Positions 1-64,000 of a DNA stretch of 64,000 bases are shown one piece after another. Under the pieces are notes generated by a model. That model ran no database searches. It was not told where the DNA came from and worked only from the letters and a program-made list of their open reading frames with translations. The DNA is taken from the IMG/VR virus record IMGVR_UViG_3300045988_108496, positions 1 through 64,000 of that record, one strand, 5' to 3'. The translations under genes were made by a program, and so were the position numbers. The DNA is from a virus. The first letter of the stretch is position 1, and every line of letters begins with the position of its first letter.

Positions 1-1
1 C

Positions 2-244
2 TACACTAAGGAAGAGTACGACAACTTCTCTGAGGAGGAAAAGCGTCGCTGTGTCTGTCGTGCGAGCTTCTATGCGGCTGCGTACGGCGGTCTCGTCTAC
101 TCGTATGCTTCGTCGAATTCGAATACGGTTGGCGGTGTGCGTCTTGCCTTCTCAAACAGAGACTTGGCAGAGTATGCAGGTGTGCAGTTCATTGACATTT
201 GGGCTGATTTTGTCTTTAAATCTAACGATAATAACAAACAATAA
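2..244 (+). CDS. hypothetical protein (5' end outside window)
   Basis: Frame 2 is open from the window edge to TAA 242-244 (YTKEEYDNFSEEEKRR...FVFKSNDNNKQ*). Absent from the ORF track because no start lies in the window. Confidence 0.35.
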   Translation, partial: YTKEEYDNFSEEEKRRCVCRASFYAAAYGGLVYSYASSNSNTVGGVRLAFSNRDLAEYAGVQFIDIWADFVFKSNDNNKQ

Positions 245-254
245 TTCAACAGCA

Positions 255-752
255 ATGAACAGGGTGATTAAATTCAAAGGCAAGAGTGTTGATAGCAGTG
301 AGTGGATTAAAGGCTATTACTATAAGGAGTGTGATAATACCTACATCATTGAGGACAGACAGAAAGTTTCTATGCTTAATCGTAATGAAGCAGTATTGAT
401 TGACCCCGATACCGTCTGCCAGTTCACCGGCTTTCTCGACAAGAACGGCAAGGAGATATATGAGGGTGAGGTGTTGCGCTCGGAGAATTATCCGTATAGC
501 TGTATCGAAGACAACGAGCGCGACAACTACTATGCCGTAGTGTATTACTGCGAGGAGGGAGCTTTCTTTGGTATAGTGACGGCAGTGAATCCCGACTCTA
601 AAGTATGCGGTATTTCTGACGGCATTGGTGATGATGTCCAGAAAGAGAAAATGAAGAACTTTGAGGTTGTTGGCAATATCCACGAAGAGAAGTGGCAACA
701 ATACGGCAAATACTTTAAGACTGAAGAAGGAAAGGAGGCCGACAATGATTAA
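255..752 (+). CDS. YopX-like protein
   Basis: Internal ATG 255 of track ORF 51..752. MNRVIKFKGKS..EWIKGYY and DPDTVCQFTGFLDKNGKEIYEGEV resemble the YopX family core as I remember it. The upstream 68 codons overlap the previous gene end. Confidence 0.6.
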   Translation: MNRVIKFKGKSVDSSEWIKGYYYKECDNTYIIEDRQKVSMLNRNEAVLIDPDTVCQFTGFLDKNGKEIYEGEVLRSENYPYSCIEDNERDNYYAVVYYCEEGAFFGIVTAVNPDSKVCGISDGIGDDVQKEKMKNFEVVGNIHEEKWQQYGKYFKTEEGKEADND

Positions 753-1206
753 TGTAGAAGACCTTAGAATAGGCGACATTGTGCAGACAAACAAAGACTG
801 CATGTTTCCGAAAGACACCTTGTGCATCGTTACCGAAATCCATCCCGACCGACAGCGTAATGACAAGAAGGGAGTCGTCAGTCTGAAGGCTGTCAACGAC
901 GAAGACGACGGTCCCTGGGGGACATGGTGCTGCAACATCGATGGCGTGCCCATCACGCCCGAAATACTTAAAAAGAACGGTTTTAAAGAAAAGATCGTTG
1001 GCAAGTACTTTACAAGACCAATTAAAGCAAGAACAGGTAGCTCCCTTGCCAGATATTTGGCTGTAGAACGAAAAAAATACGCTTGGGCAATATTCATAAA
1101 GTATTACAACGTGAAAGGCTATGCACTCTTATGTCATATAAAGTACGTTCACGAACTACAGCTCGTCCTTAAAATAGCGGAATTTAGTCTGGAAATTAAA
1201 GTATAG
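745..1206 (+). CDS. hypothetical protein
   Basis: ATG 745 (MINVEDLRIGD...) overlaps the upstream stop by 8 nt and is preceded by AGGAGG. No motif recognised. Confidence 0.5.
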   Translation: MINVEDLRIGDIVQTNKDCMFPKDTLCIVTEIHPDRQRNDKKGVVSLKAVNDEDDGPWGTWCCNIDGVPITPEILKKNGFKEKIVGKYFTRPIKARTGSSLARYLAVERKKYAWAIFIKYYNVKGYALLCHIKYVHELQLVLKIAEFSLEIKV

Positions 1207-1210
1207 TCCT

Positions 1211-1765
1211 ATGAAAGCAAAAAACAAGGTATTGTTTGACAGATACAACCTTTACTTTAGAGGTGTTTGGAAGAAACCCCACAACTATCCCTCGCTGTTA
1301 GATATGGTAGAGCGTCGTATAGGATGGAGGGTTGACGTACTTCGTTGTTGTAATAACTGGGAAGATATTGTTTCTACTGACCGTAAAGTGCTTTCCAACT
1401 TTTGTAATCCGAAGGTGTTCCACTTTCCGAAAAAGTGTTGTGTGCCTCCTGAAGTTTTTGACCCTGGATGGTCGCTACCTAATAAATATCGTGTTGTTAG
1501 GAAGAAAAACAATCGGTATAAGATCGTCTTGAACAAATACAAACCTTTTCCCACCGGAGGTAGAACCTTGGTGGTAGATTATAAGAGAGGTTATATCCGT
1601 GAGGTTGGCGATAAGGTGTGGTATCATCCCGATTGGATGGATCTCGGTTGTGATACCTGCGCCGATTTAGGAACTTGCCTTAATGGTCGCCACGACAAGA
1701 GTTTTTGTGCGTTTGCGGCAAAGTGTGGAATCGGTCACGGTAACACATGGCAGGAAGTAAGATGA
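1211..1765 (+). CDS. hypothetical Cys-rich protein
   Basis: 184-aa track ORF starting 5 nt after the upstream stop. Many Cys residues (CC, CDTC, C..C). No family recognised. Confidence 0.5.
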   Translation: MKAKNKVLFDRYNLYFRGVWKKPHNYPSLLDMVERRIGWRVDVLRCCNNWEDIVSTDRKVLSNFCNPKVFHFPKKCCVPPEVFDPGWSLPNKYRVVRKKNNRYKIVLNKYKPFPTGGRTLVVDYKRGYIREVGDKVWYHPDWMDLGCDTCADLGTCLNGRHDKSFCAFAAKCGIGHGNTWQEVR

Positions 1766-1899
1766 TCAAATGCCAACACCCATGAGTTTTAACAGTACCG
1801 ACCGCGCAAGCGAATAGCCAATGCCGTGACTGCATCGCCACCAGGCGGCTTTGCCGACCCTCGTGACGGACTGGGCAACACCACGCCACATATAGTATA

Positions 1900-1907
1900 T
1901 AAATTTG
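1900..1907 (+). promoter_or_regulatory. TAnnTTTG -7 box (TAAATTTG)
   Basis: Exact match to the Bacteroidota -7 consensus, 9 nt before ATG 1916. No -33 TTTG seen. Confidence 0.35.
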
Positions 1908-1915
1908 AATAAGAC

Positions 1916-2083
1916 ATGAAGCTCAGAATTATTCCAATGGAGGTCTACGACGGTTGCATACCCGTGACCGTCTGGATGGTTCAGAAAAGAGTCGGAGGCT
2001 GCATCTTCGGCAAATGGGTCAACATCAAAGGATTTACCGACAAGCGAAGGGCTGCGGCATTAATGAGCATGTTGTATAATTAA
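1916..2083 (+). CDS. small hypothetical protein (55 aa)
   Basis: ATG 1916 to TAA 2081-2083 (MKLRIIPMEVYDGCIPVTVWMVQKR...), below the track threshold. A TAAATTTG box sits 9 nt upstream. Confidence 0.3.
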   Translation: MKLRIIPMEVYDGCIPVTVWMVQKRVGGCIFGKWVNIKGFTDKRRAAALMSMLYN

Positions 2084-2109
2084 ACAGAACCCCATAAAAC
2101 ATAGAGACT

Positions 2110-2658
2110 ATGGAAAAAGAAACAAACAACCGCATGGAGGCATTGGCCTACATCATCGCCGACTTGAAGGCAGAGAACATGATGATGACAGAACGCGTGC
2201 ATCAGCTCGTGGACGACCACAACAATGTGGCGCGTCTGTTGCGCGGAAAAGAGAAACACGAGCCTAATACAGAAGGCTACACTTTTAGTGAACTGACAGA
2301 AGCCTTGGAAAAATGCGAGGCATTAGAAAAGGAAAAAAAGGAGCTGAAGCAGCAATGCGCCCATCTCCAGATGGAGCGCAACGAAGCAAAGAGCCGTGCT
2401 GATGACTGCGAGCACCAAAGGAAAGAACTTTTTAAGCAAATAGCACGTTTTGACAAGTTGGAGTTTAAGGAGATAGGAACATCTTGCACCAGCAAACCTC
2501 TTGCGCCGGAAGACAATCTGGTGAAGGTTGGTTCTACTGAATGTTGCACCTGCCGACACTTCCTCAAGATGGATAAGTATTTTTGTGTGCTGTGTACGTG
2601 CCACTACGACGGCATGAAAGCCATGGAAGATATAGAACGCAAGAACGCCGATGATTGA
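2110..2658 (+). CDS. hypothetical coiled-coil protein with Cys-rich C-terminus
   Basis: 182-aa track ORF with a charged heptad-like middle (EKEKKELKQQCAHLQMERNEAK) and a C-terminal CCTCRH...CVLCTCH cluster. Confidence 0.5.
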   Translation: MEKETNNRMEALAYIIADLKAENMMMTERVHQLVDDHNNVARLLRGKEKHEPNTEGYTFSELTEALEKCEALEKEKKELKQQCAHLQMERNEAKSRADDCEHQRKELFKQIARFDKLEFKEIGTSCTSKPLAPEDNLVKVGSTECCTCRHFLKMDKYFCVLCTCHYDGMKAMEDIERKNADD

Positions 2659-2725
2659 CACCGCACGATGTGAGCATGTCCGCACCGCCAAAATATTTCT
2701 CCCTACATTTGTAGTCGGGGAAAGC

Positions 2726-2763
2726 AATGTGTTAGCACATTTAATGAAAAGTGTTAGCACATT
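2726..2763. promoter_or_regulatory. two operator-like palindromes, 22 bp centre to centre
   Basis: AATGTG-TTAG-CACATT (2726-2741) and AAAGTG-TTAG-CACATT (2748-2763). 16 nt upstream of GTG 2779. Confidence 0.4.
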
Positions 2764-2778
2764 GCAAAAAGCCTCTTT

Positions 2779-3039
2779 GTGGAATTGGGTAAAAACATAG
2801 AGGATAGTATTGGCGAGGACGTTGACGTGAACCGCGAGTTTACCGCTGCCGACCTCACCACCAAGGACCTCACCGCAGGCGTAGCCATCGACTTCTCAAA
2901 GAAGTTCAACGCTGCCTTCGCACAGCACGGCTCGTTCAAGCGTGTGTGCGCTGCTGCAACGGATGCTCCGTCGGCACCAGGCACAGGTGGCAATAATTCG
3001 GGTGGCGGTCAGAAGCCACCTTCGGAGATTGAGCCGTAA
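2779..3039 (+). CDS. hypothetical protein (GTG start); 3' end duplicated at 23.7 kb
   Basis: 86-aa track ORF with a GTG start and coding-like composition. Ends ...GGGQKPPSEIEP*. Preceded by two palindromic boxes and followed by a 10-bp-stem hairpin. Confidence 0.35.
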   Translation: MELGKNIEDSIGEDVDVNREFTAADLTTKDLTAGVAIDFSKKFNAAFAQHGSFKRVCAAATDAPSAPGTGGNNSGGGQKPPSEIEP

Positions 3040-3062
3040 CATCGGCGAGTGTATCGCCATTT

Positions 3063-3099
3063 CAGTTCTTTCTAGTTTTGCAAGACTTGGAAAGAACTG
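3063..3099 (+). terminator. hairpin after ORF 2779..3039
   Basis: CAGTTCTTTC (3063-3072) pairs with GAAAGAACTG (3090-3099). No clear T-run. Confidence 0.4.
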
Positions 3100-3151
3100 G
3101 AATACCTACTGACAGTCGTCTGACTAAACAAAATTGCGTAACATTTCAACT

Positions 3152-3505
3152 ATGATACAACATCAGCATTGGGAAGACTCCACTCGCATACTCATTACCG
3201 ACGAGCAGCATCATGGCAGCATACAGGCGTTTATCCCAAACCGCACCGAAGACAAGCCTTTGGATGGCGAGGCAGACGCTCTCATCTATTCGCTGTGGGT
3301 GGGAGAAGCGTACCGTGGTCGCGAGGTGGCAAAGCACTTGATGGAGGCAGCCGAAAGTGAACTGAAGCGCTGCGGCATATCGACCGTCGCAATATCGTGG
3401 GACGGACGCGACTCTCCCCAGTGGGTGTTACATTGGTATGAAAGATTAGGCTACGAGGGAAAAGCGTTCGACTATCGCTGCTGTACGCTTCTCAAACGGC
3501 TGTAG
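3152..3505 (+). CDS. GNAT-family N-acetyltransferase
   Basis: ATG 3152 inside track ORF 3134..3505. LWVGEAYRGREVAKHLMEAAE (acetyl-CoA motif A-like) and WYERLGYE C-terminal motif. Confidence 0.65.
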   Translation: MIQHQHWEDSTRILITDEQHHGSIQAFIPNRTEDKPLDGEADALIYSLWVGEAYRGREVAKHLMEAAESELKRCGISTVAISWDGRDSPQWVLHWYERLGYEGKAFDYRCCTLLKRL

Positions 3506-3813
3506 CTTTATCTTATATCGGATTATCGGATTGAACGGATGCTCCCTATTCTCTTCATTCGATTCATTGGATGACATGAAACATCAAATGACACGAATTT
3601 CACGAACAAACAGGAATCCGTAAAAATCCGCGAAATCCGATGTAAAACACTAACTCATCCCGAAGGCCAAGGGATCGTACTCAGTGTGTCGCATGTAACC
3701 ACTCCGTAAAACGTAATTAACGGGCTCTGATGCAGACGAGCGAGACGAAGGAAAACGCTATAACCACTGCATATCTTATTTTAATTAACGGATTTATAGA
3801 CAAAGAAACAATT

Positions 3814-4677
3814 ATGAGAAAATTATTTTCAATTCTTTTTGCGCTTGTCGCAGTAGTGATGTTATCCTCGTGTCGTTTTGTGTCGCCCGATGCCGACGAG
3901 GAAACCGTGTTGGTAAAGAAACCATGGATATTCGGACATGGTGGGGTTGACGACACTCCAGTTCAGAGTGGTCTGACATGGTGTGCACTGAGTACTCGTG
4001 CCGAGACATTCAAGATTGTTCCGGTACGCCACGAGGTGCTTCTTGACGACATCTTCTCCGACGACAACACTCCGCTCGACTTCCATTCTGTCATAGTCAC
4101 GCAGGTGGAGCAGGGTCGTTCTCCTATACTGTTGCAGAACTATGGACGTGATTGGTTTAATACTAATCTATACAACTATTTCTGCAATCTTGTCAGAGAC
4201 CATATCTCACAGTATAGTCCATTCGATTTGATGTCTAACCGTCAGGTATTGAGCACTATCGACAAGAAGATTTTGAAGCAGATGCAGGATTACGTTGCAG
4301 TCCTCTCCAAGCACAAGCCGATGCCCGTTATCATCAAGGATGTTATTATCGGTAAGGCAACACCCAACAAGGAACAGCTTGCCGAAATGAACCGCACGGC
4401 TAAAATGGTACAGGCCAAGCAGACGCAGGAACGTGAATACGAGGTTCAGGTGGCTCGCGAGAAGGCTGAGCGTCAAAAGGCTGTGGCAGATAAGGCGTAT
4501 ATGAGCGAGATGAATCTTAACCCACAGCAGTTTATTCAGCTTAAATGGGTGGAGACGGTGGCTCAGAAGCAGGGCGCAAACATAGATGTGCTCGTAGGTC
4601 CAGCTGAGCACATGTGGACATCAAACGATAAACAATTAAAACAACAACGATTATGGTATCAATTATTTCAGCGTTAA
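3814..4677 (+). CDS. SPFH/band-7 domain lipoprotein
   Basis: ATG 3814 (MRKLFSILFALVAVVMLSSC, signal peptide plus lipobox). The body follows the SPFH pattern, followed by an Ala/Glu/Lys-rich helix (QAKQTQEREYEVQVAREKAERQKAVADKA). Confidence 0.6.
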   Translation: MRKLFSILFALVAVVMLSSCRFVSPDADEETVLVKKPWIFGHGGVDDTPVQSGLTWCALSTRAETFKIVPVRHEVLLDDIFSDDNTPLDFHSVIVTQVEQGRSPILLQNYGRDWFNTNLYNYFCNLVRDHISQYSPFDLMSNRQVLSTIDKKILKQMQDYVAVLSKHKPMPVIIKDVIIGKATPNKEQLAEMNRTAKMVQAKQTQEREYEVQVAREKAERQKAVADKAYMSEMNLNPQQFIQLKWVETVAQKQGANIDVLVGPAEHMWTSNDKQLKQQRLWYQLFQR

Positions 4678-5033
4678 TAATCCTCTTGGTTATCTTCGTG
4701 CTTTCCTTAATCTCCTCTTGGCTCGACAAGTTCGGACGGAAGCACAAGGAGAAGTTAATAGAGAAAGCTATCGACAAGGTTTCCTCGCTTCTTAACTCCA
4801 AGATTGCATTGGTGATGGATCAGTACAAGACTGGTCCGTGGTATCTTATGGTATATACCAAACAAGCCAACCACCCGATATTGATTTCCAACAACAATAT
4901 CCGCAGTGTACACCCAGACGCTCTGCATCGCAAGATTATCATCAAGCAGTTCAATGGCGAGGATATGGTTATTGAGAACGTGGAGAACTATGAGTTGTGC
5001 TCGGCAAACGAAATGTGCGACTACGACATGTAG
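4653..5033 (+). CDS. small membrane protein (possible SPFH partner)
   Basis: 126 aa. N-terminal TM helix MVSIISALIILLVIFVLSLISSW. Overlaps the SPFH gene end by 25 nt. Confidence 0.5.
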   Translation: MVSIISALIILLVIFVLSLISSWLDKFGRKHKEKLIEKAIDKVSSLLNSKIALVMDQYKTGPWYLMVYTKQANHPILISNNNIRSVHPDALHRKIIIKQFNGEDMVIENVENYELCSANEMCDYDM

Positions 5034-5095
5034 GCGGACACGACTAACGTCATACTTTGACTGGATGTTTCATTCTTAATTTTAACTTAGGCATG

Positions 5096-5128
5096 GTCCT
5101 GTTGTCCGTGAGGAAAGCAGGGCTTTTT
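5096..5128 (+). terminator. rho-independent terminator with GTGA-capped apex
   Basis: GTCCTG...TCC-GTGA-GGA...CAGGGC followed by TTTTTGTTT. Confidence 0.55.
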
Positions 5129-5176
5129 GTTTATTCCCTCCTCTAACCATGTCCGCTCCTTCTCCCCGTCTTTCCT

Positions 5177-5184
5177 TATATTTG
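5177..5184 (+). promoter_or_regulatory. TAnnTTTG -7 box (TATATTTG) upstream of the portal-like gene
   Basis: Exact consensus match 35 nt before ATG 5220, just after the terminator at 5096-5128. Confidence 0.45.
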
Positions 5185-5219
5185 CGCTATAACATTTAAC
5201 AACACACACATTCATCACA

Positions 5220-6977
5220 ATGACAACAGTTAGCAATATCAGCGAGCTCCAACAGCGTAGTGAGGAGCTCCAGTCGCAAGGCTACGAGGCCGTTCTGCCT
5301 GGCGCGTTCTGTGCGCCTAAGCAGGGAGGCAACGTGTTTTCGTGGGGCGAGTACGTTCACCAGAAACTCACGGCTTCGGCCACCATGACCGGAGCGGAAG
5401 GCAATGCGGCAAGACGGGAGATCTCCGCCGTGTTCGGTTCGTCGGGCGGCGAGAACAAAGCCAAGCCCGAAGGTGTGGGTACGCCTGGACTGGGATTTAT
5501 GGAGTGGGGCGTGGGCAACCGACTGCCCAACCTCGTGTATCTGCTTTCCAAAATGTCGCCCTTTCCGGCAGCGGGAGTGGATTTCGTGAAGAAGATTCTC
5601 GTTGGTCGCGGACCATGCGCCAAGTATCACTATACGCAGTACGTTGGTGGCAACATCACCGAGAAGTTTATCTCCTTCCCCTCGGCTGGCACCCTGCTCC
5701 GCGGACAGATAGCCGACCTCAAGGCTAAGGAAGACCAACTCTCACAATCGGATAACCAACTCTCACAATCGGATAACCAATTCTTAAAATCGGATAACCA
5801 ATTCTTAAAATCGGAGACCAATTCTGAGAGTGAAGACAGCGAAGAGATGAAGTCGCTCAAGGCAGCACTGGCAGAATGGGAACGCACCAATGAGGAGCTG
5901 CAAGAGTTTATCGAGAACAACGACCTCATGCGCACCTATCTTGAGATGGCAGGCGATATGTCGCTCATGTCGCAATGCTTCTGCGAGCTACAGCTCAACC
6001 AACGTCAGTTGGACGAGAACGGCCGACCCGTGCCCACATCACAGTGGAACCCGAAGATTGTCGGTATAAAACCTCGCTCGGTGTTCACCACCCGACTGGA
6101 GCGCATGGATAGTCAGTATCGCATCAACTATGCCTACCTCTCTAACCAGTGGCTCGACTCCACTCAGACGCTCACCGAAGCCGACCGTCGCATTGCTGCC
6201 GTGCCTTATCTCGCAGCCGACACAGCCGTCTCAGACCTCAAACGCCATGTGCGTGAGGCACGTCAGCAGCGTGTGAGCCGCAAGAACCGCCCCACACGCT
6301 TCATCATGTCTCCACGCGACTTCGGTGGTCCCTACTATGCCGATGCCCTTTGGCACAGCATCTTTGCCGGAAGCATCTTTGAGTATGCCTTCACCATTGT
6401 TGACGATCGTCTCACTCGTAAGCGCAACAGCAATATTATCGGTCGCGTGATTTACATCCATCAGGAATACCTCAAGCAGCTCTACACCCAACAGGGCGAG
6501 AACAAGAGCAAGACGATGGCACAGATACAGCAGGAGGTGTTCACAGACATCAATCGCTGGCTGTCTAATCCCGACAACGCAGGTCAGGCTCTTATCTCTG
6601 CCGTGTTCACTGGCTTGGACGGCAAGGAGCACAAGGCTTGGGAGATTGTGGAGATTGAGAGCAAAGCCAACTCGCAAGCGCAAGCCGAGAAAACCGAGCT
6701 TCAGGAAATATCATCCATCATCTTCTTTGCCATGGGTTTGGACTCGAAGCTCATCGGCAACACCCCAGGCGACGCTACATCATCGGGTGGCACCGACCTC
6801 CGCGAGCGTTTCCTCGTAAAGCAAATCCAGTTTGCCCCATTGCAGCAGCTCATGCTCCGTCCGTTGGAGGTGATAAGCAAATTCAATGGTTGGGACCCGC
6901 ACCTGGTGTGGCAGATTGACCGCGAAGTGCTCACCACACTGGATAACTCGAAAACTGGGGTGACGATGCAGGAATAG
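5220..6977 (+). CDS. portal-like protein
   Basis: 585 aa. The size and C-terminal segment (SSGGTDLRERFLVKQIQFAPLQQLMLRPLEVISKFNGW) resemble portal proteins by memory. Contains a 4 x 21-bp in-frame repeat. Not verified by search. Confidence 0.55.
   Translation: MTTVSNISELQQRSEELQSQGYEAVLPGAFCAPKQGGNVFSWGEYVHQKLTASATMTGAEGNAARREISAVFGSSGGENKAKPEGVGTPGLGFMEWGVGNRLPNLVYLLSKMSPFPAAGVDFVKKILVGRGPCAKYHYTQYVGGNITEKFISFPSAGTLLRGQIADLKAKEDQLSQSDNQLSQSDNQFLKSDNQFLKSETNSESEDSEEMKSLKAALAEWERTNEELQEFIENNDLMRTYLEMAGDMSLMSQCFCELQLNQRQLDENGRPVPTSQWNPKIVGIKPRSVFTTRLERMDSQYRINYAYLSNQWLDSTQTLTEADRRIAAVPYLAADTAVSDLKRHVREARQQRVSRKNRPTRFIMSPRDFGGPYYADALWHSIFAGSIFEYAFTIVDDRLTRKRNSNIIGRVIYIHQEYLKQLYTQQGENKSKTMAQIQQEVFTDINRWLSNPDNAGQALISAVFTGLDGKEHKAWEIVEIESKANSQAQAEKTELQEISSIIFFAMGLDSKLIGNTPGDATSSGGTDLRERFLVKQIQFAPLQQLMLRPLEVISKFNGWDPHLVWQIDREVLTTLDNSKTGVTMQE
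5735..5818 (+). repeat. 4 x 21-bp in-frame tandem repeat inside the portal-like gene
   Basis: CCAACTCTCACAATCGGATAA x2, then CCAATTCTTAAAATCGGATAA and CCAATTCTTAAAATCGGAGAC. Encodes QLSQSDN QLSQSDN QFLKSDN QFLKSET. Confidence 0.9.
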
Positions 6978-6999
6978 TAACGAACAAATGATATAGAGA

Positions 7000-7776
7000 A
7001 TGATAGAACTGAATAAGATATATAATGAAGACTGCCTGGAAGGAATGAAAAGGATTCCGGACGGGAGCGTGGATTGCATCGTGTGCGATTTGCCGTATGG
7101 TACGACTGCTTGTGCTTGGGATAGCGTGCTTCCGTTTGATGAGTTGTGGAAGCAATATCATCGTGTTCTCAAAATGGGGGGGGTAGTTCTTTTGTTTGGT
7201 AGTGAACCATTCAGTACTTCCATCCGCACAAGCAATATGAAAGAATGGCGATATGATTGGATATGGAAAAAGAATACTTCAGCAGGATTCGTTCATGCTA
7301 AAAACAGACCTCTGAAGAATTACGAGATAATATCTGCATTTTGCCGTTTCGGAATGGGCCATAAGAGTACAATGGGAGAGAAGCGTATGCCATACAATCC
7401 ACAAGATTTGCGGCCATGCCACAAGGTTAGTCATAGTGCACTAAACAAATTCGGTGGGGTTGTAGGCAAAAGACCTTCTCTGAAAGAGACAGTCGTAACG
7501 GAATGGGAGAACTATCCTACATCTATTCTTGAGTTCAACGTGGAGCCTGACTCTTTCCACCCCACTCAAAAGCCCGTCGCTCTTATCCAGTATCTCATTC
7601 GCACCTATTCCAACGAGGGCGACACCATATTAGACAACTGTATGGGCAGCGGCACCACCGCCATTGCAGCCATCCGCGAGAAGCGCAACTTCATCGGCTT
7701 TGAGCTCAACAAGGAGTATTACGACAAGGCTTGCAAGCGCATCAAGCTGGAGCAAGCGCAACTCACGCTGTTTTAA
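7000..7776 (+). CDS. DNA methyltransferase (beta-class N6A/N4C type)
   Basis: Motif IV-like VCDLPYGT near the N-terminus. FHPTQKPVALIQYLI and DNCMGSGTTAIAA (SAM motif I) near the C-terminus. Carries a G8 tract at 7176-7183. Confidence 0.85.
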   Translation: MIELNKIYNEDCLEGMKRIPDGSVDCIVCDLPYGTTACAWDSVLPFDELWKQYHRVLKMGGVVLLFGSEPFSTSIRTSNMKEWRYDWIWKKNTSAGFVHAKNRPLKNYEIISAFCRFGMGHKSTMGEKRMPYNPQDLRPCHKVSHSALNKFGGVVGKRPSLKETVVTEWENYPTSILEFNVEPDSFHPTQKPVALIQYLIRTYSNEGDTILDNCMGSGTTAIAAIREKRNFIGFELNKEYYDKACKRIKLEQAQLTLF

Positions 7777-7828
7777 TGAACGCTCTGATGCTAAATATAA
7801 TAAAAAGATTTATAGAACAATTAGCAAT

Positions 7829-8482
7829 ATGGAAAATGTAGAAAAAATAAAGGAAGCAACGATGCAAGGCCTACTGAAGATGTACGGTCTTTTGATGGAC
7901 GAATGCGCGGCTCAAGAAAAGCGAATATTTGACTTGGAAGATAAAGTTGCTGCACTCTCGTCTCAATTGAAGAAAAAGAAGAGATATTTGAAGTTAGAAT
8001 GTCCGCGTCTCGAACCGGCCATAAGCACTTTCAAGGAGTTTGATTTTCCTCATGGTAGAATACTAAAGCTCAAGAACGTCTCCCCCGACTCTCGCGCCGA
8101 CTACGCTATTGTGGCAGTAAAGCGTTTCTATTCAACCGACAATAAACTTGAATGTTACGCATTTTACGTTCACGAAAAGTTTGGTCTGAACAAATTGTAT
8201 ATTGCTGATAAGCAAGCGAAAAACATTTATAGCAAACCTTCCAGAGGTTTTGAAAACTACATTTTCTCCCATGTAGGATTAGACCTGAATCAAGGTTGGA
8301 AAATTGCAAGTGGTTTAATGGCTTTTGATGAAGTTGAGAAACTTTTTCAGTTGGCAGAGTCTATCGGCTACTGGACACCCTACACGATTACATCCAGTAA
8401 ACCTTCTCGTGGATGCTCTCGCGTACCTGTACACGGAGCCCATGTTAATAGTTCATTTGAAAGGATAAAAAGAAAATCATAG
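7829..8482 (+). CDS. hypothetical protein
   Basis: ATG 7829 (MENVEKIKEATMQG...) inside track ORF 7664..8482. The upstream extension overlaps the methyltransferase gene. Confidence 0.5.
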   Translation: MENVEKIKEATMQGLLKMYGLLMDECAAQEKRIFDLEDKVAALSSQLKKKKRYLKLECPRLEPAISTFKEFDFPHGRILKLKNVSPDSRADYAIVAVKRFYSTDNKLECYAFYVHEKFGLNKLYIADKQAKNIYSKPSRGFENYIFSHVGLDLNQGWKIASGLMAFDEVEKLFQLAESIGYWTPYTITSSKPSRGCSRVPVHGAHVNSSFERIKRKS

Positions 8483-8511
8483 ATACTGTAGGCATAAGAA
8501 ATGAGTTGCAA

Positions 8512-8551
8512 ATCGGTCTACCGATAACTCAAAATTCAAAATTCAAAATTC
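8512..8551 (+). repeat. hairpin + TCAAAAT-heptad element (copy a)
   Basis: ATCGGT-CT-ACCGAT, then CTCAAAATTCAAAATTCAAAATTC, ending 6 nt before ATG 8558. Confidence 0.7.
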
Positions 8552-8557
8552 GTAGTT

Positions 8558-9592
8558 ATGATTATTTCAACCATCAAGGAGCTACGGCTCCACATCCCCA
8601 GCAACGCCATCGACGAGATAAATTCTCTTCAAGGCATACTCGACAACAGCGAGAAAGATTTTCTGCGCGACAAGTTGGGCGACTCGCTTTACAACCGATT
8701 GTGCGAGTATTATCAGACCGTTTCGCCCGACGACTTCTATATGGCAGTCAGCAACGGCGAGCACACTCAGCAGCCCTGGATGCAGCTCCTGCTTATGGCA
8801 CAGCGCATGGTAACATACGATGCCATGTCGCGCTTCGCCTACACACAGGCTCTCTCTATCAATGGCACTGGCATCAACGTGGCTTCAAGTGACGACTACG
8901 GCACGGCATCCAAAGACCTGCTTGACAAGGGTGTGCAGGGCTATAAGCGCGAGGCAATGGTTTCGCTCAATCAGATGCTCGTAATGCTCGAAGGTTGGGC
9001 ACGCAAAATGGCTACACCCGCAGCCATTGCCGAAGCTGACTCCACCGACCAACCGACCAGCGAGCCAAAGGACGAGCAGCATAAGGCCATTGAGGAGATA
9101 AGTCTATTGTGGCAGGAGAGCCAGTACTACTACGCCCACCACGACCTCCTCATTGCCACATGTGCCGACCTTCAGCAATACCTCGACATCTACGAGAATC
9201 GTGAGAAGTTCATCCGTCTTCTGCCCGACCTTCACTTCATTCAAGACGAATACATCAGTGAGGCTATTGGCGAAGACACGGTGCAACGTCTGCTCCACAC
9301 CGACAATCCCAACGACAAACCCTTTCTTCGCAAGGTACGTCGCCTGATGGTGGCCCACCTCGAAGAGCGCACAACAATTCTCACTATTGACAAGGCACGC
9401 CGAGCCGCTGCTCACAACGAAGCCATTGCCTTACGCTCCTCGGTGCTCCGGCTCATGGAAATGCGCAAGGCAGCGGACGCTGCCAACACTACCCCCGACA
9501 ATCCCTCAACCAACACCACCGACTCAACAAGCAAAGGCTACGAGAACAACCAGCCAGACAGCAAGATATTCGTGTCGCCACTGCTGTATTAG
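8558..9592 (+). CDS. hypothetical virion-module protein
   Basis: 344 aa. The N-terminus IKELRLHIPSNAIDEINSLQGILDNSEKDFLRDKLG loosely recalls gp6-like head-tail connector N-termini. Weak evidence. Confidence 0.45.
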   Translation: MIISTIKELRLHIPSNAIDEINSLQGILDNSEKDFLRDKLGDSLYNRLCEYYQTVSPDDFYMAVSNGEHTQQPWMQLLLMAQRMVTYDAMSRFAYTQALSINGTGINVASSDDYGTASKDLLDKGVQGYKREAMVSLNQMLVMLEGWARKMATPAAIAEADSTDQPTSEPKDEQHKAIEEISLLWQESQYYYAHHDLLIATCADLQQYLDIYENREKFIRLLPDLHFIQDEYISEAIGEDTVQRLLHTDNPNDKPFLRKVRRLMVAHLEERTTILTIDKARRAAAHNEAIALRSSVLRLMEMRKAADAANTTPDNPSTNTTDSTSKGYENNQPDSKIFVSPLLY

Positions 9593-9599
9593 TATTTCC

Positions 9600-9639
9600 A
9601 AGGCTTATAAAGGCCCAGTAAGGCTCAGTAAGGCCCATT
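9600..9639 (+). repeat. 4 x 10-bp AAGGCYYAKT array
   Basis: AAGGCTTATA AAGGCCCAGT AAGGCTCAGT AAGGCCCATT, ending 15 nt before ATG 9655. Confidence 0.85.
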
Positions 9640-9654
9640 ATAAAAAGCAACATT

Positions 9655-10707
9655 ATGGAAGAAATAATTCGCATTCTAACCCCTGCCCTTACCGCCCGTA
9701 TGCTCACCTCCGATCAGCGTGAAGCCTTCGAGCGTGGTCTTACTCTTCTTGAGCAGAACCCACGGGCAATGTCGTTCGTAAAGGAGAGCCGACGTTTCCG
9801 CGACTATCATCGTCGTGTGCGCCAGCTCCTCACCTATCTGCAAACCATGCAGACCTCTTGCACAGAGATAAAGCGTCACGTCGGTCGCCCCACCAAGGAG
9901 GAACAGGCTCTCTATGCCGAGCAGCAGAAGGAGAAGGCTCTTGAGGAAGCGCGTCGCTCGCTCTTCCCCGACCTGCAGCCCGACCTCACCTTGCAGCCTC
10001 TCACCTACGGCGGCATCGTGGCCAACCCCAACGGCGAGACCATAGCGTCCACCATGCCCAACCTCATGCAGCTCCGACCCTTCCTCTCCGTCCGACTGCA
10101 AGAGCAAGTCAACACCGTGCGCTCCTTGCGCAACGAGATGGCAGCAAAGTCTGAGCAAGCCAAGACTATGGTCGAAGCCAATGAGAAGGCAGGCAGACCT
10201 ATCTACACCGAAGAAGAGATTGCCCATCTCGCCACCCGTGCCGTAAAGATAGAAAGCGACATCCTCCCTCGTATCTACATCAACGTAGACCGCGAGATTG
10301 GCGAGGCGTACCTTCGCCTATCCCCACGCACCGGCGACCCCGAATACATCGCCCGAATAGAGAAGGCGTGCAACGTCCCACCGCAGAATTTACGCGCCCA
10401 GTTCCGTCCTTTTTATGAAAAAGCACTTGCCCGTGACCCTCTCTTCGCCCAGTCGGTAGCCGACAAGATAGCCAACGACCGCCCCGAGGTGAAAGCCGCT
10501 CGCGACGCAGCAGCCAAGCACAAAGCCGAAGCCGACGCTCTCATCAAGTACATTTTGCGAAAGGACAAGCCATCGACCAAAGCCCGTGCAAAAGGCCTTG
10601 CCGACCGCATCGCCCAACTCCGCAAAGACTACGCCGACATTGTGACTGAAGACGAACTGAAAGGCTACGAGGCTATTCTTGAGAAAGTAAAAGAAGAAAT
10701 GAAATGA
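9655..10707 (+). CDS. hypothetical helical/charged protein (scaffold-like composition)
   Basis: 350 aa, Ala/Glu/Lys/Arg-rich. Preceded by a 4 x 10-bp AAGGCYYAKT array. Confidence 0.45.
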   Translation: MEEIIRILTPALTARMLTSDQREAFERGLTLLEQNPRAMSFVKESRRFRDYHRRVRQLLTYLQTMQTSCTEIKRHVGRPTKEEQALYAEQQKEKALEEARRSLFPDLQPDLTLQPLTYGGIVANPNGETIASTMPNLMQLRPFLSVRLQEQVNTVRSLRNEMAAKSEQAKTMVEANEKAGRPIYTEEEIAHLATRAVKIESDILPRIYINVDREIGEAYLRLSPRTGDPEYIARIEKACNVPPQNLRAQFRPFYEKALARDPLFAQSVADKIANDRPEVKAARDAAAKHKAEADALIKYILRKDKPSTKARAKGLADRIAQLRKDYADIVTEDELKGYEAILEKVKEEMK

Positions 10708-11345
10708 CACCATTCGAGATATTAAAGACTATTTGCACCCATGCCTGCCACGACCGCCACGCTTGCGCCGAGGGCTATTGTGCCATGCTTGCCACCGAAA
10801 ATATCAGTCAGCTTATGGCTGTGTGGCGATCCAACTGGGAAGACATAGTAGAGAGCAAGTATGCCGACATCATTAACGACCGTCTGCCTGCCCTCTACCC
10901 CACCCTAAGAGCAGAAATGAATGCAGCTGGCATCTACGTCAACGAATGTCCGAAGACAGCACCAGAGTTTGTGTTTGTCCTCGTTACTGACTATGACACT
11001 ATCGTTGACATCAACGACTATGCCCGCTGCTACATCTTGGGCAAAGCCTACGTCCGTGCATGGAATCACAGTCAGTTGTATAGCGACCGTTGCGACCAAG
11101 CCCTAATCGAAATCCACGACCATGCCTATGGCCATGTGAGCAAAGGTTGGGTTGCAGCCTACACAGCTGCCCGACTATGGACCACCGCCGATGCCGTGCT
11201 CAATGGCAGCGTGACGTGCGAGGCACACGGAGGCACAGTTAGAGCTCGCTCCTACCGCAAGCTCGAAGCCTACGGTGACACAAAGGTATATGCCGCATCA
11301 GAACGAAACATTACACTCTACGGCAACGCCAAAATAATAGTATAA
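10704..11345 (+). CDS. hypothetical protein
   Basis: 213 aa. The ATG overlaps the upstream stop (ATGA). No motif recognised. Confidence 0.5.
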   Translation: MTPFEILKTICTHACHDRHACAEGYCAMLATENISQLMAVWRSNWEDIVESKYADIINDRLPALYPTLRAEMNAAGIYVNECPKTAPEFVFVLVTDYDTIVDINDYARCYILGKAYVRAWNHSQLYSDRCDQALIEIHDHAYGHVSKGWVAAYTAARLWTTADAVLNGSVTCEAHGGTVRARSYRKLEAYGDTKVYAASERNITLYGNAKIIV

Positions 11346-11350
11346 CACTT

Positions 11351-11427
11351 AAAGCCCAGCAAGGCTTAGAAAGGCTTAATAGTTTCCCAAGGCTTAGAAA
11401 GGCCAGTAAGGCCCAGTAAGGCTTATT
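11351..11427 (+). repeat. 7-unit AAGGCYYAKT array (3 + 4 units)
   Basis: AAAGCCCAGC AAGGCTTAGA AAGGCTTAAT, an 8-nt gap, then AAGGCTTAGA AAGGCCAGT AAGGCCCAGT AAGGCTTATT. Ends 12 nt before ATG 11440. Confidence 0.85.
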
Positions 11428-11439
11428 AAAAAAATCAAC

Positions 11440-14274
11440 ATGAACAGCAAACTAACCATTCTTGCCGACGGCAAGCCCCTCGCCCTGAAGGAAGACGCAT
11501 CCATCAGCATCGAGTTGAGCAATCCCTTGTTCAACGACGTTGAGATGTTCTCCTATCCCGTAGAGCTGCCCTTGGAAGGCAACCGTCACTTTTTGAAGAA
11601 CGTGGATGATGTCAGTTCCGACATTCGCCCCGTCAGCTACGAGCACACACCTATGCAGATCGTCGCCGACGGCGTACCCTTCGCCTCCGGCACAGCCATC
11701 ATCCAGGAAGATGAACGCTTAGAAGACTCCCTCTCGCTCAACATCGACGCATCCACACAGTCATTCTCCGACCTCATTAGCGACCTCAAGTGCAACGAGG
11801 TGCCTATACCTTCTAAATATAAGGACCAGCTCTTGATAGGCGAGAAGATTGATGAAGTGAATGTTAGCGTGTCGTATAACACTGAGGTGGTTATTAAATA
11901 CAAAGGTAAGAAAGGTAACAAGAAGTATGGTTCGGTGGGCAAATCTGACACTCACGCTACCTTCTCTCCCCAGGCCCTCGGTTTCTCTTATCCTGCTCAG
12001 TGCAAGGAGGCAGGCGACAAGCACGCGGCTGTATTGAAGAAGATATACATCTATCCGAACAGTAACGAAGTGAATGTGCCCGACGTTCTTACGTCATACA
12101 TCAACGTGAGCGACCCCTACCCCATCAAGCCGTTCTGCAATGCCCGTGTATGCTACAAGCATTACGATCTTGCCGAAGACGGCTCAACGTCAGACAAGGT
12201 TGTAGAGTCTATCGACACCCGTAAAGGAGAGGATGATAAAAATACGAGCGAAAAGGAAATGTACGAAGACCGTGGTCCTATCTGGGTATTGGATGCCGAC
12301 CGTCCGCAGTCGGGCATCTGCTTCTACGTGTTGTTCTTTCTCGACTGCCTCTTCGAGCACCTTGGCGTGCAGTTTGACAATTCGGCTCTTACAGCCATCG
12401 GCGACATGAACCGCCTCTGCTTCTTCACCACAAAATGCTCCTACGACATCGAGCCGTTGTATTATGGCGAGAAGTACAAGGAGGAAGACGAAGCCGTGGA
12501 AGCCGGATTGAAAACCACGGACGATATTAAGGTCGGCTTCTTTCAGAAGCAAGCTAACAGCGAAAAGGAGGTAAAAAATCTTTTTGAAGATGTAAATATA
12601 TGGCTCAGTTCGCGCGGTTGTGGCGGTCAGCTCAAACTCGAAAATCCCAAAGACAAGAGCGTGCAGGAGGTCAGATACCGTGAGGTTACGTATAAGGTGG
12701 TAGAGAAGAAGTACGAAGGTGGCTTCTACAACCAAGGTGTTTTCAAGGCCACCGAAGTGGTAGCTGTGGAAGGCGACTGGGTAACTGAACGTGTAGGCGA
12801 GAACAAAATTGCAAGCATCACTTGCAAGAGTACCATCGATTCGGCGCAGATGAGTGCAAGTATCTTCCGTATGTATGCCAACGGCAAAAACTTCCCTGCC
12901 GAGTCGGTGTCAGATGTTATCGACTCGCTTGAACAGCAGTTCGGCATAAAGTTTCATTATGACTACGAACAGAAAAAGGTTACGGCTTATCTCATTCGTG
13001 ACGTGTTCCGCAAGCAGAATCCCGACCCTCGCCCCCTCCATGCCGAAGTGCTCTCTATGGTACCCATGACGGAGAAGATAACCGGTGTGCGTGCCGGATA
13101 TGCAGCCGAAAGCGAAGCCAAAGAGCAAAAGGACAACGTGAAGAACAAAGTGAAGGACTACAACACCGATTACGACTACATCGAATACCCCAAGAACCGC
13201 ACCGTGACAAGTCTTACATATAAGGATATTATTCATCGTGTGCAAAATGGCGAAATGAGCGTGTTCATAGACCTTCAGACGGGCAATAAGTATCGTGTGA
13301 AGATTGACAAGGATTTTACCAATGCTGGCGATATGAATCCGCGACTGTTTGAGGTGGGAGCCATGAAGGGAGTGGAAACAGGCGATTGTTCTACGCTCAA
13401 CGAAGACTACATCATAGAGTTCAAGTCATCGTTTGTTCCTGTCGGAATGGTGGATGCCAACTACCGTAAAGCTCTATCATCAACATCGGGCAGCACGTGC
13501 GTTAGCGATGACCCAAAGCAGCCAACCGAAGTAGGTAAGGAATATAAAGGTAAAGAGGTTGGAGGATTGAACGAGTCTTACGCCAAGACCCAGATGGCAG
13601 CTCTCATCGACGAGGATATGGAGCATGAGTTTGTGAAGCAATACATCAAGAACCCCATGTCGTCAATGGTTGCCGACTTCTACGTTACCGAAGAACTCTC
13701 GCTGCGTGAGAGCTATGATCCGTCGTCTACCGATGACGGCAACTCGCCCCTTCAGTCATACGACTGGGGCTTGTCTGTGGCTATCATGCGAGGTGGCGGC
13801 ATCGATGCGACACACGAAGCCTACGGCTATAACTATGACGGATTCGGCAACTCGAAGTGGCGCACAAAGGCTGGCGACTATGCCCTTACTACCGACTCCA
13901 TCGACCCATACGGCAACGAGTACGACTACAACGGCGTTGAGTCGGGCATCGGCAACGAGGAACGCTTCTCCTTGAAGCCACGTGCTTGGGTGCAGCCCGA
14001 ATGGGCAGACGCTCCACTCGTAGTAAACACTCCATCGGTAAAGAACCGAGGCTACGTAGACGTGTTCCTCGTCGATTACATCTACTTCCTCCTTCACCGT
14101 AAGAAGTATTACGTCAAGTGCCTCGCCTCCGTAGCGCAGATAGCCGACATTCAGAACCACTGGAAAGAGTGGTGGACCATTGACGGCAAGAAATGCCTAA
14201 TCAACAAGGTAAATGCCGACGTGACGGCGAAGGAAGGAATGGGAGAAGTAGAAATGGAAATCTACAGCATTTAA
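11440..14274 (+). CDS. large virion structural protein (baseplate/tail-like)
   Basis: 944 aa. Lies in the structural gene run upstream of the fibre genes. Preceded by a 7 x 10-bp AAGGC array. Function inferred from size and position only. Confidence 0.5.
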   Translation: MNSKLTILADGKPLALKEDASISIELSNPLFNDVEMFSYPVELPLEGNRHFLKNVDDVSSDIRPVSYEHTPMQIVADGVPFASGTAIIQEDERLEDSLSLNIDASTQSFSDLISDLKCNEVPIPSKYKDQLLIGEKIDEVNVSVSYNTEVVIKYKGKKGNKKYGSVGKSDTHATFSPQALGFSYPAQCKEAGDKHAAVLKKIYIYPNSNEVNVPDVLTSYINVSDPYPIKPFCNARVCYKHYDLAEDGSTSDKVVESIDTRKGEDDKNTSEKEMYEDRGPIWVLDADRPQSGICFYVLFFLDCLFEHLGVQFDNSALTAIGDMNRLCFFTTKCSYDIEPLYYGEKYKEEDEAVEAGLKTTDDIKVGFFQKQANSEKEVKNLFEDVNIWLSSRGCGGQLKLENPKDKSVQEVRYREVTYKVVEKKYEGGFYNQGVFKATEVVAVEGDWVTERVGENKIASITCKSTIDSAQMSASIFRMYANGKNFPAESVSDVIDSLEQQFGIKFHYDYEQKKVTAYLIRDVFRKQNPDPRPLHAEVLSMVPMTEKITGVRAGYAAESEAKEQKDNVKNKVKDYNTDYDYIEYPKNRTVTSLTYKDIIHRVQNGEMSVFIDLQTGNKYRVKIDKDFTNAGDMNPRLFEVGAMKGVETGDCSTLNEDYIIEFKSSFVPVGMVDANYRKALSSTSGSTCVSDDPKQPTEVGKEYKGKEVGGLNESYAKTQMAALIDEDMEHEFVKQYIKNPMSSMVADFYVTEELSLRESYDPSSTDDGNSPLQSYDWGLSVAIMRGGGIDATHEAYGYNYDGFGNSKWRTKAGDYALTTDSIDPYGNEYDYNGVESGIGNEERFSLKPRAWVQPEWADAPLVVNTPSVKNRGYVDVFLVDYIYFLLHRKKYYVKCLASVAQIADIQNHWKEWWTIDGKKCLINKVNADVTAKEGMGEVEMEIYSI

Positions 14275-14310
14275 CTAATAAATAATAATTACCAATTAAT
14301 AATTAAAGCA

Positions 14311-15348
14311 ATGGCAAGTTATTTAAAATTACTATCCGGTTCGGTGTTTAATGGTAATCCTATCTCTTTTATTGTTAAACCTATTAATTTAAATAAAACG
14401 CCCTCTTTCCATCGTATGATATTCGAGATAAAATGCGGTATAAGCGAAGGAAACTATGAAACCATAAAGATGTCGGAACCTATAATCAGCGAAAAAGTTA
14501 GAAATGTTGTGGTTGATATTTCCTCTGCTCTACGTTCTTTTCGCGATTCGTATATTTACAAGTCCGAACCTGGTGTAATGCCCGTAGTGAAGTTCAACGT
14601 GTCGGCATACGACGAGTATATGCTTGATGGTGAAGTATATAAGACATCACCGGTGTCTTACTTGTCCGGAGACGATGTGAAGCAGACCCTATTCGGAGGC
14701 TTCTCCGATTACGACCGACTCACGGCCACAAACGACACAATGCCCGTTAGCCGCATGACACGCAAGCCCACGACCATACCGCAGTTGGCATGTGTAGGCG
14801 AAACTATCATCTACGTAGATCCCTACTCGCCTGCCATCGACTTCACCACAGCCACATGGGATGCGCCCGAAGCCAAGGCTTTCACGATAACCAACGAAGG
14901 ACGACAAACCATTGGCGACATTAGCGTTTATGCCATGCCGCAGGCAGAAGCTGTCCGTCGCACGGAGTTCCGCTTCATCAATTCGTTCGGTGTATTGGAG
15001 AGCGTCAGTGTACCGAGAGTATATAGCAAGAAGCTCAGTATTACAACCAATAATTACACCTTGACACAGAAAGAATCTCTGCGCTCGATCTCACGCGCAG
15101 CAACTCGCAAGCAGAACAATCAGGAGGAATGGAACTTCCAGACTGACCCTCTCGATGAAGCATGGCTCGCATGGTATCTGCATGAGTTCCTGATGACAGA
15201 ACACGCATGGATAAACATCAACGGCAAGTTTCTGCCTTGCACCATCACAGCCGACGACGAAATCTCTTTTGATGATAAGACAAAAGAAGGTGTACACAGC
15301 GTGTCGTTTACGGCGAAACTCGACTTCCGAGGAAGCACAATCATTTGA
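14311..15348 (+). CDS. hypothetical virion-module protein
   Basis: 345-aa track ORF between large structural genes. Confidence 0.5.
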   Translation: MASYLKLLSGSVFNGNPISFIVKPINLNKTPSFHRMIFEIKCGISEGNYETIKMSEPIISEKVRNVVVDISSALRSFRDSYIYKSEPGVMPVVKFNVSAYDEYMLDGEVYKTSPVSYLSGDDVKQTLFGGFSDYDRLTATNDTMPVSRMTRKPTTIPQLACVGETIIYVDPYSPAIDFTTATWDAPEAKAFTITNEGRQTIGDISVYAMPQAEAVRRTEFRFINSFGVLESVSVPRVYSKKLSITTNNYTLTQKESLRSISRAATRKQNNQEEWNFQTDPLDEAWLAWYLHEFLMTEHAWININGKFLPCTITADDEISFDDKTKEGVHSVSFTAKLDFRGSTII

Positions 15349-15396
15349 GTTTTGAAATTCGAGTTTTGAATTAGGAACCGGTCGGCTTGCAGCCGA
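15347..15396 (-). repeat. hairpin + heptad element (copy b, inverted)
   Basis: GAGTTTTGAAATTCGAGTTTTGAATT, then TCGGCT-TGC-AGCCGA. Confidence 0.7.
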
Positions 15397-15503
15397 TTTA
15401 CGACCTCAAGAGTCACCATGCTCCTGCGGTCGTTTGCGTTTAAGTATGTCCGTATTATACTAACGCTTTTTTCTAAATTCGTAACAGAAAATCAACATAA
15501 TAT

Positions 15504-18500
15504 ATGACACAAGCAACAACCAGAGACTATTGGATTTCGCCCTCGGCATTGCACATCGAACTAAATGCCCTTGGCAATCCTGACTATATTCAGGCATCGT
15601 GCATAAGCGGTGCCCAAATTCTTGTGTACGTTAAGAATATTATCGGCTTCGATGCTGGACACAATTACCGGCGCTGGTCCTTGCAGGCAGTTCCAACGGT
15701 ATTCAACACCCACACCGAGAAATACGTTTATGCCGCCATCCCTCGCGACATGACGCTCACGGCTTCGGCATTGATTGTGTTCCCGTCTGAGCAGGTAGAC
15801 ATCTACGGCAAGAACGAAAAAGAAGAGCAGATAGGCGATGAGAAGTACTACTACATCTTTCTGCAAGGTGTCATCACCTCGTCGGGTGATAATGGCACGG
15901 TGCAGCGCGATTGGAAGGAAGGCTGCAGAATCGTATATGGCTACTTGTCCTCAGACGAAGCAATCAGTGCCATTCCCTACGAAAGCGAGTGGTATAACTA
16001 TGCTTCGGTAGACGGAATCGTAACATTCCTCAAGGACATCACGATGAAGGCGGGCTCTAAATTTCGCCAACTTTTCGCAAAGACTCTCACTATTGTGTCC
16101 GGAGGACATATCGCTTTTGAAGGACAAGGCGAGGTGAATGGAGTAGCCACAACGGGCACGCAGTTTGAGTCTACCGACAAGATTGTAACTCCGAAGTTTC
16201 TTGACGATAATGCGCTGTCAAAAGTAAAACAGGATGTCGCGCAGAAACTTATCCGTTTTTTGGAAGGTATCGCATTCGGCGAACAGAGCGACAATAACCC
16301 TCTCGGCATCTCCTCTGACGGAATCGCCACACTCAAAGAGGTTGTGTCAGCTGCGTTCCGTTCGGGTGCGCTCGGCTCTGGTTTTAAGCTTGGTGATTAC
16401 AACGGAAGTGGTGACAGTTACTTGGAGGTAGACCGCCTGCTTGTGCGCAAGGCGGCGGAGTTCGTAAGGCTCGTAATCCGAGAGTTGCAAAGCGTAGGTG
16501 GTGAGATTGTTCTGTCGCCTGCTGCCATGAAGATTAGCAATGTGGTCTATTTCGAGAAAGGTGTGTATCTTCCCGAATATGAAGCTCTTCCTCTGCGCTA
16601 CAATGTTTACCGCTGCTACTTCTCGCAGAAGAAAGGCGACGAAGAGATTGAGAACCAGTTCGTCGAGGACGACCTTGTGCGCTGTCAGACGTTCAACGTC
16701 AAGGAGGGCGTGAATGAGAACGTGAAGAACAGATACTACTGGCGTAAGGTGTACAAGGTAGGCAAAGATTTCATTGATGTGCTTGCTGATTTCTGCGATA
16801 CTGGCAGCGATATTCCGCAGGCAGGTGACGAGCTTGTACAGATGGGCAATACGACGGACACGGCACGCCAGTCAGTCGTTGTTCTATCGGCATACGGAGC
16901 GGATGCGCCATCGTTAAAGATGTACGAAGGCGTAGATAGCTACTCGTTAGAAAACAAGGAGGTCTTTGTCCTATCGCGTTCCGAGATGTTCGCCATAGCC
17001 GATAAGTTTAGGTTCGTTACGCGCAAGGCTAATGGCGAGATAGAAAGCACGCAGTCGTTTGCGGAGCTTGTGATGTCCGTGGATGGGCTCAGAACAACGG
17101 TCAAAAGAAACAAAGAAGAGCTTGACGACGAGATAAAAAGCACGCAGTCGCAGATAACACAGACCGCAAATGATATAAGAACAGAGGTTAGGAGAGACTA
17201 CTCTACCAAGAAGGATGTAAACGACCAAATAGCAACTGTTAGCTCTTCTATAACACAGACCGCTACACAGATAGCGATGAAGGTGGGCTACACTCTTGCC
17301 GAGCGACGTAACCTGCTCGTCGGCTCGTTGTTCCGCAAGCAAGGCGAGGGTTTCTTTCTTCTGCGCTCTAAGATATATCGCACGTCGGCGCATGAGGGTG
17401 CTAATGTGATATTCGCACCAGAAGCTAAAGCAGGCGGTGTGCAATGGGGTGGAGCGGCGAACTCTCACAACATACACGTCACCAAGGGCAAGACGTACAC
17501 GCTGGCTTTCTGGGTACGCACGAAGTCTGCCAGAGTAGAAATTGTGGGCGAGACGATATGGCATAGCTCGGCAACCGACACGTCGCGACCAAGTGGATAT
17601 ACCGGTCCTAACGGTAGTGCGAATTTAGGCGGCGTAACGATAACGCCAAGCAACGGATGGTATCTCTACCAAAAAACCTTTACCGTGGCAGCGAACGCCC
17701 CTTATGAGTGGATTTCCGTGGCGTGTCTAAAAGCTAACGCATCTACTGCGAGTCAGCAGGTGTACATCGCCCACCCTATCCTCATAGAGGGTACGGCGGA
17801 GGACTTTGTGTGTTGGAGCGCATCGCCTGACGACTACGACTACATCGGGGGCAACTTGCTTGACAACACGCGCACGTTTAATAAGACAGGCAATCTGATG
17901 CGAATGGATGCGTCAGTGGTAACTAACGGGTCGTACAACAACGGATGCTCGGTAATATATGCAAACGCTGCCTCCAAATACATTGAGATGGCGCAGTGGA
18001 GCGTTAGCTCTATCATCAAGAAAAATGAGGACTACATATTATCCTTTATGGCAAAAGGTTCCGGCAGCATCGACGCATACATGTGGAGTGGTTCTAATCT
18101 AAGCATATTCGCCGAGGACAGCGAGCGCGATACAACAACGAGCAACGCCGACGGAGGTCGTCGCTTCTCTCTCACAAGCGAGTGGAAGCGTTATTGGGTA
18201 CACTGGCGTTCTGAGGGCACTGGCATACCTAATTATGTATTAATCCGTTGTTCGCAAGGCGGAAAGGCGTGGGTGACAATGCCGAAGTTGGAGGTGGGTG
18301 CAACGCCTACCGATTGGATAGAGGGCAAGAGTGGTTTTATCGAAGACAGTGGCATTGCAGCCAAACTACTGCGCACAGGCTTAGACGTCGAAAATGGCAA
18401 GATAACGGCAACGGCGGATAAGTTCGAGGTACGCAACAACAGCGGTGAGACAACGGCAAGCGTTAATGAGAAAGGTTTGTTAGAGGTTGGCGCAGGAGTT

Positions 18501-19028
18501 TTTTCGGGACTAATCCGTAAGAAGATGACGGAGATAACGCCTGAGAACTTAAAGGACTATGTCACCGACCAAGCAGCACTGGCTCTCGGAAATATCCAGA
18601 TTGACTTCGAGAAGACCGGCTGCTTTGTGAAGTTTACGGGTAACATAAAGGCGATGACTAAGTCTGATGTTGTTATTGTTCCACCTTTCTACATGCCCAA
18701 CCATACAAACTGGGGCAAACTGAGCACAAAGACGGTTTACGAGGCTATGGCGTATGTCGGACAGACCATTATTGTTGTCAATGATAGTGATACAGAAATG
18801 ACTACAATCGGATATACGAGTATGGATTTCGACCATGCCAGCAAATATTTTGGCAGAGGGCAAGGCGCGATGATGACCTGCGTTGTCAATAAAGGTCAGA
18901 ATAGTTGCACTGTGGTATGGAACGGCAGACAGTTACCGTTTTCAAGCCCTGCACTTGAAAGCGAGTCCGACCCGACAAGTACTGCTGAAGACCCGACAGC
19001 AACAGAAGAAGAACAACCAAAAGAATAA
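15504..19028 (+). CDS. tail fibre / receptor-binding-type protein
   Basis: 1174 aa. Carries a fibre-like coiled segment (STQSQITQTANDIRTEV...SSSITQTATQIAMKV) followed by beta-rich carbohydrate-binding-like modules. Confidence 0.6.
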   Translation: MTQATTRDYWISPSALHIELNALGNPDYIQASCISGAQILVYVKNIIGFDAGHNYRRWSLQAVPTVFNTHTEKYVYAAIPRDMTLTASALIVFPSEQVDIYGKNEKEEQIGDEKYYYIFLQGVITSSGDNGTVQRDWKEGCRIVYGYLSSDEAISAIPYESEWYNYASVDGIVTFLKDITMKAGSKFRQLFAKTLTIVSGGHIAFEGQGEVNGVATTGTQFESTDKIVTPKFLDDNALSKVKQDVAQKLIRFLEGIAFGEQSDNNPLGISSDGIATLKEVVSAAFRSGALGSGFKLGDYNGSGDSYLEVDRLLVRKAAEFVRLVIRELQSVGGEIVLSPAAMKISNVVYFEKGVYLPEYEALPLRYNVYRCYFSQKKGDEEIENQFVEDDLVRCQTFNVKEGVNENVKNRYYWRKVYKVGKDFIDVLADFCDTGSDIPQAGDELVQMGNTTDTARQSVVVLSAYGADAPSLKMYEGVDSYSLENKEVFVLSRSEMFAIADKFRFVTRKANGEIESTQSFAELVMSVDGLRTTVKRNKEELDDEIKSTQSQITQTANDIRTEVRRDYSTKKDVNDQIATVSSSITQTATQIAMKVGYTLAERRNLLVGSLFRKQGEGFFLLRSKIYRTSAHEGANVIFAPEAKAGGVQWGGAANSHNIHVTKGKTYTLAFWVRTKSARVEIVGETIWHSSATDTSRPSGYTGPNGSANLGGVTITPSNGWYLYQKTFTVAANAPYEWISVACLKANASTASQQVYIAHPILIEGTAEDFVCWSASPDDYDYIGGNLLDNTRTFNKTGNLMRMDASVVTNGSYNNGCSVIYANAASKYIEMAQWSVSSIIKKNEDYILSFMAKGSGSIDAYMWSGSNLSIFAEDSERDTTTSNADGGRRFSLTSEWKRYWVHWRSEGTGIPNYVLIRCSQGGKAWVTMPKLEVGATPTDWIEGKSGFIEDSGIAAKLLRTGLDVENGKITATADKFEVRNNSGETTASVNEKGLLEVGAGVFSGLIRKKMTEITPENLKDYVTDQAALALGNIQIDFEKTGCFVKFTGNIKAMTKSDVVIVPPFYMPNHTNWGKLSTKTVYEAMAYVGQTIIVVNDSDTEMTTIGYTSMDFDHASKYFGRGQGAMMTCVVNKGQNSCTVVWNGRQLPFSSPALESESDPTSTAEDPTATEEEQPKE

Positions 19029-19031
19029 GAT

Positions 19032-19142
19032 ATGAAGAAAATAGTTAGAGGCAATGATTTTACGTTGCGCATACCCGTAAAAAAGATAGTCAATGGTGAA
19101 CAGGTAGCTTTTCCGCGCCTGCCTGCACGGACATCGTTGTGA
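19032..19142 (+). CDS. 36-codon ORF, probable true 5' end of the downstream fibre gene
   Basis: ATG 4 nt after the upstream stop (MKKIVRGNDFTLRIPVKKIVNGEQVAF...). Ends at TGA 19140-19142, overlapping the -1 frame that continues as 19139..21391. Confidence 0.35.
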   Translation: MKKIVRGNDFTLRIPVKKIVNGEQVAFPRLPARTSL

Positions 19143-21391
19143 ATATCGTGAACCAGTATCGGCGCGTGGCTCTGAGCTACACTATCGACACGACGGAGGA
19201 CAATATCATCAATGCGCGTGTAGAGGGCGACGCTGTATCAGTGGGCACATACGCCCTCGAAGTGCGAGGTAAGATTTTCGGCAATGACTGGCGCAGCAAG
19301 GAGTACGAGCAGTTTGCCATCGTAGACAACAACGCTTCGGGCGACACAGCGTTCAACGGCGAGCTTATCGAGGGCGAGGACTCCGTGGAGATGAACACGG
19401 CACTTGTTATCCTGCCTCCGACGGCAGAACTGACGCAGCTTATAACCGACGCAAACACAGCTATTGAAACGGCGAAGCAGACGGACGCAACGCTCAAGGC
19501 TAACGAGAGTGAGCGCACGGAGGCGGAACAGCAGCGAGCGTCAGCAGAAGCCGCTCGCGTGTCAGCAGAAAATAAGCGCAGTGAGAGTGAGGAAGTTCGC
19601 CATGCAGCGGAGACAGAGCGCATGAGCAATGAGGACGCTCGAAAGTCAGCAGAGGCGCAGCGTGCCAATGCTGAGAGCGAGCGTATCGAAGCTGAAAAGA
19701 CACGCACAGCGAACGAATCCGCACGTGTCGCAGCGGAGAAGCAGAGAGCGACTACTTTTGCCGAGCTTACGGCGAACGTAGACACGGCTGTCAGCAAGGC
19801 GAACAGCGCAGCAAGTGCAGCAAACACGGCTACTGACAAGGCAAATGCAGAGGAGGGCAAGCGTGCGGAAGCCGAAAATCTGCGCACGGAAGCAGAAGCT
19901 ACACGCAAGCAGAACGAAAACACGCGGCTGGAGGCTGAAACCGAGCGTGTACGACAAGAAGCAGCGAGAGAAACTGCGGAAGCTACTCGCCAGAACGCAG
20001 AGACGGAGCGAGAAAAAGCTGATGCCGAGCGTGAGAAACGTGTGTCCGAAGCAATATCCGGCACGTCTTCTGCCGCCAAAACCGCCACTGACGCAGCAGC
20101 AGTGGCAACAGAGACAGCCAAGAAAGCTATGGTTGCGACTACAGAAGCAGAGAGGGTAAACGCCGAGCTAAGGGGCAACGTGCTCGTAGTGACCGATAGA
20201 AATGGCGATGTCAGCACTCTTGACTTTGAGCAGTGGGACTTGGAGGAACGAGTGAATATCACCATTACGACATCTGTTGCTGGAGTAAGCGTGAAAGGCG
20301 TGGCGGTAAACGTCTTCCTTAACGACGCTTCGGTGTTCACGAAATACACCACGGATGCTGACGGCAAGGTGTCGTTCACAATTCCGAGAGGAACGATGTA
20401 CAGAATAGCTTTCCAGGAGTTGAAAGGCTGTGACCCACTTCCTTCTCTCACTTACACCGCCGCACTGAGAGTACGCGACATCAACGTGGAGTATAAGCCG
20501 ATAAGCGACGAGCGAGCCTCTGTGGTAGTAACGATAGACAAAGCGGAGAACGGAAGTGTAAGTCCGTTCGGAGGCGTGGCAGTGACCTGCGCCATTGCAA
20601 ACGGCGACACAATAACAACGGAAACCGACAGCGAAGGAAAGGTGACGTTCCGCGTACCATACAACAAGAAGTACAAGATTACCGCAGCCCAAAAAGATGG
20701 CTATTATGCTTTTCGCGGCATATATGAGAAGAGTAATGTGGCAGATGTGGCAGAACATAATCTTTACTTCCACTACTACCCTACAACGTCGGGCGTGTTC
20801 ATTCTTGACGCTACAGGCGCACAATATACGGCAGATGAATGGCAGGCGGCTGGCAAGAACGCGGAAGAGGCAGTCCTCATAAAACTCGTGACGCAGAACC
20901 TCGCTAATGGCAACAACTGCTTCGGCTTCTCACCCGCAGCCTTGCAAGCCGGCTATCCAAACAAGCAGTGGTGTACACAGAATACGCAGTTCAACAACAT
21001 TCCATTAAACGGTAACAATGTAAAAGATGCACTGTACTACGATGGCGTAAAACAGTCAAAACTTGTGCGCGAAGAAGCGGAAGAGCGTGGATTGTCTATA
21101 CCTCTATTCACTTACGCCTATGAGCAGACGGTGGATTTGGCGGATGTTCAGCTACATGGCTTTATTTTGACGATTGGACAGATGACGGAAGCGAATGTGA
21201 ACAAAATTCTTGTGAACGAGGTGGTAAAGATGCTGCATGGCGGTAATGCAAAATTATTCAGTTCTTTATTCTCTCGATTGAAATGGACATCAACGCAGTA
21301 CAGTGTCGTAGATGCTTGGGCTTTTAGTTCCAGTTCGGGCGGTCACGTCAAGTCGGACAGCAGCCTGGCTCTGCCGGTCTTCGCTTGTTAA
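19139..21391 (+). CDS. tail fibre protein with Ala/Glu/Arg coiled coil
   Basis: 750 aa with a GTG start in the track. Long AE..R repeat coiled coil. Two CarboxypepD_reg-like beta modules (DADGKVSFTIPRG, DSEGKVTFRVPYN). The C-terminus resembles the DUF1566/Lcl type. Confidence 0.6.
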   Translation: MNIVNQYRRVALSYTIDTTEDNIINARVEGDAVSVGTYALEVRGKIFGNDWRSKEYEQFAIVDNNASGDTAFNGELIEGEDSVEMNTALVILPPTAELTQLITDANTAIETAKQTDATLKANESERTEAEQQRASAEAARVSAENKRSESEEVRHAAETERMSNEDARKSAEAQRANAESERIEAEKTRTANESARVAAEKQRATTFAELTANVDTAVSKANSAASAANTATDKANAEEGKRAEAENLRTEAEATRKQNENTRLEAETERVRQEAARETAEATRQNAETEREKADAEREKRVSEAISGTSSAAKTATDAAAVATETAKKAMVATTEAERVNAELRGNVLVVTDRNGDVSTLDFEQWDLEERVNITITTSVAGVSVKGVAVNVFLNDASVFTKYTTDADGKVSFTIPRGTMYRIAFQELKGCDPLPSLTYTAALRVRDINVEYKPISDERASVVVTIDKAENGSVSPFGGVAVTCAIANGDTITTETDSEGKVTFRVPYNKKYKITAAQKDGYYAFRGIYEKSNVADVAEHNLYFHYYPTTSGVFILDATGAQYTADEWQAAGKNAEEAVLIKLVTQNLANGNNCFGFSPAALQAGYPNKQWCTQNTQFNNIPLNGNNVKDALYYDGVKQSKLVREEAEERGLSIPLFTYAYEQTVDLADVQLHGFILTIGQMTEANVNKILVNEVVKMLHGGNAKLFSSLFSRLKWTSTQYSVVDAWAFSSSSGGHVKSDSSLALPVFAC

Positions 21392-21452
21392 TCTCTTTTT
21401 CTCTCCGTTTTCCGCGAGCAGCGAAAATTAATAATAAATACAAATAAAGACT

Positions 21453-22052
21453 ATGAAGAAAACTATTGGTTTTGTCCGCACGTTCATCCCTGCGGATTTG
21501 TTTAAAAAGGAATATGCGTTGGGAGGTCTAACCATTTATCACATCGACGAGCAGTTGAATGTTGAGATGAACGCATACGAGTGTTGGGAGTGTTCGGTAC
21601 GGAGTGGCGAATACACGCAGGACGAGGTTATGGCTGCGTTCGAGGAGTTTAAGGCAAAGCTCGCAGCATCGGAGCTTGCAACTGCGAAGGCGCAGAAAAT
21701 AGCGGAGATAGATGCCTACGACACGTCAGACGCAGTGAATAGCTTCTTGGTGGACGGCACTAAAATGTGGCTCGACAAGGCGACACGCGTCGGTCTTATG
21801 AACTCCACTACTATCGCTCAAAGCTCTGGGTTGGAAAAGGTCACACTGTGGTTTGGTGATACGCAACTAATGCTCACCTGCGACAAGGCGATAAGCCTAC
21901 TCTCTGCCATTGAGATGTACGCTGTCCAGTGCTTTGACACTACGGCAAGACATAAAGCAGCAATAGGTAATCTGACAACCATTGAAGAGGTTGAGAAGTA
22001 TGACATCACAGCAGGCTACCCCGAGAGATTGGAAATAACAACATACGATTAA
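21453..22052 (+). CDS. DUF4376-like protein (possible fibre assembly factor)
   Basis: 199 aa. AKAQKIAEIDAYDTSDAVNSF...WLDKATRVGL...IEMYAVQCF matches my memory of the DUF4376 pattern. Lies directly after the fibre genes. Confidence 0.4.
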   Translation: MKKTIGFVRTFIPADLFKKEYALGGLTIYHIDEQLNVEMNAYECWECSVRSGEYTQDEVMAAFEEFKAKLAASELATAKAQKIAEIDAYDTSDAVNSFLVDGTKMWLDKATRVGLMNSTTIAQSSGLEKVTLWFGDTQLMLTCDKAISLLSAIEMYAVQCFDTTARHKAAIGNLTTIEEVEKYDITAGYPERLEITTYD

Positions 22053-22071
22053 CAACAAAAATTCAAATATC

Positions 22072-22533
22072 ATGGAAGTAAAAGTAAGACGAATAGCAAA
22101 AAAGGAGACGTACACAATAGGTAAGATGTACGTCAACGGCGAGTATGTCTGCGACACTCTTGAAGACAAGGACAGAGGACTAACATCTAACATGTCAGTT
22201 GCGCAGATATGCGGAGTGAAGATTAAGGGCGAAACGGCTATACCGACAGGCAGATACCTCGTCGATATGAAGACGGTATCGCCAAGGTTCGGAGGTCGGG
22301 CGCAGTACCAGTTCTGCAAGGGTCGACTGCCAAGGTTGTGCAATACGCCCGGCTACCAAGGCGTACTTATTCACTGCGGCAACACGGCGAAGGACACGGA
22401 GGGCTGCATCCTTGTCGGCGAGAATAAGGAGAGGGGCAAGGTGCTCAACTCAACGGCGACGTTCCGTAAGGTGTACGCGAAGCTGAAGGCTGCGGACGAG
22501 AGAGGAGAACAGATCTGGATAACAATCGAGTAA
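22072..22533 (+). CDS. YkuD-fold/DUF5675-like putative cell-wall enzyme (endolysin candidate)
   Basis: 153 aa. GETAIPTGRY...YQGVLIHCGNTAKDTEGCILVG has a His...Cys signature like L,D-transpeptidase-fold proteins. Followed by a membrane protein. Confidence 0.45.
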   Translation: MEVKVRRIAKKETYTIGKMYVNGEYVCDTLEDKDRGLTSNMSVAQICGVKIKGETAIPTGRYLVDMKTVSPRFGGRAQYQFCKGRLPRLCNTPGYQGVLIHCGNTAKDTEGCILVGENKERGKVLNSTATFRKVYAKLKAADERGEQIWITIE

Positions 22534-22545
22534 CACGAGAAAAAC

Positions 22546-22881
22546 ATGAACATAAGAGTAATACTGATGCTGCTGAACTGCATCATATTGGGAGCGACAA
22601 CGCTCTTTATTTTCTATAAGGCAGCGCAGCTCGATATGGTAGATGAAGGCTACGACGAGAACAAGCGAAACCGACAAGGTGCTATCGGATGGTTTATTGC
22701 GTCTATATTCGTAGGCGTTCTCGCGCTGCCCGTAATGGTGCTGCGTGAGGTTTATCAATGGAAGCGTTATAAGCTACCGGGTATTGAGTGGGATGATATT
22801 TGTCGCTACGGATTTACTATTGTTATCGGCTCTATGCTGCACGTACTCCTGCTTGTGGTGGTTACGCCATCTTCTTGTTGA
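22546..22881 (+). CDS. small membrane protein (holin candidate)
   Basis: 111 aa with three hydrophobic segments. Immediately downstream of the endolysin candidate and followed by a terminator. Confidence 0.4.
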   Translation: MNIRVILMLLNCIILGATTLFIFYKAAQLDMVDEGYDENKRNRQGAIGWFIASIFVGVLALPVMVLREVYQWKRYKLPGIEWDDICRYGFTIVIGSMLHVLLLVVVTPSSC

Positions 22882-22912
22882 CAGCGAAAGTAAAAGGACT
22901 AAATCAAAAAAA

Positions 22913-22940
22913 CCGCTTCCATCCTCGCAGACAGAAGCGG
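22913..22940. terminator. bidirectional terminator between the lysis genes and the lipoprotein gene
   Basis: CCGCTTC / GAAGCGG stem with A7 upstream and a T-rich downstream flank. The loop is ATCCTCGCAGAC. Confidence 0.6.
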
Positions 22941-23039
22941 CCCAACTTTTGTTATACTTTACAGAAGTATGGCTAAGAGCCATATTCGTGACTGCAAAGG
23001 TACAATATTTTTTTGTTTTTACATCGGATTTTGCTGATT

Positions 23040-23612
23040 TTAGTTCACTAACATAGGACCCGTGTCGCGGCCTGTAAACGATATATTGATATTGCGAGCA
23101 TAGTCTCCGTTCTTTTCCGTCATTTCGTCAACGTGTAGCTTCACGCGGAACGTCTTTTTCCCATATTCGTCGCCCTTATCAAGAGTCTTTATCTCTGCCC
23201 AGGCACCTTTTACGGGCTGGTTGTTGTCCCAAGTGCTTAGTTCGTGCTTCTTGTATTCGGGTTGCCATTGCTCCTTCCATCCCCACACCGAACCGCCGAC
23301 CTGCTCTATCCCGTAACGACCGTCGTACATGTCGTCAGCAGGGGCATTGTAGACGAGAAAACTGATCGTATAGTAATCGGTCTTGTAATTACCCACCTGC
23401 GGGTCGCTTTGAAGTCCGAACGATCCCGTACCGCTATTGTTATGGGAATAAGACAACTGATGCACAGGCTTCACTTTGAGAAGTTTTGAAAAAGCCGACT
23501 CCACCGGCACATACTCCGGTTCCTCGTTGTCGTCGCTGCTGCAACTGCTCATACTCACACATGCTGTCGTCATCATCGTCAACAGCAGCATCATTCTAAA
23601 GATTTTCTTCAT
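23040..23612 (-). CDS. lipoprotein with acidic post-Cys export-type signal
   Basis: MKKIFRMMLLLTMMTTACVSMSSC-SSDDNEEPE: signal peptide, lipobox, then an acidic run like the Bacteroidota lipoprotein export signal. Opposite strand to the flanking modules. Confidence 0.6.
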   Translation of the reverse strand: MKKIFRMMLLLTMMTTACVSMSSCSSDDNEEPEYVPVESAFSKLLKVKPVHQLSYSHNNSGTGSFGLQSDPQVGNYKTDYYTISFLVYNAPADDMYDGRYGIEQVGGSVWGWKEQWQPEYKKHELSTWDNNQPVKGAWAEIKTLDKGDEYGKKTFRVKLHVDEMTEKNGDYARNINISFTGRDTGPMLVN

Positions 23613-23722
23613 ACATTAATATTTTTATACGTTAGTACTTTCGTAGGTTTGTATATTTTTGTTTTCTGTCATTCAATGTTTTATAATACCGTCATCACAA
23701 GATTGACAATCCTTACAGCTAC

Positions 23723-23850
23723 ATGCGCTCGCTTGTCACCGACGACCTCAAGGTGATGCTCGCCGGCAACGACCTCACGGGTGGCGTAGTGCCGGCGGTG
23801 GCTCCACAGGTGGCGGTGGTCAGAAGCCTGGCGGCGAACTGGAGCCGTAA
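23723..23850 (+). pseudogene. degenerate copy of the 3' end of ORF 2779..3039
   Basis: Shares the strings GACCTCAC, GGCGTAG, CACAGGTGGC, GGTCAGAAGCC and GAGCCGTAAC with 2851-3042. The reading frame is broken. The last frame ends GGGGQKPGGELEP*, compared with GGGQKPPSEIEP* in the other copy. Confidence 0.45.
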
Positions 23851-23878
23851 CGGTCGCTAAGCGGAAAACTTAACATTC

Positions 23879-23916
23879 CCCACGATAGGCACGCGAGGCT
23901 TGCCGTGGGATTTTTT
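23879..23916 (+). terminator. terminator after the pseudogene remnant
   Basis: CCCACG...GGCA-CGCGAGGCT-TGCC...CGTGGG followed by ATTTTTT. Confidence 0.5.
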
Positions 23917-23951
23917 CTTTGCAATGTCCGTAGGACGAAAAGCAAAAAAAA

Positions 23952-23977
23952 CACTGCTATCCTCGCGGACGGCAGTG
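23952..23977 (-). terminator. terminator of the HTH gene pair
   Basis: CACTGC / GCAGTG stem. A8 upstream on the plus strand gives U8 after the hairpin on the minus strand. The loop is TATCCTCGCGGAC. Confidence 0.6.
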
Positions 23978-24031
23978 CTCAAAACCAAAATAGTAACATA
24001 ATCATTAAAGATTATGAAACATGTCGTTTTA

Positions 24032-24370
24032 TCACTCTGCCTTAATGCTTGCGCTGATTTTTGCGCCACACGACGGGCAGACTGTCTGTATCTTAAATTC
24101 TGATGGTGCTTTTTGTGTCTTTTCGCATTCCTGCCATTGATCTTCGTCTGGGAACAACTCAGTTATCTTCACGCCTAATGCGTCGGCTATCTCATAAAGG
24201 TTGCTCAATGAAGGATTGCCGTTGATACGCGAACTCATTGTAGCTTTCGTGATTGTGCGCTGATTGTTGTCCTTGTCGGTGCGGATTATCTTGTTGGCGA
24301 GGTCGGTCAATGTAAGACCCTTCTCCTGCATGATTTCAGCTATGCGGAGATTGTTTCTCTTTCGTTCCAT
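24032..24370 (-). CDS. XRE-type HTH regulator with C-terminal CxxC
   Basis: LRIAEIMQEKGLTLTDLANKI...ATMSSRINGNPSLSNLYEIADALGVKITELF is an HTH_3 pattern. C-terminal CPSCG. Confidence 0.7.
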   Translation of the reverse strand: MERKRNNLRIAEIMQEKGLTLTDLANKIIRTDKDNNQRTITKATMSSRINGNPSLSNLYEIADALGVKITELFPDEDQWQECEKTQKAPSEFKIQTVCPSCGAKISASIKAE

Positions 24371-24419
24371 AATAATGTTCTTTGATGTTTCTATTCTGTA
24401 AAGTATTAAAAGTTTGATG

Positions 24420-24451
24420 CAAAGTTATATAATTATATGAATATTTACAAA
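24420..24451 (-). promoter_or_regulatory. Bacteroidota-type promoter (TTTG-N20-TAACTTTG) for HTH gene 24032..24370
   Basis: The plus strand shows CAAAGTTA 24420-24427 and CAAA 24448-24451, which is the -7 and -33 on the minus strand with a 20-nt spacer. Confidence 0.55.
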
Positions 24452-24527
24452 CTATTTTGAAGAAAAATGATACAAATACGAATATTTTTAATACTTTTGT
24501 TTGGTATTATGATATTATTGAGCGCGT

Positions 24528-24971
24528 CTACCCTACCCCATTCTTCTCCTCGGCATATCGTGGAATGTTGGTGACGAGGAAGGCAGTGGCGCAGTTTGGG
24601 CATACCAGCACTTTGTGTGCGTCTTGTGGGGTCTGGGCGAACAGCGGACCTAAGCGTTCACGCTCGGCATACTCCTTCAGTTTTTCAAAGCTCACCTTGG
24701 GCTCTTCGATGATTGTGCCGTCTTGAGCCATGCGATAGAAGAAGTCGCGAGGGTCAACGTCTATTGCCCAGGCTATCTTGTATATGGTGGAGAGCGTAGG
24801 ATTGCCCGAAGTCATTTGCGACACGGCAGCCTTGGTCACACCCAGACGTTCTGCCACTTGCTGAGTGGTGAATCCCTTTCGGTGAACGGTCTCCATAATG
24901 TTCAGTTCCGTAACGGGAGCGTATGGCTGCACCACCTTGCGCCCATCTTTCTTTATCTCGATGTCTATCAT
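24528..24971 (-). CDS. XRE-type HTH regulator with C-terminal CxxC (paralog)
   Basis: Internal ATG at 24969-24971 (MIDIEIKK...). The longer track start would overlap the TAACTTTG promoter box. HTH FTTQQVAERLGVTKAAVSQMTSGNPTLSTIYKIAWAI. C-terminal CPNC. Confidence 0.7.
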   Translation of the reverse strand: MIDIEIKKDGRKVVQPYAPVTELNIMETVHRKGFTTQQVAERLGVTKAAVSQMTSGNPTLSTIYKIAWAIDVDPRDFFYRMAQDGTIIEEPKVSFEKLKEYAERERLGPLFAQTPQDAHKVLVCPNCATAFLVTNIPRYAEEKNGVG

Positions 24972-24998
24972 ATATAGTGTTTTGTGTTGTTTATAACG

Positions 24999-25006
24999 CA
25001 AAGTTA
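24999..25006 (-). promoter_or_regulatory. -7 box TAACTTTG for HTH gene 24528..24971
   Basis: Plus strand CAAAGTTA, embedded in the same GCAAAGTTA string as the 24420 promoter. 28 nt upstream of the ATG. Confidence 0.5.
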
Positions 25007-25346
25007 AGATATTTTGCTTTTATGCGCAGGACATTGTGCGTATTTCGTCGTTTTTGTGTAAGTTTGGTCTATTGATTAAGTGTTTTGGTATAGGTTGATG
25101 TTGTTTTAACGTACTAAACATGAGCGTTTTAATCTGTTTGTTCCCCAAAATAATCGTTGTAATTTGGGTTTTCTCGAAAGTGGCAGCACGTAGGTTGCTA
25201 CCCATAAAACCATGTAAATTTTTAAGAATTAGAGCAAAGGTGTTGTTTTGAACGGCTCAACCTCACAAGCGAGCAACCGCCGCACTGAGACCCCTTGGCT
25301 TAGTGTCGGTTAGTCAAATCTTATTATATATGCTAACGAGTATAAA

Positions 25347-25385
25347 GGGGGGGGGTGGTCTGTGGTGGTCTGTGGTGGTCGTGAA
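25347..25385 (+). repeat. G9 tract followed by a ~3 x 10-bp TGGTCTGTGG mini-array
   Basis: GGGGGGGGG, then TGGTCTGTGG TGGTCTGTGG TGGTCGTGAA, directly upstream of promoter-repeat copy 1. Confidence 0.8.
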
Positions 25386-25391
25386 TGTGCC

Positions 25392-25547
25392 TTATATATA
25401 ATAAGGTGTAATAATAAAATAATACAAAAATAAATACCTGTATGAAAAAATCCTTATTTTATTTGGCGGTGTTAGATTTTTTCCATACCTTTGCAGCAGT
25501 TAAAGAAAAAAACCAAATAGTAACAAATAAAATACTTTAAGATTATG
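25392..25547 (+). repeat. ~155-bp direct repeat copy 1 (promoter module)
   Basis: TTATATATAATAAGGTGTAATAATAAAATAATA...TACCTTTGCAGCAGTTAAAGAAA...AAGATTATG. Aligns by eye along its whole length with 26695-26849. Confidence 0.85.
25462..25493 (+). promoter_or_regulatory. promoter TTTG-N20-TACCTTTG
   Basis: -33 TTTG at 25462-25465 and -7 TACCTTTG at 25486-25493. Inside direct-repeat copy 1. Confidence 0.65.
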
Positions 25548-25898
25548 AACAAAAGAAAATTGTCGTTGTTAATTGCGCTTGCAACAATAGCAACTAACAA
25601 CAAAGAAGGATTTACAGTAAATGCAGCAACTTTGCAACCAATTACAACAGGGTACGCTGTAGCCATCGCAGCAACACAAAATTCGTTTGGTCTCGAAGGC
25701 CTTGCGAACGTTGTAAAATACGTTAGCGAACACCCTGAAATAAATGCTTTTGGCGGTTGGTATAATAGCCAAAATAATATGTATTATTTTGACGCTACAA
25801 TGATTATTAAGGATTTGAAAACAGCTATAGAGATCGGGCGTGCAAATAAACAGCTTGCAATTTTTGATCTTACGAACGGCTTACCTATCGACTTATAA
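25545..25898 (+). CDS. hypothetical protein
   Basis: 117 aa. First gene after promoter-repeat copy 1. Followed by the GC hairpin at 25909-25927. Confidence 0.5.
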   Translation: MNKRKLSLLIALATIATNNKEGFTVNAATLQPITTGYAVAIAATQNSFGLEGLANVVKYVSEHPEINAFGGWYNSQNNMYYFDATMIIKDLKTAIEIGRANKQLAIFDLTNGLPIDL

Positions 25899-25908
25899 TA
25901 AATGAAGA

Positions 25909-25927
25909 GGACCGGCGCCGCCGGTCC
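25909..25927 (+). terminator. GC hairpin after gene 25545..25898
   Basis: GGACCGGC-GCC-GCCGGTCC. Weak T tail. Confidence 0.4.
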
Positions 25928-25957
25928 TTACATTCAACAAATTAAATATTATATATT

Positions 25958-26308
25958 ATGATATACAACAAAGAAATTAACGGCGTTAAATTTTCGCTTG
26001 TTTGTGAATCTTGGTGCACTCGAAACAGTTGGGGGCACAGAGTAACTTTGTATAAAAATGATACCGCAAAAGTGGGTAAAATAAAAATACGCTATTATAA
26101 TAGAACTTGGGAGGAATACCAATACCAAAGCGCAATAAAAGGCGTTATATATAATGCCATTCAAGAAATTAAAGCGGTTGCAAAGAAAGCGTTTTTAACT
26201 TTGCATAACTACAAACTTTTGACGAAAAAACGCGCCGCCGAATTTACCGAATATCTTGCAAAGGATTTAGAATATAATACATATAAAGAACTTTTTGAAA
26301 TGTTTTAA
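25958..26308 (+). CDS. hypothetical protein
   Basis: 116 aa. Followed by the strong terminator at 26316-26345. Confidence 0.5.
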   Translation: MIYNKEINGVKFSLVCESWCTRNSWGHRVTLYKNDTAKVGKIKIRYYNRTWEEYQYQSAIKGVIYNAIQEIKAVAKKAFLTLHNYKLLTKKRAAEFTEYLAKDLEYNTYKELFEMF

Positions 26309-26315
26309 TTGTTTG

Positions 26316-26345
26316 ACGTGCTGCGAATTTGCAGCACGTTTTTTT
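26316..26345 (+). terminator. rho-independent terminator
   Basis: ACGTGCTGC-GAATTT-GCAGCACGT followed by T7. Confidence 0.75.
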
Positions 26346-26565
26346 GTATCTCGTTGTATGGTGCTGTATGGTGCTGTATGGTGCTGTACCTCGCTGTATG
26401 GTGCTGTATCTCGCTGCATCTCGCTGCATCTCGCTGTATCTCGCTGTATGGTGCTGTATCGTGCTGTACCTCGCTGTATCGTGCTGTATCTCGCTGCATC
26501 TCGCTGTATCTCGCTGTATCGTGCTGTATCGTGCTGTATCTCGCTGTATCGTGCTGTATGGTGTC
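26346..26565 (+). repeat. 22 contiguous 10-bp units (GYAYNNYGCT)
   Basis: The units are GTATGGTGCT, GTATCTCGCT, GCATCTCGCT, GTACCTCGCT and GTATCGTGCT in mixed order. The array starts right after terminator 26316-26345. Confidence 0.95.
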
Positions 26566-26694
26566 CCCTGGTGCCCCACTCCATCACATTACACACATTA
26601 TATAATATCACAGATATTAGAGTATTTGAGGCGGTGCCCACTCATTATAGATATTATAGAGCATCACTGATATTATGTTTTTTATATTGTTTGC

Positions 26695-26849
26695 ATTATA
26701 TAATAAGGTGTAATAATAAAATAATATGAAAATAAATATTTGTATGAAAATTTTTTTATTTTATTTGGCAGTGTTAGATTATTTTCGTACCTTTGCAACA
26801 GTTAAAGAAATAAACCAAAATAGTAAAGAACAAAATACAAAAGATTATG
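26695..26849 (+). repeat. ~155-bp direct repeat copy 2 (promoter module)
   Basis: See copy 1. Similarity stops at the ATG of each downstream gene. Confidence 0.85.
26764..26795 (+). promoter_or_regulatory. promoter TTTG-N20-TACCTTTG
   Basis: -33 at 26764-26767 and -7 at 26788-26795. Inside direct-repeat copy 2. Confidence 0.65.
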
Positions 26850-27122
26850 GCAAGAATCACTAAAAAACAGGAGTTCGACGAGCTTTCCAAGTTCGGTTGC
26901 GCTTTCCTTCAGACCAACAATTATGGGGGCTATTGCATCGTTATAGATGATGGCGGGGAACAGGTATTGTGGCGCGACTGCACCAGCAGAAACGAGCATA
27001 CGGCGCGACGTTGGCAGCGCATCAAATACACTTGCCCGCGTGATCCTGAAACCGAATCGCGTCCGTACCTTACTATATACGGCATCCGCTATTATTTAGA
27101 CGACTTCATGCGCTGCGCCTAA
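26847..27122 (+). CDS. hypothetical protein
   Basis: 91 aa. First gene after promoter-repeat copy 2. Confidence 0.5.
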   Translation: MARITKKQEFDELSKFGCAFLQTNNYGGYCIVIDDGGEQVLWRDCTSRNEHTARRWQRIKYTCPRDPETESRPYLTIYGIRYYLDDFMRCA

Positions 27123-27130
27123 CCATACCA

Positions 27131-27148
27131 GGGAGGCTCCGGCCTCCC
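27131..27148 (+). terminator. hairpin preceding a CTATTATAGAA box
   Basis: GGGAGG-CTCCGG-CCTCCC. Confidence 0.4.
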
Positions 27149-27199
27149 CTATTATAGAAAACATATAACATCACCAACTTTATAAATACTTTACTGATT

Positions 27200-27874
27200 A
27201 TGAGTACACCGAATTCTGCATTAACAAATGCTTCACGTTATTTCGTGTTAGGAATGCCTGTATATTACACACAGGAAGAAATAGACGAGCGCAAACTCGA
27301 CCAGGACCTTTTAGGCGAGTTTGATGAACTGGACACAGAGGCTAATTATGAAGCGGACAAGGAAAATGTGGCCTGTGAGCTGAAGGCGAAGGGATGGCAC
27401 GATATAGAAGAGTGTGACAATGATCGCAGTTATCCAACATCTCTATTTTCAGAGATTACTAAAACTATTTGGTTTGGCAACACGTATGTAGATGTTACCG
27501 TTCAAGCCGGCTGCACGTCCGGCTATTACGAAGCGGCTAATTTTGACTGGTTTGCAAAAGTAAAGGTTAGCGGCATGATAGAAGGATGGCACGAGACCTT
27601 CGAGTATGAGCACGACGAGCTGGAAGCCGACGACGTGATCCGCGACAACTGGTACGACAACAAAGGACTCAGCAAGATTCACGCTGCGCACATTCTCCGC
27701 AAAATTGAGTCTATTATAGACGACCTGAAAAACGAGGCTGAGCTTGCCTTCTCACAGTATTGCGACGAGGAGTTGTTTTGCGATTTTATCGCCTTCAACG
27801 GTGAAGCCGGCTACAGCAAGACGGGCAAACGCCTCTGGCAAGAAGTAGAAGAACTGAATAAGAAAACCGCTTAA
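27200..27874 (+). CDS. hypothetical protein with acidic N-terminal third
   Basis: 224 aa. EEIDERKLDQDLLGEFDELDTEANYEADKE. No family recognised. Confidence 0.5.
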   Translation: MSTPNSALTNASRYFVLGMPVYYTQEEIDERKLDQDLLGEFDELDTEANYEADKENVACELKAKGWHDIEECDNDRSYPTSLFSEITKTIWFGNTYVDVTVQAGCTSGYYEAANFDWFAKVKVSGMIEGWHETFEYEHDELEADDVIRDNWYDNKGLSKIHAAHILRKIESIIDDLKNEAELAFSQYCDEELFCDFIAFNGEAGYSKTGKRLWQEVEELNKKTA

Positions 27875-27887
27875 ACAATATATCATC

Positions 27888-28145
27888 ATGGCACCAACTA
27901 TTACAATATCACGCACAACGAGTACACGTGCCCTTCTCACGGCTTTATTTGCCGTCGTCGTGTTACTCGTCAGTCGCACGGTAAAAAACGCTCTTGCAGC
28001 CCTTAAAACGACCCGCCAGTGGCTCCGGGCTCAGCACAGCTTTTATGGCCAGGATGGCGACCCTATCCAGTGCACCGGCTGGCAGTTCGTCGGCTACAAC
28101 ATCATGGCAGCAGTAGTGGCAATATTGCTCTGCATTAAGTATTAA
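27888..28145 (+). CDS. small membrane protein
   Basis: 85 aa with two hydrophobic segments (LLTALFAVVVLLV, IMAAVVAILLCI). Confidence 0.4.
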   Translation: MAPTITISRTTSTRALLTALFAVVVLLVSRTVKNALAALKTTRQWLRAQHSFYGQDGDPIQCTGWQFVGYNIMAAVVAILLCIKY

Positions 28146-28201
28146 TTAACGCCTTATTATAGGCACATAAAAATATCACCAACTTTTAACATTTACAGAT
28201 T

Positions 28202-28594
28202 ATGGCACAGATAGCATTATTCAACGTAACCAATGATTCACAGTATTTACCACAGCGTCGCGACATGTTCAACGAGGCGCGATGGAAGGAGGCTAAGCGC
28301 CTCCTGGCACAGGCCCTGAAGTTGACAAGCAAGGAGGCAGGCAGATATACGTCGCGCTTCCTCCAGGATAGAATGGTCGGTGGGGACTTTCCGGCACCAG
28401 CCGGAGGCTATCACAACGGCATCACGTGTATAGCCAACGGAGGCGAGCACAGCCAGCAGCGAGGCGAGTTCACAGTGTACGATATTATAGGCAGCTCGTA
28501 TATTTATGAGGCACCGACAGGCGACATGTGTATAGCCAACATTCCGGAAGAAGGAGAAACGGAGTACTACCGTATATCGGTATTGGCTTATTAA
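28202..28594 (+). CDS. hypothetical protein
   Basis: 130-aa track ORF preceded by a CTTATTATAGG box. Confidence 0.5.
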   Translation: MAQIALFNVTNDSQYLPQRRDMFNEARWKEAKRLLAQALKLTSKEAGRYTSRFLQDRMVGGDFPAPAGGYHNGITCIANGGEHSQQRGEFTVYDIIGSSYIYEAPTGDMCIANIPEEGETEYYRISVLAY

Positions 28595-28606
28595 ACCATC
28601 ATTCAC

Positions 28607-28633
28607 GGGCTGCACCTGGCAGCAGGGCAGCCC
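28607..28633 (+). terminator. hairpin preceding a CTATTATAGAAC box
   Basis: GGGCTGC...GCAGCCC with nested CTGC/GCAG. Confidence 0.55.
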
Positions 28634-28666
28634 CTATTATAGAACACTTTTAAAATTGAGAATATT

Positions 28667-29467
28667 ATGAACGAGATATTTGTCGAAGCAAAAAATCTTA
28701 TTTGCAAAGATGGCGAGGTGTGGCTGTGGAAGTCTGATGGTATGAAGTTTGTGAACTTCTTCGCCACAAAGGAGGATGCACAGAAGTATATAGATCTGCA
28801 TCATCAGTTTTGCCGTGAACGCGGCATGAAGGAAGAAGCCTATAGCATCGGCACGGAGGCAGACTTTATGGCGGCTGCGAAAAAGTATGAAGCCGACAAG
28901 AAGGCCAACGAGGTGAAGGAGTACGGAAAGCACGTTGACGCATTGATAGAGCGCAAACAGCTCGAAATAAAGGCCCTGGACGGACTTGTTCAGGTGTGCC
29001 GAAAGTTTGATGGCAAGGTACTTAATAAACGCTTCCATGATGCAGTGAAGGAGGCGACGGGCTTTTATAGCTCGTTCGGTGAATACAGCTTCGAGCTGAA
29101 TTGCTACGACTATTACGACTTTTATCGCCCCAACGTCTCATTGTCCGTTGACTGGAGCCACGGCATCAACCGCTACACCGGCAAGAAGAAGGAGATGAAT
29201 CCGAATGACTGGCAGTGGAACACTGGCGACCGTCTGGATGCCGAAAAAGCGGTTGCCGTTATAGATTTTTACAAAAACGGTCGACTTGCCAAAATCGAGG
29301 AACTGAAGGCTTCAAAGAAGAAGTATGCAGCCTATCTGCGACTTGCACGAAAAGCGGAGGCGATAATGAAGGATATGGAAGGTTACGACTACGAGATTCG
29401 CGAGTTCGCAAAGGAGAACGCATTGAGCCAGTATAGCCGTCACTCATACTTCTGGAGGGGCTACTAA
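28667..29467 (+). CDS. hypothetical protein
   Basis: 266-aa track ORF preceded by a hairpin plus CTATTATAGAAC box. Confidence 0.5.
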   Translation: MNEIFVEAKNLICKDGEVWLWKSDGMKFVNFFATKEDAQKYIDLHHQFCRERGMKEEAYSIGTEADFMAAAKKYEADKKANEVKEYGKHVDALIERKQLEIKALDGLVQVCRKFDGKVLNKRFHDAVKEATGFYSSFGEYSFELNCYDYYDFYRPNVSLSVDWSHGINRYTGKKKEMNPNDWQWNTGDRLDAEKAVAVIDFYKNGRLAKIEELKASKKKYAAYLRLARKAEAIMKDMEGYDYEIREFAKENALSQYSRHSYFWRGY

Positions 29468-29478
29468 ATCAACATCAT

Positions 29479-29504
29479 GGGCTGCTCTGGCAGCAGGGCA
29501 GCCC
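29479..29504 (+). terminator. hairpin preceding a CTATTATAGAAC box (near-identical to 28607)
   Basis: GGGCTGC-TCTGGCAGCAGG-GCAGCCC. Confidence 0.55.
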
Positions 29505-29537
29505 CTATTATAGAACATATAAAAATTTGATAAAATC

Positions 29538-30215
29538 ATGGATAAGAAGAAATATATCGACGTATTGACTGAACAGGCAAACAAGCATCACAGACCGCAA
29601 GAAATGGCTCTGAGCGACTTCTGCGACTATCTTATAGAGTTTTTCAGTGTTGATTCTTTTAAGACTGGCACAACTGGTCAGCATTTCTTAAACTGCACAC
29701 AAAAAAATCCCGCTTTTGCCGATCTTGCTCTTCTGTGGCTCAACGACGTAAAAACGGCGATGGAGCATGGCCAGTGGCTTGACGTGTTTGGCATACTGTA
29801 CGAAGAAATGTATCTAAGCCGTGGCAAGGCATCGAAGACGGGTCAGTTCTTCACGCCTCAGAGCGTGTCGGACTTAATGGCACAGATCAGCGGCCTGGGA
29901 GCCGGCGACCACGGCAGGGTGAACGACTGCGCAGCAGGTAGCGGACGTTTGCTCCTGGCACATTATATGGAGAAGAGCAAACTGGACCATTCAGCCGGCA
30001 GACGCTTTGAGTATGTGGCACAAGATAGCGATCCTATTGCTTGCAATATGTGCGCCTTGAATTTAATGGTACACGGCATGTATGGTCGTGTGGAGTGTCG
30101 CGACACATTGCGTATGAGTAAGCCGACGGTGGTGTATTATATCAACGAAGTAAAATATCCGTTTAACACGCCTTATTATAGCGTGAGAACGGTATTAGCG
30201 GAAAATCAAAAATAA
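29538..30215 (+). CDS. truncated N6-adenine methylase-like (HsdM-like) protein
   Basis: GQFFTPQSVSDLM (motif X-like), NDCAAGSGRLLL (motif I) and CNMCALNLMVHG...CRDTL are present. No canonical NPPF/Y motif (only FNTPYY). The protein ends about 15 aa later. Confidence 0.55.
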   Translation: MDKKKYIDVLTEQANKHHRPQEMALSDFCDYLIEFFSVDSFKTGTTGQHFLNCTQKNPAFADLALLWLNDVKTAMEHGQWLDVFGILYEEMYLSRGKASKTGQFFTPQSVSDLMAQISGLGAGDHGRVNDCAAGSGRLLLAHYMEKSKLDHSAGRRFEYVAQDSDPIACNMCALNLMVHGMYGRVECRDTLRMSKPTVVYYINEVKYPFNTPYYSVRTVLAENQK

Positions 30216-30268
30216 GGTATCACGGGACGATTTGCCCCTATTATAGAACATTAAAAATACTAAGGATT

Positions 30269-30895
30269 ATGGCAAAGATATTTGTTAATGAGACTGTAGG
30301 TAAATTGCAAAGTTTTGTTGGATTCTACGATTCAATCTGGAGTCCAGATGATGATATATATTATGAGTGTGTAGAAGAAGATCTGGAGGAGGATGTTGAT
30401 TTTACCTTCGACTATAAGCAGTACCAAAACGACATCTGCAAAGCATATACGGAGGTTTGGGAATTGTGGATGCAGAAGTTTATCAGCGACGATATAGAAC
30501 TGGAGTTCGTAGAGGTTCACAGTCCTCGATATTATAATTACGAAAATGATTCTTGTCGCGTGAAAATTCGCCTGACACAGGCTGCGGAGGATGCTATTAT
30601 AGCCAAGATAGGAAAACACCGCGATCAGCTGGCTAAGTGGATAAAGGAAAACCACACAAGCTATGATGGCTTCTTTTCTAATCTATCCAACGACATCGAC
30701 CAGTGGCCCAGTCGTTTGTTCGATAGCGACGAAACTTTTCAGCCTGCCTATCTCTTCTGTATGCTCTATTATATTGTCAAGGCAGAATATTTGGCGACAG
30801 GTGAGACAGAAAGCTTGGAATACGAGGCTTGCGGTCGCATACGTACAGATATTAGTGTAACATCATATATGAAGGACATAGAAAAAGTTGCTTAA
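30269..30895 (+). CDS. hypothetical protein
   Basis: 208-aa track ORF preceded by a CTATTATAGAAC box. Confidence 0.5.
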   Translation: MAKIFVNETVGKLQSFVGFYDSIWSPDDDIYYECVEEDLEEDVDFTFDYKQYQNDICKAYTEVWELWMQKFISDDIELEFVEVHSPRYYNYENDSCRVKIRLTQAAEDAIIAKIGKHRDQLAKWIKENHTSYDGFFSNLSNDIDQWPSRLFDSDETFQPAYLFCMLYYIVKAEYLATGETESLEYEACGRIRTDISVTSYMKDIEKVA

Positions 30896-30899
30896 TTAT

Positions 30900-31262
30900 A
30901 TGAGAACATCTAAAACAATTCATTCTTTTCTGCTTAGTGAGCAGAAAGGACACACACTCCTCACGGCTCAGGAATATCCCTGGAGCGTGTTGCAGGTGAT
31001 ACCTACCACTCCGGCAGACTTCGACCGCACAGTGGCAGTTCTGGAGCAGCGAGGTTTTGTCGCCCATCACGACATCGACCGCACATTTTGCATCATCCAC
31101 CTGACAAGCGGCGACCACGACGGACAACACCCTGAACGGTATATCACCATCACTCAGAACAACTACATGCAGTACATCGAGGCATTGAAGGACACGATGG
31201 CACAGGCGGCAGTGTGGTATGAGACGAATATTATAGAACCCTTTAAAAACGACAGATTATGA
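30900..31262 (+). CDS. hypothetical protein
   Basis: ATG 30900 inside track ORF 30888..31262, which has a TTG start. Confidence 0.45.
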   Translation: MRTSKTIHSFLLSEQKGHTLLTAQEYPWSVLQVIPTTPADFDRTVAVLEQRGFVAHHDIDRTFCIIHLTSGDHDGQHPERYITITQNNYMQYIEALKDTMAQAAVWYETNIIEPFKNDRL

Positions 31263-31510
31263 GAGTACCGAAAGATATACCTAACGAATTGAAGCGTCTA
31301 ATCAATGCTATATTGAAGCGTGATGGCGATTGCGAAGGTTGGCTTAATGGATATAATCGAAATCCATGGGGATTCACCTGGTATGGCTCCAGTATGATTT
31401 GTGAGCCTCTGTTTTGTTGTTATGGCTGCATTGGCTATGGCATCAATTATAAGGGGTACACAATTCATGTGGATAATGAGCTGTCACGAATAAAGATTTT
31501 TGATGAATAG
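31259..31510 (+). CDS. hypothetical Cys-rich small protein
   Basis: 83 aa. CEGW...CEPLFCCYGCIGYG. The ATG overlaps the upstream stop. Confidence 0.45.
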   Translation: MRVPKDIPNELKRLINAILKRDGDCEGWLNGYNRNPWGFTWYGSSMICEPLFCCYGCIGYGINYKGYTIHVDNELSRIKIFDE

Positions 31511-31545
31511 TATATTATATAACCCTTAAAAAACGACAGAAAATT

Positions 31546-31830
31546 ATGGCAAGAATAATTATACTGAGTACCTGCGACGCATGGAAGTCGCGCAGTTCAT
31601 TCCGACTTTACGGGACATGGGCGACTACGAAAGCTGGTTGTCGCCGACTGTTCAAGAAAATTGGTGAGCTTATTGAAGATGGCACGTTTGCTTATGAAGA
31701 CGAAACATTGCCAGTGAACGAGCAGTTGGCGAAGTTTAAGGAAGACGGAAAAGGCTGCGTTACAGGATTTATTTATGATATTCAGTCTAAACTGAAATAC
31801 GGAAATATGGAGTGGTCCGAGCTTAGATAA
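31546..31830 (+). CDS. hypothetical protein
   Basis: 94-aa track ORF preceded by the AAAAACGACAGA junction. Confidence 0.45.
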   Translation: MARIIILSTCDAWKSRSSFRLYGTWATTKAGCRRLFKKIGELIEDGTFAYEDETLPVNEQLAKFKEDGKGCVTGFIYDIQSKLKYGNMEWSELR

Positions 31831-31876
31831 ACACCCCTATAACACAACCTCTTTTTAAAAAAAACGACAGAAGATT

Positions 31877-32107
31877 ATGAAATTTAAGACAGTAAAAACG
31901 ATATTGATGGATGCTCAGAGCAATCAGCAGCACGGAGTAATAAAGATGCACAGCGACTGCGTGTGTTTCAGTTTTACCAACGGCGACAGCGGCGAGGACG
32001 ACATCATCGCCTACAGCAGCGACACGGAGGTTATTTCGGTGTTAGGCAAAGCCGGCAACAGCTATATCGACTGCGAGGCGATAGAGTGCATTGAGGTGTA
32101 TAAGTAG
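31877..32107 (+). CDS. hypothetical protein
   Basis: 76-aa track ORF preceded by the AAAAACGACAGA junction. Confidence 0.45.
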   Translation: MKFKTVKTILMDAQSNQQHGVIKMHSDCVCFSFTNGDSGEDDIIAYSSDTEVISVLGKAGNSYIDCEAIECIEVYK

Positions 32108-32121
32108 ACCATTTCATCTCG

Positions 32122-32283
32122 CGCCCGGCATGGCCCTTGCGAAGGTTCGACCCCTTCGGCGGAAACGCATAATCATAATCAGAGTATTTTTTGTTTAGCT
32201 GCTGCTGCGGTCCGCGAGGATAGCGGCAGCCACAACGCCCACCATGCAGGCATGGCGCCAGGTTCGAGCTCCTGGATGGGCGA
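32122..32283 (+). ncRNA. candidate structured RNA: two tRNA-like minihelices flanking a GCGA-capped hairpin
   Basis: TLS1 at 32122-32161 (T-arm GAAGG-TTCGACC-CCTTC). Hairpin at 32201-32230. TLS2 at 32236-32283 (CGCCCA / TGGGCG stem, CCAGG-TTCGAGCT-CCTGG). No full cloverleaf. Confidence 0.3.
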
Positions 32284-32330
32284 CTGAAAATAATAAAATA
32301 CGCATTAATATATAATTTATGCGTCATTAA

Positions 32331-32362
32331 TTTGGTAGTTATAAATATTATTGCTACCTTTG
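32331..32362 (+). promoter_or_regulatory. promoter TTTG-N20-TACCTTTG
   Basis: -33 at 32331-32334 and -7 at 32355-32362. TACCTTTGCAACAG is shared with the 25486 and 26788 promoters. Confidence 0.65.
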
Positions 32363-32401
32363 CAACAGATAAAGAAACAACTAATTTAAACTTTAAACTA
32401 T

Positions 32402-32833
32402 ATGCGTAAATCAATAGACACTTACATCGAAGCGATTGCTCACGACAACGAGCTGTATATTCGCGAGAGCTATATGACAGTAGCAGACTACATCATCAAC
32501 AACGCAGAGAACTGCTCCGGCTATTACGAGTTCTTTGACGACGACGAACTCGACGAGACTGGCGAACCGACAGAGGCTCAGATTGACGAACTGAAGGCTT
32601 ATCTCTTAGAGAACTATACTACACCGATCGAGCATCGTATCGAGGACATTGTGCTCACTAAGCACGGCAACGGTAGCGATAATCTACAGTATGTAGCCGA
32701 CGGCAAGAACTTCGAGGTTGATGGCGAGTTCTATGTTGATAAAGAATACCGCCTTCACCACACCCACATCTTCGAGAACGGCGACGAGCAGGAGATAGTA
32801 ATACCCTACGAGAATGGCGAACACAAGTTATAA
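32402..32833 (+). CDS. hypothetical acidic protein
   Basis: 143 aa. First gene after the promoter at 32331-32362. Confidence 0.5.
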   Translation: MRKSIDTYIEAIAHDNELYIRESYMTVADYIINNAENCSGYYEFFDDDELDETGEPTEAQIDELKAYLLENYTTPIEHRIEDIVLTKHGNGSDNLQYVADGKNFEVDGEFYVDKEYRLHHTHIFENGDEQEIVIPYENGEHKL

Positions 32834-32872
32834 CTCTTCCAGCCCTACCGCAACACGGACAAGCGGAAAATT

Positions 32873-33118
32873 ATGAAGATTAAGACCTCAAAGTACAATG
32901 AAGTAAGATTATCTGATGTTGCTCAATACATCAAAGTTCCTGCACAGATAGTAAAGCCATCTACGCCAACAAACGGAGTGTTGATTGGTGAAGTTCAATA
33001 CGAAGACGGAAAGAAAGAACGAGTATATTCAGACTACGACGTCCGTATCAATAACATTCAGTTGCCATTTGCAGCTGGAAAGGAAAGCTACTTCGATAGC
33101 GAGATAGAAATAAACTAA
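32873..33118 (+). CDS. hypothetical protein
   Basis: 81-aa track ORF preceded by the CAGCCCTAC...AAGCGGAA junction. Confidence 0.45.
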   Translation: MKIKTSKYNEVRLSDVAQYIKVPAQIVKPSTPTNGVLIGEVQYEDGKKERVYSDYDVRINNIQLPFAAGKESYFDSEIEIN

Positions 33119-33156
33119 CAGATTCAGCCCTACGCATCACGGTTAAGCGGAATAAT

Positions 33157-33420
33157 ATGAAACAGTTTCTTTTACAATTGGGTAAGGAAAGTAAGGTATG
33201 TTCTAATATAGCAGAAGCCAAGGAATTTGTCTCTCGTTTTGGACATCTGACGAGTGCAGGAGAAAAGAGAATCACCGGTTTGTTTGATGGCACAATAGGC
33301 ATAAACCGAGACTTCGCCTGGATGATGCCCAAGCATATTCCAGAATTAAAGAACTACCCTGAGCAGCATTGCAGAATGTGGATAAAACCATGTCCTGCGG
33401 ACACCAACGAAGGAGAATAA
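33157..33420 (+). CDS. hypothetical protein
   Basis: 87-aa track ORF preceded by the CAGCCCTAC...AAGCGGAA junction. Confidence 0.45.
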   Translation: MKQFLLQLGKESKVCSNIAEAKEFVSRFGHLTSAGEKRITGLFDGTIGINRDFAWMMPKHIPELKNYPEQHCRMWIKPCPADTNEGE

Positions 33421-33430
33421 CCAGTACGCC

Positions 33431-33634
33431 ATGCACGAGATAATAGACGTAATACACGACTATCTGTTTGTAACGCTCCGTCTGCGCAATGTGCAGACGG
33501 GCGCGACAAGAGACTGGAGGTATTGGGACGACCTGGAGGATTGGCTGTGCAAGGAGTACGGCGTGAAGGATCTGAAAGGTCTCGTTATAGAAAAGTTGCC
33601 TAATTATGGCGATTGGGTAGAATCAGAGAAATAA
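33431..33634 (+). CDS. hypothetical protein
   Basis: 67-aa track ORF. Confidence 0.4.
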   Translation: MHEIIDVIHDYLFVTLRLRNVQTGATRDWRYWDDLEDWLCKEYGVKDLKGLVIEKLPNYGDWVESEK

Positions 33635-33747
33635 AAATCATTCAGCCCTACCGTCGAGGAAATAAAGGATATTTAAAAGTCTAATCAACCACAGAGGACA
33701 CGGAGAACACAGACGATGTGAAACTTGTGGTTTAAATTGATATTGTT

Positions 33748-34530
33748 ATGGCAGAACAGATTAGAGTGTGGAAGTCGAAGAACTTGCACTCCACCTATAT
33801 GCTTGTATATCGAGACGAGCTGACGGGGAGGCTGCGCGTCACTCGGATGGATGGCAGGAAGTGTGACAATGAAAATGGCCTGATAAACAGTTATAACATG
33901 TTTGGTGGTGGTCTTTGGGCAGCTTGCAGGGACATGGGTAACGATGTTGCGGAGATACGCGCTGCCGTGGATCGTGAGATAGCCGAGGAGACAGCACAGC
34001 GAGAGCGTGAGGAGCTTCGACTGAAAGCGGAAGCCGAAGCTAAAGCGAAGGCTTTACAGAAGGCTCAGGAGATTAGGGCTGCGCTTGCCGGCACAAAGGA
34101 CAGCGTATGTATCAAGCCTATTGAGGTGTTGCAGCGGTACGACCTCTTAGAGGAGCGTCTGGAACAGCTGAAGTCTGGCGAGTATGCCGTTTGCATCAAC
34201 TATAAGAAGAAGGGCGTTGTTGAGCTGCGCACGAAAGCACGAACGACCGACCATCTGAAGGTGTTGGCAAAGGTGACGAAGGATAAAAGAAATAGTAAAG
34301 CCTCTTTACATCGTTTTGCCGTGAAGGTGCGCGAAGCGTATCAGTCGGGCATTGTCATCATCGGCAAGACTCACGCCCTTAAAGGCTTCGGCAAGCGCAT
34401 TGTGGACGCTGCTCTCTGCGTCAAGAAGAGCCAGAACACATATTACTCATCGTCTGCGCCACGTCAGTATTACGACAAGAACACGCTTGTGTATATGAAG
34501 CTGGAGCAGATAGAGAAAAATGACTTATAA
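33748..34530 (+). CDS. hypothetical protein with central coiled coil
   Basis: 260 aa. AQREREELRLKAEAEAKAKALQKAQEIRA. Confidence 0.5.
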   Translation: MAEQIRVWKSKNLHSTYMLVYRDELTGRLRVTRMDGRKCDNENGLINSYNMFGGGLWAACRDMGNDVAEIRAAVDREIAEETAQREREELRLKAEAEAKAKALQKAQEIRAALAGTKDSVCIKPIEVLQRYDLLEERLEQLKSGEYAVCINYKKKGVVELRTKARTTDHLKVLAKVTKDKRNSKASLHRFAVKVREAYQSGIVIIGKTHALKGFGKRIVDAALCVKKSQNTYYSSSAPRQYYDKNTLVYMKLEQIEKNDL

Positions 34531-34541
34531 TGTTATAGACT

Positions 34542-35102
34542 ATGGCAGAAAACAGTAAAACGACGAGATCGGCAGGCAGACCTGCCATCGGTGGCAAGAG
34601 ACGACAATATGTTGTGACAGACGATGTGCACGAGTGGATAATGTCGCACGGTGGAGGTAAGTACTTGACGGAGACCATGCGCTGTGTGCGCACTACGAGC
34701 GGAGGTAAAGGTGCTGTGACAGATTATGCGATGTGCATTCTTCGCGCTGCCACTTGCTTCGATTTTGAGGTAGACCTTACCGAGCCTTATGCTGACTTAG
34801 GATTGAAAGCCCGCGACATAATATTGTCGGAGGTAAAAGAGCCTGAGACTTACCATGTTTACAAGGAAGGAACGTGGAAAGATGGCGTTTTTAACAATAA
34901 CATTGGCTCCCTTGCTATCAGTTCATCGTCAGAATGCCCTGAAGACGAAAGCAAGCGACGTTATTACAGACCGTCGGGAGACTTCGGGGATTATAAGCGT
35001 ATTCCTTACAAGCGGGTGAAGGCAGGAGACTATTGTTTGGTTAATCGGTATGTCGACGACAAAGCACGAGTCGTAGGAGTATTGGCACAAGTAGAGAAGT
35101 GA
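34542..35102 (+). CDS. hypothetical protein (basic N-terminus, possible DNA binding)
   Basis: 186 aa. The RSAGRPAIGGKRRQYVVTDDVHEWI start resembles small RHH/Arc-like N-termini. Weak evidence. Confidence 0.45.
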   Translation: MAENSKTTRSAGRPAIGGKRRQYVVTDDVHEWIMSHGGGKYLTETMRCVRTTSGGKGAVTDYAMCILRAATCFDFEVDLTEPYADLGLKARDIILSEVKEPETYHVYKEGTWKDGVFNNNIGSLAISSSSECPEDESKRRYYRPSGDFGDYKRIPYKRVKAGDYCLVNRYVDDKARVVGVLAQVEK

Positions 35103-35138
35103 AAAATAAATAATAACAATAATAAAAAACGAAATATT

Positions 35139-35450
35139 ATGGCAACAAAGAAAGTTTATCCGTTTATTCATGCAGAGATGTTCGACCTTGAAGACAACAA
35201 CGACAGAAAGAATGTTGTGTTTGACGCGCGAGAGGTCGAGAGCTACGAATCATGGTCAAGTAAAGATGATGAAGATGGGAACAAGTGCGTACAAGTCAAT
35301 TTCAAATCGGGACGAAAAATGTGTCTATACATGGAACTCGATCAAGAGCTTTACCCTGGCGACAATCTGATTACTGCAATCGACATGGTGCAGTACTCTC
35401 ACTTCTGGCACGACAACGAAGACTCTATCCCTGACGAGGACGAGAATTAA
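35139..35450 (+). CDS. hypothetical acidic protein
   Basis: 103-aa track ORF. Confidence 0.5.
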   Translation: MATKKVYPFIHAEMFDLEDNNDRKNVVFDAREVESYESWSSKDDEDGNKCVQVNFKSGRKMCLYMELDQELYPGDNLITAIDMVQYSHFWHDNEDSIPDEDEN

Positions 35451-35481
35451 TATAACAACAACTTTTTATACTTTACAGAAT

Positions 35482-37080
35482 ATGGCTAAAATTAAGAATT
35501 TTGAGGATTATTGCGCTTTGGTGGACGAAGTAAAGGTGCATGATTATAAGTATTTTGCACAGAACGCCCCCTCTATAAGCGACGAGGAATATGATGCTCT
35601 TTACTTCGCTTTGCAGGAATATGAAGACGCGCATCCGGATGATATACTGAAAGACTCACCTACCCAGCGGTGCTACAGCGAGAACGGCAACGGCAAGCGC
35701 ACTGTTGCGCGTCGCACGGCGTGCCTCTCGATGAAGAAGCTGCATGATGCCAAGTCGGTAGTGAAATACCTGAGAGCGCAGCAGCGCACTGCCAATATCA
35801 GCAGTCAGGGCGCGAAGGTAGATATAGAGTGGAAGTTCGACGGCGAGACCGTGAGTCTTGTGTATCGCCGCGGCTCGCTCTCGGAAGCTACCTACGGACA
35901 TGGCAAAGAGTTGTACGGCATCGACTGCCTGGAACATATAAAGCATGTTCAAGGCGTGCCTGTCCAGGTGGACGTATGGAGCCAGTACGACCGAGTGGAG
36001 GTGAGAGGTGAGGTGATCATCTCGCTTGAGGAGTTTGCCCGTTATAGCAAGGCTGGCAAATCGCCCCGTTCTACGAGTAACGGCATCATGGCGAAGAAAG
36101 TGGCTGTAAAGGACGAGTGCAAGCGTCTGGAGTTTCATCCCTTCCGCCTCATTATGGACGGCGTGATAAGACACACGGCTGCTATGCAGGCTCTTGAGCG
36201 TAATGGCTTTAAGACTTCGGGCTTCGTGTCGGCTCTCAATCTTGAGAAAACGGATGCCGAACTGGAGCAGGACATTGAGAACATCGTGTGCTCTGCCGAG
36301 GTGGAGCGTGAGTCGCTGCCCTACCCTACCGACGGTCTTGTGTTCAAGTTCGACAACTACGACTATTACGACCGTATAGGACAGACCGATCATGACGCAA
36401 AGTATAATTGCGCTTTTAAGTTTCGACCGGTGTTTAAGGCCGTAACCACATATCGCGGATACCATACTACGGTAGGCGAAAAGACTGGCAAGGTGACGTA
36501 TGTAGCCGACTTTGACGAGGTGGAAATGAACGGACACCGTTTCGCCCATGCCAACTGCGGAAGCGAGCGCACGTTCCTCCAGAAAGACCTTGTGGCAGGT
36601 TGCAAGATAGAGGTCAGCTTGCACGGCGATGTTATCGTGTGTGTGGATAGAAAGATTGAAGACGAACCGGCTATTGATGAGAACCTTATCATTGAGGAAA
36701 AGCCTATCATTGAGGAAGAATCTATTGCTATTGACGAGGAGCCTCTTGTTATAGACGAATCGGGATTTGTTCATCATCCGGAGCCTCACGTTATAGAGCC
36801 GGATATTTATCAGGATCGGGAGCCGGAAGCAGAGTCGGAGCCTATACCTCAGCTGAAGCCGAAACGTAAGCGTAATTATCCGCAGGTAGGCGAGCCGACG
36901 CTACGAGAGGAACGTGAAGACACGTCGGCAAGGAGAAAGGATGGCAAACTGAGCGTAAAGAAGGTATTCGCCGGTGCGCTTGCTGTACTCATGTCAGCGT
37001 CAATGTTCGTAGTTGTGGTAGCATTCGCCGGAGCCGCCCTATTCTTTCTGCCGATGATGGGAGATGTTGCAAAGAAGTGA
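35482..37080 (+). CDS. ligA: NAD-dependent DNA ligase (adenylation + OB core) with acidic linker and C-terminal TM helix
   Basis: HDYKYFAQNAPSISDEEYDALY...HPDDILKDSPTQR matches the LigA domain Ia/N-terminus. KxDG motif EWKFDGETVSLVY. C-terminal VFAGALAVLMSASMFVVVVAFAGAALFFLPMMG. Confidence 0.85.
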   Translation: MAKIKNFEDYCALVDEVKVHDYKYFAQNAPSISDEEYDALYFALQEYEDAHPDDILKDSPTQRCYSENGNGKRTVARRTACLSMKKLHDAKSVVKYLRAQQRTANISSQGAKVDIEWKFDGETVSLVYRRGSLSEATYGHGKELYGIDCLEHIKHVQGVPVQVDVWSQYDRVEVRGEVIISLEEFARYSKAGKSPRSTSNGIMAKKVAVKDECKRLEFHPFRLIMDGVIRHTAAMQALERNGFKTSGFVSALNLEKTDAELEQDIENIVCSAEVERESLPYPTDGLVFKFDNYDYYDRIGQTDHDAKYNCAFKFRPVFKAVTTYRGYHTTVGEKTGKVTYVADFDEVEMNGHRFAHANCGSERTFLQKDLVAGCKIEVSLHGDVIVCVDRKIEDEPAIDENLIIEEKPIIEEESIAIDEEPLVIDESGFVHHPEPHVIEPDIYQDREPEAESEPIPQLKPKRKRNYPQVGEPTLREEREDTSARRKDGKLSVKKVFAGALAVLMSASMFVVVVAFAGAALFFLPMMGDVAKK

Positions 37081-37345
37081 GTTATGTTTTTGTGGAAATG
37101 TGGAAATGTGGAAGTACAGAAATACATAAATACACATTTTCACAAAAACATAAAACAATAAACACACAAACACATCCATACACAAACGCACACACACATA
37201 AATACATATATACATATATACATATATACATGAATAAACAAAGCAACTAACAAATTAATCAACTAACAAAGCAATACACACACAAATACACTTATAAATA
37301 AATTAAGCAATAAATAAATAAACAAATAAATAAACAAATAAATGT
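37081..37345 (+). repeat. G-poor A/C-rich patchwork of microsatellites between ligA and parA
   Basis: GTGGAAAT x3 (37092-37115). ACATATAT x3 (about 37204-37230). CAACTAACAAA x2. AAATAAATAAACAA x2. Inverted repeat GTTATGTTTTTGTG / CACAAAAACATAAAAC. Confidence 0.8.
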
Positions 37346-37354
37346 GCATGGATA

Positions 37355-37386
37355 TTTGTTTATTTCAATTATAATTCTTAAATTTG
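37355..37386 (+). promoter_or_regulatory. promoter TTTG-N20-TAAATTTG upstream of parA
   Basis: -33 at 37355-37358 and -7 at 37379-37386. The TTCTTAAATTTGCAAC string is identical to that at 43349-43364. Confidence 0.65.
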
Positions 37387-37459
37387 CAACGTATTACAGA
37401 TTATACGTGTTCTGTATATTTGAATAGTATCATCAATTTTAAAATATACTTTATAGAAG

Positions 37460-38326
37460 ATGGAAAGACTTAGAGAAGTGCTTGCCTTTGTAAACCACAA
37501 AGGCGGTGTAGGAAAAACAACAACGGTGCAGAGTTTAGCGACCGGATTGCGCCGTTTTGGTAAAGGAAAATTCGGAGTGGATGCCGATGGACGCAAACGC
37601 TTGCCGCGTGTGCTCATTATCGACCTTGACCCGCAGGCGTGTGCCTCGTTCCTCTTCGGATGGAGCGAGACTCAGAACGCAGGTAAGCCTACCGTTTACG
37701 ACGCATTGGTACAGCAAAGCAATTTGCCCGTTTATCAGGTACGTGAGGGAATTTACCTCGCGCCAGCTGCGTCGCAGCTTATATCCATAGAACCGTTTCT
37801 GAATCAGCGGGCATTGCCTCGCAAAGCCCTTTGTAAATTGCTCGCCAAGCCACTGAACGAGTTAGCAGGCACCGAACTGGCAGACGGAGGCGTGAACACC
37901 GTTATGGATGCTTTCGACTACGTGCTTATAGACTGCCCACCGGCTATGTCGTTGCTTACATACAATGCTCTCACAGCCGCTACGAGTGTAGTGCTGCCCG
38001 TGCAGCTCGAAGTGTTGGCAACAAAAGGTATTGCCGAAATCATCAACGCCATCGAGGAAACACGTGAGGATCTTAATCCCGATCTTGACATTCGTGGCTT
38101 GCTGATGGTAATGAGCAACGACCAGACCAACGCCACAAAGGAGTTTAAGGCATATCTCGGCGAAAAGTATCAGGACTATATGTTTGACGCTTATACGCGC
38201 CGCGACACGAAGATGGTCGAAGCGCAAGCTATGCGAGAAGACATCTTTGCTTATGCACCGTATTGCAGGGTAGGGCAGGACTATGAGCGTTTTACCAAGG
38301 AGATAATCAACAGTTTCACTTTTTAA
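37460..38326 (+). CDS. parA: ParA/Soj-type partition ATPase
   Basis: Deviant Walker A FVNHKGGVGKTTT. IIDLDPQ motif. Typical size of 288 aa. Confidence 0.9.
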   Translation: MERLREVLAFVNHKGGVGKTTTVQSLATGLRRFGKGKFGVDADGRKRLPRVLIIDLDPQACASFLFGWSETQNAGKPTVYDALVQQSNLPVYQVREGIYLAPAASQLISIEPFLNQRALPRKALCKLLAKPLNELAGTELADGGVNTVMDAFDYVLIDCPPAMSLLTYNALTAATSVVLPVQLEVLATKGIAEIINAIEETREDLNPDLDIRGLLMVMSNDQTNATKEFKAYLGEKYQDYMFDAYTRRDTKMVEAQAMREDIFAYAPYCRVGQDYERFTKEIINSFTF

Positions 38327-38337
38327 TATTATAGGGT

Positions 38338-38793
38338 ATGGCAAGAGAAATGAAGAAACGAGTTGCGCATTTTGGTCTGGAAAATTCAGACGCTATAGAC
38401 GAGAACGAGCGCATTTTGGAAGCAGGTAGACAGCAGCGTCAGGAGAACAGGGAGAAAAAGGGAAGTGGAGAAGCGGCAGCGAATACTGTCACTGCTTCGT
38501 CCGCAGAAGTTCCGGCGACTGAAAAGCCGACTGTTTCTACAACAACGTCTGAGACCGAGACATCGACAACTATAACTCCTGTAGCAGATCAACCGGCAAC
38601 CACATCATTCAGCAACGATATTGCTGCGAACATGCGTAAGCCGAAGGGTAAGAAGACCGAGAATGGCATCACCATATACGTGCCGATGGAGTATTACGAG
38701 CGTATCGCCTTGATGAAAATGCGCACTGGCGTGCCTATCAAGGATTTGGCGCTACAGGCTGTGATTGAGTTTTTGGACAGAAACAAAATGTAA
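38338..38793 (+). CDS. ribbon-helix-helix partner protein (ParG/omega-like centromere-binding candidate)
   Basis: Disordered N-terminal two-thirds. C-terminal ITIYVPMEYYERIALMKMRTGVPIKDLALQAVIEFLDRN fits a strand-helix-helix. Lies 11 nt after parA. Confidence 0.6.
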   Translation: MAREMKKRVAHFGLENSDAIDENERILEAGRQQRQENREKKGSGEAAANTVTASSAEVPATEKPTVSTTTSETETSTTITPVADQPATTSFSNDIAANMRKPKGKKTENGITIYVPMEYYERIALMKMRTGVPIKDLALQAVIEFLDRNKM

Positions 38794-38947
38794 AATCTAA
38801 AGTCTGATGTACACCGATATGGACAACTTTGAAAAATGCGAGGCGATATTCAACGAGGACTTGTAATATGTAAGGTAAAATCCTACTAAAGTTTTTTACC
38901 TTAAAGTTTACGAAGTCACTACAAAAGTGTGCTGTTTTTGGTTTGTA

Positions 38948-39034
38948 ATACCTACGGATTTGTTTACCAATACCTACGGATTTGTTTACTTAAACCTACG
39001 GATTTGTTTACCAACTCCTGCGTTTTTGTTTACC
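38948..39034 (+). repeat. 4 direct iterons, 22-bp period
   Basis: ATACCTACGGATTTGTTTACC (38948), ATACCTACGGATTTGTTTAC (38970), AAACCTACGGATTTGTTTACC (38992) and the degenerate ACTCCTGCGTTTTTGTTTACC (39014). Confidence 0.9.
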
Positions 39035-39197
39035 TCACTGTAGGTAACTGATTGATAATCAATACGCTCAAAAACCTTAATATAATATAATTATAAACTA
39101 TGGATTTTTCGTTTTGAAAGAATAAAAGAATAGTTTATGTTACATTATATTAAGGGAAATTGGAGGAGTTGAAAATCAACGAGTTAGAGCATACGAA

Positions 39198-39283
39198 GTA
39201 AACAAATATATAGGAGTTGGTAAACAAAAACGTAGGTTTTGATACATAAAAACGTAGGTTTAAGTACATAAAAACGTAGGTTA
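39198..39283 (-). repeat. 4 iterons in inverted orientation, ~22-bp period
   Basis: GTAAACAAATATATAGGAGTT, GTAAACAAAAACGTAGGTTT, ATACATAAAAACGTAGGTTT, GTACATAAAAACGTAGGTTA. The last overlaps the rep ATG at 39283. Confidence 0.9.
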
Positions 39284-40875
39284 TGGCAAAGAAAGCGAAA
39301 AAAGAAGACAATGAAGGCAAACTTCAACATGCCTTGAACGAATTGCGCTGGATAAACACACCTGTCAACTATACATCATACGCTAAAAGCTATTCTCTCA
39401 TACAACAGGACGTTATGCTGTTGGTAAGCGGACGACTGCAAGACCATTTTGCCAAGTTTCTTAACGAACATCGTTATTTAAGCAAGGAACGACCCAATGG
39501 AGGTATAACGAAAGAAGACCTGTTGAAGATGGGACCGATACGTTTGCGCCTGGCTGACTTCGGTATAGACAGCAGCCATTATGACGAGTCGGTAAAGGTG
39601 ATAAACCAAATGAAGAAGATAGAGTTTCATTTACCGCGTTTCGATCCAGAGACAGGACTTAGAAAAGGTGAGGACTATATGCCTATATTCAGCAAGATAT
39701 TTATCCCGAAGAACTTCACATCACGAGAAGGAGAAGATTTCAACTATTCGGGAGACGGAGAAACAAAGATAGACGAGGACGGACAGGAAGTGCGCAAGTT
39801 CCGTCGTGACGGATATATCGAGGTTACAATAAACATTGAGGTGGCAAAAGCCGTGTTTGATATGGCAGACGGATATTTCAATCATCTTGAACGTATCGCC
39901 TATTTCTGCAATTCGGCTTACACGTCACGTCTTTATCTTCTGTTGATGAAGTACGCGAGCAGGGGGCAGATGCACCCTGCTATAGATTATCGTGAGCTGA
40001 AGGAAGCATTGGGTATGTTTAAGGTCGATGTGGAAAAAAGTGAACAACCCGCAAAGGTTGTCACTACTGAGAAATATCAAAAGTTCTCACAGTTCCGCAA
40101 ACAGGTGTTGGACGTGGCACGTGGTGACATGGAGCGACTGTGCGAGGAAAACAAGATAGAGATAATGCTATCGTGCATTGACCCCAACAAAAAAGGCTAT
40201 GAACCTATTTATAGGGGTAGCGTCAAACGAGGCAATCCTGAAAAAATCAAGTTTCATATTAAGCGCACACCGTTGGGCTTGGCGAGAGAATTGGAGTTGC
40301 ATCGTGGTTCGTCAGAAAAACGTTTGTGCGCCAAGTTAATGTCATTATATCCTACGCTCGACGAAGAACGGCTCAAGGCGTTTGTTGCTGACGTTCCCGA
40401 AGACCTTTGGAACGACTTTAAGGCGTATGCCTATAATGGAGTGCCGAAAGCGGTAGAGCAACCGCATAGATGGAATGGCACGGTGGAGGATTTCGTGTTT
40501 TACATTATGGAGCAATGGATAAAACAGCATAGTGTGAAGCATGAAGCCCAGCAGCAGACGTTTGCGTTTGTCGAAGCGGAGGAAGTGAAGCCGAAACCGG
40601 GCGAAAAGGAGTGGCAGAATCTTTTGACCATGCTTGACGGTGAAACAGGCGAGTGGCTGGGTAGTGAGATGTCGGACTTGTTGAAAAAAGTGATGCTTGA
40701 TGATTATGACGGCAAGACTGTCCGGATTATTGCGACTCAGGAGCAGGTGACAGCCATAGAGAATCTATTGGAGAGCAATGTACTACAAGGTAAGTTTAGC
40801 CAATTACTTGGCTATTGCTTTAAGGGCAATAAACGTAAAAAGGTCTGTTTGGATTATAAAAAACTTAACAAATAG
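39283..40875 (+). CDS. replication initiator (Rep, iteron-binding type)
   Basis: 530 aa. The ATG lies inside the last of 8 iterons. SYSLIQQDVMLLVS recalls the Rep_3-type N-terminus. The call rests mainly on iteron context. Confidence 0.65.
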   Translation: MAKKAKKEDNEGKLQHALNELRWINTPVNYTSYAKSYSLIQQDVMLLVSGRLQDHFAKFLNEHRYLSKERPNGGITKEDLLKMGPIRLRLADFGIDSSHYDESVKVINQMKKIEFHLPRFDPETGLRKGEDYMPIFSKIFIPKNFTSREGEDFNYSGDGETKIDEDGQEVRKFRRDGYIEVTINIEVAKAVFDMADGYFNHLERIAYFCNSAYTSRLYLLLMKYASRGQMHPAIDYRELKEALGMFKVDVEKSEQPAKVVTTEKYQKFSQFRKQVLDVARGDMERLCEENKIEIMLSCIDPNKKGYEPIYRGSVKRGNPEKIKFHIKRTPLGLARELELHRGSSEKRLCAKLMSLYPTLDEERLKAFVADVPEDLWNDFKAYAYNGVPKAVEQPHRWNGTVEDFVFYIMEQWIKQHSVKHEAQQQTFAFVEAEEVKPKPGEKEWQNLLTMLDGETGEWLGSEMSDLLKKVMLDDYDGKTVRIIATQEQVTAIENLLESNVLQGKFSQLLGYCFKGNKRKKVCLDYKKLNK

Positions 40876-40880
40876 TTTCA

Positions 40881-40918
40881 CACCGCTTACCCATTCCCAA
40901 AGGTAGGCGGTGTTTTTT
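40881..40918 (+). terminator. rho-independent terminator after rep
   Basis: CACCGCTTACC / GGTAGGCGGTG stem followed by T6. Confidence 0.75.
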
Positions 40919-40985
40919 AGTATGTCCTGTTTGTGTTGGCGACTTTTTTTATTTTTGTACACAGAAACCAACAAGACATAAATAT

Positions 40986-41582
40986 ATGGGAAAAATCAAA
41001 ATCATTACATTATGGCTTATGGCTGTAATCACGTTAATGAGCTGCGCCGCCTCAAGAAAGGTGGAGCAGGGGAGTAGTGAGCAACGGCGTGATAGTGACG
41101 TAACTATCGTTAAGGACAGCGTGGTGAAGTCGGAGACGATGACGGACAGCAGCGCCGTTAGAGTCACGGACGAGAATCATACATCTGGCACTATGACCGA
41201 CAAGGGTAGTAACGAGGAAACTATCACTGAGCGAGTGACTGAGAGTACGGATGCCCAAGGCAACAAGACCACCACCACCGATCGAACCGTACACCGCAAG
41301 GGCGACTATGAGCGCAATGCCACATACGAGGCACGACTGAAGCATCAGGAAGAGATAATGACGCGGATGCAGCACGTAATAGATAGCTTAGTGTTGAGTA
41401 ACAGACTGAACGCGGGTACCCACTGGGCAAAGAAGGATAGCACGAATGTGGTGAAGGAGAAGAACACAAAGAATATAAAGTCTACGTCAGAATGGTGGCA
41501 GCTTGCTCTGATTGTTTTCAGTGTTTCTTCTCTTGTTCTTTGTTTTAATACCTCGTTTTATAGTAAAAAGAATAAAGCATAA
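40986..41582 (+). CDS. lipoprotein with C-terminal TM anchor (u-spanin-like architecture)
   Basis: MGKIKIITLWLMAVITLMSC lipobox. Ser/Thr/Asp/Glu-rich middle. C-terminal WWQLALIVFSVSSLVLCF helix. Confidence 0.55.
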   Translation: MGKIKIITLWLMAVITLMSCAASRKVEQGSSEQRRDSDVTIVKDSVVKSETMTDSSAVRVTDENHTSGTMTDKGSNEETITERVTESTDAQGNKTTTTDRTVHRKGDYERNATYEARLKHQEEIMTRMQHVIDSLVLSNRLNAGTHWAKKDSTNVVKEKNTKNIKSTSEWWQLALIVFSVSSLVLCFNTSFYSKKNKA

Positions 41583-41588
41583 GAACTT

Positions 41589-41882
41589 ATGAGTAGAAAG
41601 AAACAAGACATAATAGAGAATACCGAGCAGCCGGAAGTCACCTTACAAGACTTTGTTATCCCTGCCAAGATAGAAGCCTTTTGCGAAAAATACAAGCCGC
41701 TCGACCATTGGCGTGAATACTGCGACATGTTCACCGACTATCAGCTTCGTACGTACTTCAAGGCAGTAGTATGTCCGTTGGGCGATCCGTTGGCATTGTA
41801 CCTTCAGGAGCTGGCTGTGAGAGGCTTTAAGATGAAGGACGATGAATGTGGAGAGCCTGTCATCTACGCTGCGCTAAGGTGA
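41589..41882 (+). CDS. hypothetical protein
   Basis: 97-aa track ORF. Confidence 0.45.
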   Translation: MSRKKQDIIENTEQPEVTLQDFVIPAKIEAFCEKYKPLDHWREYCDMFTDYQLRTYFKAVVCPLGDPLALYLQELAVRGFKMKDDECGEPVIYAALR

Positions 41883-41889
41883 TTTTTGT

Positions 41890-41943
41890 TTTTGAATTTT
41901 GAATTATCGGCAAAGCCGATTTTGATTTGTCAATTTTGAATTT
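41890..41943 (-). repeat. hairpin + heptad element (copy c, inverted)
   Basis: TTTTGAATTTTGAATT, then ATCGGC-AAA-GCCGAT, then TTTGATTTGTCAATTTTGAATTT. Confidence 0.7.
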
Positions 41944-41950
41944 AAAATAT

Positions 41951-42475
41951 ATGAAGAAACCTCATTATTATTACAAGGTGTCGGCTACGTCTAATGTAGG
42001 TAGCGACATTCAGAAGTTTATGAACCGCTGCCAGGAAGCCGAGCAGAAGGCTCTTGATTGGGCTAAAAAACATGGAGCAGAGCACTATTACGAGTCGCCT
42101 GAAGGCATGGCAGGTGGAGTAGGAGCCGTGGAGTTTGCCGACACCACCGGACGTGACGGTTGGGATAAGGAAGTGTCGCCCGATGGTCGTGTGTTCTTCT
42201 TCCCCATCGAAGGCACCGACTTGGAAAAAGAGATGAATGCCCTGCCAGTCGTGAGTGAGGCAGAGCTGTTTTGCATACTAAACCTTCAGCCGAAGCGCAC
42301 GAAAGACAACCTGCCTTTGCCCATGACGTTTGGAAATAGCACGCCCATCGTGTTCCTGCATCAAGGCTACTGGTATGCCGACGTTCCGTATGTAAGTGCC
42401 GACATTACACTTACCCAGATAGAGGAAAAAGAGTTTTATCGTCGCAAGATGGCAGCGATAAACGAACGAAAATAA
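41951..42475 (+). CDS. hypothetical protein
   Basis: ATG 41951 (MKKPHYYYKV...) inside track ORF 41927..42475, which has a TTG start. Confidence 0.5.
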   Translation: MKKPHYYYKVSATSNVGSDIQKFMNRCQEAEQKALDWAKKHGAEHYYESPEGMAGGVGAVEFADTTGRDGWDKEVSPDGRVFFFPIEGTDLEKEMNALPVVSEAELFCILNLQPKRTKDNLPLPMTFGNSTPIVFLHQGYWYADVPYVSADITLTQIEEKEFYRRKMAAINERK

Positions 42476-42532
42476 ATAGTAAGTAGTAGATAATAAGTGG
42501 TTAATAATTAGTTTTTAGTTTAGATTTTTTGT

Positions 42533-42568
42533 GCGTTACCCGTCCGTGAGGATAGGTAACGCTTTTTT
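42533..42568 (+). terminator. rho-independent terminator with GTGA-capped apex
   Basis: GCGTTACC-CGTCCGTGAGGATA-GGTAACGC followed by T6. Confidence 0.7.
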
Positions 42569-42569
42569 G

Positions 42570-43256
42570 TCAGTCTTGTGTAGGACGGTCGGCAACCATA
42601 TAACCATCATCCATGCTCATATTTTTGTAGCTTTTTGCTTCGTTGAGCATACGAGTGAGATTAGCGATTTGCTTTTGTTGTTCTGCAATCACATCGAGCA
42701 GACGTGCGCGTTCCTCGCTATGACGCTCTTCGCTCTTCATGCGTTTAGCTTCGAGGTCGAGCAGTGCTTTCATATTTTGGTCGCTAACATTGCCTACTAC
42801 GATCATCTCTCCTTGCCCCGTATCGTGCGTCTGGACACATATAGAGGAGGGATTGTCCGTACCGCTGCACTCTTTTTTATCAGAATCAACAATTCCTGGT
42901 ACGACGGACGGAATTAGCTGCACGTCTAACGGGTCGAGAAGCGCACGACTGCCAGCTTTACGCTCTGTAACATAGCCGCCGTCAGGAGCGAATATGTCAC
43001 CTTCTTGTGGTTGTACGTACATTGAGTTTCCCGTTGGGTCGCTATCTTTGTCGTAAAAGAAAGCTGAGATAGGCACTTGAAAGGTGTTACAGAAGCGTAG
43101 AATGCTTGATACTGGCATGGGACATCTGCCTTGCTCCCATAGACGCAGACTGTTGTTAGATGTTGATCCGATGGCTTGCAGGATGGTGTTGATGTTTATC
43201 CTGCCGTTGGCCTCCATCCATCTGTTGAGAAACGAATAATTGTATTGGTACTTCAT
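42570..43256 (-). CDS. XRE-like HTH protein with C-terminal coiled coil (repressor candidate)
   Basis: ATG at 43254-43256; the track start at 43280 is GTG. NINTILQAIGSTSNNSLRLWEQGRCPMPVSSILRFCNTFQVPISAFF. Divergent from the gene at 43386. Confidence 0.55.
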   Translation of the reverse strand: MKYQYNYSFLNRWMEANGRININTILQAIGSTSNNSLRLWEQGRCPMPVSSILRFCNTFQVPISAFFYDKDSDPTGNSMYVQPQEGDIFAPDGGYVTERKAGSRALLDPLDVQLIPSVVPGIVDSDKKECSGTDNPSSICVQTHDTGQGEMIVVGNVSDQNMKALLDLEAKRMKSEERHSEERARLLDVIAEQQKQIANLTRMLNEAKSYKNMSMDDGYMVADRPTQD

Positions 43257-43328
43257 AACTGAATTATTTAAAAATGACACTTAAATCGTTAAAAAAGATA
43301 AATACTGAAAAATAAAAGTAGCTAAGCT

Positions 43329-43359
43329 ATTGTTATTTATATTTTAATTCTTAAATTTG
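43329..43359 (+). promoter_or_regulatory. promoter (ATTG-N19-TAAATTTG) for the rightward operon starting at 43386
   Basis: -7 TAAATTTG at 43352-43359. Imperfect -33. Confidence 0.5.
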
Positions 43360-43362
43360 CAA

Positions 43363-43370
43363 CAAATATA
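43363..43370 (-). promoter_or_regulatory. possible leftward -7 box TATATTTG
   Basis: Plus strand CAAATATA. Overlaps the rightward promoter within the palindrome ATTTG-CAA-CAAAT. Confidence 0.3.
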
Positions 43371-43385
43371 ATGAATAACTGAAAA

Positions 43386-43880
43386 ATGACAAAGGAAAAT
43401 ATCGAGAAAATAACGACACCATTGCAATCTTTGAACGCTAAAGATATTTCAGTGGAAGAAAAGAAATCGTTGTCTGATTTTATGCAGTCAAAAGGCTTCT
43501 CCGTAGCCACTTTTTATCTGCGTTTCTTTAAGAACGGCTTTTCTGTTTGGGAAATCATCGGCATTAACGAATGTAAAAAACAATTTTTAGCTATTCCGGA
43601 AGTAGCCGAGCTATTATTGTCGTATGCCGGAGACGAAGAGCAAGGAGCCGATAAGGGCGACAAGGGGTATCTCTATACCTTAGCAAAGAGTGATAAGGTT
43701 GGCGCTTTCTACGAATGTCTGAGACGTGCCAATACTGGACTTTGTAAAAAGTTTTTCGACTTTATGAACGAGCGAGGTATGAGCACCGGCACAGTTATCA
43801 AGCGTTTTACCACTGACAACTGGAAAGAATGGGAGTCTAATGGTATTAAGAATTGTCTTTGTCAGTTTAACCTAAACTAA
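43386..43880 (+). CDS. hypothetical protein with two HTH-like repeats (Cro/antirepressor-position gene)
   Basis: GFSVATFYLRFFKNGFSVWEI and GMSTGTVIKRFTTDNWKEWE are an internal repeat. First gene of the rightward operon. Confidence 0.45.
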   Translation: MTKENIEKITTPLQSLNAKDISVEEKKSLSDFMQSKGFSVATFYLRFFKNGFSVWEIIGINECKKQFLAIPEVAELLLSYAGDEEQGADKGDKGYLYTLAKSDKVGAFYECLRRANTGLCKKFFDFMNERGMSTGTVIKRFTTDNWKEWESNGIKNCLCQFNLN

Positions 43881-43885
43881 ATAAA

Positions 43886-44551
43886 ATGATAGATGTTACT
43901 TTAGATTTTGAGACCTGTGCACTTGCACCTACAGCTGCCGTGATGAGTGTCGGGGCAGTAGTATGGAATCGCGATGGAGATAAATCACCTTTTTATGGTG
44001 GCAATAGTGCTGTTAAATATCCTACATTCTCGGCTCATGTAGACCTTCGGGGAATGTTCATCGAGGGTTTTACTTTCGATGAAGAGACAGCCGAGTGGTG
44101 GAAGCAGAAGAGCGAAGGAGCAAAAGCTGCAGTTCTTGATAGTGATGATGACGCTACACCATGTTCGCCTATACAGACTGTTGTGCGTAACTTTTTTGGA
44201 TGGGTTAAAGAAATCAAAGAAGCGTTGCACAATCAGGACTTGTGTCTTTGGGCTCAAGGTTCAGATTTTGACATTGCTATCTTGCGTAATATCTGCTATA
44301 AGTTGGGCATAGAAGTTCCCGTGCATTACACCAACTTCCGCGACCATCGCACGTTTATCTACGAGGCGGCTCGCTTGATATGTAATGCCCGTGGAGAGTT
44401 CTATCATCCGAGTAAGGCATACGACCTTATTGAGGATTATAAGGACATTGATAAAGGCGCGGAACACGACCCTGTATTTGACTGCAAGCGCAGCATCTAT
44501 TCCACATGGCAGATGATGCGAAAGTTGGCTTGTTTGAAATATATTGAATAG
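43886..44551 (+). CDS. DEDD-type 3'-5' exonuclease
   Basis: Exo I DVTLDFETC, Exo II WAQGSDFDIAIL, Exo III EHDPVFDCKRS (DEDDh pattern). Confidence 0.7.
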   Translation: MIDVTLDFETCALAPTAAVMSVGAVVWNRDGDKSPFYGGNSAVKYPTFSAHVDLRGMFIEGFTFDEETAEWWKQKSEGAKAAVLDSDDDATPCSPIQTVVRNFFGWVKEIKEALHNQDLCLWAQGSDFDIAILRNICYKLGIEVPVHYTNFRDHRTFIYEAARLICNARGEFYHPSKAYDLIEDYKDIDKGAEHDPVFDCKRSIYSTWQMMRKLACLKYIE

Positions 44552-44553
44552 AA

Positions 44554-44970
44554 ATGCCTAACCATGAGTATCTGAATTGCCCTTACATCCCTAATCGCCG
44601 GAACAAAAGGCAAGGACGGCCTACGCATCGGGAATATCTACACCGCATAGCCTATACGGAGACCGTGCGCGACTATGACAGCGACAACAAAGTACTGCTT
44701 TTCCATGCTCCATTCGCCTTAGTGAAGGATGTGTGTCAGAAGTTGTTCACGATGATGCAGGGCAATGTAGGGAATATAATAGTAAGAAACGAGCATTCCT
44801 GCCGAGTGAAAAACGGCAAGTGTTATTGGCGTGTGGCTGTGGAGATAATAGATCTTAATGAAAGCGTCATTTCGTTTAAGGAGTTCGTGCTGATGCTGAT
44901 TAACTGCATGAAGAACTTGGCTAACTGCACCATCCGACACTTCCGCACGGAAACGTTTCTGAACTTATAG
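44554..44970 (+). CDS. hypothetical protein
   Basis: 138-aa track ORF. Confidence 0.45.
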   Translation: MPNHEYLNCPYIPNRRNKRQGRPTHREYLHRIAYTETVRDYDSDNKVLLFHAPFALVKDVCQKLFTMMQGNVGNIIVRNEHSCRVKNGKCYWRVAVEIIDLNESVISFKEFVLMLINCMKNLANCTIRHFRTETFLNL

Positions 44971-45141
44971 TAAAAACAAATGTAAAAACAGAAAGAATAA
45001 AGGACAGCATGGAGAATGAGGTAGCGGCAACGCCCTCCTATAAGTAAGTTTTATCAGGGTGGACACAAGAGCCTCGGATTCTGGTAATACCGAAAAGTTT
45101 GGCATTTCATCGCTGTCCTTTCTTTAATAATAACAGCAATC

Positions 45142-48100
45142 ATGTTCTTTCATCCTATCATAAATCGTCTTGCCAACATCGACCTGCACCTTCTCGTGAA
45201 GCCCGCCAACGAGCAGCGCATCGAAGGTCAGACCGCATGTTTCTGCCCTATCTGCCAAAAGGGGCAGGACGCGGATGTCGATGCCAAGCAGACACCCCAC
45301 TTCATTATTTATGAAAATGAGCGAGGTGGGCTTTATTCGGGCGTGGGTGTTGACGACAACCGAATGGCAGAGCATGGTGCCGTGAAGTGGAAATGCACCC
45401 GCACGGGTAAGACCGGCTACGGAGCCATCGAGTTGTACGCAGCCAAGATGAACCTTCCGCTGCACGGATATAGTCTTCAGCGCATCTGCCAAAGACTTGT
45501 AAGGGATGTGTATGGCGATACCGACGAGGTGCGGCGTGCCTTCCCAGAGGTGTTTGCCAAGATGGACTACCGTACTCAGGCACAGCAGACCATCGAGACA
45601 TTCTCTTTCATGCCGAAGACCGACTTCTCGCCACAAGAGCTTGCAGCCCTTGGGTGTGAGGTGACGCTCGACAAAGGATTGCCTCGCTTCGGCTTTGGCA
45701 GTACGTTTACGCCCGACATGCTCAACAAGGACTTCCGCATCTACTCTCTGTTGAGTGTCACGCTGCCCGACGTAATACGCGACGGTCAGCATGTGAGCGA
45801 GATTATCCACGGTACGCCGTGGAATCCGCTGTTCGTATGCTTCGCCTCACAGGAGATAGGTCCGCAGAACTCTTACGGATGTTTCTTCCGTCCAGCAATG
45901 GCTGGGAGCGAACCGATAGTGTTCTCTACCGCCGAGGAGCACAGCGTGAGGAAGGTGAGCAAGTGGCTCATGGGCGACAACGTGTTCGTCTATGCAATGG
46001 ATCAGCGCAAGAGCGACAACACCGCCGTACATGCAGCCATCCAGAAGTTCGAGCCGACGGAGAAGTTTACCGAAGAAAAAGAAATCTGGGTAGAACGTGA
46101 AGACAAGAATGGCGTGGGGAAAGGAACATTTAAGCAAGAGAAGAAGAAGATTCCTACCGCCGAGATAAAAGCTCGCAACATCGTCTTTTGTCGTACACCC
46201 GAAGACGCATTGAGTGTGTATTATGCCATGCGTTCCTTGCGCCTTGATAAGGCGGAAGACCAACACTTCCAAGACTTTTGTTGGTATCACGTGGCGTTCT
46301 CCATCGGACGGAGAAACTTCTGGTATATAGAGCGCGGCGAGTGGAAGCGGGAGAATATTGACTTTAGCGGTGTGCAATATCAGAAGATGAACCGCTTTGC
46401 CGAGCACGTCATTATTCTATACCCTAACGACATTGCCTCACAGCGCGACTGCGGAGCTATATGCACCAAGTTCAGCTCATTGTATTATGCAATGCTGCCA
46501 GAAGGTTTCCGATCGCGCTATTGCCGACGCTGGCAATGGCTATATGGCTGCTCTCCCCGAAGCGTGCGCGATTATCTGCTGACGTACACCATGAACGCGG
46601 AGGAGAACTTCCAGTTCGACCATGACCTTCGCCTTCCGCTCTATTCCCGATTGCGTGGAGCCAGGAACACGGAACCTTTCGAGATAGAATATCCGCGTGA
46701 CCCTCGAAGCGGAAAGCCAAAGCCACCTACCTGCAAGGTGTCGCCTACGCGATTGTGGCTCTTTATGACCGCTCACGGATATTATCGCATGATAGACCCC
46801 GAGAGCACCGACCTCGTAGGACAGTATATCCACCTGAATAAATGCTTTGTGGAATATATCGACGCAAAGAGTATTATCCAGGCAGCAAAGACAATGCTTT
46901 TGGAATATATAGAACAGACATGGCGGCATAGCGACAACGAGCGGCGTTTGATGTCCGACTGTGCCAATATGGTGGATAAGACCTTCACGGAGAAGTCTGC
47001 CGGAGGTTTGCAGAGTATGGTGATTAATTTTGCCGATGCCTTCGATGCAAAGACGGAGTACTTCTACTTCAACAATGTGGCACTGAAGATAACGCCCGAC
47101 AGCATCCGCACGGTGTCGTATGACGACATCAACTTCTTTATCCCCTCGCTTGCCAAGAAGCCGTATGACTTCACGATGCGGGTGTTCAAGACACCGTTCA
47201 CCATCACCGAGCGTCAGGAATACCGCGATCGACTTGAAGCGATAGACAAGAAGGAGAAAATGCAGAATGAGGACGGGTCGCCAGTGTTCACCTACGACGA
47301 GATAAAGCAGATGCGTGGCGACCTTATGGAATGGGCGCAGACATATCGTTGGGATGTCAACTGGCAAGGACAGCAAGAAAAAGACCTTTGGCCTATTCTG
47401 CGCATAGTGCGCGGCTTCTCAAACACCCTTTGGGAGCGAGAACGAGACGTACAGCGTAGTAAAGAAGAACTTACTGAGGACGAGCGAGCTGTAATGAACG
47501 CCCATTTTGCCAATATGCTTTCGGGCATAGGCAGGCTTTGTTATCGTTCATGGGAAGGGATGCAGAACGTCTGTCCTTATCTTCTTGAGGATAATATCGC
47601 CGACGAGAAGCAAGCCTCTGGTGGTAGCGGTAAGTCGGTATTGGTAAACCTCGTGGTTGGTTCGGCTGTCAATGTGTTCAGTGTGGATATGAAAGACTTC
47701 CTTACCATTGTCGATGCAAAGTTCTGTCTTTCCGACTTGCTCACATATCCTGGCAAATATCGTGTAGTACACTGGGAGGACAAGCAGAAGAGCTTTCCGC
47801 TCAAATACTTCTACAACAAGATAACCAAAGGTACGAAGGTTGAAAAGAAATTTGGCGACCCCGTCAGTCTGAAGATGGAAGACTCACCGATGCACGTCAT
47901 AACAAGCAACAGTCCGTTGAGCGACGACGACCCCTCTACTATAGGTCGTTTTCCACTGGTTAGTTTCTCCGACCGTTTTGCTCGCGAGAATCCTCAAAAG
48001 CGACAGCCGGCACGATCACCATCCGACATTATGAAGCGTTTTGATACCGACCCCGCCAAATTGACCGATACCGACCGCAATCAGACCATATACCTTTGCG

Positions 48101-48810
48101 CCTTGGCAGTGCAGTTCTTGATGCACTACCACACCTTTGCCATTGCACCGCAAGGCAATGTGCGTCGCCGCCAGATGGTGCAGAAGCTCACCGAGAGCAT
48201 TGTCCGCTACTTCGAGTGGTTCTTCTCTCGCAATGAGGTCTACGGTGTGCCGATATGTACGGACGATATGTTCAACGAGTTTATGCGCGATTGGGCTGAT
48301 GCTTCCGAGGGTAAGAGCAAGGAGTATAGCCGTGCTACCTTCAAGAAGAAGATATACGACTATTGCGAAAACATGTCGATAGCGTGCAATCCTAAGCATC
48401 TCTTCGAGAACGAGAGTGACAAGCAGCGCAAATGCTTTAAGCTCCAGGCATGGGTTACGCAGGAATACTTTACCGGTCGTGAGTGGGAGAATGACAATAC
48501 CATCGAGCCGAAGTTTATCCGCTATATGCAGACCTCCAAGCATGTGTTCTTCTTCTTCCGTCCTGGCAAGGATGCGATACCGAAGGACTACCGCGAGCTA
48601 AAGCGCATAGCAAAGCAATATGCCGAGCAGCCCGACCCGCTGCCATACCGCGACGATGACGGCAATATCGTTCAACTCACTGATGAAGAGAAGGAACGTT
48701 GGGAGAACAACAAGACACGCAAGCAGGGTAGGCGTATGACTCCATCTGTGGCAGCTACGACAGCTACGGCTGTTGTGCCGGATGTAAATGAGGAGAATAT
48801 GCCGTTCTGA
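45142..48810 (+). CDS. primase-helicase-type replication protein (P-loop NTPase)
   Basis: 1222 aa. N-terminal Zn-finger-like CFCPICQ...KWKC...GYGAIELY. Walker A ASGGSGKSVL at about aa 825. Acidic C-terminus ending EENMPF. Confidence 0.6.
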   Translation: MFFHPIINRLANIDLHLLVKPANEQRIEGQTACFCPICQKGQDADVDAKQTPHFIIYENERGGLYSGVGVDDNRMAEHGAVKWKCTRTGKTGYGAIELYAAKMNLPLHGYSLQRICQRLVRDVYGDTDEVRRAFPEVFAKMDYRTQAQQTIETFSFMPKTDFSPQELAALGCEVTLDKGLPRFGFGSTFTPDMLNKDFRIYSLLSVTLPDVIRDGQHVSEIIHGTPWNPLFVCFASQEIGPQNSYGCFFRPAMAGSEPIVFSTAEEHSVRKVSKWLMGDNVFVYAMDQRKSDNTAVHAAIQKFEPTEKFTEEKEIWVEREDKNGVGKGTFKQEKKKIPTAEIKARNIVFCRTPEDALSVYYAMRSLRLDKAEDQHFQDFCWYHVAFSIGRRNFWYIERGEWKRENIDFSGVQYQKMNRFAEHVIILYPNDIASQRDCGAICTKFSSLYYAMLPEGFRSRYCRRWQWLYGCSPRSVRDYLLTYTMNAEENFQFDHDLRLPLYSRLRGARNTEPFEIEYPRDPRSGKPKPPTCKVSPTRLWLFMTAHGYYRMIDPESTDLVGQYIHLNKCFVEYIDAKSIIQAAKTMLLEYIEQTWRHSDNERRLMSDCANMVDKTFTEKSAGGLQSMVINFADAFDAKTEYFYFNNVALKITPDSIRTVSYDDINFFIPSLAKKPYDFTMRVFKTPFTITERQEYRDRLEAIDKKEKMQNEDGSPVFTYDEIKQMRGDLMEWAQTYRWDVNWQGQQEKDLWPILRIVRGFSNTLWERERDVQRSKEELTEDERAVMNAHFANMLSGIGRLCYRSWEGMQNVCPYLLEDNIADEKQASGGSGKSVLVNLVVGSAVNVFSVDMKDFLTIVDAKFCLSDLLTYPGKYRVVHWEDKQKSFPLKYFYNKITKGTKVEKKFGDPVSLKMEDSPMHVITSNSPLSDDDPSTIGRFPLVSFSDRFARENPQKRQPARSPSDIMKRFDTDPAKLTDTDRNQTIYLCALAVQFLMHYHTFAIAPQGNVRRRQMVQKLTESIVRYFEWFFSRNEVYGVPICTDDMFNEFMRDWADASEGKSKEYSRATFKKKIYDYCENMSIACNPKHLFENESDKQRKCFKLQAWVTQEYFTGREWENDNTIEPKFIRYMQTSKHVFFFFRPGKDAIPKDYRELKRIAKQYAEQPDPLPYRDDDGNIVQLTDEEKERWENNKTRKQGRRMTPSVAATTATAVVPDVNEENMPF

Positions 48811-48906
48811 TGAATCCACTGAAAAGATTTTTGGGTTCTTGGTAGTAAAACCTATAGGTTCTTATATAGAGAATATAGATGTAGAATTTTAAACAAAATA
48901 TAGAGT

Positions 48907-49335
48907 ATGAAATTATACCGTTACATGTCTTCTTTTGAGATAGCTAAGTTGTTTCATCGAGAGATATTGAAAAATACTACTGACCACAGCAAACTTCGTG
49001 GTACAGCAAGTACGGCAAAAGGATTCTGTTTTGGAATTGGTGACATGGAACAGGCTAAAAAGGATCTTAGACGACTGAAGGGAATCGTCACTTCTGATGC
49101 CCTGTTTGTGTTCACACCTAAAAACATTGATAAGTTTACACAATGTAAAGGTCGCTATATAGATTATGATAAGATTGATGCTGAAGGGAAATCTATCACA
49201 GACTATCCCATAGGAAAAGAACCCCACAAGTACTTCGATGAATATTGCGCCGAGAGTTATTCTGTTGACGACATTGAAAAAATAGAGTGTTTTGAAGTGG
49301 TACGCCGTTCTTTTCCTAAAGCAAAATTCAAATAA
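48907..49335 (+). CDS. hypothetical protein
   Basis: 142-aa track ORF. Confidence 0.45.
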   Translation: MKLYRYMSSFEIAKLFHREILKNTTDHSKLRGTASTAKGFCFGIGDMEQAKKDLRRLKGIVTSDALFVFTPKNIDKFTQCKGRYIDYDKIDAEGKSITDYPIGKEPHKYFDEYCAESYSVDDIEKIECFEVVRRSFPKAKFK

Positions 49336-49346
49336 AATAATACGCT

Positions 49347-49580
49347 ATGCGAACATTCACCCCCCCCAAGTGCGAAAACTGCATCTCTTACGACCATATA
49401 AAATGCGGTTGCAGAGAAAAAAGCTCACCTCTGTTCGGCGGCAATATCAGTCCGTTTCACCTTGCTTGCTGCAACTTTATAAGCGTGTCAAAGGTATATG
49501 CACCAAAGAACCGCATAAAGAAGTGGTATAAGGTACGCACGATGGACGACATGAGCGACAGCAGAGCGAGACTATATTAA
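49347..49580 (+). CDS. small Cys-rich protein
   Basis: 77 aa. CENC...KCGC...ACC. C8 tract at codons 5-7. Confidence 0.4.
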   Translation: MRTFTPPKCENCISYDHIKCGCREKSSPLFGGNISPFHLACCNFISVSKVYAPKNRIKKWYKVRTMDDMSDSRARLY

Positions 49581-49618
49581 ACAGAAAACAGTAAACAAAT
49601 AAAAACAACAAAAACAAA

Positions 49619-50224
49619 ATGGCAAGTTACAACGGCAACATCGACCTGCTCTCCTTAAATGGAGCGCAGGTGTTCAAGGGTATCGACTCGAAAAACCCTG
49701 AGCGTGTATATGTCTGCATTCCGGCAGGCTTGAACGAAATTAAAGTGGAGCAGGCTCCTAAAGACCCTACTCGCACATTGGCTAAGTTGCGTGTAAACAT
49801 CTGGCCACTCAACGAGCAGTACAAGGCTAAGGTGCGCCAGGCTGCTTTGGAGCGTGGCGACAGCAACGTGACCGTACCGACACACGAAATGCAGATGTCG
49901 TTTTCGGTTGACTATATCAAGGACATTGTACGGAAGTTTCCGAAGCTCGTAGAGCAAGTGAAGGAAGCCAACAAAGAACGCGACCCCGAGATTGTAAACC
50001 AAGACCCCACCGACGAGAATACTCACCTCTTCAAGGCTATCCGCCAGCGAATGAATAAGCGACTGGCTATGCTCTACCAGCCACAGACAACACAGCAACC
50101 TTCACCATACGCCACACCGAATGTAGGCGTAGCAGGAGCAGCTACCGGATATGTGGCGCCAGCCGAGAATACTGACCCACTCGCAGGCTATACCGATGCC
50201 GACGTAGGCGATCTGCCGTTCTAA
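49619..50224 (+). CDS. SSB-like protein (acidic tail ending DLPF)
   Basis: 201 aa. Gln/Pro-rich linker, then TDADVGDLPF*, like the SSB C-terminal tip DDDIPF. Sits between the helicase and clamp genes. The fold is not recognised. Confidence 0.45.
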   Translation: MASYNGNIDLLSLNGAQVFKGIDSKNPERVYVCIPAGLNEIKVEQAPKDPTRTLAKLRVNIWPLNEQYKAKVRQAALERGDSNVTVPTHEMQMSFSVDYIKDIVRKFPKLVEQVKEANKERDPEIVNQDPTDENTHLFKAIRQRMNKRLAMLYQPQTTQQPSPYATPNVGVAGAATGYVAPAENTDPLAGYTDADVGDLPF

Positions 50225-50278
50225 TTCAAAATGCGCAACGCGCATAATTCAAAACTCAAATTTCAAAATTCAAAACTT
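50224..50278 (+). repeat. hairpin + heptad element (copy d)
   Basis: AATTCAAAA, then ATGCGC-AAC-GCGCAT, then AATTCAAAACTCAAATTTCAAAATTCAAAACTT, ending at ATG 50279. Confidence 0.7.
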
Positions 50279-51469
50279 ATGAAGTTACAAGCCCTATCAT
50301 CCAAAGCCCTGCACGCTGCCCTTAACAAGTCGGCAAAGTGTATCGGCTCTAAAAATCCCATTGCCATTTTCGACAATGTGCTGCTGACCTGCAACGAAAG
50401 CGGTCTGTTCTTTCTTACGTCATCTACAGCAGAAGCACAGCTCACCATCCCGGCGCCCATTTCGTTGTGCGGTGGCAAGTTTGATAAGCCGATAGTGCTA
50501 CCTATAAAGATGCTCAGTTCGCTGTTAGGCACACTGCCCGACTGCGTTGTCACTCTTGATATAGAGGAGGGTGGATCGTCGTTCACTGTAGAGTATTGCA
50601 CCGGCAGTGGCGACAACGTTAAGTCGGGCAAGGCTAAAATGGCTTATTTCTCGGGCAACGAATACCCTCAGATGCTATTGCCCAAGAGTGAGGCTTCAAC
50701 AATTATTTGCCTGCCTTTTCAGTTGTTCCATTCTGTTATAGATACTGCTGATAAGTTTGTTCAGATAGACGAACTTCGCCCCCAGCTTTCCAGCTTGTGT
50801 GTAGACATTGCCGACGACCGCTCAGAGGTGGTCTTTGCGGCTACGAACGGACATACGCTTGCAAAGATAGTACACAGCAATGATCCGCAGAAGGGTGGCA
50901 GTGATTTCTTCCGTAGTGGCGAGCCTCGCAAGACGCTTATCCACCGCAATTACTTCCGCACGTTGTCAGCCTTTGACGGATGCGAGGAGATCAGCATCGA
51001 GAACGACGGAAACACCATCCGTTTTTCGTCGGGCGACATCGAACTTATTTGCAAGCACATGGAGGGCAAATACCCTAACTACAGCGGCGTAATTCCGAAG
51101 TCCAACCCCTACTTCGTCGTATTTGACAAGAAGGAAATGACTGACATCCTGCGCCGTGTCAGTCTGTTCTCAAGTAGCGCAAGCAATCTTGTAAAGGTAG
51201 AGAAGAACGGCATTTTCATCAACGTTTCTGCGAGTAACATGGATTTTGCTTTGTCCGGCGAAGACCAGGTGCTCATATCTAACGCAGAGTGCCCCGACAA
51301 TTTCCGCATCGGATTGAAGTCGTCGGCTTTTCAGACCTGTATCAACTCCATTCCGTCGGACACCATACGAATGCAGTTGCTTGACGCTTCGCACGCCGTA
51401 GTGCTCACCGCTGACACACCTGCGCCTAAAGTGATGACGCTTGTGATGCCGATGCTGCTTGACGATTAA
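50279..51469 (+). CDS. dnaN: DNA polymerase III beta sliding clamp
   Basis: ATG 50279 (MKLQALSSKALHAALNKSAKCIGSKNPIAIFDNVLL...TSSTAEAQL). DnaN N-terminal pattern and a size of 396 aa. Confidence 0.8.
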   Translation: MKLQALSSKALHAALNKSAKCIGSKNPIAIFDNVLLTCNESGLFFLTSSTAEAQLTIPAPISLCGGKFDKPIVLPIKMLSSLLGTLPDCVVTLDIEEGGSSFTVEYCTGSGDNVKSGKAKMAYFSGNEYPQMLLPKSEASTIICLPFQLFHSVIDTADKFVQIDELRPQLSSLCVDIADDRSEVVFAATNGHTLAKIVHSNDPQKGGSDFFRSGEPRKTLIHRNYFRTLSAFDGCEEISIENDGNTIRFSSGDIELICKHMEGKYPNYSGVIPKSNPYFVVFDKKEMTDILRRVSLFSSSASNLVKVEKNGIFINVSASNMDFALSGEDQVLISNAECPDNFRIGLKSSAFQTCINSIPSDTIRMQLLDASHAVVLTADTPAPKVMTLVMPMLLDD

Positions 51470-51501
51470 TTGATAATTCATAACTAATAATTAATAATCA
51501 A

Positions 51502-52137
51502 ATGGACGATACTCTCCTCTTTATTCCGCCTTGCTGCGTAGACAATAAGCTGCCCAAGGCGGTCAACCAGGCACCTCACCGTCAGCTCACGTTTTACACA
51601 CATGGCGACGTAACGGTGGAGAAATTCTATAAGGCAGTGAGCCACCTCGTGATAGACTCTCACGTAATGGTGCTCACCATGCCTTTGCCTAAGCAAGAGA
51701 CATTTATGTTTCTTGAGCAATGCTTTGAGCGAGGATGGACAACCCACCTCGTGCTATCCACCTACCGCTCATGCGACTCGCTCATAGCAAAACACCTTGG
51801 CGATTACGCCGACCGCATCATCTATGCGCAAAGCGACGACGTGAGCGACCTAAGCAGCCACATGGTGCTCTACAACAAAGACAGGGCATTGACACTAAGC
51901 GGACCGATGTTCGACCGTCCGCAAATAGATGTACGACTGGCTGCATACACAATAGTATTCCATCCCTCCCACCTGCTAAACTCTACAGCCGACTGGGGCA
52001 ATTCGCTCCGTAATATTCTCTTCCCCGACGTACTGCGTCAGCGCAAGAAGATGTTTGCCGGAGGTGTAAAATTGATAAAGGATAAGGAAATCGACAGGTT
52101 CATACACTTGGAATTTCCACCATTCAAAGAAGAATAA
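51502..52137 (+). CDS. hypothetical protein
   Basis: 211-aa track ORF. Confidence 0.5.
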   Translation: MDDTLLFIPPCCVDNKLPKAVNQAPHRQLTFYTHGDVTVEKFYKAVSHLVIDSHVMVLTMPLPKQETFMFLEQCFERGWTTHLVLSTYRSCDSLIAKHLGDYADRIIYAQSDDVSDLSSHMVLYNKDRALTLSGPMFDRPQIDVRLAAYTIVFHPSHLLNSTADWGNSLRNILFPDVLRQRKKMFAGGVKLIKDKEIDRFIHLEFPPFKEE

Positions 52138-52139
52138 AT

Positions 52140-52451
52140 ATGAGACCACTTACACAGTCATTCACCGAGCTGCGCCGCTATATGGAAAAGTGGCAATGGA
52201 ACGACCCACGCACGGGACAGCGCGTCACAGGCTTCAATCCACCGCAGACAGCACGCAACGTGGCACGTATGCCGTTCTACATACGTTTCCTCACCAAGAC
52301 GGGACATGTAGACACCGGCACCTGCGTCTGCCTCTCGGTTGACACCATACGCCACCAGCGCAAGGTGCAGTTTGTGGAGAGTGGCGAGATAAGGGTTGTG
52401 AACGACATACTCGTGCTCGAAGTAGATGGCACGAGATTTATAACGCATTAA
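52140..52451 (+). CDS. hypothetical protein
   Basis: 103-aa track ORF. Confidence 0.45.
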   Translation: MRPLTQSFTELRRYMEKWQWNDPRTGQRVTGFNPPQTARNVARMPFYIRFLTKTGHVDTGTCVCLSVDTIRHQRKVQFVESGEIRVVNDILVLEVDGTRFITH

Positions 52452-52677
52452 AACGATTTGTTTACATGGAGTTTAAGTCATTTTTTATGGTAGATTAATA
52501 TTGTTTTTAAAGCACTACTCTGGTTCGTGAGAATAGGAGTGGATTTCTAAAACGTTTTTATTTTTGATGGAATTTAGTTTACTTTCTCGCTCGTGAGAGT
52601 GGGGAAGTTTTTAGAGTTTTTTTATTTGCTCCGTGTGCGCAGTCTATAATATAAACAACTTTTAAAAAATCAAAAAT

Positions 52678-53232
52678 ATGAATTTGTTCAAGTCAAAGAA
52701 AAAGCAGTCGCTAAAAGAACTGCGTGACCTTACCGCCGTTTGTTCAATTCTCGACGAGTTTGAGCGTAGGGGCATTATCTTCTGGCGTCGCAGGGACAAT
52801 CTTCTCCTTATCGAGGAAGTCCTCGCTGTGTTAAAGTTGGCTGAGGGACGTGCCGGCTTCCACAAGTTCCTCAATCAGGTTGCCATGTGGCAGAGTAATA
52901 AACTTATTAACGAGGCCTACGAAGCATATCGTATAGAGGTAGAAACGGACGCCGTGCGTAAGGCACAACTCAAGTTCGCAAATCTCACCAAAGCCGACAT
53001 TATGCGCATCCGGCAAGAAGCAAGAGAAAACATGCCGATGCTGCCTATGGAGCAGCTTGACTGCATCAAGGAGTTCGACATATTCGTTGTCCGAGCTAAT
53101 GCTCCTTCGGCGCAGAATGCTACAGAAGAGAGCGGTCAACTCCTTGCTCTTGGCCATTACGACGGAGAGAAGGTAGAGATGGCAATGTACGATGACGTGA
53201 AACACAACCTTGTAAATAGCGACAATGATTAA
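52678..53232 (+). CDS. hypothetical protein
   Basis: 184-aa track ORF after a 226-nt structured spacer. Confidence 0.5.
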   Translation: MNLFKSKKKQSLKELRDLTAVCSILDEFERRGIIFWRRRDNLLLIEEVLAVLKLAEGRAGFHKFLNQVAMWQSNKLINEAYEAYRIEVETDAVRKAQLKFANLTKADIMRIRQEARENMPMLPMEQLDCIKEFDIFVVRANAPSAQNATEESGQLLALGHYDGEKVEMAMYDDVKHNLVNSDND

Positions 53233-53779
53233 AGTGTCTTTCAACCATCACGATTTTCTGTTCGCCATCGAAGGATTTGTTCGTGGCTCGCATCTACGTC
53301 AGCACGTATGGCGCAATATCGTCTATAAGGCAATTCCTCAGATGTCTGCTGACGATATGGACTTTTTGTGGTTTTTCCTTCGTCGAGATACGTTCGGTGT
53401 CTATTTCTGTCAGAATAGCCCCCACTTCGGCTACTATGATTTCATGCACGTGCTCGCTGCTCTGCATCGGGGCAATCGCTATAAAGTGTTGTTCAGGTCC
53501 GAGGATGGTACCAAAACGTTCAGGGCGTTCTGCTATCGCCTCCACGGCAAGTATAGACCGCTGCATCTTTATTATTTCGATGAAAGTATGCGGAGGTGGA
53601 AACTTCAACATGCAATAGAAGCGTTTGATGCTTTTATTCCCGACGATCAGATAAAGATAGCAGTAAGAAGGCGAGGGGTGCGCAACGAGTACGTACAAGA
53701 AGACAAGGAAGAGTGGTGGAACGATCTTGACATATACGACGACTTTTGCGAGCGTTTTAACTTAATAAGTCAAAATTAA
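53225..53779 (+). CDS. hypothetical protein
   Basis: 184-aa track ORF with an 8-nt overlap with the upstream gene. Confidence 0.5.
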   Translation: MIKVSFNHHDFLFAIEGFVRGSHLRQHVWRNIVYKAIPQMSADDMDFLWFFLRRDTFGVYFCQNSPHFGYYDFMHVLAALHRGNRYKVLFRSEDGTKTFRAFCYRLHGKYRPLHLYYFDESMRRWKLQHAIEAFDAFIPDDQIKIAVRRRGVRNEYVQEDKEEWWNDLDIYDDFCERFNLISQN

Positions 53780-53797
53780 AAAGCTAAATGTATAGAT

Positions 53798-54118
53798 ATG
53801 GACCCTAAGCTAAAGAAATTTATAAAGCAGTACAAGGATAGTTGTAATAAGTTGGCAGAACTCGTCAATATGCAACTGTTTTCCGGTTGCCGCAAGTGGT
53901 ATTGGATAGGAGAGGAAGTAGGTGGGGCGTGCGACTTTGAGGAAGCCGACGTACTAAATCCGGAAGACATGCTTCGCATCATCGAGAATGGTCTGACCTA
54001 TGACGAATATGCCGAGTGGCGAGACGCTAACCTCGATAACAATCGTTACATCAATCTCAAGTCGTGGCTCATGGGGCTACGGCATGATATGTTGAATGAA
54101 GAAAAAGGAACAATTTAA
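53798..54118 (+). CDS. hypothetical protein
   Basis: 106-aa track ORF. Confidence 0.45.
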   Translation: MDPKLKKFIKQYKDSCNKLAELVNMQLFSGCRKWYWIGEEVGGACDFEEADVLNPEDMLRIIENGLTYDEYAEWRDANLDNNRYINLKSWLMGLRHDMLNEEKGTI

Positions 54119-54199
54119 TATTAGCACTTTTTTTTATCAATTTGTTTGGAAGGGCAGCCGTTGTGATAACGTCTGCCTTTCGCCTTTCTTTATATACCC

Positions 54200-54261
54200 G
54201 AAAACTCAAAATTGAATAATCCAAAATGCGTGTAGCGCACAATTCAAAACTCAAAACTCCC
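54200..54261 (+). repeat. hairpin + heptad element (copy e)
   Basis: GAAAACTCAAAATTGAATAATCCAAAA, then TGCGT-GTA-GCGCA, then CAATTCAAAACTCAAAACTCCC. Shares about 30 nt with copy d. Confidence 0.7.
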
Positions 54262-54262
54262 A

Positions 54263-56254
54263 TCATCTTCCACTCGGCAGCACAAACCAACCGCCACCGC
54301 CACGGAAGAATTTGTAACCTAAATACAGAGTATCGAAGGCATCCGTGAAGTCGGTACGTTGCTGTAAGGGCAGTGTGTCCTCACTTTCTGGCTTCTTTTC
54401 GCCCGACTTATCCTTATGAAATCCTTTGTACGAAATCTGCACTTCGCAGAGCTGCATGGCTATGATAAGATCGGGGTTGTTTATTTGGTTAATACGGATG
54501 GCGGGGTAGGAGAGGTGAGCAAGACCGTCGTTAATGATTTGATGTTTCACCTCGTGCTTTTCCGGCGCACCCATGTCTATTGCTGTCACGTTCCAACCTC
54601 GTTTCTCCAGTTCTGCAATCACTATCATATAGAAGCGTTCGTCGCTTGAAGCGTACGAGGCTCCCTGCTTGGCAGTGGAATCGTAGAAATACGTCACGTC
54701 GCGGTTGACGGCTCGCTTCGGAGCGTAGTAGTCTGAAAAATCGGCAATTAGTTCGCGTAGTTTGCGCTCGTTCTTTACGTAAAAACTCTTTATCACATTC
54801 AGACACTCCATGCCGTCACGCGCGTAGCCTTGTCCCACAACGAGTGTATTGATGTTAGCGTTATAGTCGAGAGCTATATATAGAGGCAGGGAGTTGATGC
54901 AGTCGGAATCCATGCGGCAGTCGTTGCGCTCGGCGAGTTCCTGGAAGTCGGGTTGGTAACTCTCGCTTGTGATGCGTTTGCCGTTGATGATGCCACTTAC
55001 CTTTTGTGTGCTAAAATTCGCCTGATTAAGAACATCATCATCTGGGATATAACCGTGAACATGATCAATGTCGAGGTTGGAATAAAAGCCATCGTTCGAT
55101 TTCTGTATCTTGACGTTAAGAATTGAGACCGCGAAGGTGTATGGCGGAAGGTCACGCTTCATCTGACGAATATAGTCTTCGCCCAAAATATCCACATTGT
55201 CGAGCGATGACGCACGGCGCACGCAGAAAGCCACACGGCGCAGCTCACGCAGATAACCATCAGTGAACTTCTTTGAGCGCAGAAACATCTGCATCTCGAA
55301 ATCTTCTTCTGGCGTGATAAGATACTCATAATCGTAAATTAGTTCGGCATCGTCCTGTGGAATGAGTTTATAGTTGACAGCCATCTCCACCATACCCTTT
55401 GTGACGTGTTGGCCATGGTTGGGCATTATCTTGAACTGCCCCTCATGCTTCATCATCTTCAGAGCCACGGCACGGATCATCGTGCGCAAATCCTTCGGCA
55501 CCACATGAACTGAGTGACTGTTCTTCTTGGCGTTATACAGCAGGTCGTTGTAGCGTATCACCTTATTTGCATAATCCTCCAACTGCTCCTGCACCCATCG
55601 GTAAGTCTTGCCCTTGAACGGACCCGTCTCTACGGTCAGGTCCAGTTTCTCCTCCTCTTTCTCCAGCCACGAACCTTTGGCAGTGAGCGAGGCATCCGAG
55701 AGAAAGCGTGTTGATTTATACATCGGGTTGTGGTCAGAGAAGTTGATGTCGCCCAGCGGATGCGTCTGACCTGAAAGAGCCGGCATCAATTCGTCTGTTA
55801 CTTTCTTATACGGGAAGAATCTCGCCTCGTCGCCCACCATTGCCGAGAACGTGTAGGAGTTGGCAGAGGCAGTCTGCGAGAGAGATATAAGAACCCATCC
55901 GGCACCATTCGCCAGCCAAATATAGTTGTCGTAGTTCTTAGGTTTGAAGATACTCTCGCGAGCATGTTTCGGCGGTCGTCCCCACCCAAAGTGGATGCCC
56001 TGCGTAAAGCCGAACATACGCTCCATAGCCGCCATCGTACTCGGGATGGTCTTACCGAAGCCCTGTTGACGCGACACTGCCACCCATGCGCCGAGCATAC
56101 CAGGCATGGAGTTGCTTGCCGTCCAGACGTAAGGAGCCACCAAACCATCGGTCTTACCCACACGGCGGGCAGCAATCACTCGCTCGTCTTTGGATCCCAT
56201 GTATAGCGACTGCTGCTGGAACTTAGTTAAGTAAATATTATGTGCTTGCTGCAT
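54263..56254 (-). CDS. terL: terminase large subunit
   Basis: 663 aa. Walker A-like AARRVGKTDG near the N-terminus. Overall size and pattern of phage TerL by memory. Confidence 0.7.
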   Translation of the reverse strand: MQQAHNIYLTKFQQQSLYMGSKDERVIAARRVGKTDGLVAPYVWTASNSMPGMLGAWVAVSRQQGFGKTIPSTMAAMERMFGFTQGIHFGWGRPPKHARESIFKPKNYDNYIWLANGAGWVLISLSQTASANSYTFSAMVGDEARFFPYKKVTDELMPALSGQTHPLGDINFSDHNPMYKSTRFLSDASLTAKGSWLEKEEEKLDLTVETGPFKGKTYRWVQEQLEDYANKVIRYNDLLYNAKKNSHSVHVVPKDLRTMIRAVALKMMKHEGQFKIMPNHGQHVTKGMVEMAVNYKLIPQDDAELIYDYEYLITPEEDFEMQMFLRSKKFTDGYLRELRRVAFCVRRASSLDNVDILGEDYIRQMKRDLPPYTFAVSILNVKIQKSNDGFYSNLDIDHVHGYIPDDDVLNQANFSTQKVSGIINGKRITSESYQPDFQELAERNDCRMDSDCINSLPLYIALDYNANINTLVVGQGYARDGMECLNVIKSFYVKNERKLRELIADFSDYYAPKRAVNRDVTYFYDSTAKQGASYASSDERFYMIVIAELEKRGWNVTAIDMGAPEKHEVKHQIINDGLAHLSYPAIRINQINNPDLIIAMQLCEVQISYKGFHKDKSGEKKPESEDTLPLQQRTDFTDAFDTLYLGYKFFRGGGGWFVLPSGR

Positions 56255-56256
56255 TG

Positions 56257-56484
56257 TTATCCTGATGTTTTATGTCCTACATGCCATTTATTGCACGTCC
56301 TGCACCGGTACACCGTATATCTCTGTGCTTTGAGATTCGGGTTCTCTTGTAAGAACTCCCAAGCATCATCCTCGGTCTCGTATGTTTTCTTCGCCTTCCA
56401 TGAGTGCTGCTTGCGAGTGTAGTGTTCGGGGTCCGGCTTGAACGGCGGAACCTTGTTGAAGTATTTGTGTCGGTTGTTACTCAT
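56257..56484 (-). CDS. small Zn-ribbon-like protein
   Basis: 75 aa. C-terminal YRCRTCNKWHVGH. Confidence 0.45.
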   Translation of the reverse strand: MSNNRHKYFNKVPPFKPDPEHYTRKQHSWKAKKTYETEDDAWEFLQENPNLKAQRYTVYRCRTCNKWHVGHKTSG

Positions 56485-56529
56485 GTGTTGTTTTTGTGTT
56501 GTTTTGTGTTTTCTGTTGTTCAGTTCCCG

Positions 56530-57123
56530 TCAGTTAAACCACTTCACAGTTGTCTCGCCCTTATACCCTTTCTCCCACACGAACCATGCGTAAGCCGCTG
56601 CGCTGCTGCCGTACTTGTCGAAGTCGCCATTCATAGCACATTTCAGTCGCGACGAACTTACCCAAACACGAATGGGGGGGGTAGAACGGAAGAGATCGCG
56701 TCGGGCCTTGCCTTCGAGGAAAGTCAGCTTTAGGAACATCGCCACTTTCTTACCTTCGGGAATTATGCTCAGAGCTTTCTCAACGAACTGCTGCGCATAT
56801 TTGTAGGGTGGATTGGTCACGATGTTCCCGTTCCACACCAAGTTGTCTATTGCGAGGAAGTCAGCCACCTCACCGTAACCTCTATCCACAAGGTCGCGGC
56901 TCACCACCTCATACCCTGCCGCCTTCAGCGCCTCGCTTATGTGTCCTTCGCCACACGCAGGTTCCAATATTCTACCGTCGAATTGTTCCAACCGGCAAAG
57001 CCACTCCGTAGCTTTTGGCTCCGTAGCGTAATAGTCCTCACGCTGTCGTTCTCCGTCAGCATGATTACTCGCTCCTAATGTCTTGAACACGGCAGCCGAG
57101 CCGCCCACCCAGTCCTTAGCCAT
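56530..57123 (-). CDS. DNA N6-adenine methyltransferase (NPPY)
   Basis: Motif I ILEPACGEGH and motif IV VTNPPYKY. Carries a C8 tract on the coding strand at 56674-56681. Confidence 0.8.
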   Translation of the reverse strand: MAKDWVGGSAAVFKTLGASNHADGERQREDYYATEPKATEWLCRLEQFDGRILEPACGEGHISEALKAAGYEVVSRDLVDRGYGEVADFLAIDNLVWNGNIVTNPPYKYAQQFVEKALSIIPEGKKVAMFLKLTFLEGKARRDLFRSTPPIRVWVSSSRLKCAMNGDFDKYGSSAAAYAWFVWEKGYKGETTVKWFN

Positions 57124-57165
57124 TGTGAACCTCCTTTCCGCATTTAATTGAATAGTTCATGTCTT

Positions 57166-57495
57166 TTACATTTTAAATTGTCTTTTCAAGAAAGGATTGC
57201 TCTTTATGAGTTCTATCATTTCCTCCTCTGAGTGTAAACCCTCCCAAAATACTTCAGTATGTGAATATCTTCTTTCGTCGTCAATGGAGAACGGCACGGC
57301 ATAGTTGGTATATATAACGCCGTGATGTTTTATCAAGTGGCGACCTGGATTCTTGTAGATATTATCGATCCACGTCTCGTTGTTACATTCAGTCCATATT
57401 TTGTATTCTTCGTGGGTAAGGCCTTTGTCGATACCAATAGGATAGTGACTTGCCCTGCCGTTGCCTTCTGTCCCAAAATAGATAATCTTTGCCAT
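57166..57495 (-). CDS. hypothetical protein
   Basis: 109-aa track ORF. Confidence 0.45.
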   Translation of the reverse strand: MAKIIYFGTEGNGRASHYPIGIDKGLTHEEYKIWTECNNETWIDNIYKNPGRHLIKHHGVIYTNYAVPFSIDDERRYSHTEVFWEGLHSEEEMIELIKSNPFLKRQFKM

Positions 57496-57515
57496 ATCGT
57501 GATTGTTTATGTTGT

Positions 57516-58430
57516 TTATAATGTCAAGTCAATACCAAACTCTCTTTCCAAAAACTCCTTCCAGTCCGGTTTCCCGAACAGCGAAACGTTAGCCTTCTTC
57601 CAGTCCTTTTCGCGAGGGAAAAACACGTCACGCGTAAACCATTCGTACACGTTGTCGTAGCGTTGGCGAACCTTTGCGTCGGGATGATTGTCCCAAAAGC
57701 GTTGTCCGGCACGCAGGTAGGCTCGTGCCATACGCGGATATTCCTTGAAGTAGAGGATGCGCTTGCGCTCTGTGGCGAGTGGGCAACACATACAGCCGAG
57801 ACGTTTCGACACGTCGATTTGCCCCCCCCGATTGGTGTAATAGACTGGAGCGAGTGTCAGATGTCGGTCTTCGACGAAAGCCAACACATCATCGTCCGTC
57901 CAATCGAGAATAGGGTAAATGGCTTCCACATGATTGTCCTCCGTCTTGCGACCGTAAAAACGGCATTCCGTAGGTTCGTTGTATCGCTCATTGCGCTTCG
58001 AGCTCTCCGACTTCCTTATGCCCATGATGCACTTATCTGTAACCTTGTATTCCTTCAACTTCTCGCAACAGAATCGTGAGAAACGGTTAGGGAACCCCTT
58101 TTTCGTTACAAGTTGAAAGAACGTTTCCTTGGGTCTGAGTATTTCGGCACCCATACGCCCCACATGGGCAATCGTACCTGGAGGATCAATCGTAGTGTTG
58201 CGATAAATGGCACGATAGCGGACACCCGCTTCCTTAGCCAGTTGCAGAATCACGTCAGAGTCTTTGCCGCCCGAATACGCCACCTCTATCTCATCGTCGT
58301 ATCCATTCTGTATGCCTTGAAGCAGACGGATGGCACGGTCTATTTTCTTTTGTAAATCCTCTGTTATCATATCGTTGTTTTTGTTACTTATTTTACCCAT
58401 ACCATCAATGGTTTTTATCCAACCCATCAA
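57516..58430 (-). CDS. PAPS-reductase / PP-loop ATPase family protein
   Basis: PP-loop VAYSGGKDSDV. The start is uncertain (alternative ATG at 58370). G8 tract on the coding strand at 57822-57829. Confidence 0.8.
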   Translation of the reverse strand: MMGWIKTIDGMGKISNKNNDMITEDLQKKIDRAIRLLQGIQNGYDDEIEVAYSGGKDSDVILQLAKEAGVRYRAIYRNTTIDPPGTIAHVGRMGAEILRPKETFFQLVTKKGFPNRFSRFCCEKLKEYKVTDKCIMGIRKSESSKRNERYNEPTECRFYGRKTEDNHVEAIYPILDWTDDDVLAFVEDRHLTLAPVYYTNRGGQIDVSKRLGCMCCPLATERKRILYFKEYPRMARAYLRAGQRFWDNHPDAKVRQRYDNVYEWFTRDVFFPREKDWKKANVSLFGKPDWKEFLEREFGIDLTL

Positions 58431-58694
58431 TGGGTATATTTGCCGAGGTCTGAACCTCCGTTTTTAGGTGCCGACCCTTTTGGTGCAAAGGGCAAAACCT
58501 TTGTCATGCTTCGGGCGAAACCTTATAGAACTATTGCTTGTATCGAACTATGCCCATTGTTTGTATATAGGTATTGGCATTCCTCAAACCTAAAAATACT
58601 TCTCCTATGTTTTCGACAATCATATTCCTCATCTTCTGCTGGCTCAAAAATTGTCAATTCGCCTAATTCGTTGTGCGTTTTACTCGAATGGCTA

Positions 58695-59039
58695 CTAAAA
58701 CAAATAGTGTCTCAAGAGAAATTCGTCTAATGGGATATTCACCTCTCCTTCTTTTTCTCCATTAGTTCCGAATATATCGTATCTGCCATACGCATCGAAC
58801 AGTGGAGTTAATATGACTTTTTCCTCGTTTCTTATTTCAGCGATGAAAGGTGTAGGGTCTTTGTAGCGTGCATACCATTGTATTTTTTCATTCAGGCGGT
58901 GCAAATAGGTTTTTCTTCCCTGATATTCCACTTCTTCCTGAAACATGAAAATTTCCCCCTTAACGGCTTTGTCGATCAGGCGTTTTATCTTGTTGAACTT
59001 TTGCATCTTTTCCTTATTCTGCGCTTTTTTTATAACCAT
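58695..59039 (-). CDS. hypothetical protein
   Basis: Internal ATG (MVIKKAQNKEK...) of track ORF 58695..59174. The longer form would overlap the upstream gene by 160 nt. Confidence 0.4.
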   Translation of the reverse strand: MVIKKAQNKEKMQKFNKIKRLIDKAVKGEIFMFQEEVEYQGRKTYLHRLNEKIQWYARYKDPTPFIAEIRNEEKVILTPLFDAYGRYDIFGTNGEKEGEVNIPLDEFLLRHYLF

Positions 59040-59883
59040 GGGATACTTCACTCTTCGTTCTTCCCTCTTCACTTTCTGTCTCCATATATTCAAAGTAATC
59101 CGGCTCCTCCGGCTTTCCGCTACTGAGCAGTTCTTCATCCTCGATTTCCTGTAGGTCCTTGGTGGTAAGACCATACTTGCGAGCCATGCGCAGCTTCTCT
59201 TCCTCGGTGTAGTTCACGCGGTCGCGTTTTACGATGCTCACGTCCTGCGTGATGGCAATACGACTCATGTCCGGCATCTCGTCCGTAGCGTCCTTCTCCT
59301 CCTGAAAGTTGCCATACACATTAGCCAAGGCTTGCATACCTTTATCTACTGCACGATCGTTATTCTGCTGCTTACCCGTGCGTATCAGCCATTCGGCACT
59401 GCTCAGATACATAGCCTTGTGTCGTGGACTCTCGTCGGTCTGGAAGAAACGTATCAGGTGGTTGCATACCAGCACGTCGTTGTTGAGCTCCGTGACGGTA
59501 CGCGGGCAGATATTGCCCTCGTCGTCGAGAGTAATCTTCAGCGCAAGCACATACTCCTGCGCCTCCTTATTGCTCTGCGCTGCCTGGTTGAAGAACATCT
59601 CATAGTCACGTCGGGCGATATTGCGGCACACCGTCCGAGGGTCGATGTCCTTGTTTTGCACCCATCGCTTGTAAAACTCCGAGCATATCTGCATACGGTA
59701 GCGTTGCTCCAGCTTCGGGAACGCCGTTTCTATACTTGTGCCGTAACTCAACCATTTGTCAATGCGAGCGAGCGTGTTTTGTGTAAGTCCTGACATATCA
59801 TCATTAGTTTTTTTGTTTCTTGCCTTAAAGTAACAATATTGCCCGTCCCCCATACGGACATACTTAATCTCCCCGTACCCCAC
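59014..59883 (-). CDS. hypothetical protein (first gene of the leftward terminase operon)
   Basis: 289-aa track ORF with a GTG start. Alternative ATG at 59796 (MSGLTQNT...). No motif recognised. A small-terminase role is possible by position only. Confidence 0.4.
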   Translation of the reverse strand: MGYGEIKYVRMGDGQYCYFKARNKKTNDDMSGLTQNTLARIDKWLSYGTSIETAFPKLEQRYRMQICSEFYKRWVQNKDIDPRTVCRNIARRDYEMFFNQAAQSNKEAQEYVLALKITLDDEGNICPRTVTELNNDVLVCNHLIRFFQTDESPRHKAMYLSSAEWLIRTGKQQNNDRAVDKGMQALANVYGNFQEEKDATDEMPDMSRIAITQDVSIVKRDRVNYTEEEKLRMARKYGLTTKDLQEIEDEELLSSGKPEEPDYFEYMETESEEGRTKSEVSHGYKKSAE

Positions 59884-59912
59884 AATGTCCGTTATGTGTA
59901 GTAACTAATCAG

Positions 59913-59920
59913 TAAATTTG
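59913..59920 (+). promoter_or_regulatory. -7 box TAAATTTG for the holin-to-tape-measure operon
   Basis: Exact consensus 45 nt before ATG 59965, in the divergent intergenic region. Confidence 0.45.
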
Positions 59921-59964
59921 TTGTATAAAATTCAGGACAACAACACAAAAACACAACACAAAAC

Positions 59965-60477
59965 ATGAACAATCCATTCTACGTTTCGCGAGCCATTGCC
60001 GCAGTGCTCGGCTTGCTGTGGGTTCACATCGAACCCTCGATCAATTTTATCACCGTGTGCTTCTTCGCCCTCATCATCGACTGCTATACGGCATGGCGGT
60101 GCAACCGTCGCATCTACCAAAGATACCGCGAAGAGATAAAGCGCAACCCGAAGTGCAAGATGGACGGCAAGTTGCGCTCCAAGAAGATGGCTAAGATGGT
60201 ATGGACCTTCTCCGTGCTCATCATGTGCATCTGCCTCGCCTCATATCTCGACCGTAACATTCTTGGCTATATGAACACCCACCTCGCCAACCAGCTCACC
60301 GCCATGTACTGCCTCGTTCAGTTCGTCAGCATACTTGAAAACGAGAGCACCTGCAACGGAGCAGCTTGGGCAAGAGTGCTGCAAAAGATTGTGGCAGACA
60401 AGACCGAGCGACACTTCAACGTGAAACTGAAAGAACTGATGAAGGACAAGGAAGCGGAGGAAGCAGCGAAAGAATAA
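59965..60477 (+). CDS. holin-like membrane protein (holin_4-type pattern)
   Basis: ALIIDCYTAWR ... SKKMAKMVWTFSVLIM ... VQFVSILENESTCNG resembles the D..TG / S.K / E..SILEN signature of TcdE-type holins by memory. Confidence 0.5.
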   Translation: MNNPFYVSRAIAAVLGLLWVHIEPSINFITVCFFALIIDCYTAWRCNRRIYQRYREEIKRNPKCKMDGKLRSKKMAKMVWTFSVLIMCICLASYLDRNILGYMNTHLANQLTAMYCLVQFVSILENESTCNGAAWARVLQKIVADKTERHFNVKLKELMKDKEAEEAAKE

Positions 60478-60498
60478 CAAACAAAACTAAGCAGCATT

Positions 60499-61089
60499 AT
60501 GACAATAAGCAATATCCTTGAGCATTGGGCTTCCATCTACAAGCCCCTATCTCACAAACCCGAAAGCGAACGCCTCGAAGACCAGAGTTTCTTCCGCATC
60601 CGCTACATCGACCTTGAGAACATTTTCTCCCGGAACGCCAACATTGTTCATTCACCGTGTATGCTTCAGAGTGTAATTACTACGGGAGAACTCGTTGACG
60701 CTCGCAAGGCAGTAGTATCTCACCAGGTGTGGTTTCTCTTGAAACTAAAAGATGCTCCGCAGACCCTCGGTCGTTATAGCGGTACACAGCTCGAACGTGC
60801 CACAAGCGACCTTGTGGAGTATTGTGAGCAACTTGTTTCATGGCTCTTTGAAGTGAAGCGTACGGGCGTTTGCCCCGTCACCAAACGCAGTTTTGCTGAC
60901 GATGCGCAACTTCTTGCCGAACTTCGCAGCATCGACCCCGAATCTGTATCGTTTGGCGTTATGCCCGACATCTATGCTAACCAGTGGCTCATAGCAGGAG
61001 TGGACTGGAAGAGTCTCAAGCCGCTTTTTTCTTTTCAATGTGGCATGAACGGGCAGTATATTCTGCCCAAGGACAACAGTCAAGAATAG
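60499..61089 (+). CDS. hypothetical protein
   Basis: 196-aa track ORF upstream of the tape measure gene. Confidence 0.45.
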   Translation: MTISNILEHWASIYKPLSHKPESERLEDQSFFRIRYIDLENIFSRNANIVHSPCMLQSVITTGELVDARKAVVSHQVWFLLKLKDAPQTLGRYSGTQLERATSDLVEYCEQLVSWLFEVKRTGVCPVTKRSFADDAQLLAELRSIDPESVSFGVMPDIYANQWLIAGVDWKSLKPLFSFQCGMNGQYILPKDNSQE

Positions 61090-61099
61090 GAGGTAGGTT

Positions 61100-61675
61100 A
61101 TGGCAAGATTTATCTCTCCAGTACAATCGCCCTTCGCTCCATTGTCGCGTATCGCACCGCTGTATCTCAGTCAGACCCTCATGGACCTTGAGGCAAACAT
61201 GCAGGCACAACGCATTTATCCAACAGAAGTATATCGAGGTTACGAGGAGATAAACCAATACCGTAGAGAGCACGGTATGTGGTGGTCTACGGGCGAGGGA
61301 GCAAAGTCGTTCGACGGACATATCTATCAGGCAGATGATACGTCGGGGTTGCTCACGGTAGGCATCCGCTACAATGACTATCTGCGCTACGTTGACCTTG
61401 GTGTCGGCTTGACAGGACACCCGTCTGACCCTGCCGCCCACATTACAGCAGACGTGGTAGACCGTCAACGTCCGGCAAGAAACGCCAAACGTTACATTCG
61501 TGGCAAATGGAATCGTAGGCAGGGTAAGTCACACCGTCCAGCCATCCTACGAACCATTCGCCGACTGCGTGACCGATACCGCAACTATCTTGCCGACTTC
61601 TATGGCTATCAAGGAGCTATAGATATTATACAAGCTCTTGAAGGCTTTGGCGAACACGCCAAGTCTACATTCTAA
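61100..61675 (+). CDS. hypothetical protein
   Basis: 191-aa track ORF preceded by AGGAGG. Upstream of the tape measure gene. Confidence 0.45.
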   Translation: MARFISPVQSPFAPLSRIAPLYLSQTLMDLEANMQAQRIYPTEVYRGYEEINQYRREHGMWWSTGEGAKSFDGHIYQADDTSGLLTVGIRYNDYLRYVDLGVGLTGHPSDPAAHITADVVDRQRPARNAKRYIRGKWNRRQGKSHRPAILRTIRRLRDRYRNYLADFYGYQGAIDIIQALEGFGEHAKSTF

Positions 61676-61699
61676 ACACTAACACAATACAAAAACAGA

Positions 61700-64000
61700 T
61701 ATGGCAAATTTGAAGACCGAAGTAATCCTTACGATGAACGGCAAGGCTGCTATTCAGGTGCTCGAAGCCCTGAGAGATAAAGCCAAATCAGTGAGAGAGG
61801 AAATAGACCATCTCGACGAGAAAGCCCCCGATTTCAAGCAGCGCAAAGCCGGGCTGGAAGAAGTGTATAAGGCTTTGCAGTCAGCTGAAACGGATGTTAT
61901 AAAAGGCACGGAGCGACTGGACCATGCCCTTCAGAATCTTACATCAACATCACTCCAAAACCTCCGCAAGGCTTTGGGTGACGGTCGTCGTCAGTTGCAA
62001 AGTCTATCAGAAGATGAGCTGAAGGAAAACGAGGAAATACGCAAGAAAATGAAGCAGGTGGGCGACCAGGTCCGCTTGCTTGAAGGTCAGTATGTCAAGA
62101 TTCCCGATGGATTAAAGAATATAAAGAACCAGTCAGACCAATGGCTCGACAAGGCCATCAAGCAACAGCGCGACCTCGTAGGCTCATTGGAAAAATCGGA
62201 TGCGTCGTATCAGCAGAATCTCGCCACATTGAAGCAGCTGGAAGCCGAGGAGGATAGACGCAAGGGCAAGATGAGCGTGTTGAAGGCACATCAGACTGTG
62301 AGCAACGATAATGCTTCGGCATCTGATTTGCGCCGAGCCAAGACTACGCTTACTGAGGCCCGCGACAATACACCTACAAAATTTTCTTATACTATTGGCG
62401 ATTATAATCGTGAGCTCCAGGAGATAGAGAAGCGATTGGAGGCCGTGTCGGGCAAGACTCAGAAAGCATCAATGAGCTGGAAGCAGATGAAGCAAGTGTT
62501 GGCTGAACCCAACAAGGCTTCGGGCGAAGATATAAAGCGCACGATGGAAGTGATACAGCAGAAGATACAGCAGCTTCCTGCTGGCAGCAAGTATGTAGCC
62601 GACCTCCGTCGCCAATACTCCATGCTCGAACAGACTCTCAAGGGCACTCGTATGTCGCAGAGTGCCCTCAACGACATTCTCGCTCGTAGCAAGCAGGGTA
62701 AGGCTTCCCTCGACGAACTGCGCCGTGCTTACAAGCAACTCGAAGAGGAACTAAACCAAATCAACACCAAGAGCAAGGAGTTTGCCGATAAGCAGAAGTC
62801 GATGAAGGAGCTGAAGAAGAACATCGACGAGGTGACGGGCGCAGCCAACAAGCAGAGTGGGGCATGGCATACAGCACTGAAGAACCTCACGGCATACGTT
62901 GGATTGTTTGCAGCGTTCAACAAGGCGAAAGAACTTGTGACGGGTGCCATTAAGAAGAATTTGGAGTATTCAGGTTCGTTGACCGACATCCGTAAGGTCA
63001 GCGGTCTGACTATGGAGGAAGTTAAAAAACTCTCTACTGAGTTGGCCAAAATAGACACCAGAACATCCGTTGATGGACTGGCACAGCTCGCCTATGAGGC
63101 ATCTAAACTTGGCGTAGGAAAGTACGGAGTGGAAGGCATGACCCAATTTGTCAGAGCCGCCGATAAAATTAACGTAGCGATCGGCGAGGAAATGGGAGAA
63201 AAAGCCCTCCCATCATTGCTGAAGATGACGGAAGTAATGGGACTTATCCCCAAAATGGGACTCGAAAGATCCATTGAAGCTGTAGGTTCTTCTATGTTTA
63301 AGTTGGCTTCTACATCTACTGCCACGAGCAGTGACATTACTGAGTTTGCAAAGCGATGTACGGGTGTGGCACGAACCGCCGGCATAACAACCGATCAGTT
63401 GCTCGCCCTTGGTAGTGCGTTCAGTGCGCAGATGGCTTCGCCCGAAGTTGCAGCTACTGCCATGTCTAAGTTTATTGTGGCGTTGCAGAAGAACCATAAC
63501 TTGATAGAAAAAGACCTTGCTATTCCTGCCGGAACAATCAACAGCATGTACCAGGCAGGTAACGCTATGGATGCTATTGTCCTCATTCTTGAGAAGATGA
63601 AAGAGAAGGGCAACATGAATGCCCTTGGCGAAATCTTCAAGGACGTAGGAGGTGATGGTCAGCGTCTTATTTCTTCGATGGTTACTATGGCTAAGAATGT
63701 GGATATGTTGAAAGACCATCTCTACGAATCGCAGGAAGCCTTTGAGGAAGCTACAGCCGTAGGTAAAGAATACTCGATGCAGCAGCAGAGTGCCATCGGT
63801 ATTCTCGAAAGAGCTAACAACCTTTGGGAAAAGGCGTTTGTCAATCCTGACGGTGTAGACGCTGTAAAGGGTATGGCGGAATGGTGGTATGAGATGTCGG
63901 CAACGATGACAAGCAGTCCGTTACTGAAAGGCACATTGCTTGTTTCTCTTCAGATGGTTCTTATAGCATTGAAAGCCGTAGCGTCCCTTTTGCCGGTAAT
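61700..64000 (+). CDS. tail tape measure protein (3' end outside window)
   Basis: Frame open for 767 codons from ATG 61700 to the window edge, and not in the track. Long coiled-coil N-terminus, then a TP901-type TMP core (GSLTDIRKVSGLT...LAYEASKLGV...ITEFAKRCTGVARTAGI). Confidence 0.8.

Follow-up and report, generated by a model that had tools for sequence, protein, structure and literature searches.

The DNA methyltransferase gene analyzed here carries a run of eight G residues that is probably a contingency locus, that is, one of several slipping homopolymers that would switch modification genes and thereby give rise to bet-hedging phage populations. Phase variation of this gene, which the earlier note had put forward as a candidate interpretation, is supported by comparative genomics without direct sight of switching; heterogeneity within populations, the rate of switching and its reversibility are inferred. 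Hereafter, the window is the whole stretch of DNA that was analyzed (64,000 nt). Its five long G/C tracts (T1 to T5) and the modification genes that hold three of them are as follows.

7000–7776, plus strand: orphan beta-class N6/N4 DNA methyltransferase gene carrying T1; 258 aa, full-length
7176–7183, plus strand: T1, a G8 homopolymer (GGGGGGGG), present in the window at its ON length
25347–25355, intergenic: T2, a G9 run, followed at 25356–25380 by a 10-nt tandem repeat, (TGGTCTGTGG)n
49360–49367, plus strand: T3, a C8 run in codons 5–7 of a small Cys-rich ORF (49347–49580, 77 aa)
56530–57123, minus strand: NPPY methyltransferase gene; 197 aa; PHROG 799 (DNA methyltransferase) at 1e-68; NPPY at residue 104
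56674–56681, minus strand: T4, C8 on the coding strand, at residues ~148–150 of the NPPY methyltransferase
57516–58430, minus strand: PAPS-reductase-like gene; 304 aa; Pfam PAPS_reduct at 3e-13, the match spanning T5
57822–57829, minus strand: T5, G8 on the coding strand, at residues ~200–203 of the PAPS-reductase-like gene

The product of ORF 7000–7776 matches the Pfam family N6_N4_Mtase (PF01555) at 101.9 bits (6e-29; the cut-off is 26.7), over residues 24–244 and model positions 1–219 of 221, and is also recognized by PHROG 67 (3e-78) and by the PADLOC model for type II methyltransferases, MTase_II (8e-75). Its catalytic DLPY (motif IV) occupies residues 30–33 and the SAM motif DNCMGSGTT is found near residue 212 (GSGTT near residue 215); motif IV is N-terminal to motif I, with the tract between the two, an order that meets the criterion for the beta class. 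GGGGGGGG spans the last base of Met59 (ATG), Gly60-Gly61 (GGG GGG) and the first base of Val62 (GTA). The claim of the earlier note that a G8 tract lies within a beta-class methyltransferase gene, between the catalytic and the SAM-binding motifs, is confirmed by these data, and its assignment of the tract to codons 59–61 (K-M-G-G-V) was essentially right, the first base of codon 62 having to be added. It had further anticipated that a slip of one base in either direction would truncate the enzyme before motif I, and the computed products bear this out: with one G removed, the protein reads ...KMGG and then meets TAG at once (61 aa), and with one G added it is 67 aa long. As both products end after DLPY and before the SAM motif, they should be inactive.

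Among the neighbors of this methyltransferase gene, we found no Res or Hsd matches. The flanking genes, including 5220–6977, which was scanned against Pfam and PHROGs, gave no family matches in the libraries scanned, except for a downstream DUF6712 gene, and because of this no restriction partner is evident. The closest models in the defense library are those of type II/orphan methyltransferases. DNA modification by the enzyme is inferred from homology, as there are neither methylation data nor a known target motif.

T1 is an uninterrupted repeat within an ORF and is longer than base composition predicts. The G/C runs of at least 8 nt in the window are exactly the five that the earlier note had listed, and there are no G/C runs of 6 or 7 nt: the G and C run-length spectra drop steeply to 5 nt, show a gap at 6–7 nt and then contain five runs of 8–9 nt. 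The A and T run lengths decay smoothly. For this sequence of 47% G+C, Markov models of order 1–3 fitted to the window give an expectation of 0.09–0.25 G/C runs of at least 8 nt, and five such runs were obtained in none of 200 simulated sequences per Markov order. The previous back-of-envelope expectation of one or two runs was thus too generous, whereas the accompanying statement that three of the five fall within three modification genes making up about 3.6% of the window stands (3.57% of the window; binomial P = 4e-4). The codons used are also unusual: GGG is the rarest Gly codon of the window (6.3% of Gly codons) and only 2 of the 62 Gly-Gly dipeptides encoded in the main ORFs are written GGGGGG, namely those of T1 and T5. 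No tract was found in the tail-like ORF 15504–19028 or in the other structural ORFs of the window.

At the site orthologous to T1, runs of G7, G8, and G9 were found on at least nine independent metagenomic contigs with conserved flanks. G8 with an intact 258-aa frame is present in the window and L002/L003, in L049, and in L065; G7, with a stop at 60–61 aa, in L001, L038, L202, L280, and L281; and G9, with a 68-aa product, in L201 and L282. In both OFF alleles checked, L201 and L202, a repair of one base in the appropriate direction restores 257–258 aa. Frameshifts affect 4 of 7 tract alleles versus none of ~187 tract-less homologs. The latter are more distant and have other residues at the T1 position, typically K-P-N-A-A or K-D-N-G-A, while the relatives that retain K-M/T-G-G-V have an uninterrupted tract in all contigs examined. 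Only one variant differs, P0138, known as a protein alone; it reads K-T-E-G-V and is presumably an interrupted, locked version. The two outcomes that the earlier note had regarded as refuting, a tract of invariant length in relatives and relatives encoding the same Gly-Gly with interrupted codons, were therefore not encountered in these contigs.

Gene callers split the T1 OFF alleles into a piece of 61 or 68 aa and a 179-aa piece starting at Met80, and such truncated calls of the T1 methyltransferase are common in public assemblies. One 179-aa C-terminal call (P0121) appears in the index of the protein collection under 109 blocks. As several distinct 179-aa C-terminal sequences are on record, the OFF state must have arisen repeatedly, in many lineages; for the window's own allele, a look-up of the precise 179-aa sequence that its OFF form would yield returned no record. 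Two additional OFF calls in the N6_N4 family correspond to G6 runs located elsewhere, in other homologs.

All these comparisons were made on consensus contigs only, without reads. Alleles were called ON or OFF by tblastn with the intact proteins of the window, with a required minimum of 20 aa on either side of the tract. ORF length after repair by one base is too crude a classifier, because alternative frames remain open for long stretches, and the use of tract-derived ORFs as queries is circular, because frameshifted read-throughs shared by query and target score as ON. In the T1, T4, and T5 gene families, frameshifts were observed only where the uninterrupted run was at least 6 nt. As an internal control, we considered groups of at least four loci that share identical flanks of 25 nt: where the longest G/C run of the group reached at least 8 nt, length was polymorphic in 9 of 12 groups, compared with 3 of 24 for A/T runs of 7–8 nt and 0 of 32 for G/C runs of 5–6 nt. 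Judging from these assemblies, close relatives with conserved flanks differ in the length of the tract, and the computed frames of T1, T4, and T5 indicate that a change in length toggles the reading frame and that the opposite change restores it. Both states are frequent, OFF accounting for 23–57% of tract alleles. A G-quadruplex was rejected as the main role of the tracts, because a single G8 cannot fold into an intramolecular quadruplex; nor does this structure or a role as recognition site predict a length polymorphism linked to the frame, and both were set aside as main explanations.

The two other modification genes behave in the same manner. At the T4 site of relatives, ON alleles carry C8 (22 alleles) or C11 (one) and OFF alleles C7 (six), C9 (two), or C6 (one); frameshifts are found in 9 of 39 alleles with an uninterrupted run of at least 6 nt and in 0 of 57 alleles in which the site is interrupted (CCCCACCC, CCCCTCC, and others) or devoid of a tract. 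At T5, 18 of 34 unique alleles with a run of at least 6 nt are OFF, as opposed to 0 of 28 with a shorter run or none, and the ON length varies with the flanks of the lineage, G8 in the clade of the window and G7 in a larger, divergent clade. All six NPPY OFF alleles detectable by ORF length are full-length after a change of one base at the tract, as are all 16 PAPS-like OFF alleles with a tract in an independent, pattern-based scan. Because this change restores full length, the OFF alleles of these two genes carry no second lesion. In loci possessing both tracts, the NPPY/PAPS-like states were ON/ON in 4, ON/OFF in 7, OFF/ON in 2, and OFF/OFF in 2; with all four combinations seen, the modification genes with tracts are shown, at the level of assembled loci, to vary independently.

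For the NPPY enzyme, there was neither a Pfam match nor a significant match in a PDB sequence search, and support comes from PHROG 799 and the motifs only. The PAPS-reductase-like protein has BrxP as its best match in the defense library (9e-16) and DndC as a weak one, and the PDB sequence search gave nothing significant; a putative role in DNA modification rests only on the similarity to BrxP/DndC and on the neighborhood. The two remaining tracts of the window are variable too. Removal of one C from T3 would leave 17 aa of the small Cys-rich ORF, for which there were no family matches, and addition of one C would give a 61-aa out-of-frame product; relatives with more than 95% flank identity have C7, C8, or C9 at this site. 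The intergenic T2 site has G8 in the two closest relatives (L164 and L165), in which the copy number of the adjacent repeat is also different, and the tract is missing from more distant relatives.

We then extended the count of runs to 3.05 Mb of the relatives' loci, in which homologs of the modification genes make up 11% of bases. These homologs contain 75 of the 116 G/C runs of 7 nt and 97 of the 126 runs of 8 nt, that is, density ratios of 15 and 27, respectively, whereas over the same 3.05 Mb no enrichment was found for G/C runs of 5 nt (0.8x) or for A/T runs of 5–8 nt (0.7–1.1x). A formal scan without such an excess would have spoken against the earlier note; instead, runs of at least 7 nt are strongly enriched in modification genes. 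The fold values are nevertheless descriptive, because methyltransferase genes served as anchors for retrieving the loci, the families were recognized by the tracts that they hold, and the counts were not deduplicated by contig. The 190 unique tract instances include 47 in PAPS-reductase-like genes, 33 in NPPY methyltransferases, 24 in N6_N4 methyltransferases, 11 in Dam-like methyltransferases, 9 in small Cys-rich ORFs, 4 in radical-SAM-like proteins, and 3 in C5-methyltransferase-like proteins. Within a family their positions are not fixed: tracts are found at residues 50, 68, and 148 of the NPPY enzymes and at residues 60, 140, and 206 of the N6_N4 enzymes. This use of several positions per gene family suggests that tracts originated repeatedly and independently. 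In the Dam-like methyltransferase of relatives, a cassette of 418 nt is free of stops in all three frames (P < 1/5000) and, in some relatives, holds up to five G tracts and a long A tract; from its sequence, it looks like the result of selection for tolerating changes of frame.

The main rival to a contingency locus is neutral tolerance in dispensable genes, in which tracts would slip and survive wherever frameshifts are harmless, namely in accessory genes, and OFF alleles would simply be genes in the course of being lost. It can draw on the accessory and mobile nature of the modification genes (a T1-type gene adjoins the NPPY gene in L038 and L049, whereas in the window ~50 kb separate the two), on the many relatives whose tract is interrupted or absent, and on the depletion of simple repeats from essential genes in coliphages (PMC12633550). 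It accounts poorly, however, for OFF alleles that, in all cases tested, are intact outside the tract, for a T1 tract that uses the rarest Gly codon twice, and for the maintenance of T5 at 67–74% flank identity. Run lengths that are bimodal, with peaks at 7–8 nt and no decay, the independent emergence of tracts at several sites of the same families, and the Dam-like cassette open in all frames are not expected either, and on the whole neutral slippage appears unlikely.

Homopolymers are also error-prone, and miscalls in sequencing or assembly might mimic G7 and G9 alleles. Coverage is indeed low for at least one OFF contig (L282, 5.9x), and the sequencing platform behind most IMG/VR contigs is not known. 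Yet the high proportion of OFF alleles comes from consensus assemblies of many projects (ENA, JGI, Logan, and NCBI), A/T runs of comparable length on the very same contigs mostly do not vary, and error can explain neither the existence of the tracts and their rare-codon make-up, nor their placement in modification genes, nor the fact that interrupted versions are never shifted, so that an artefact of this kind is extremely improbable. Finally, homopolymer runs are classical slippage sites, and recoding at the RNA level, by transcriptional slippage or ribosomal frameshifting, might allow OFF alleles to yield some enzyme still, or ON alleles to yield two isoforms, a possibility with which the frame-tolerant cassette of the Dam-like relatives would be in agreement. 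But the length polymorphism is observed directly in DNA and is sufficient, known bacterial transcriptional slippage occurs mainly on A/T runs of at least 9 nt, and T1 with G7 runs into TAG immediately. We consider RNA-level recoding very unlikely as the explanation, although slippage of this type could act on top of DNA switching, without replacing it.

If, as we favor, T1 is a contingency locus, slippage during phage DNA replication would add or remove one G at a rate inferred, from slipped-strand mispairing, to be far above that of point mutation. By sequence, G8 gives the 258-aa methyltransferase, G7 a stop at 60–61 aa and G9 a stop at 67–68 aa, and the same device is present in the NPPY methyltransferase, in the PAPS-reductase/BrxP-like gene and in the small Cys-rich ORF. 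A population would consist of genomes with differing sets of modification enzymes and, by inference, release virions with differently marked DNA. Modification in the ON state would protect against host enzymes that cut unmodified sites, and the OFF state would permit escape from modification-dependent (type IV-like) defenses, at a lower cost; through such bet-hedging, some progeny would always suit the next Prevotella strain. The purpose is probably that every burst carries differently marked DNA against hosts with different restriction systems. That changes in tract length switch the modification of the phage genome remains an inference, for want of methylation data. Moreover, switching is dispensable, because many lineages carry interrupted ("locked ON") tracts.

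A more ambitious proposal is that the family evolved a dedicated, combinatorial "epigenetic coat-changing," with slipping tracts aimed specifically at modification genes and with the cassette of relatives as an elaboration. We advance it tentatively, as a possibility that is compatible with the data but somewhat less likely than not. Its targets would be two to four methyltransferases together with BrxP-like enzymes of the PAPS-reductase family, which might generate up to 2^n modified genome types per burst. In the Dam-like cassette, frame excursions would do no harm, and the ON or OFF state would be set by the exit frame alone; more speculatively, alternative middle segments could alter the properties of the enzyme.

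In the phasevarions of Haemophilus, Neisseria, Helicobacter, and Campylobacter, repeats switch Mod (type III) or HsdM/S (type I) proteins. Methyltransferases with several tracts are known in H. pylori (PMC12003011). The phage genes resemble bacterial phase-variable methyltransferases in that the repeat is inside the ORF, a change of one base toggles the frame, and poly-G tracts are typically ~8 nt or more. Unlike in bacterial phasevarions, the enzymes are orphan and type-II-like (beta and gamma class), viral, and without a res or hsd partner, and their presumed key substrate is the phage's own DNA (defense escape) rather than a cellular regulon. The T1 gene is therefore not a strict phasevarion, and it is not the mod or hsdM gene of a type III or type I system. 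Prevotella and the Bacteroidota are known mainly for phase variation driven by invertases and not by repeats.

Campylobacter phages are said to carry poly-G tracts in receptor-binding and other structural genes, with changes in host recognition as a consequence. These hypermutable tracts (Sorensen et al. 2021, Cell Rep 35:109214) are cited in PMC12823448 and PMC8713573. Both there and here, poly-G tracts are located in phage genes, and the tracts of Campylobacter phages generate mixed phage populations. The targets differ, being DNA-modification genes in the present case, and the tail-like gene 15504–19028 has no tract; the defining feature of the Campylobacter phages, poly-G in receptor-binding or tail genes, is absent from the window.

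By analogy, the functionally closest known system seems to be the agt gene of phage T2, in which an A9 run flips DNA glucosylation, TgvAB selecting for the OFF state and McrA/BC for the ON state (PMC12633550, preprint, Gomez, Barrick and Waters 2025). Reversion at this tract is ~1000-fold faster than that of a point mutant (PMC12633550). In common with the genes described here, agt is a phage DNA-modification gene with a homopolymer, of which both ON and OFF versions are found; for agt, each state escapes a different restriction system, which amounts to bet-hedging (PMC12633550). However, the agt tract is an A9 run, and the AT-rich T2 genome has many such runs, spread across all gene classes (PMC12633550), whereas the tracts of the present family are G/C outliers, 15- to 27-fold denser in modification genes and several per genome, and their two states, ON and OFF, are each frequent among natural populations. 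A search of one full-text literature collection returned no description of such a system in Prevotella, Bacteroidota, or gut phages, which is not proof of absence.

Phage methyltransferases are very common in the gut virome, and it is unclear why there are so many and how phages cope with hosts that punish modified DNA. In natural populations of this abundant gut phage family, the same modification genes occur as ON and as OFF alleles at comparable frequencies, only one homopolymer base apart; this would be the first population-scale evidence of phages phase-varying their own DNA marks, and it offers a concrete model, open to testing, of how Prevotella phages may hedge their bets on host range. 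For annotation, it is a warning that "frameshifted" phage methyltransferases may be switches rather than pseudogenes or errors.

The phage belongs to a family of ~90–100 kb associated with Prevotella. Its exact methyltransferase protein is also encoded on an 86-kb ENA human-gut scaffold and on a Logan contig, and relatives are found on hundreds of IMG/VR contigs of 50–105 kb. Nucleotide searches of the GenBank phage collection gave no match, either with 20 kb in the near mode or with the modification cluster in the distant mode, and most large ORFs remained unannotated by Pfam and PHROGs, including an ORF of 1222 aa adjoining the clamp gene. The putative TerL shares only 27–30% identity with proteins from Microcystis and Polaribacter phages. 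In a set of species-representative genomes, most of the TerL relatives come from contigs that were binned into Prevotella MAGs. Prevotella is therefore the probable host, an inference from such associations and not a proof; the earlier note's view of a Bacteroidota phage fits with them, without the host being established. The assembly of an isolate, Prevotella sp. MGM1, contains one TerL relative on a contig of 90,283 bp, and this ~90-kb contig provides a cultured handle on the system.

The N6/N4 DNA methyltransferase gene that carries the G8 tract T1 does not occupy the same position throughout the phage family. In the related contigs L038 and L049 (10611-11387), a gene of this type lies immediately downstream of the NPPY methyltransferase gene and shares 92-94% nucleotide identity around the tract with the window gene (7000-7776), whereas in the window itself it is found in the structural region, about 50 kb from the NPPY methyltransferase. 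Judged from gene order and sequence, this difference in position means that the T1-type gene is a mobile cassette that carries its tract along.

The plus-strand context AATG-G8-TAG is common to T1 (window 7172-7186) and T4 (56670-56684), the run within the window NPPY methyltransferase gene. Coincidence could account for this match (roughly 1e-3 on a crude estimate), or it may be a sign that the tracts share an origin; the two genes are on opposite strands despite their identical plus-strand tract context.

Relatives of the window phage, but not the window, also contain a Dam-like (alpha-class) methyltransferase gene in which a middle cassette is inserted between the N- and C-terminal domains:

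L289, about 2211-2628, Dam-like methyltransferase cassette
L285, 2015-2413, Dam-like methyltransferase cassette
L076, 7211-7606, Dam-like methyltransferase cassette
L202, 3306-3631, Dam-like methyltransferase cassette
L287, Dam-like methyltransferase cassette

The cassettes measure 19-418 nt and contain up to five G7-G10 tracts along with an A8-A13 run; of 15 unique alleles, 7 have a cassette length that preserves the reading frame. The 418-nt cassette of L289 is free of stop trinucleotides in all three forward frames, where 8.5-14.6 would be expected (P < 1/5000).

Several very large window ORFs (530-1222 aa) gave no Pfam match and no informative PHROG match:

45142-48810, 11440-14274, 39283-40875 and 5220-6977, very large ORFs without such matches

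The 1222-aa ORF belongs to the replication module, where its neighbour is a sliding-clamp-like gene (50231-51469); it might encode a polymerase that has diverged very far.

Directly 3' of the intergenic G9 tract T2 is a short 10-nt tandem repeat (TGGTCTGTGG; window 25347-25380). On one side of the tract are two divergently placed HTH-like genes on the minus strand (24032-24370 and 24528-25001), on the other a plus-strand gene at 25545; the two closest relatives have G8 at this site and differ from the window in the copy number of the repeat. Many IMG/VR contigs of the family start or stop 0.5-1 kb downstream of the homolog of window gene 25545-25898:

L165, L166, L170, L176, L179 and L182-L185, relatives with this homolog in the contig-end observation

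Near window 26.5-27 kb, such clustering points to a shared genome end, a repeat or a variable region at which assemblies break.

Finally, the isolate genome assembly of Prevotella sp. MGM1 contains a related phage-sized contig of 90,283 bp (NZ_BEWV01000204.1; L291/L082), a possible cultured system for experimental work, which has G/C tracts of its own (e.g., in L082, G7 at 10197, G10 at 10657, and G8 at 12499 and 12635).

Follow-up and report, generated by a model that had tools for sequence, protein, structure and literature searches.

Organization of the maintenance block

The window analysed here is a 64,000-nt stretch, IMG/VR record IMGVR_UViG_3300045988_108496, and represents about three quarters of a tailed phage genome of approximately 86 kb. 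It contains a compact block, recognized by motifs, profile matches and repeats, in which a partition ATPase gene, a partner ORF, an iteron origin and a rep gene follow one another (Table 1), as the original prediction had proposed. The promoter that had been placed upstream of parA can be read directly from the sequence; the left end of the block, set at 37,355, has to be moved to 37,091 to take in a probable centromere array that had been missed.

Table 1. Coordinates of the maintenance block and of the XRE-type regulators in the window
Feature	Position	Strand	Description
XRE-type regulator 1	24032-24370	-	solid
XRE-type regulator 2	24528-25001	-	solid
Candidate partition centromere/operator	37091-37346	.	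tandem array of 32 perfectly in-register 8-nt units (TACATAAA consensus); plus strand A/C-rich
par operon promoter (Bacteroidota-type)	37355-37386	+	-33 TTTG (37355-37358); -7 TAAATTTG (37379-37386); putative function
parA	37460-38326	+	288 aa; deviant Walker-A partition ATPase, no N-terminal HTH extension; Pfam and PHROG matches
Partner ORF	38338-38793	+	151 aa; putative centromere-binding adaptor (ParG-like); AlphaFold2, family alignment, covariation
Relics left of the origin	38803-38932	.	3' end of a gene that this locus lacks and one iteron of another class (38873-38902); one class-N1 iteron (38911-38932)
Left iteron array	38947-39034	-	4 x 22 nt; minus-strand core GTAAACAAATCCGTAGG; TRF score 120, 84% matches
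AT-rich spacer	39035-39197	.	73% AT (52.8% for the window)
Right iteron array	39198-39285	+	4 x 22 nt, inverted relative to the left array; final copy overlapping the rep ATG
rep	39283-40875	+	530 aa; Rep_3 (RepE/pi) superfamily iteron initiator; C-terminal extension of ~200 aa
XRE-type regulator 3	42570-43280		weakly supported (phrog_8, 0.0056)

Replication initiator and origin

The Rep protein has two winged-helix domains (WH1-WH2) of the Rep_3/RepE-pi type. Although its own match to Pfam Rep3_N is sub-threshold (0.0047; 17.7 bits vs 22.4 needed), PF01051 and PF21205 are present in homologs that are 40-47% identical, and the family profile matches the R6K pi protein (2nra, 2.2e-5). The top Foldseek match of the Rep model is RepE (2z9o, probability 0.99), with a TM score that is low owing to domain placement. 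The gene belongs to the replication module, with the ligase gene on one side and the primase-helicase gene on the other, and Pfam and domain searches recognized no second initiator in the window; Rep may be the only initiator of the phage. Origins composed of iterons and an initiator also serve lytic replication, as in the lambdoid O/ori system, and Rep by itself is therefore no proof of a plasmid state.

Of the ten GTAAACAAANNCGTAGG matches in the window, eight fall in the two iteron arrays, with 1.75 matches expected by chance and a count of ten reached in none of 100 shuffles. The inverted two-array layout is common to all Rep classes of the family. The spacer is likely the origin unwinding region, a role suggested by its composition; a search allowing up to one mismatch found no DnaA box within it. 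The overlap of the last right iteron with the rep start codon implies that Rep may regulate its own expression. To the left of the origin, positions 38803-38902 are 100% identical to 4147-4249 of a related locus (L160), and the whole relic region apparently consists of remnants of earlier replicon swaps.

Partition genes and the 8-nt repeat array

ParA has a deviant Walker A motif, NHKGGVGKTT (KGGVGKT at residues 13-19), and matches Pfam AAA_31 (5.7e-37, from residue 6 on) and CbiA (1.3e-13), PHROG 164 'ParA-like partition protein' (5e-46) and, under the cut-off, NCBIfam ParA_partition (4e-19). Its promoter is conserved in nearly all relatives, and TTCTTAAATTTG[CT]AAC is kept upstream of parA across most ParA classes.

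The putative adaptor encoded by the partner ORF has no match in Pfam, PHROGs, NCBIfam or PDB sequences. Its AlphaFold2 model comprises N-terminal helices, a disordered linker rich in S/T/E/P (residues 45-95), and an extended segment followed by two helices (residues 108-149; pLDDT 77-86). Foldseek returned no significant fold match for this model (best E-value 2.8), and an RHH-like C-terminus is only suggested by the predicted fold.

Upstream of the promoter, the array of 8-nt units gives a lag-8 autocorrelation of 0.67, compared with 0.38 +/- 0.026 in 2000 shuffles, and its windows yield the top lag-8 values of the entire 64 kb. A comparable array is present in every relative. This array is the probable partition centromere/operator.

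Complete genome, host and gene content

The genome map could be closed at about 86-89 kb, with contigs of 85,999 to 88,759 bp having differing breakpoints, one of them within the ligase gene that the window spans. These complete contigs are circularly permuted; in metagenomic contigs, a plasmid prophage is indistinguishable from replicating or packaged phage DNA. The 22 kb beyond the window were rebuilt from related contigs rather than from the same molecule, and encode a tape measure protein, a PriCT_2 protein, ThyX, MazG, a head protease, a LysR-like protein, RtcB and YopX. The virion, packaging and lysis set includes TerL (30% identical to annotated terminases), a head maturation protease (phrog_53, 6.5e-29), a tape measure protein of 2264 aa carrying PF10145, tail proteins, tail fibres and a holin carrying PF05105. 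The portal and major capsid genes received no name from any library searched, and approximately half of the ORFs are without a family match.

The original prediction had seen no recombinase motif in the window, and Pfam searches together with precomputed Pfam tables likewise found the window free of tyrosine recombinase, serine recombinase and DDE domains. The same holds for integrase, recombinase and transposase domains in the rebuilt 22 kb, as read from related contigs, and no att site was found, with the proviso that a highly divergent integrase could go unrecognized among the many unannotated ORFs. Of the three XRE-type regulators originally reported, two stand and the third is doubtful (Table 1). 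Neither a clear CI-type repressor with a cleavage domain nor any toxin-antitoxin module or multimer-resolution recombinase was recognized.

Exact copies of four window proteins occur in up to 309 collection blocks, where the longest contigs never exceed 200 kb and none shows bacterial flanks; all IMG/VR relatives are 111 kb or shorter. The phage is a common human-gut phage linked to Prevotella/Segatella, and its contigs have repeatedly been binned with Prevotella MAGs. No cultured lysogen or carrier was found, the single isolate match (Prevotella sp. MGM1) being distant and poorly syntenic. PLSDB contains no close relative of the phage backbone, and INPHARED yielded no DNA match and no Rep match, with TerL matching just a few unrelated phages.

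Covariation of three specificity pairs

Every one of the 62 related IMG/VR loci whose flanks are long enough has ParA and Rep between the ligase and the primase-helicase. Given this fixed syntenic position, the possibility that the block is an inserted foreign element, which the original prediction had raised against itself, is rejected.

On this constant background, three pairs of elements co-vary and reassort independently of one another. The Rep N-terminus falls into eight classes, and the iteron sequence changes along with the class (63 loci): a class-specific iteron was found for the seven Rep classes examined, and the eighth (N4) has only GTTTTTTAC repeats resembling those of N2. The C-terminal ~45 aa of the adaptor (strand-helix-helix) track the repeat array, the strand motif GIT[IV]YVPM occurring with the A/C-rich array in 20 of 20 loci and other motifs with other arrays in 18 of 18, so that array type matches adaptor C-terminal class in 38 of 38. 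The N-terminal ~40 aa of the adaptor, in turn, track the ParA class, including in natural hybrids such as L104, L123 and L120.

Comparison with known systems

The closest annotated relatives of the phage ParA, Rep and iterons are found on bona fide plasmids of Segatella copri and S. hominis. ParA is 40% identical to that of S. copri DSM 18205 plasmid unnamed2 (NZ_CP085934.1), and Rep is 28-32% identical to the 'RepB family plasmid replication initiator' of Segatella plasmids (tblastn). Plasmid unnamed2 has the same order of parA, small ORF, 22-nt iterons and Rep_3-type rep, as do the related plasmids NZ_CP137558.1 and NZ_CP137560.1, and its strongest 8-nt periodicity likewise lies upstream of parA. 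The iteron cores are alike (GTAAAtAgAAAtGTgGTTTT against GTAAACAAAAACGTAGGTTTT), but the plasmids have one direct array of seven copies (22 nt, GGTAAATAGAAATGTGGTTTTA in unnamed2) instead of two facing arrays. The plasmids further differ in carrying metabolic genes and no phage genes, in a Rep about 100-120 aa shorter, and in a small ORF of 99 aa whose product does not align significantly with the phage adaptor.

The partition systems ParF-ParG-parH of TP228 and delta-omega of pSM19035 each combine a small Walker-type ATPase with a small RHH dimer, which activates the enzyme through its flexible N-terminal tail. Upstream lies the centromere/operator, made of tightly spaced short repeats, namely 4-bp boxes at 8-bp spacing (parH) or heptads (omega). 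The phage block resembles this type Ib arrangement in its deviant Walker-A ATPase without an N-terminal DNA-binding domain and in the short-repeat array beside the operon, to which binding is predicted. However, its array is much longer than the parH and omega sites (32 units, 256 bp), its ParA is larger than the TP228 and pSM19035 ATPases (288 aa, the Walker A motif being followed by an insertion), and its adaptor shows no sequence similarity to any solved RHH protein.

Among phages, P1, P7, N15 and SSU5 of Enterobacteria and the parABS-carrying cluster A mycobacteriophages are tailed, lack an integrase for lysogeny, and combine a plasmid replicon with ParA-type partition, as is generally known (see also PMC7969092). 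P1 and P7 also resemble the present family in that closely related members have different partition and replication specificities (PMC7969092). No sequence relationship to the backbones of these phages was detected. All of these phages have hosts of other phyla. P1 and N15 rely on type Ia ParA/SopA and an HTH-type ParB, whereas a small ParA and a small putative RHH adaptor (type Ib-like) occur here, and N15 is linear with a protelomerase, which was not seen in this phage.

Within Bacteroidota, a precedent for a phage-plasmid is crAssphage (Carjivirus communis; PMC10983915). This abundant gut phage is without an integrase and is proposed to persist extrachromosomally on the basis of culture, Hi-C data and replication-gene matches, and is noted as a singleton in PMC7969092 (PMC10983915; PMC7969092). 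It belongs to an unrelated podovirus-like lineage, for which the accessible text describes no ParA/adaptor/centromere/iteron-Rep cassette of this kind. The 'Flandersviridae' are similar to this phage in genome size (85-95 kb), infect Bacteroidota and are often recovered as closed contigs from whole-community gut metagenomes, with an extrachromosomal state having been speculated; they are defined by a PolA and DnaG replication module and have no partition genes (PMC8008677). Assignment of the phage to this group was rejected, as no PolA or DnaG domain was found and partition genes are present.

Proposed lifestyle and alternatives

The genome combines virion, packaging and lysis genes with a complete plasmid-type replication and partition cassette (ParA, adaptor, repeat array, iterons and Rep), and no integration module was found. 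These features point to an extrachromosomal prophage, or phage-plasmid, that would persist as a low-copy circular plasmid instead of integrating, a reading to which we assign a probability of roughly 75% and which agrees with the extrachromosomal lysogenic lifestyle originally put forward. We infer the episomal state of the prophage from sequence, and likewise its copy number, autoregulation and the binding to DNA. In the proposed mechanism, Rep would bind the two facing sets of 22-bp iterons and melt the AT-rich spacer to start theta replication, after which the primase-helicase and clamp encoded by the phage would probably take over, while its binding to the iteron over its own start codon would limit Rep synthesis. 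The C-terminal strand-helix-helix domain of the adaptor would coat the 32-unit array of 8-bp repeats upstream of parA, which is proposed to double as an operator because it overlaps or abuts the par promoter. The N-terminal tail of the adaptor would stimulate ParA, ParA would move the copies apart ahead of cell division, and XRE-type repressors would hold the lytic genes off.

The most serious alternative is a virulent phage, or one with a carrier state only, in which Rep and the iterons form a lytic origin, replicating genomes in the infected cell are positioned or regulated by ParA and the adaptor, and no heritable prophage exists. Such a phage would fit the location of Rep inside the replication module, from ligase to primase-helicase, where no other initiator was recognized, as well as the lack of a cultured lysogen and of a PLSDB record. 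Swapping of origin specificity is known in both lytic and temperate lambdoid phages. In addition, crAss-like phages persist in Bacteroidota without classical lysogeny (PMC10983915). However, ParA, the adaptor and the 256-bp array are kept in 62 of 62 loci while their specificity has diversified, and both observations are difficult to account for unless the element is passed on when cells divide. All three parts have their nearest relatives on stable Segatella plasmids, repressor-type regulators are present, and the contigs are repeatedly binned with Prevotella MAGs; this alternative is considered unlikely.

Less probable still is an ordinary integrating temperate phage with par and rep as accessory genes and an integrase too divergent to recognize. 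Room for such an enzyme is left by the ORFs without a family match and by an outer 22 kb read from related contigs, but the sensitive models PF00589, PF00239, PF07508 and DDE gave no match over the whole map, none of the up to 309 collection blocks contains a contig above 200 kb or bacterial flanks, and the complete contigs are circularly permuted. An equally slim chance is given to a plasmid with captured defective or GTA-like phage genes that no longer makes infectious particles. Its plasmid-type replicon and partition genes, near those of Segatella plasmids, and the unnamed portal and major capsid would suit this origin; against it, a full-length packaging, head, tail and lysis set is conserved at high identity in metagenomes numbering in the hundreds and in over 100 IMG/VR viral contigs. 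Such conservation implies purifying selection on virion function.

Beyond the phage-plasmid reading, a further, more tentative possibility is that this globally common family of Prevotella/Segatella gut phages consists of low-copy plasmids with a combinatorial 'incompatibility code' whose three modules are swapped independently by recombination on a near-identical backbone. One module would pair the winged-helix domain of Rep with the iterons (8 types or more), a second the DNA-binding domain of the adaptor with the 8-bp centromere (4 or more), and a third ParA with the N-terminal tail of the adaptor (4 or more).

Implications

Prevotella/Segatella is a dominant, health-associated gut genus whose phages are largely uncultured, with lifestyles that are mostly guessed. 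The phage-plasmid lifestyle itself is already known in other bacteria. If a prevalent family of 86-110 kb is indeed maintained as plasmids in this host, integrase-based lifestyle predictors would misclassify its members as 'virulent'. For genetic tools in the hard-to-manipulate Segatella, the block would also offer a ready replicon and partition cassette that is adapted to the host and comes in several compatible specificities, and the natural reassortment of Rep/iteron and adaptor/centromere/ParA combinations provides a clean comparative data set on how partition and replication specificity is encoded. Should the proposed code be correct, the relic iterons at 38803-38932 would be scars of module swaps, and related phage-plasmids could share one cell or displace each other. 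Plasmid maintenance, if true, could explain the long-term coexistence of these phages with their hosts.

Organization of the Partition and Replication Block

The original prediction placed a ParA gene, a partner gene, iterons, and a rep gene within 37355-40918 of this phage DNA, and all of these contents are present. Its left boundary, however, overlooked an array in which 32 8-nt units follow one another in perfect register (consensus TACATAAA; 73% A or C on the + strand), and which runs from the ligase stop codon to the par promoter. The lag-8 autocorrelation of this array is 0.67, compared with 0.38 ± 0.026 in shuffled sequences, and its 160-nt windows are the most 8-periodic of the whole 64 kb. 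A Bacteroidota-type promoter follows the array. Considering its position, its periodicity, and the comparative data, the array likely serves the partition system as centromere and operator, so that the block should start at 37091.

ParA carries a deviant Walker A motif (KGGVGKT) and matches Pfam AAA_31 (5.7e-37) and the PHROG 'ParA-like partition protein' (5e-46). The gene for the adaptor, a putative centromere-binding protein, starts 11 nt downstream of the ParA gene. Its product has no family match in Pfam, PHROGs, NCBIfam, or PDB sequences, and a PDB profile search and Foldseek returned nothing significant. The AlphaFold2 model consists of N-terminal helices, a disordered linker, and an extended segment with two helices, an arrangement that would fit in outline a scheme with a DNA-binding C-terminus and a ParA-binding N-terminus; the ribbon-helix-helix assignment is tentative.

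The 489-nt gap between the adaptor and rep genes (69% AT) contains two sets of iterons separated by a 163-nt spacer (73% AT). The iteron core has 10 matches in the window, 8 of them at the origin, where 1.75 would be expected by chance. The final iteron extends over the start codon of rep, and no DnaA box with at most one mismatch was found in the origin. Rep by itself grazes the Pfam Rep3_N profile under the cut-off (E 0.0047), and NCBIfam RepM likewise. PF01051 and PF21205 are nevertheless present in Rep homologs at 40-47% identity, the family profile matches the R6K pi protein (2nra; E 2.2e-5), and in fold the AlphaFold2 model (pLDDT 71.6) comes closest to plasmid F RepE (2z9o; probability 0.99). 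Based on these domain, profile, and fold matches, Rep is treated as a putative Rep_3-superfamily iteron initiator. It exceeds the usual length of Rep_3 proteins by ~100-200 aa, with the extra part (~200 aa) at the C-terminus. Part of the model matches DnaA domain I in Foldseek (4tps_D; probability 0.99, 88 columns), a match that hints at a helicase-recruiting domain.

Features of the window and of the remaining 22 kb of the genome map
Feature	Position	Strand	Details
SPFH/Band 7 protein	3730-4677	+	
21-nt tandem repeat	5734-5815		ACCAACTCTCAAAATCGGATA x 3.9, 95% matches; within 585-aa ORF 5220-6977
XRE-type regulator	24032-24370	-	solid
XRE-type regulator	24528-25001	-	solid
G-run and repeat	25346-25380		G-run, then GGTGGTCTGT x 2.7
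Promoter-like leaders	25395-25545; 26690-26848		~150 nt, near-identical
10-nt array	26345-26563		21 head-to-tail copies of TGTATC[TG][CG]GC
NAD-dependent ligase	35482-37080	+	
8-nt array	37091-37346		32 units
par promoter	37355; 37379		TTTG; TAAATTTG
ParA	37460-38326		
Adaptor	38338-38793		151 aa
Lone class-N1 iteron copy	38911-38932		
Left iterons	38947-39034		4 x 22 nt
Right iterons	39198-39285		4 x 22 nt, opposite orientation to left set
Rep	39283-40875		530 aa
XRE-type regulator	42570-43280		weak
DnaN clamp, phage-encoded	50231-51469	+	
PAPS reductase-like	57516-58430	-	
Tape measure	outside window		2264 aa; PF10145
PriCT_2/BT4734-like protein	outside window		
Guanylate kinase, ThyX, MazG	outside window		
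Three unannotated proteins	outside window		
Head protease	outside window		S49/phrog_53
430-aa protein	outside window		probably capsid
LysR-like protein (LysR-type regulator), RtcB, YopX	outside window		

Covariation of Specificity Determinants

By its N-terminal (winged-helix) part, Rep sorts into eight classes among 63 loci, and a class-specific iteron was recovered for seven of them (e.g., GTAAACAAAAACGTAGG, AAAACAGCACACTTTTGTAGTG, TTAGTAAATAGG, GGTACATAAATAGGGAAC, and GGTCATAATGTTTTTTACC). For class N4, the single locus inspected contains N2-like GTTTTTTAC repeats, and no distinct N4 iteron was established. In the loci studied in detail, facing iteron sets surround an AT-rich spacer. Rep may belong to a different class despite 99% identity to the window in primase, ParA, and ligase (e.g., the related locus L160), and its C-terminal part reassorts apart from the N-terminal DNA-binding part.

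The array upstream of parA is predicted by the C-terminal strand motif of the adaptor: GIT[IV]YVPM occurs with A/C-rich ACAAATAA-type arrays (20/20 loci), and GIVV[ND]VP, SVKVTIP, and GINAFVP with TACGT- or TAGAT-type arrays (18/18 loci). At its N-terminus, the adaptor tracks the ParA class over ~40 residues, the class being defined by identity to the window ParA (at least 91%, 75-80%, or 44-46%). Natural hybrids (L104, L123, and L120) prove this link: their ParA and adaptor N-terminus are of the window type, whereas the adaptor C-terminal domain is foreign and the array is the foreign one that matches it. Such co-variation would be predicted from binding of Rep to the iterons, of the adaptor C-terminus to the array, and of its N-terminus to ParA.

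Traces of other replicons lie at the left border of the origin. The stretch 38803-38902 is 100% identical to part of L160, where it takes in the 3' terminus of an additional lipoprotein-like gene and the opening iteron of a different Rep class. This small gene (L160 3657-4213), which in some relatives separates the adaptor gene from the origin, encodes a product with a lipoprotein-type signal peptide (MNKIISVLFVLCLCMAASAQQ...); the window retains only its last ~60 nt. Together with the lone class-N1 iteron, the relics in 38803-38932 resemble scars left by one replicon exchange after another.

Conservation and Genome Context

The order of ligase, ParA, adaptor, Rep, and p198 is invariant in 42 of 42 Rep-anchored IMG/VR loci. 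When the neighboring 1222-aa primase-helicase was used as a second anchor, independent of Rep similarity, ParA and Rep were both present in all 62 loci with enough upstream sequence, while the 14 loci without both were all cut by a contig end. The idea that the block is an inserted foreign element, which the original prediction had raised against itself, was rejected on this fixed gene order in both sets of loci. A close relative on a Prevotella MAG contig (CAAGPV010000014.1, 94,511 bp; TerL 94%) has an altered gene order downstream of TerL, with homologs of the window's 0.2-2.7 kb genes located there, and the phage family is therefore not strictly collinear.

Many metagenome contigs encode proteins identical to those of the window. 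On five contigs, 85,999 to 88,759 bp long, the genes are the same but the end points differ; one of the five, of 86,280 bp, breaks off inside the ligase gene, which is uninterrupted in the window. These permuted ends yield a closed map of ~86-89 kb, providing the full genome whose recovery had been proposed, and indicate that the underlying molecule is circular or terminally redundant. The 22 kb beyond the window were read from related contigs (L009, L015, and L005). Neither the window nor these 22 kb, precomputed Pfam tables included, yielded a domain of a tyrosine recombinase, a serine recombinase, or a DDE transposase, which extends the earlier claim of a missing integrase to the rest of the map. 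The window proteins tested have exact copies in up to 309 collection blocks, with the longest contig never exceeding 200 kb, and IMG/VR relatives are all at most 111 kb.

That the element is a phage follows from a TerL with 30% identity to annotated terminases and from genes for a head protease, tail proteins, a tape measure, and a holin. 'Flandersviridae', which contain PolA and DnaG and lack partition genes (PMC8008677), were considered and rejected as its identity. TerL and the primase-helicase have no match among PDB sequences, and tRNA and Rfam scans of the window found nothing. Since no DNA polymerase was recognised, the phage probably replicates with host Pol III and its own clamp. Two of the three predicted XRE-type regulators are solid, whereas the third is weak. 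The 10-nt array, flanked by the two leaders and with the G-run nearby, could serve to bind a regulator, to package DNA, or to initiate replication as a second origin. ORF 63213-63719(-), whose exact protein is not on record, lies antisense within the tape-measure gene and is probably not a gene.

Plasmid Relatives and Host

A tblastn search with Rep found no match among 50,697 GenBank phage records, nor did a nucleotide search with the block among INPHARED phages; the best ParA matches in phage databases (at most 34%) fall below the plasmid relative. The proposed homology searches instead led to Segatella plasmids: in PLSDB, Rep is 28-32% identical to 'RepB family plasmid replication initiator' proteins of Segatella hominis and S. 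copri plasmids. Plasmid unnamed2 of S. copri DSM 18205, a 59-kb replicon with metabolic genes, shares the layout of the phage, with ParA (40% identical), a 99-aa ORF, seven 22-nt iterons (GGTAAATAGAAATGTGGTTTTA, similar in core to the phage iterons), and Rep; pairwise comparison of the adaptor with the 99-aa ORF was not significant. The strongest 8-nt periodicity of this plasmid (0.51 vs 0.36 ± 0.03) also lies directly upstream of parA (L096 3893-4052), and an 8-bp repeat centromere may accordingly be general to this Prevotellaceae partition family. By sequence, the replicon and partition system of the phage are of the type used by its host's own plasmids. Given these plasmid relatives, the binning of phage contigs mostly into Prevotella MAGs, and the recorded adaptor source name 'Prevotella sp.', the host is very probably Prevotella/Segatella.

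In PLSDB searches with the phage backbone, the primase had no match and TerL only a distant one, in a 37.7-kb 'plasmid' of Fulvitalea axinellae (NZ_AP025327.1, 3516-4316; 28% identity, E 9e-20), which may be another Bacteroidota phage-plasmid candidate. Contig204 of the cultured isolate Prevotella sp. MGM1 (NZ_BEWV01000204.1, 90,283 bp) was rejected as a cultured carrier, with TerL only 51% identical, flanks not syntenic, and only three proteins shared across the 22 kb covered; the isolate may carry a distant relative.

Lifestyle and Significance

The best explanation is maintenance of the phage as a low-copy plasmid prophage, a reading given a probability of about 0.75 and based on the conserved replicon and full partition system, their diversified specificity, the lack of integration machinery, and the XRE-type regulators. 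The replicon and the full active-partition system are kept in every relative with enough flank, and their specificity has diversified in the manner that plasmid incompatibility selects for. A non-lysogenic phage, in which Rep and the iterons serve only as a lytic origin and the ParA system performs intracellular positioning, would explain Rep; yet this reading leaves a 256-bp centromere-like array with a co-evolving adaptor and ATPase poorly explained, and is considered improbable. An integrase hidden in the phage is very unlikely, as no recombinase domain was recognised across the whole map and no longest contig exceeds 200 kb. Equally slight is the chance of a defective phage-like plasmid, given the packaging, head, tail, and lysis genes.

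Phage-plasmids are well established, including P1, N15, SSU5, and others. The original prediction asked if phage-plasmids are on record in Bacteroidota hosts, and crAssphage provides a partial yes: one survey considers phage-plasmids probably under-counted in Bacteroides-type hosts and flags crAssphage as a singleton (PMC7969092), and crAssphage has since been argued to be a phage-plasmid (PMC10983915). Within an incomplete coverage of literature pairing phage-plasmids with Prevotella or Segatella, no account of this family or cassette was found. The phage-plasmid kind itself is ordinary; the interest of the present family lies in its host clade, its prevalence, and its clean three-way modular covariation.

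Follow-up and report, generated by a model that had tools for sequence, protein, structure and literature searches.

The window analyzed here, a 64-kb stretch of a phage-like element of about 90 kb (some 27 kb lies outside it), contains at 38950-39281 what is very probably the plasmid-type origin (oriV) of this element, whose host is a gut Prevotella/Segatella. The origin is placed between an operon of parA and a small partner gene and the gene for its own initiator, in the following order.

37115..37343, no strand: region before parA, by position only a candidate centromere; an 8-bp unit is repeated about 15 times (37115-37236), followed by an array of ATAA type (37294-37343)
37460..38326, plus strand: parA, partition ATPase (Pfam AAA_31, E = 5.7e-37; NCBIfam ParA/RepA partition families), context and not part of the origin
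38338..38793, plus strand: small gene after parA, probable centromere-binding partner (position, weak fold match)
38914..38934, plus strand: single iteron of a sister type (the L036 type), AGTCACTACAAAAGTGTGCTG, adjoining the resident array on its left side
38950..39033, plus strand: left iteron array, four units at 22-bp spacing, half-sites invariant in 29 relatives
39045..39057, minus strand: left candidate IHF-consensus-like site, TATCAATCAGTTA on the minus strand, overlapping the palindrome ATTGATAATCAAT (39051-39063)
39064..39165, no strand: A+T-rich centre, presumed unwinding element, with TTAATATAATATAA-type repeats that lie on opposite strands and share one polarity
39174..39186, plus strand: right candidate IHF-consensus-like site, AATCAACGAGTTA, overlapping the palindrome GTTGAAAATCAAC (39168-39180)
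39198..39281, minus strand: right iteron array, four units, orientation opposite to the left array
39283..40875, plus strand: rep, 530-aa initiator (family profile match to R6K pi; AlphaFold/Foldseek)

Each unit of the left array is bipartite (ACCTACG-N4-TGTTTAC), with the GTTTAC end directed towards the centre. Three of its cores (38950-67, 38972-89 and 38994-39011) are exact copies of ACCTACGGATTTGTTTAC and the fourth (39016-33) is degenerate. The right array has its cores in the reverse orientation, at 39198-215 (degenerate), 39220-37, 39242-59 and 39264-81. A repeat search recovered a direct family of four copies at 22-bp spacing (38937-39046), a second 22-bp-spaced family in the opposite orientation (39199-39286), and inverted arms of 87 nt (38950-39036 and 39195-39281) that are 76% complementary. 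TRF reported a period of 22 on both sides, with 4.0 copies on the left (38947-39034, score 120) and 4.4 on the right (39198-39294, score 89). The iteron 18-mer, allowing up to three mismatches, occurs five times in the window against 0.03 expected. Within 38700-39500, the best inverted-repeat local alignment spans a quasi-palindrome from 38942 to 39290 with a score of 124, compared with 16.2 ± 2.8 (maximum 24) in 200 dinucleotide shuffles. The four plus four opposed iterons of 22-bp period described in the initial annotation are therefore borne out by the repeat search, TRF, the 18-mer count and the shuffles. The left array begins 157 bp past the stop codon of the partition operon, and the right array occupies the 85 bp directly before the rep start codon. 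Two four-unit arrays at 22-bp spacing adjoining rep are characteristic of an iteron replicon, as is an A+T-rich element adjoining the iterons. The rep ATG at 39283, previously placed within the last iteron, is indeed inside the 22-bp repeat unit but outside the 18-bp core, which ends at 39281, 1 nt before the ATG.

The symmetry centre of the origin is at 39115.5. The surrounding sequence (39075-39155) is 81.5% A+T, in the 99.7th percentile among 80-nt windows, and its inner inverted repeat (39075-39101 versus 39130-39155) has two mismatches and one indel, so that the inner repeat and the AT-rich centre near 39115 noted earlier were both recovered. The two short palindromes noted with them are present, but on both sides they proved to belong to a longer motif with a defined orientation, consistent with the IHF consensus. 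The two candidate IHF-like sites are exact matches to WATCAANNNNTTR in mirror orientation, one just inside each array; two of the four such matches on both strands of the 64-kb window fall within the origin, and the consensus may not be the preference of a Prevotella protein. The CTGATAATCA core of the left candidate site is invariant in window-type relatives and is retained in lineages with unrelated iterons, and the right candidate motif recurs, with an identical distance to the iterons, in a plasmid of Segatella copri. These motifs are unchanged where the iterons and the centre have turned over, and TGAAAATCAAyGAGTTAGA forms a conserved island between the window and its relative L039 amid an otherwise unalignable cassette. 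Unlike most studied iteron origins, the region 38300-39700 contains no DnaA box (TTATCCACA, up to one mismatch); such boxes are common in iteron origins, although not universal.

A quasi-palindrome of this size might act through DNA secondary structure, by extruding a cruciform, by serving as a hairpin origin in single-stranded form, or as a site of telomere resolution or packaging. The single strand of 38942-39290 does fold as one long hairpin (-62.5 kcal/mol, versus -28.2 ± 3.6 in shuffles; z = -9.5), yet the good folding is not matched by compensatory evolution. Among 29 distinct origins, the covariation score was 0.044, equal to that of shuffles (0.044), and seven pairs had changed on both sides where 6.4 were expected. 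Variable positions usually break the pairing, and in combination with the missing compensatory excess this indicates that what is conserved in the arms is the binding sites, not a stem. Nor does the centre, an imperfect palindrome with central arms that are 73% complementary, resemble the near-perfect central palindrome of an N15-type telomere-resolution site, a candidate that we rejected on this ground and for want of compensatory change. A function through secondary structure is very improbable. An RNA element was also considered and dropped, as Rfam gave no match at E ≤ 1.

The initiator has a tandem winged-helix part (residues ~20-330) that is variable between types, a helical domain (residues ~341-440) that is conserved between types, and a KH-like end domain (residues ~445-530). 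A profile search with the Rep family matched R6K pi (2nra, E = 5.9e-6) in the WH2 region. Foldseek with the AlphaFold model of Rep (pLDDT 78.8) returned 2nra_C (E = 1.7e-6, TM 0.67), RepE54 (1rep_C, TM 0.70) and 8aan_A, over about 310-330 columns; in this model the first ~330 residues are predicted to fold like R6K pi and mini-F RepE, as tandem winged helices (WH1-WH2). Rep does not reach the cut-off of the Pfam Rep_3 model (PF01051; Rep3_N), with 17.7 bits versus 22.4 (E = 0.0047), or that of NCBIfam RepM (27 bits versus 250), and some homologues that are 41-47% identical carry PF01051/PF21205. We therefore regard it as a distant relative and not as a curated Rep_3 member. There are 408 homologues, many of them on 85-102-kb contigs, and relatives are annotated as RepB-family initiators on Segatella/Prevotella plasmids. 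Near-identical DNA was found neither in PLSDB plasmids nor in INPHARED phages. The winged-helix part (the first ~340 residues) appears to set the specificity for iterons and melting region, and the helical domain is probably the contact to the replication machinery. The C-terminus had no match in a Pfam search, and the best Foldseek matches of the end domain, DnaA domain I and DciA, were not significant (E = 0.28-1.8). Our promoter search before rep was of the Bacteroidetes type, sigma-70 being inapplicable to this phylum, and found no exact -7 box (TAnnTTTG).

The layout of facing arrays is kept, with lineage-specific iterons, in at least ten lineages of the Rep clade, comprising IMG/VR phage-like contigs, Bacteroidales MAGs and Segatella plasmids. 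Examples are given below with the identity of their Rep to that of the window and the number of iterons on each side.

Window type: 29 distinct origins, 3-4 + 4 iterons (3+4 in L002 and L050)
L070: Rep 62% identical, 5+4 iterons, ACCTACC in both arms
L052: Rep 58% identical, 4+4 iterons
L043: Rep 54% identical, 4+4 iterons, ACCTCCG in both arms
L036 type: Rep 37% identical, 4 + 3-4 iterons, GTCACTACAAAAGTGTGC
L054: Rep 33% identical, 4+4 iterons, ATCTCCC..TTGTACC
L059: Rep 29% identical, 3+3 iterons
L063: Rep 28% identical, 3+3 iterons
S. copri DSM 18205 plasmid: 2+8 iterons

Within a lineage the iteron sequence is the same in both arms, and it covaries with the N-domain of Rep. The central-repeat motif of the sister type is GAATATAGAATATA, unlike that of the window, and hence the centre repeat also changes with the Rep N-domain. 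One case is the sister lineage L039, whose DNA is 80-93% identical to that of the window over parA, its partner and the downstream genes, but is at random-level identity from about 38940 to 40315, which covers the iterons, the centre and Rep residues 1-340. Judged from the two sequences, this is a natural cassette swap, in which repeats, centre and the DNA-binding part of Rep were exchanged on a near-identical backbone. The comparison of relatives proposed in the initial annotation thus found the iterons changing together with the DNA-binding part of Rep against an unchanging set of partition genes. Not every relative has the mirror layout, as some have arrays near rep in one orientation only (L060). 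L044, with a Rep that is 45% identical, has no intergenic repeats beside rep. The twofold symmetry, which had been called less usual, is so in comparison with textbook iteron plasmids but is the rule within this Bacteroidales Rep clade. We found no description in the literature of facing or inverted iteron arrays or of Prevotella/Bacteroides iteron origins.

The same comparison bears on whether the 22-bp repeats could serve the neighboring ParA system as its centromere (parS), with the product of 38338-38793 binding them. The arrays start only a short distance beyond the partition operon, and small partition proteins of the ribbon-helix-helix type recognize short repeats in arrays. The small partner has no Pfam or NCBIfam match, but its C-terminal ~45 residues look like a ribbon-helix-helix, with a weak match to ORF56 of pRN1 (2k9i, E = 0.18). 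However, the C-terminal DNA-binding part of the L039 partner is that of the window (one residue differs further upstream), yet the arrays are entirely different, and L038 and L041 have a different partner protein with the same arrays as L036 and L039. The arrays follow the Rep N-domain instead. The origin design is also found in a plasmid region without an adjacent parA, and the 8-bp-repeat array upstream of parA is the better centromere candidate. Because the partition protein stays constant while the repeats swap, we consider the repeats to be iterons; a type Ib centromere, which would have to track the partition protein, is rejected as extremely unlikely.

The pi/RepE-like initiator gene, the co-change of repeats and Rep, and a layout conserved across lineages support the original assignment of the site as a Rep/iteron origin, which we now regard as highly likely. 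The cumulative GC-skew curve climbs without interruption across 38-40 kb; its minimum is near 12-16 kb and its maximum near 50 kb, and it does not turn at the origin. Since the skew follows gene orientation, this is weak evidence against the location.

The division of labor between the two arrays is less certain. One array and the A+T-rich centre could be the origin proper, with the right array purely a control element, either as the rep operator or as a handcuffing or looping partner like incC/incA of F and P1, in which case the symmetry would have no role in helicase loading. The rep ATG is only 1 nt beyond the right array, and this array adjoins rep (0-45 nt) in all phage-like lineages. Iteron numbers per side can be unequal, at 2+8 in the S. 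copri DSM 18205 plasmid, 1+5, and 3+4 in L002 and L050, and F and P1 are well-known examples of replicons with control iterons outside the origin. An operator would not need the mirror to reach beyond the iterons, though, and here it extends to the bend-site motif and to both halves of the A+T-rich repeat. Furthermore, an S. copri plasmid of 93 kb has facing units (1+1 and 1+5) with the same inner motifs downstream of rep. The occurrence of facing arrays away from any rep promoter indicates that the mirror layout is a property of the origin and not of an operator alone. We think a purely regulatory right array rather unlikely, and the two roles are not exclusive, so that the right array could act in control and in initiation.

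The initial annotation set this origin in the context of theta plasmids. The Rep/iteron replicon fits that setting, but the element is no plain plasmid, being about 90 kb, viral according to IMG/VR, and a carrier of genes for tail-like proteins. PHROG tail and virion families match 15504-19028, 19139-21391 and 21453-22052, a tail-protein domain is common to the window and Bacteroides phages, and the window also encodes a sliding clamp and a ligase. The rep and parA genes are clear, and 42 related IMG/VR contigs have sizes of 50-102 kb. No capsid, portal or convincing terminase was identified in the window (the terminase match had an E of only 4.9e-4), and PDB sequence searches with three large ORFs gave no match.

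An element of this kind could rely on the origin for phage replication, lytic or general, in the manner of lambda ori and O, and not for maintenance as a plasmid prophage. The viral listing of the contigs, the tail-like proteins, clamp and ligase, and the lack of a second Rep gene in the window are compatible with this, and lambdoid O proteins, too, typically exchange the part of the initiator that sets specificity. Plasmid maintenance is favored by the parA partition operon directly beside the origin, by the clustering of Rep with initiators of true Segatella/Prevotella plasmids that share the origin design, and by the combination of 22-bp iteron arrays with a pi/RepE-like Rep, which is the signature of low-copy plasmid control. 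We judge a phage-replication origin in place of a maintenance origin to be quite unlikely, although the two uses could coexist.

The mirrored arrangement of iterons around a melting centre is a variant of known iteron origins. Like R6K gamma ori, mini-F ori2, RK2 oriV, pPS10 and pSC101, it combines a tandem winged-helix Rep with iterons at 22-bp spacing beside rep and an adjoining A+T-rich region. A probable bend site lies beside the iterons, as in pSC101 and R6K (PMC4980987), and the position of an array near the rep start suggests self-repression, as in origins of the pi/RepE/TrfA/RepA type. Those origins differ in having one directional block beside the melting region, where the window has two equal arrays facing each other across it, and an inverted half-iteron pair as the control element before rep, where the window has a full array. 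The window also departs from them in its lack of a DnaA box, in a Rep3_N score below the cut-off and in the ~200 extra C-terminal residues of its Rep.

Among the closest known counterparts are RepB-family plasmids of Segatella/Prevotella (for example NZ_CP085934 of S. copri DSM 18205 and NZ_CP137558 of S. copri HDE06), whose Reps are 28-32% identical to that of the window. They share the ..TGTTTACC iteron half-site, facing arrays around an A+T-rich stretch and an inner TGAWWATCA..AGTTA motif, and NZ_CP085934 has the same gene order as the window (parA, small gene, ori, rep). Unlike the window, these plasmids have unequal iterons (2+8, 1+5 and 1+1), extra units downstream of rep, Reps of ~410-430 aa without the C-terminal domains of the window Rep, and no phage genes. 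In the literature we found their origins only as pipeline annotation, without description.

P1 (oriR, RepA, incC/incA and ParAB) is likewise a phage-like genome with an iteron/Rep replicon beside a ParA system, and P1 iterons, too, are found in both orientations, with a role in control. Its arrays, however, lie on either side of repA instead of the melting region, its oriR depends on DnaA boxes, and it belongs to a different host phylum, without sequence relationship to the window (tblastn of Rep against 50,697 phage records gave no match). The P1 lifestyle is summarized in PMC10983915, a paper on crAssphage phage-plasmids that concerns RepL and not the Rep family of the window. With the lambdoid ori/O system the window shares a modular initiator, in which the N-terminal iteron-reading part is exchanged together with the iterons and the conserved part is presumed to touch the replication machinery. 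Lambda O differs in its fold, and lambda iterons lie inside the O gene, each being a palindrome bound by a dimer.

A similar geometry is known from unrelated systems. In archaeal ORB elements and in SV40/papillomavirus cores, opposed initiator assemblies load two helicases, with the melting region between the facing sites as in the window; in oriC the melting region is at one edge. The Left and Right DnaA subcomplexes of E. coli oriC are outlined in PMC12818906 as having opposite polarity and loading two helicases for bidirectional replication. The initiators in all of these belong to unrelated families (AAA+ DnaA/Orc1 and SF3 helicases), and the likeness may be one of layout alone.

As a whole, the observations are best explained, with a probability that we put at about 0.7, by a Rep-dependent oriV made of two mirrored half-origins on an extrachromosomal phage-like element of ~90 kb. 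Each array is followed by an IHF-consensus-like site and one half of the A+T-rich inverted repeat, giving two half-origins of iterons, bend site and melting region. Rep monomers would bind the eight bipartite 18-bp iterons on one helix face (given the 22-bp spacing) in two facing arrays, and a host bending protein would fold each Rep-loaded array back onto the centre. Rep could then capture a preferred strand of the melted DNA, as for RepE and TrfA. While still attached to the iteron, Rep proteins are known to bind a particular strand of the unwinding element, and histone-like proteins help the looping (PMC10602881; PMC4980987). As the halves are mirrored, we propose that the two arrays would capture opposite strands. 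Two helicases might in this way be placed in opposite directions without a DnaA box, and the additional C-terminal domains of Rep may mediate this. Bacterial DnaB is not, to our knowledge, known to load as a double hexamer, and two opposed single loadings would be the sensible form of the earlier double-hexamer idea. We hold the participation of both arrays in initiation in this mirrored way only tentatively, at somewhat below even odds. With the right array spanning the 85 bp before rep, bound Rep would be predicted to limit its own synthesis, although no exact Bacteroidetes -7 box precedes rep, and pairing of array with array could limit copy number.

The single sister-type iteron next to the left array raises a further question. 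The sequence at 38914-38934 is an exact match to the L036-type consensus (zero expected by chance). It hardly varies among the 29 distinct window-type origins, in contrast to its two flanks, which are variable. Reciprocally, all L036-type genomes retain an inverted, perfectly matched pair of window-type iterons. These foreign sites are as well conserved as the resident iterons, and their flanks have at least three independent deletion junctions. No IMG/VR contig carried both Rep types; no second Rep gene that could explain the foreign iterons was found in the window or on the IMG/VR contigs carrying the other type. The partition protein tracks neither foreign site. Two Rep/iteron types might share one phage-plasmid backbone, each deliberately keeping sites for the Rep of its rival as decoys or handcuffs that titrate or pair the Rep of a co-infecting element. 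This idea is an unlikely one; more simply, the foreign sites may be scars of recombination or auxiliary sites that the resident Rep binds weakly. If the decoy idea were true, the foreign iterons would make incompatibility one-sided and so serve competing phage-plasmids as a weapon or sensor at the level of replication.

The segment of about 38.9-40.9 kb, comprising the origin and rep, is a compact candidate replicon native to Prevotella/Segatella, abundant gut bacteria for which very few genetic tools exist, and vectors compatible with one another would be available from its natural specificity variants. In the relatives, nature has in effect carried out a swap experiment, which assigns specificity to the first ~340 residues of Rep. 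The relatives also add to the Bacteroidota a family of phage-like elements that is widespread and carries genes for plasmid maintenance. In this family the mirror design survives complete turnover of the iterons, and it may be a route by which a winged-helix Rep reaches two replication forks without DnaA boxes.

Repeat searching of the window showed that the left side of the origin holds a direct repeat in four copies, spaced 22 bp apart, and the right side a 22-bp family in the opposite orientation; Tandem Repeats Finder gave period 22 for both arrays, with 4.0 copies left and 4.4 right. Inverted arms were also returned (38950-39036 and 39195-39281; 87 nt, 76% complementary), together with an inner inverted pair (39075-39090 and 39140-39155; 94% complementary). 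An inverted-repeat alignment of 38700-39500 reached a top score of 124 over the span 38942-39290, against 16.2 ± 2.8 for 200 dinucleotide shuffles. The mirrored arrangement of 4 + 4 opposed 22-bp iterons about an A+T-rich centre, proposed in the initial annotation, is thus borne out by the repeat searches and the comparison with shuffled sequence. The rep ATG had also been placed within the last iteron; it lies at 39283, 1 nt past the final 18-bp core.

Features of the origin and its flanks (right iteron cores read from the sequence)
37115-37236: array upstream of parA, with an 8-bp unit (TACATAAA / ACACAAAC) repeated about 15 times
37460-38326: parA, ParA ATPase gene, upstream of the origin (AAA_31, 5.7e-37)
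38338-38793: probable parA partner gene, 151 aa, between parA and the origin; no family match
38950-38967, 38972-38989, 38994-39011 (+): left iteron cores, exact ACCTACGGATTTGTTTAC
39016-39033 (+): left fourth core, degenerate
39045-39057 (-): IHF-consensus-like site, exact consensus match
39174-39186 (+): IHF-consensus-like site, exact consensus match
39198-39215 (reverse orientation): right iteron core, degenerate
39220-39237, 39242-39259, 39264-39281 (reverse orientation): right iteron cores
39283: start of the rep ORF, 530 aa, downstream of the origin

In the mirror alignment the two halves match inward throughout, sharing an innermost 'CCAACTCCT' iteron variant, a TAACT..TTGAT..TCAA motif and CCTTAATATAAT.TAA.ATAAACTAT. 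The centre (39075-39155) is 81.5% A+T, at the 99.7th percentile of the window. Allowing up to three mismatches, the window holds five copies of the 18-mer core, where chance predicts 0.03. A stray iteron-like CCCTGCGGATTTGTTTAA (3 mismatches) at 21488-21505 may be due to chance; it sits 17 kb away from the origin, within a tail-fibre-like gene.

Pfam Rep3_N matches Rep at 17.7 bits, under the cut-off of 22.4, and tblastn with Rep found RepB-family initiators of Segatella and Prevotella plasmids at 21-32% identity. A profile built from 38 homologues matches R6K pi (2nra, E 5.9e-6). The AlphaFold model of Rep (pLDDT 78.8) aligns across some 320 columns with pi, with RepE54 and with the RepE-iteron-ssDNA complex; TM scores relative to these targets are 0.64-0.70. 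Residues 341-530 are additional to the pi/RepE-like part; modelled separately (pLDDT 88.6), they form a helical domain joined by a disordered linker to an alpha/beta end domain. The top structural matches of the end domain, DnaA domain I (4tps, TM 0.60-0.62) and DciA (7ykm), are non-significant. Domain 341-440 has no match in Pfam or PDB; its conserved motifs are YPTLD, PEDLW, AYNGVPKAVEQPHRW and MEQWIKQHS. A Rep/iteron origin is well supported computationally.

Among 29 distinct window-type origins, the iteron half-sites, inner motifs and A+T repeats are invariant and the spacers vary. One 22-bp left unit is missing from two window-type genomes, L002 and L050 (3+4), so the arrays need not be strictly 4+4. 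The initial annotation had called for a comparison of iterons with Rep in relatives, and the two do covary: facing arrays persist across Rep lineages while the iteron changes, always identically in both arms.

Iteron arrays at related Rep loci (locus; Rep identity to the window; iterons; sequence where given)
L070; 62%; 5+4; ACCTACC
L052; 58%; 4+4
L043; 54%; 4+4; ACCTCCG
L036-L042, L045; 37-40%; 4 + 3-4; GTCACTACAAAAGTGTGC
L054; 33%; 4+4; ATCTCCC..TTGTACC
L059; 29%; 3+3
L063; 28%; 3+3, 43-bp spacing

Segatella plasmids share this theme. In S. copri DSM 18205, parA and a small gene are followed by 2 + 8 iterons and then rep. The S. copri 93-kb plasmid has no iterons in the region upstream of rep and carries 1+1 and 1+5 units downstream. 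A few relatives are exceptions, among them L060, with a single array orientation near rep. At another, L044 (Rep 45% identical), no iteron-like repeats were found within 3 kb on either side and rep directly follows another gene; in this lineage the origin lies elsewhere or is differently built. On the 317-kb plasmid of Segatella hominis (L047, 1833-2246), the region upstream of rep holds 8-bp-period runs ending GTTTAC/TTAAC, which correspond to the conserved iteron half-site alone, and the full facing iterons are downstream of rep. These runs may be a half-site operator.

Comparison with L039, a locus of the sister (L036) type, shows 80-93% DNA identity across parA, the partner gene and the genes after rep, and 68-82% in rep codons ~345-445, but only random-level identity from about 38940 to 40315. 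Rep itself is a mosaic, with residues 1-340 and ~445-530 diverged and 341-440 about 80% identical (boundaries near 40303-40316 and 40616). The melting-region repeats also differ, TTAATATAATATAA against GAATATAGAATATA. The iterons, the melting-region repeats and the DNA-binding part of Rep were therefore swapped as a single cassette.

Inside the exchanged cassette, conservation is confined to islands formed by the inner motifs, CTGATAATCA and TGAAAATCAAyGAGTTAGA. Read towards the iterons, the motif on both sides matches exactly the IHF consensus of E. coli, WATCAANNNNTTR; the whole window holds four such matches on both strands, two of them in the origin. The motif lies 11-12 bp from the innermost iteron, a distance retained where it recurs: in the S. 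copri plasmid (TTGATTTTCAATAAGTTA) and at L052, L054, L063 and L070. Since it stays constant while element-specific sequences change, its likely reader is a host protein. Bacteroides has an IHF-like host factor, which is used by CTnDOT.

The arrays could instead be the centromere of the adjacent partition system. This was rejected: the window and L039 have different arrays but the same C-terminus of the partner, and in L038 and L041 another partner goes with L039-type arrays. A candidate centromere is the low-complexity DNA upstream of parA (37091-37343), where the 8-bp array is followed by an (ATAA)n-like array. The C-terminus of the partner weakly resembles a ribbon-helix-helix fold (2k9i, E 0.18). 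A structural role for the palindrome was also considered, given that the origin, as a single strand, forms one long hairpin (z = -9.5). It is unsupported: the 29 origins show no compensatory excess (0.044 vs 0.044; 7 vs 6.4 pairs), and their variable positions mostly disrupt pairs. An RNA element is likewise unsupported, with no Rfam match. GC skew tracks gene orientation and does not turn at the origin.

Both specificity types also carry iterons of the other, which adds to the interest of the locus. Directly left of their own arrays, at about 40-80 nt, all 20 L036-type entries (L036-L042, L045, L071-L082) carry window-type iterons as an inverted pair that matches perfectly (GGTAAACAAAAmCGTAGGTTT-N14-16-AAACCTACGkTTTTGTTTAC). 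The arms change jointly, sharing the same G/T variant, and the ~15-nt spacer occurs in both orientations (AGACTTTTAAGGTAC against GTACCTTAAAGTCT; L040 vs L041, also L036 vs L038), a pattern that points to flipping, or to gene conversion, across the small palindrome. The pair is absent from every window-type locus. Where it would be (38860-38915, compared with L001-L035), there are at least three different junctions (CCTTAA[A/T]GTTTACGAAGTCAC; GGTGTGCGAAGTCAC; TTTTTACCAAGTCAC) that look like independent deletions of own-type iterons outside the origin, and all end at a single invariant L036-type iteron (38914-38934). No contig with both Rep types was found. The cross-type iterons may be scars left by recombination, decoys aimed at the rival type, or weak auxiliary sites.

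While bound to iteron dsDNA, RepE and TrfA also hold one specific strand of the unwinding element, and histone-like proteins aid the looping back (PMC10602881; PMC4980987). Each half-origin carries the elements of that model in like order and polarity. The mirroring of the halves puts the same-polarity repeat on the top strand in one half and the bottom strand in the other; two Rep arrays would then grip opposite strands and could send two helicases outward. Self-repression by occlusion or roadblock is plausible because the right array takes up the 85 bp ahead of the rep start codon; no promoter was found before rep. As in other iteron plasmids, copy number could be set by pairing of arrays, whether within one molecule or between two.

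Among the genes of the window are some for tail-like proteins (PHROG tail and virion families), with a domain also present in Bacteroides phage tail proteins. Others code for a beta-clamp, an NAD-dependent ligase, methyltransferases and a PAPS-reductase-like protein. The ligase-like protein (35482-37080) combines adenylation and OB domains with a tail that is long, acidic and rich in repeats, and with a hydrophobic segment at the C-terminus, which is unusual for a ligase. Forty-two related loci are on IMG/VR contigs of 50-102 kb, and close relatives were binned with Prevotella MAGs. As neither a capsid nor a portal nor a convincing terminase turned up in the window, the element is no more than a probable phage-plasmid, parallel in lifestyle to the P1 plasmid prophage. 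Independent assemblies of contigs carrying P0053 and P0066 (L064-L069) stop 45-92 nt upstream of rep, within the right array. The repeats or quasi-palindrome therefore seem to break short-read assemblies, so such origins would be under-represented in metagenome contigs.

The origin works like those of the pi/RepE/TrfA class, to which Rep is structurally related. It differs from them in a Rep below the curated Pfam cut-off, an origin in which no DnaA boxes were found, a plan of two mirrored arrays and two extra domains in Rep. In geometry its parallels are origins with opposed initiator assemblies: the Left and Right DnaA subcomplexes of oriC (PMC12818906), and also archaeal ORB and SV40 origins. 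No description of a mirrored two-array design in Bacteroidota was found in the literature searched. The mirror plan is conserved family-wide, the specificity swap occurs naturally, and these origins have practical value for Segatella genetics.
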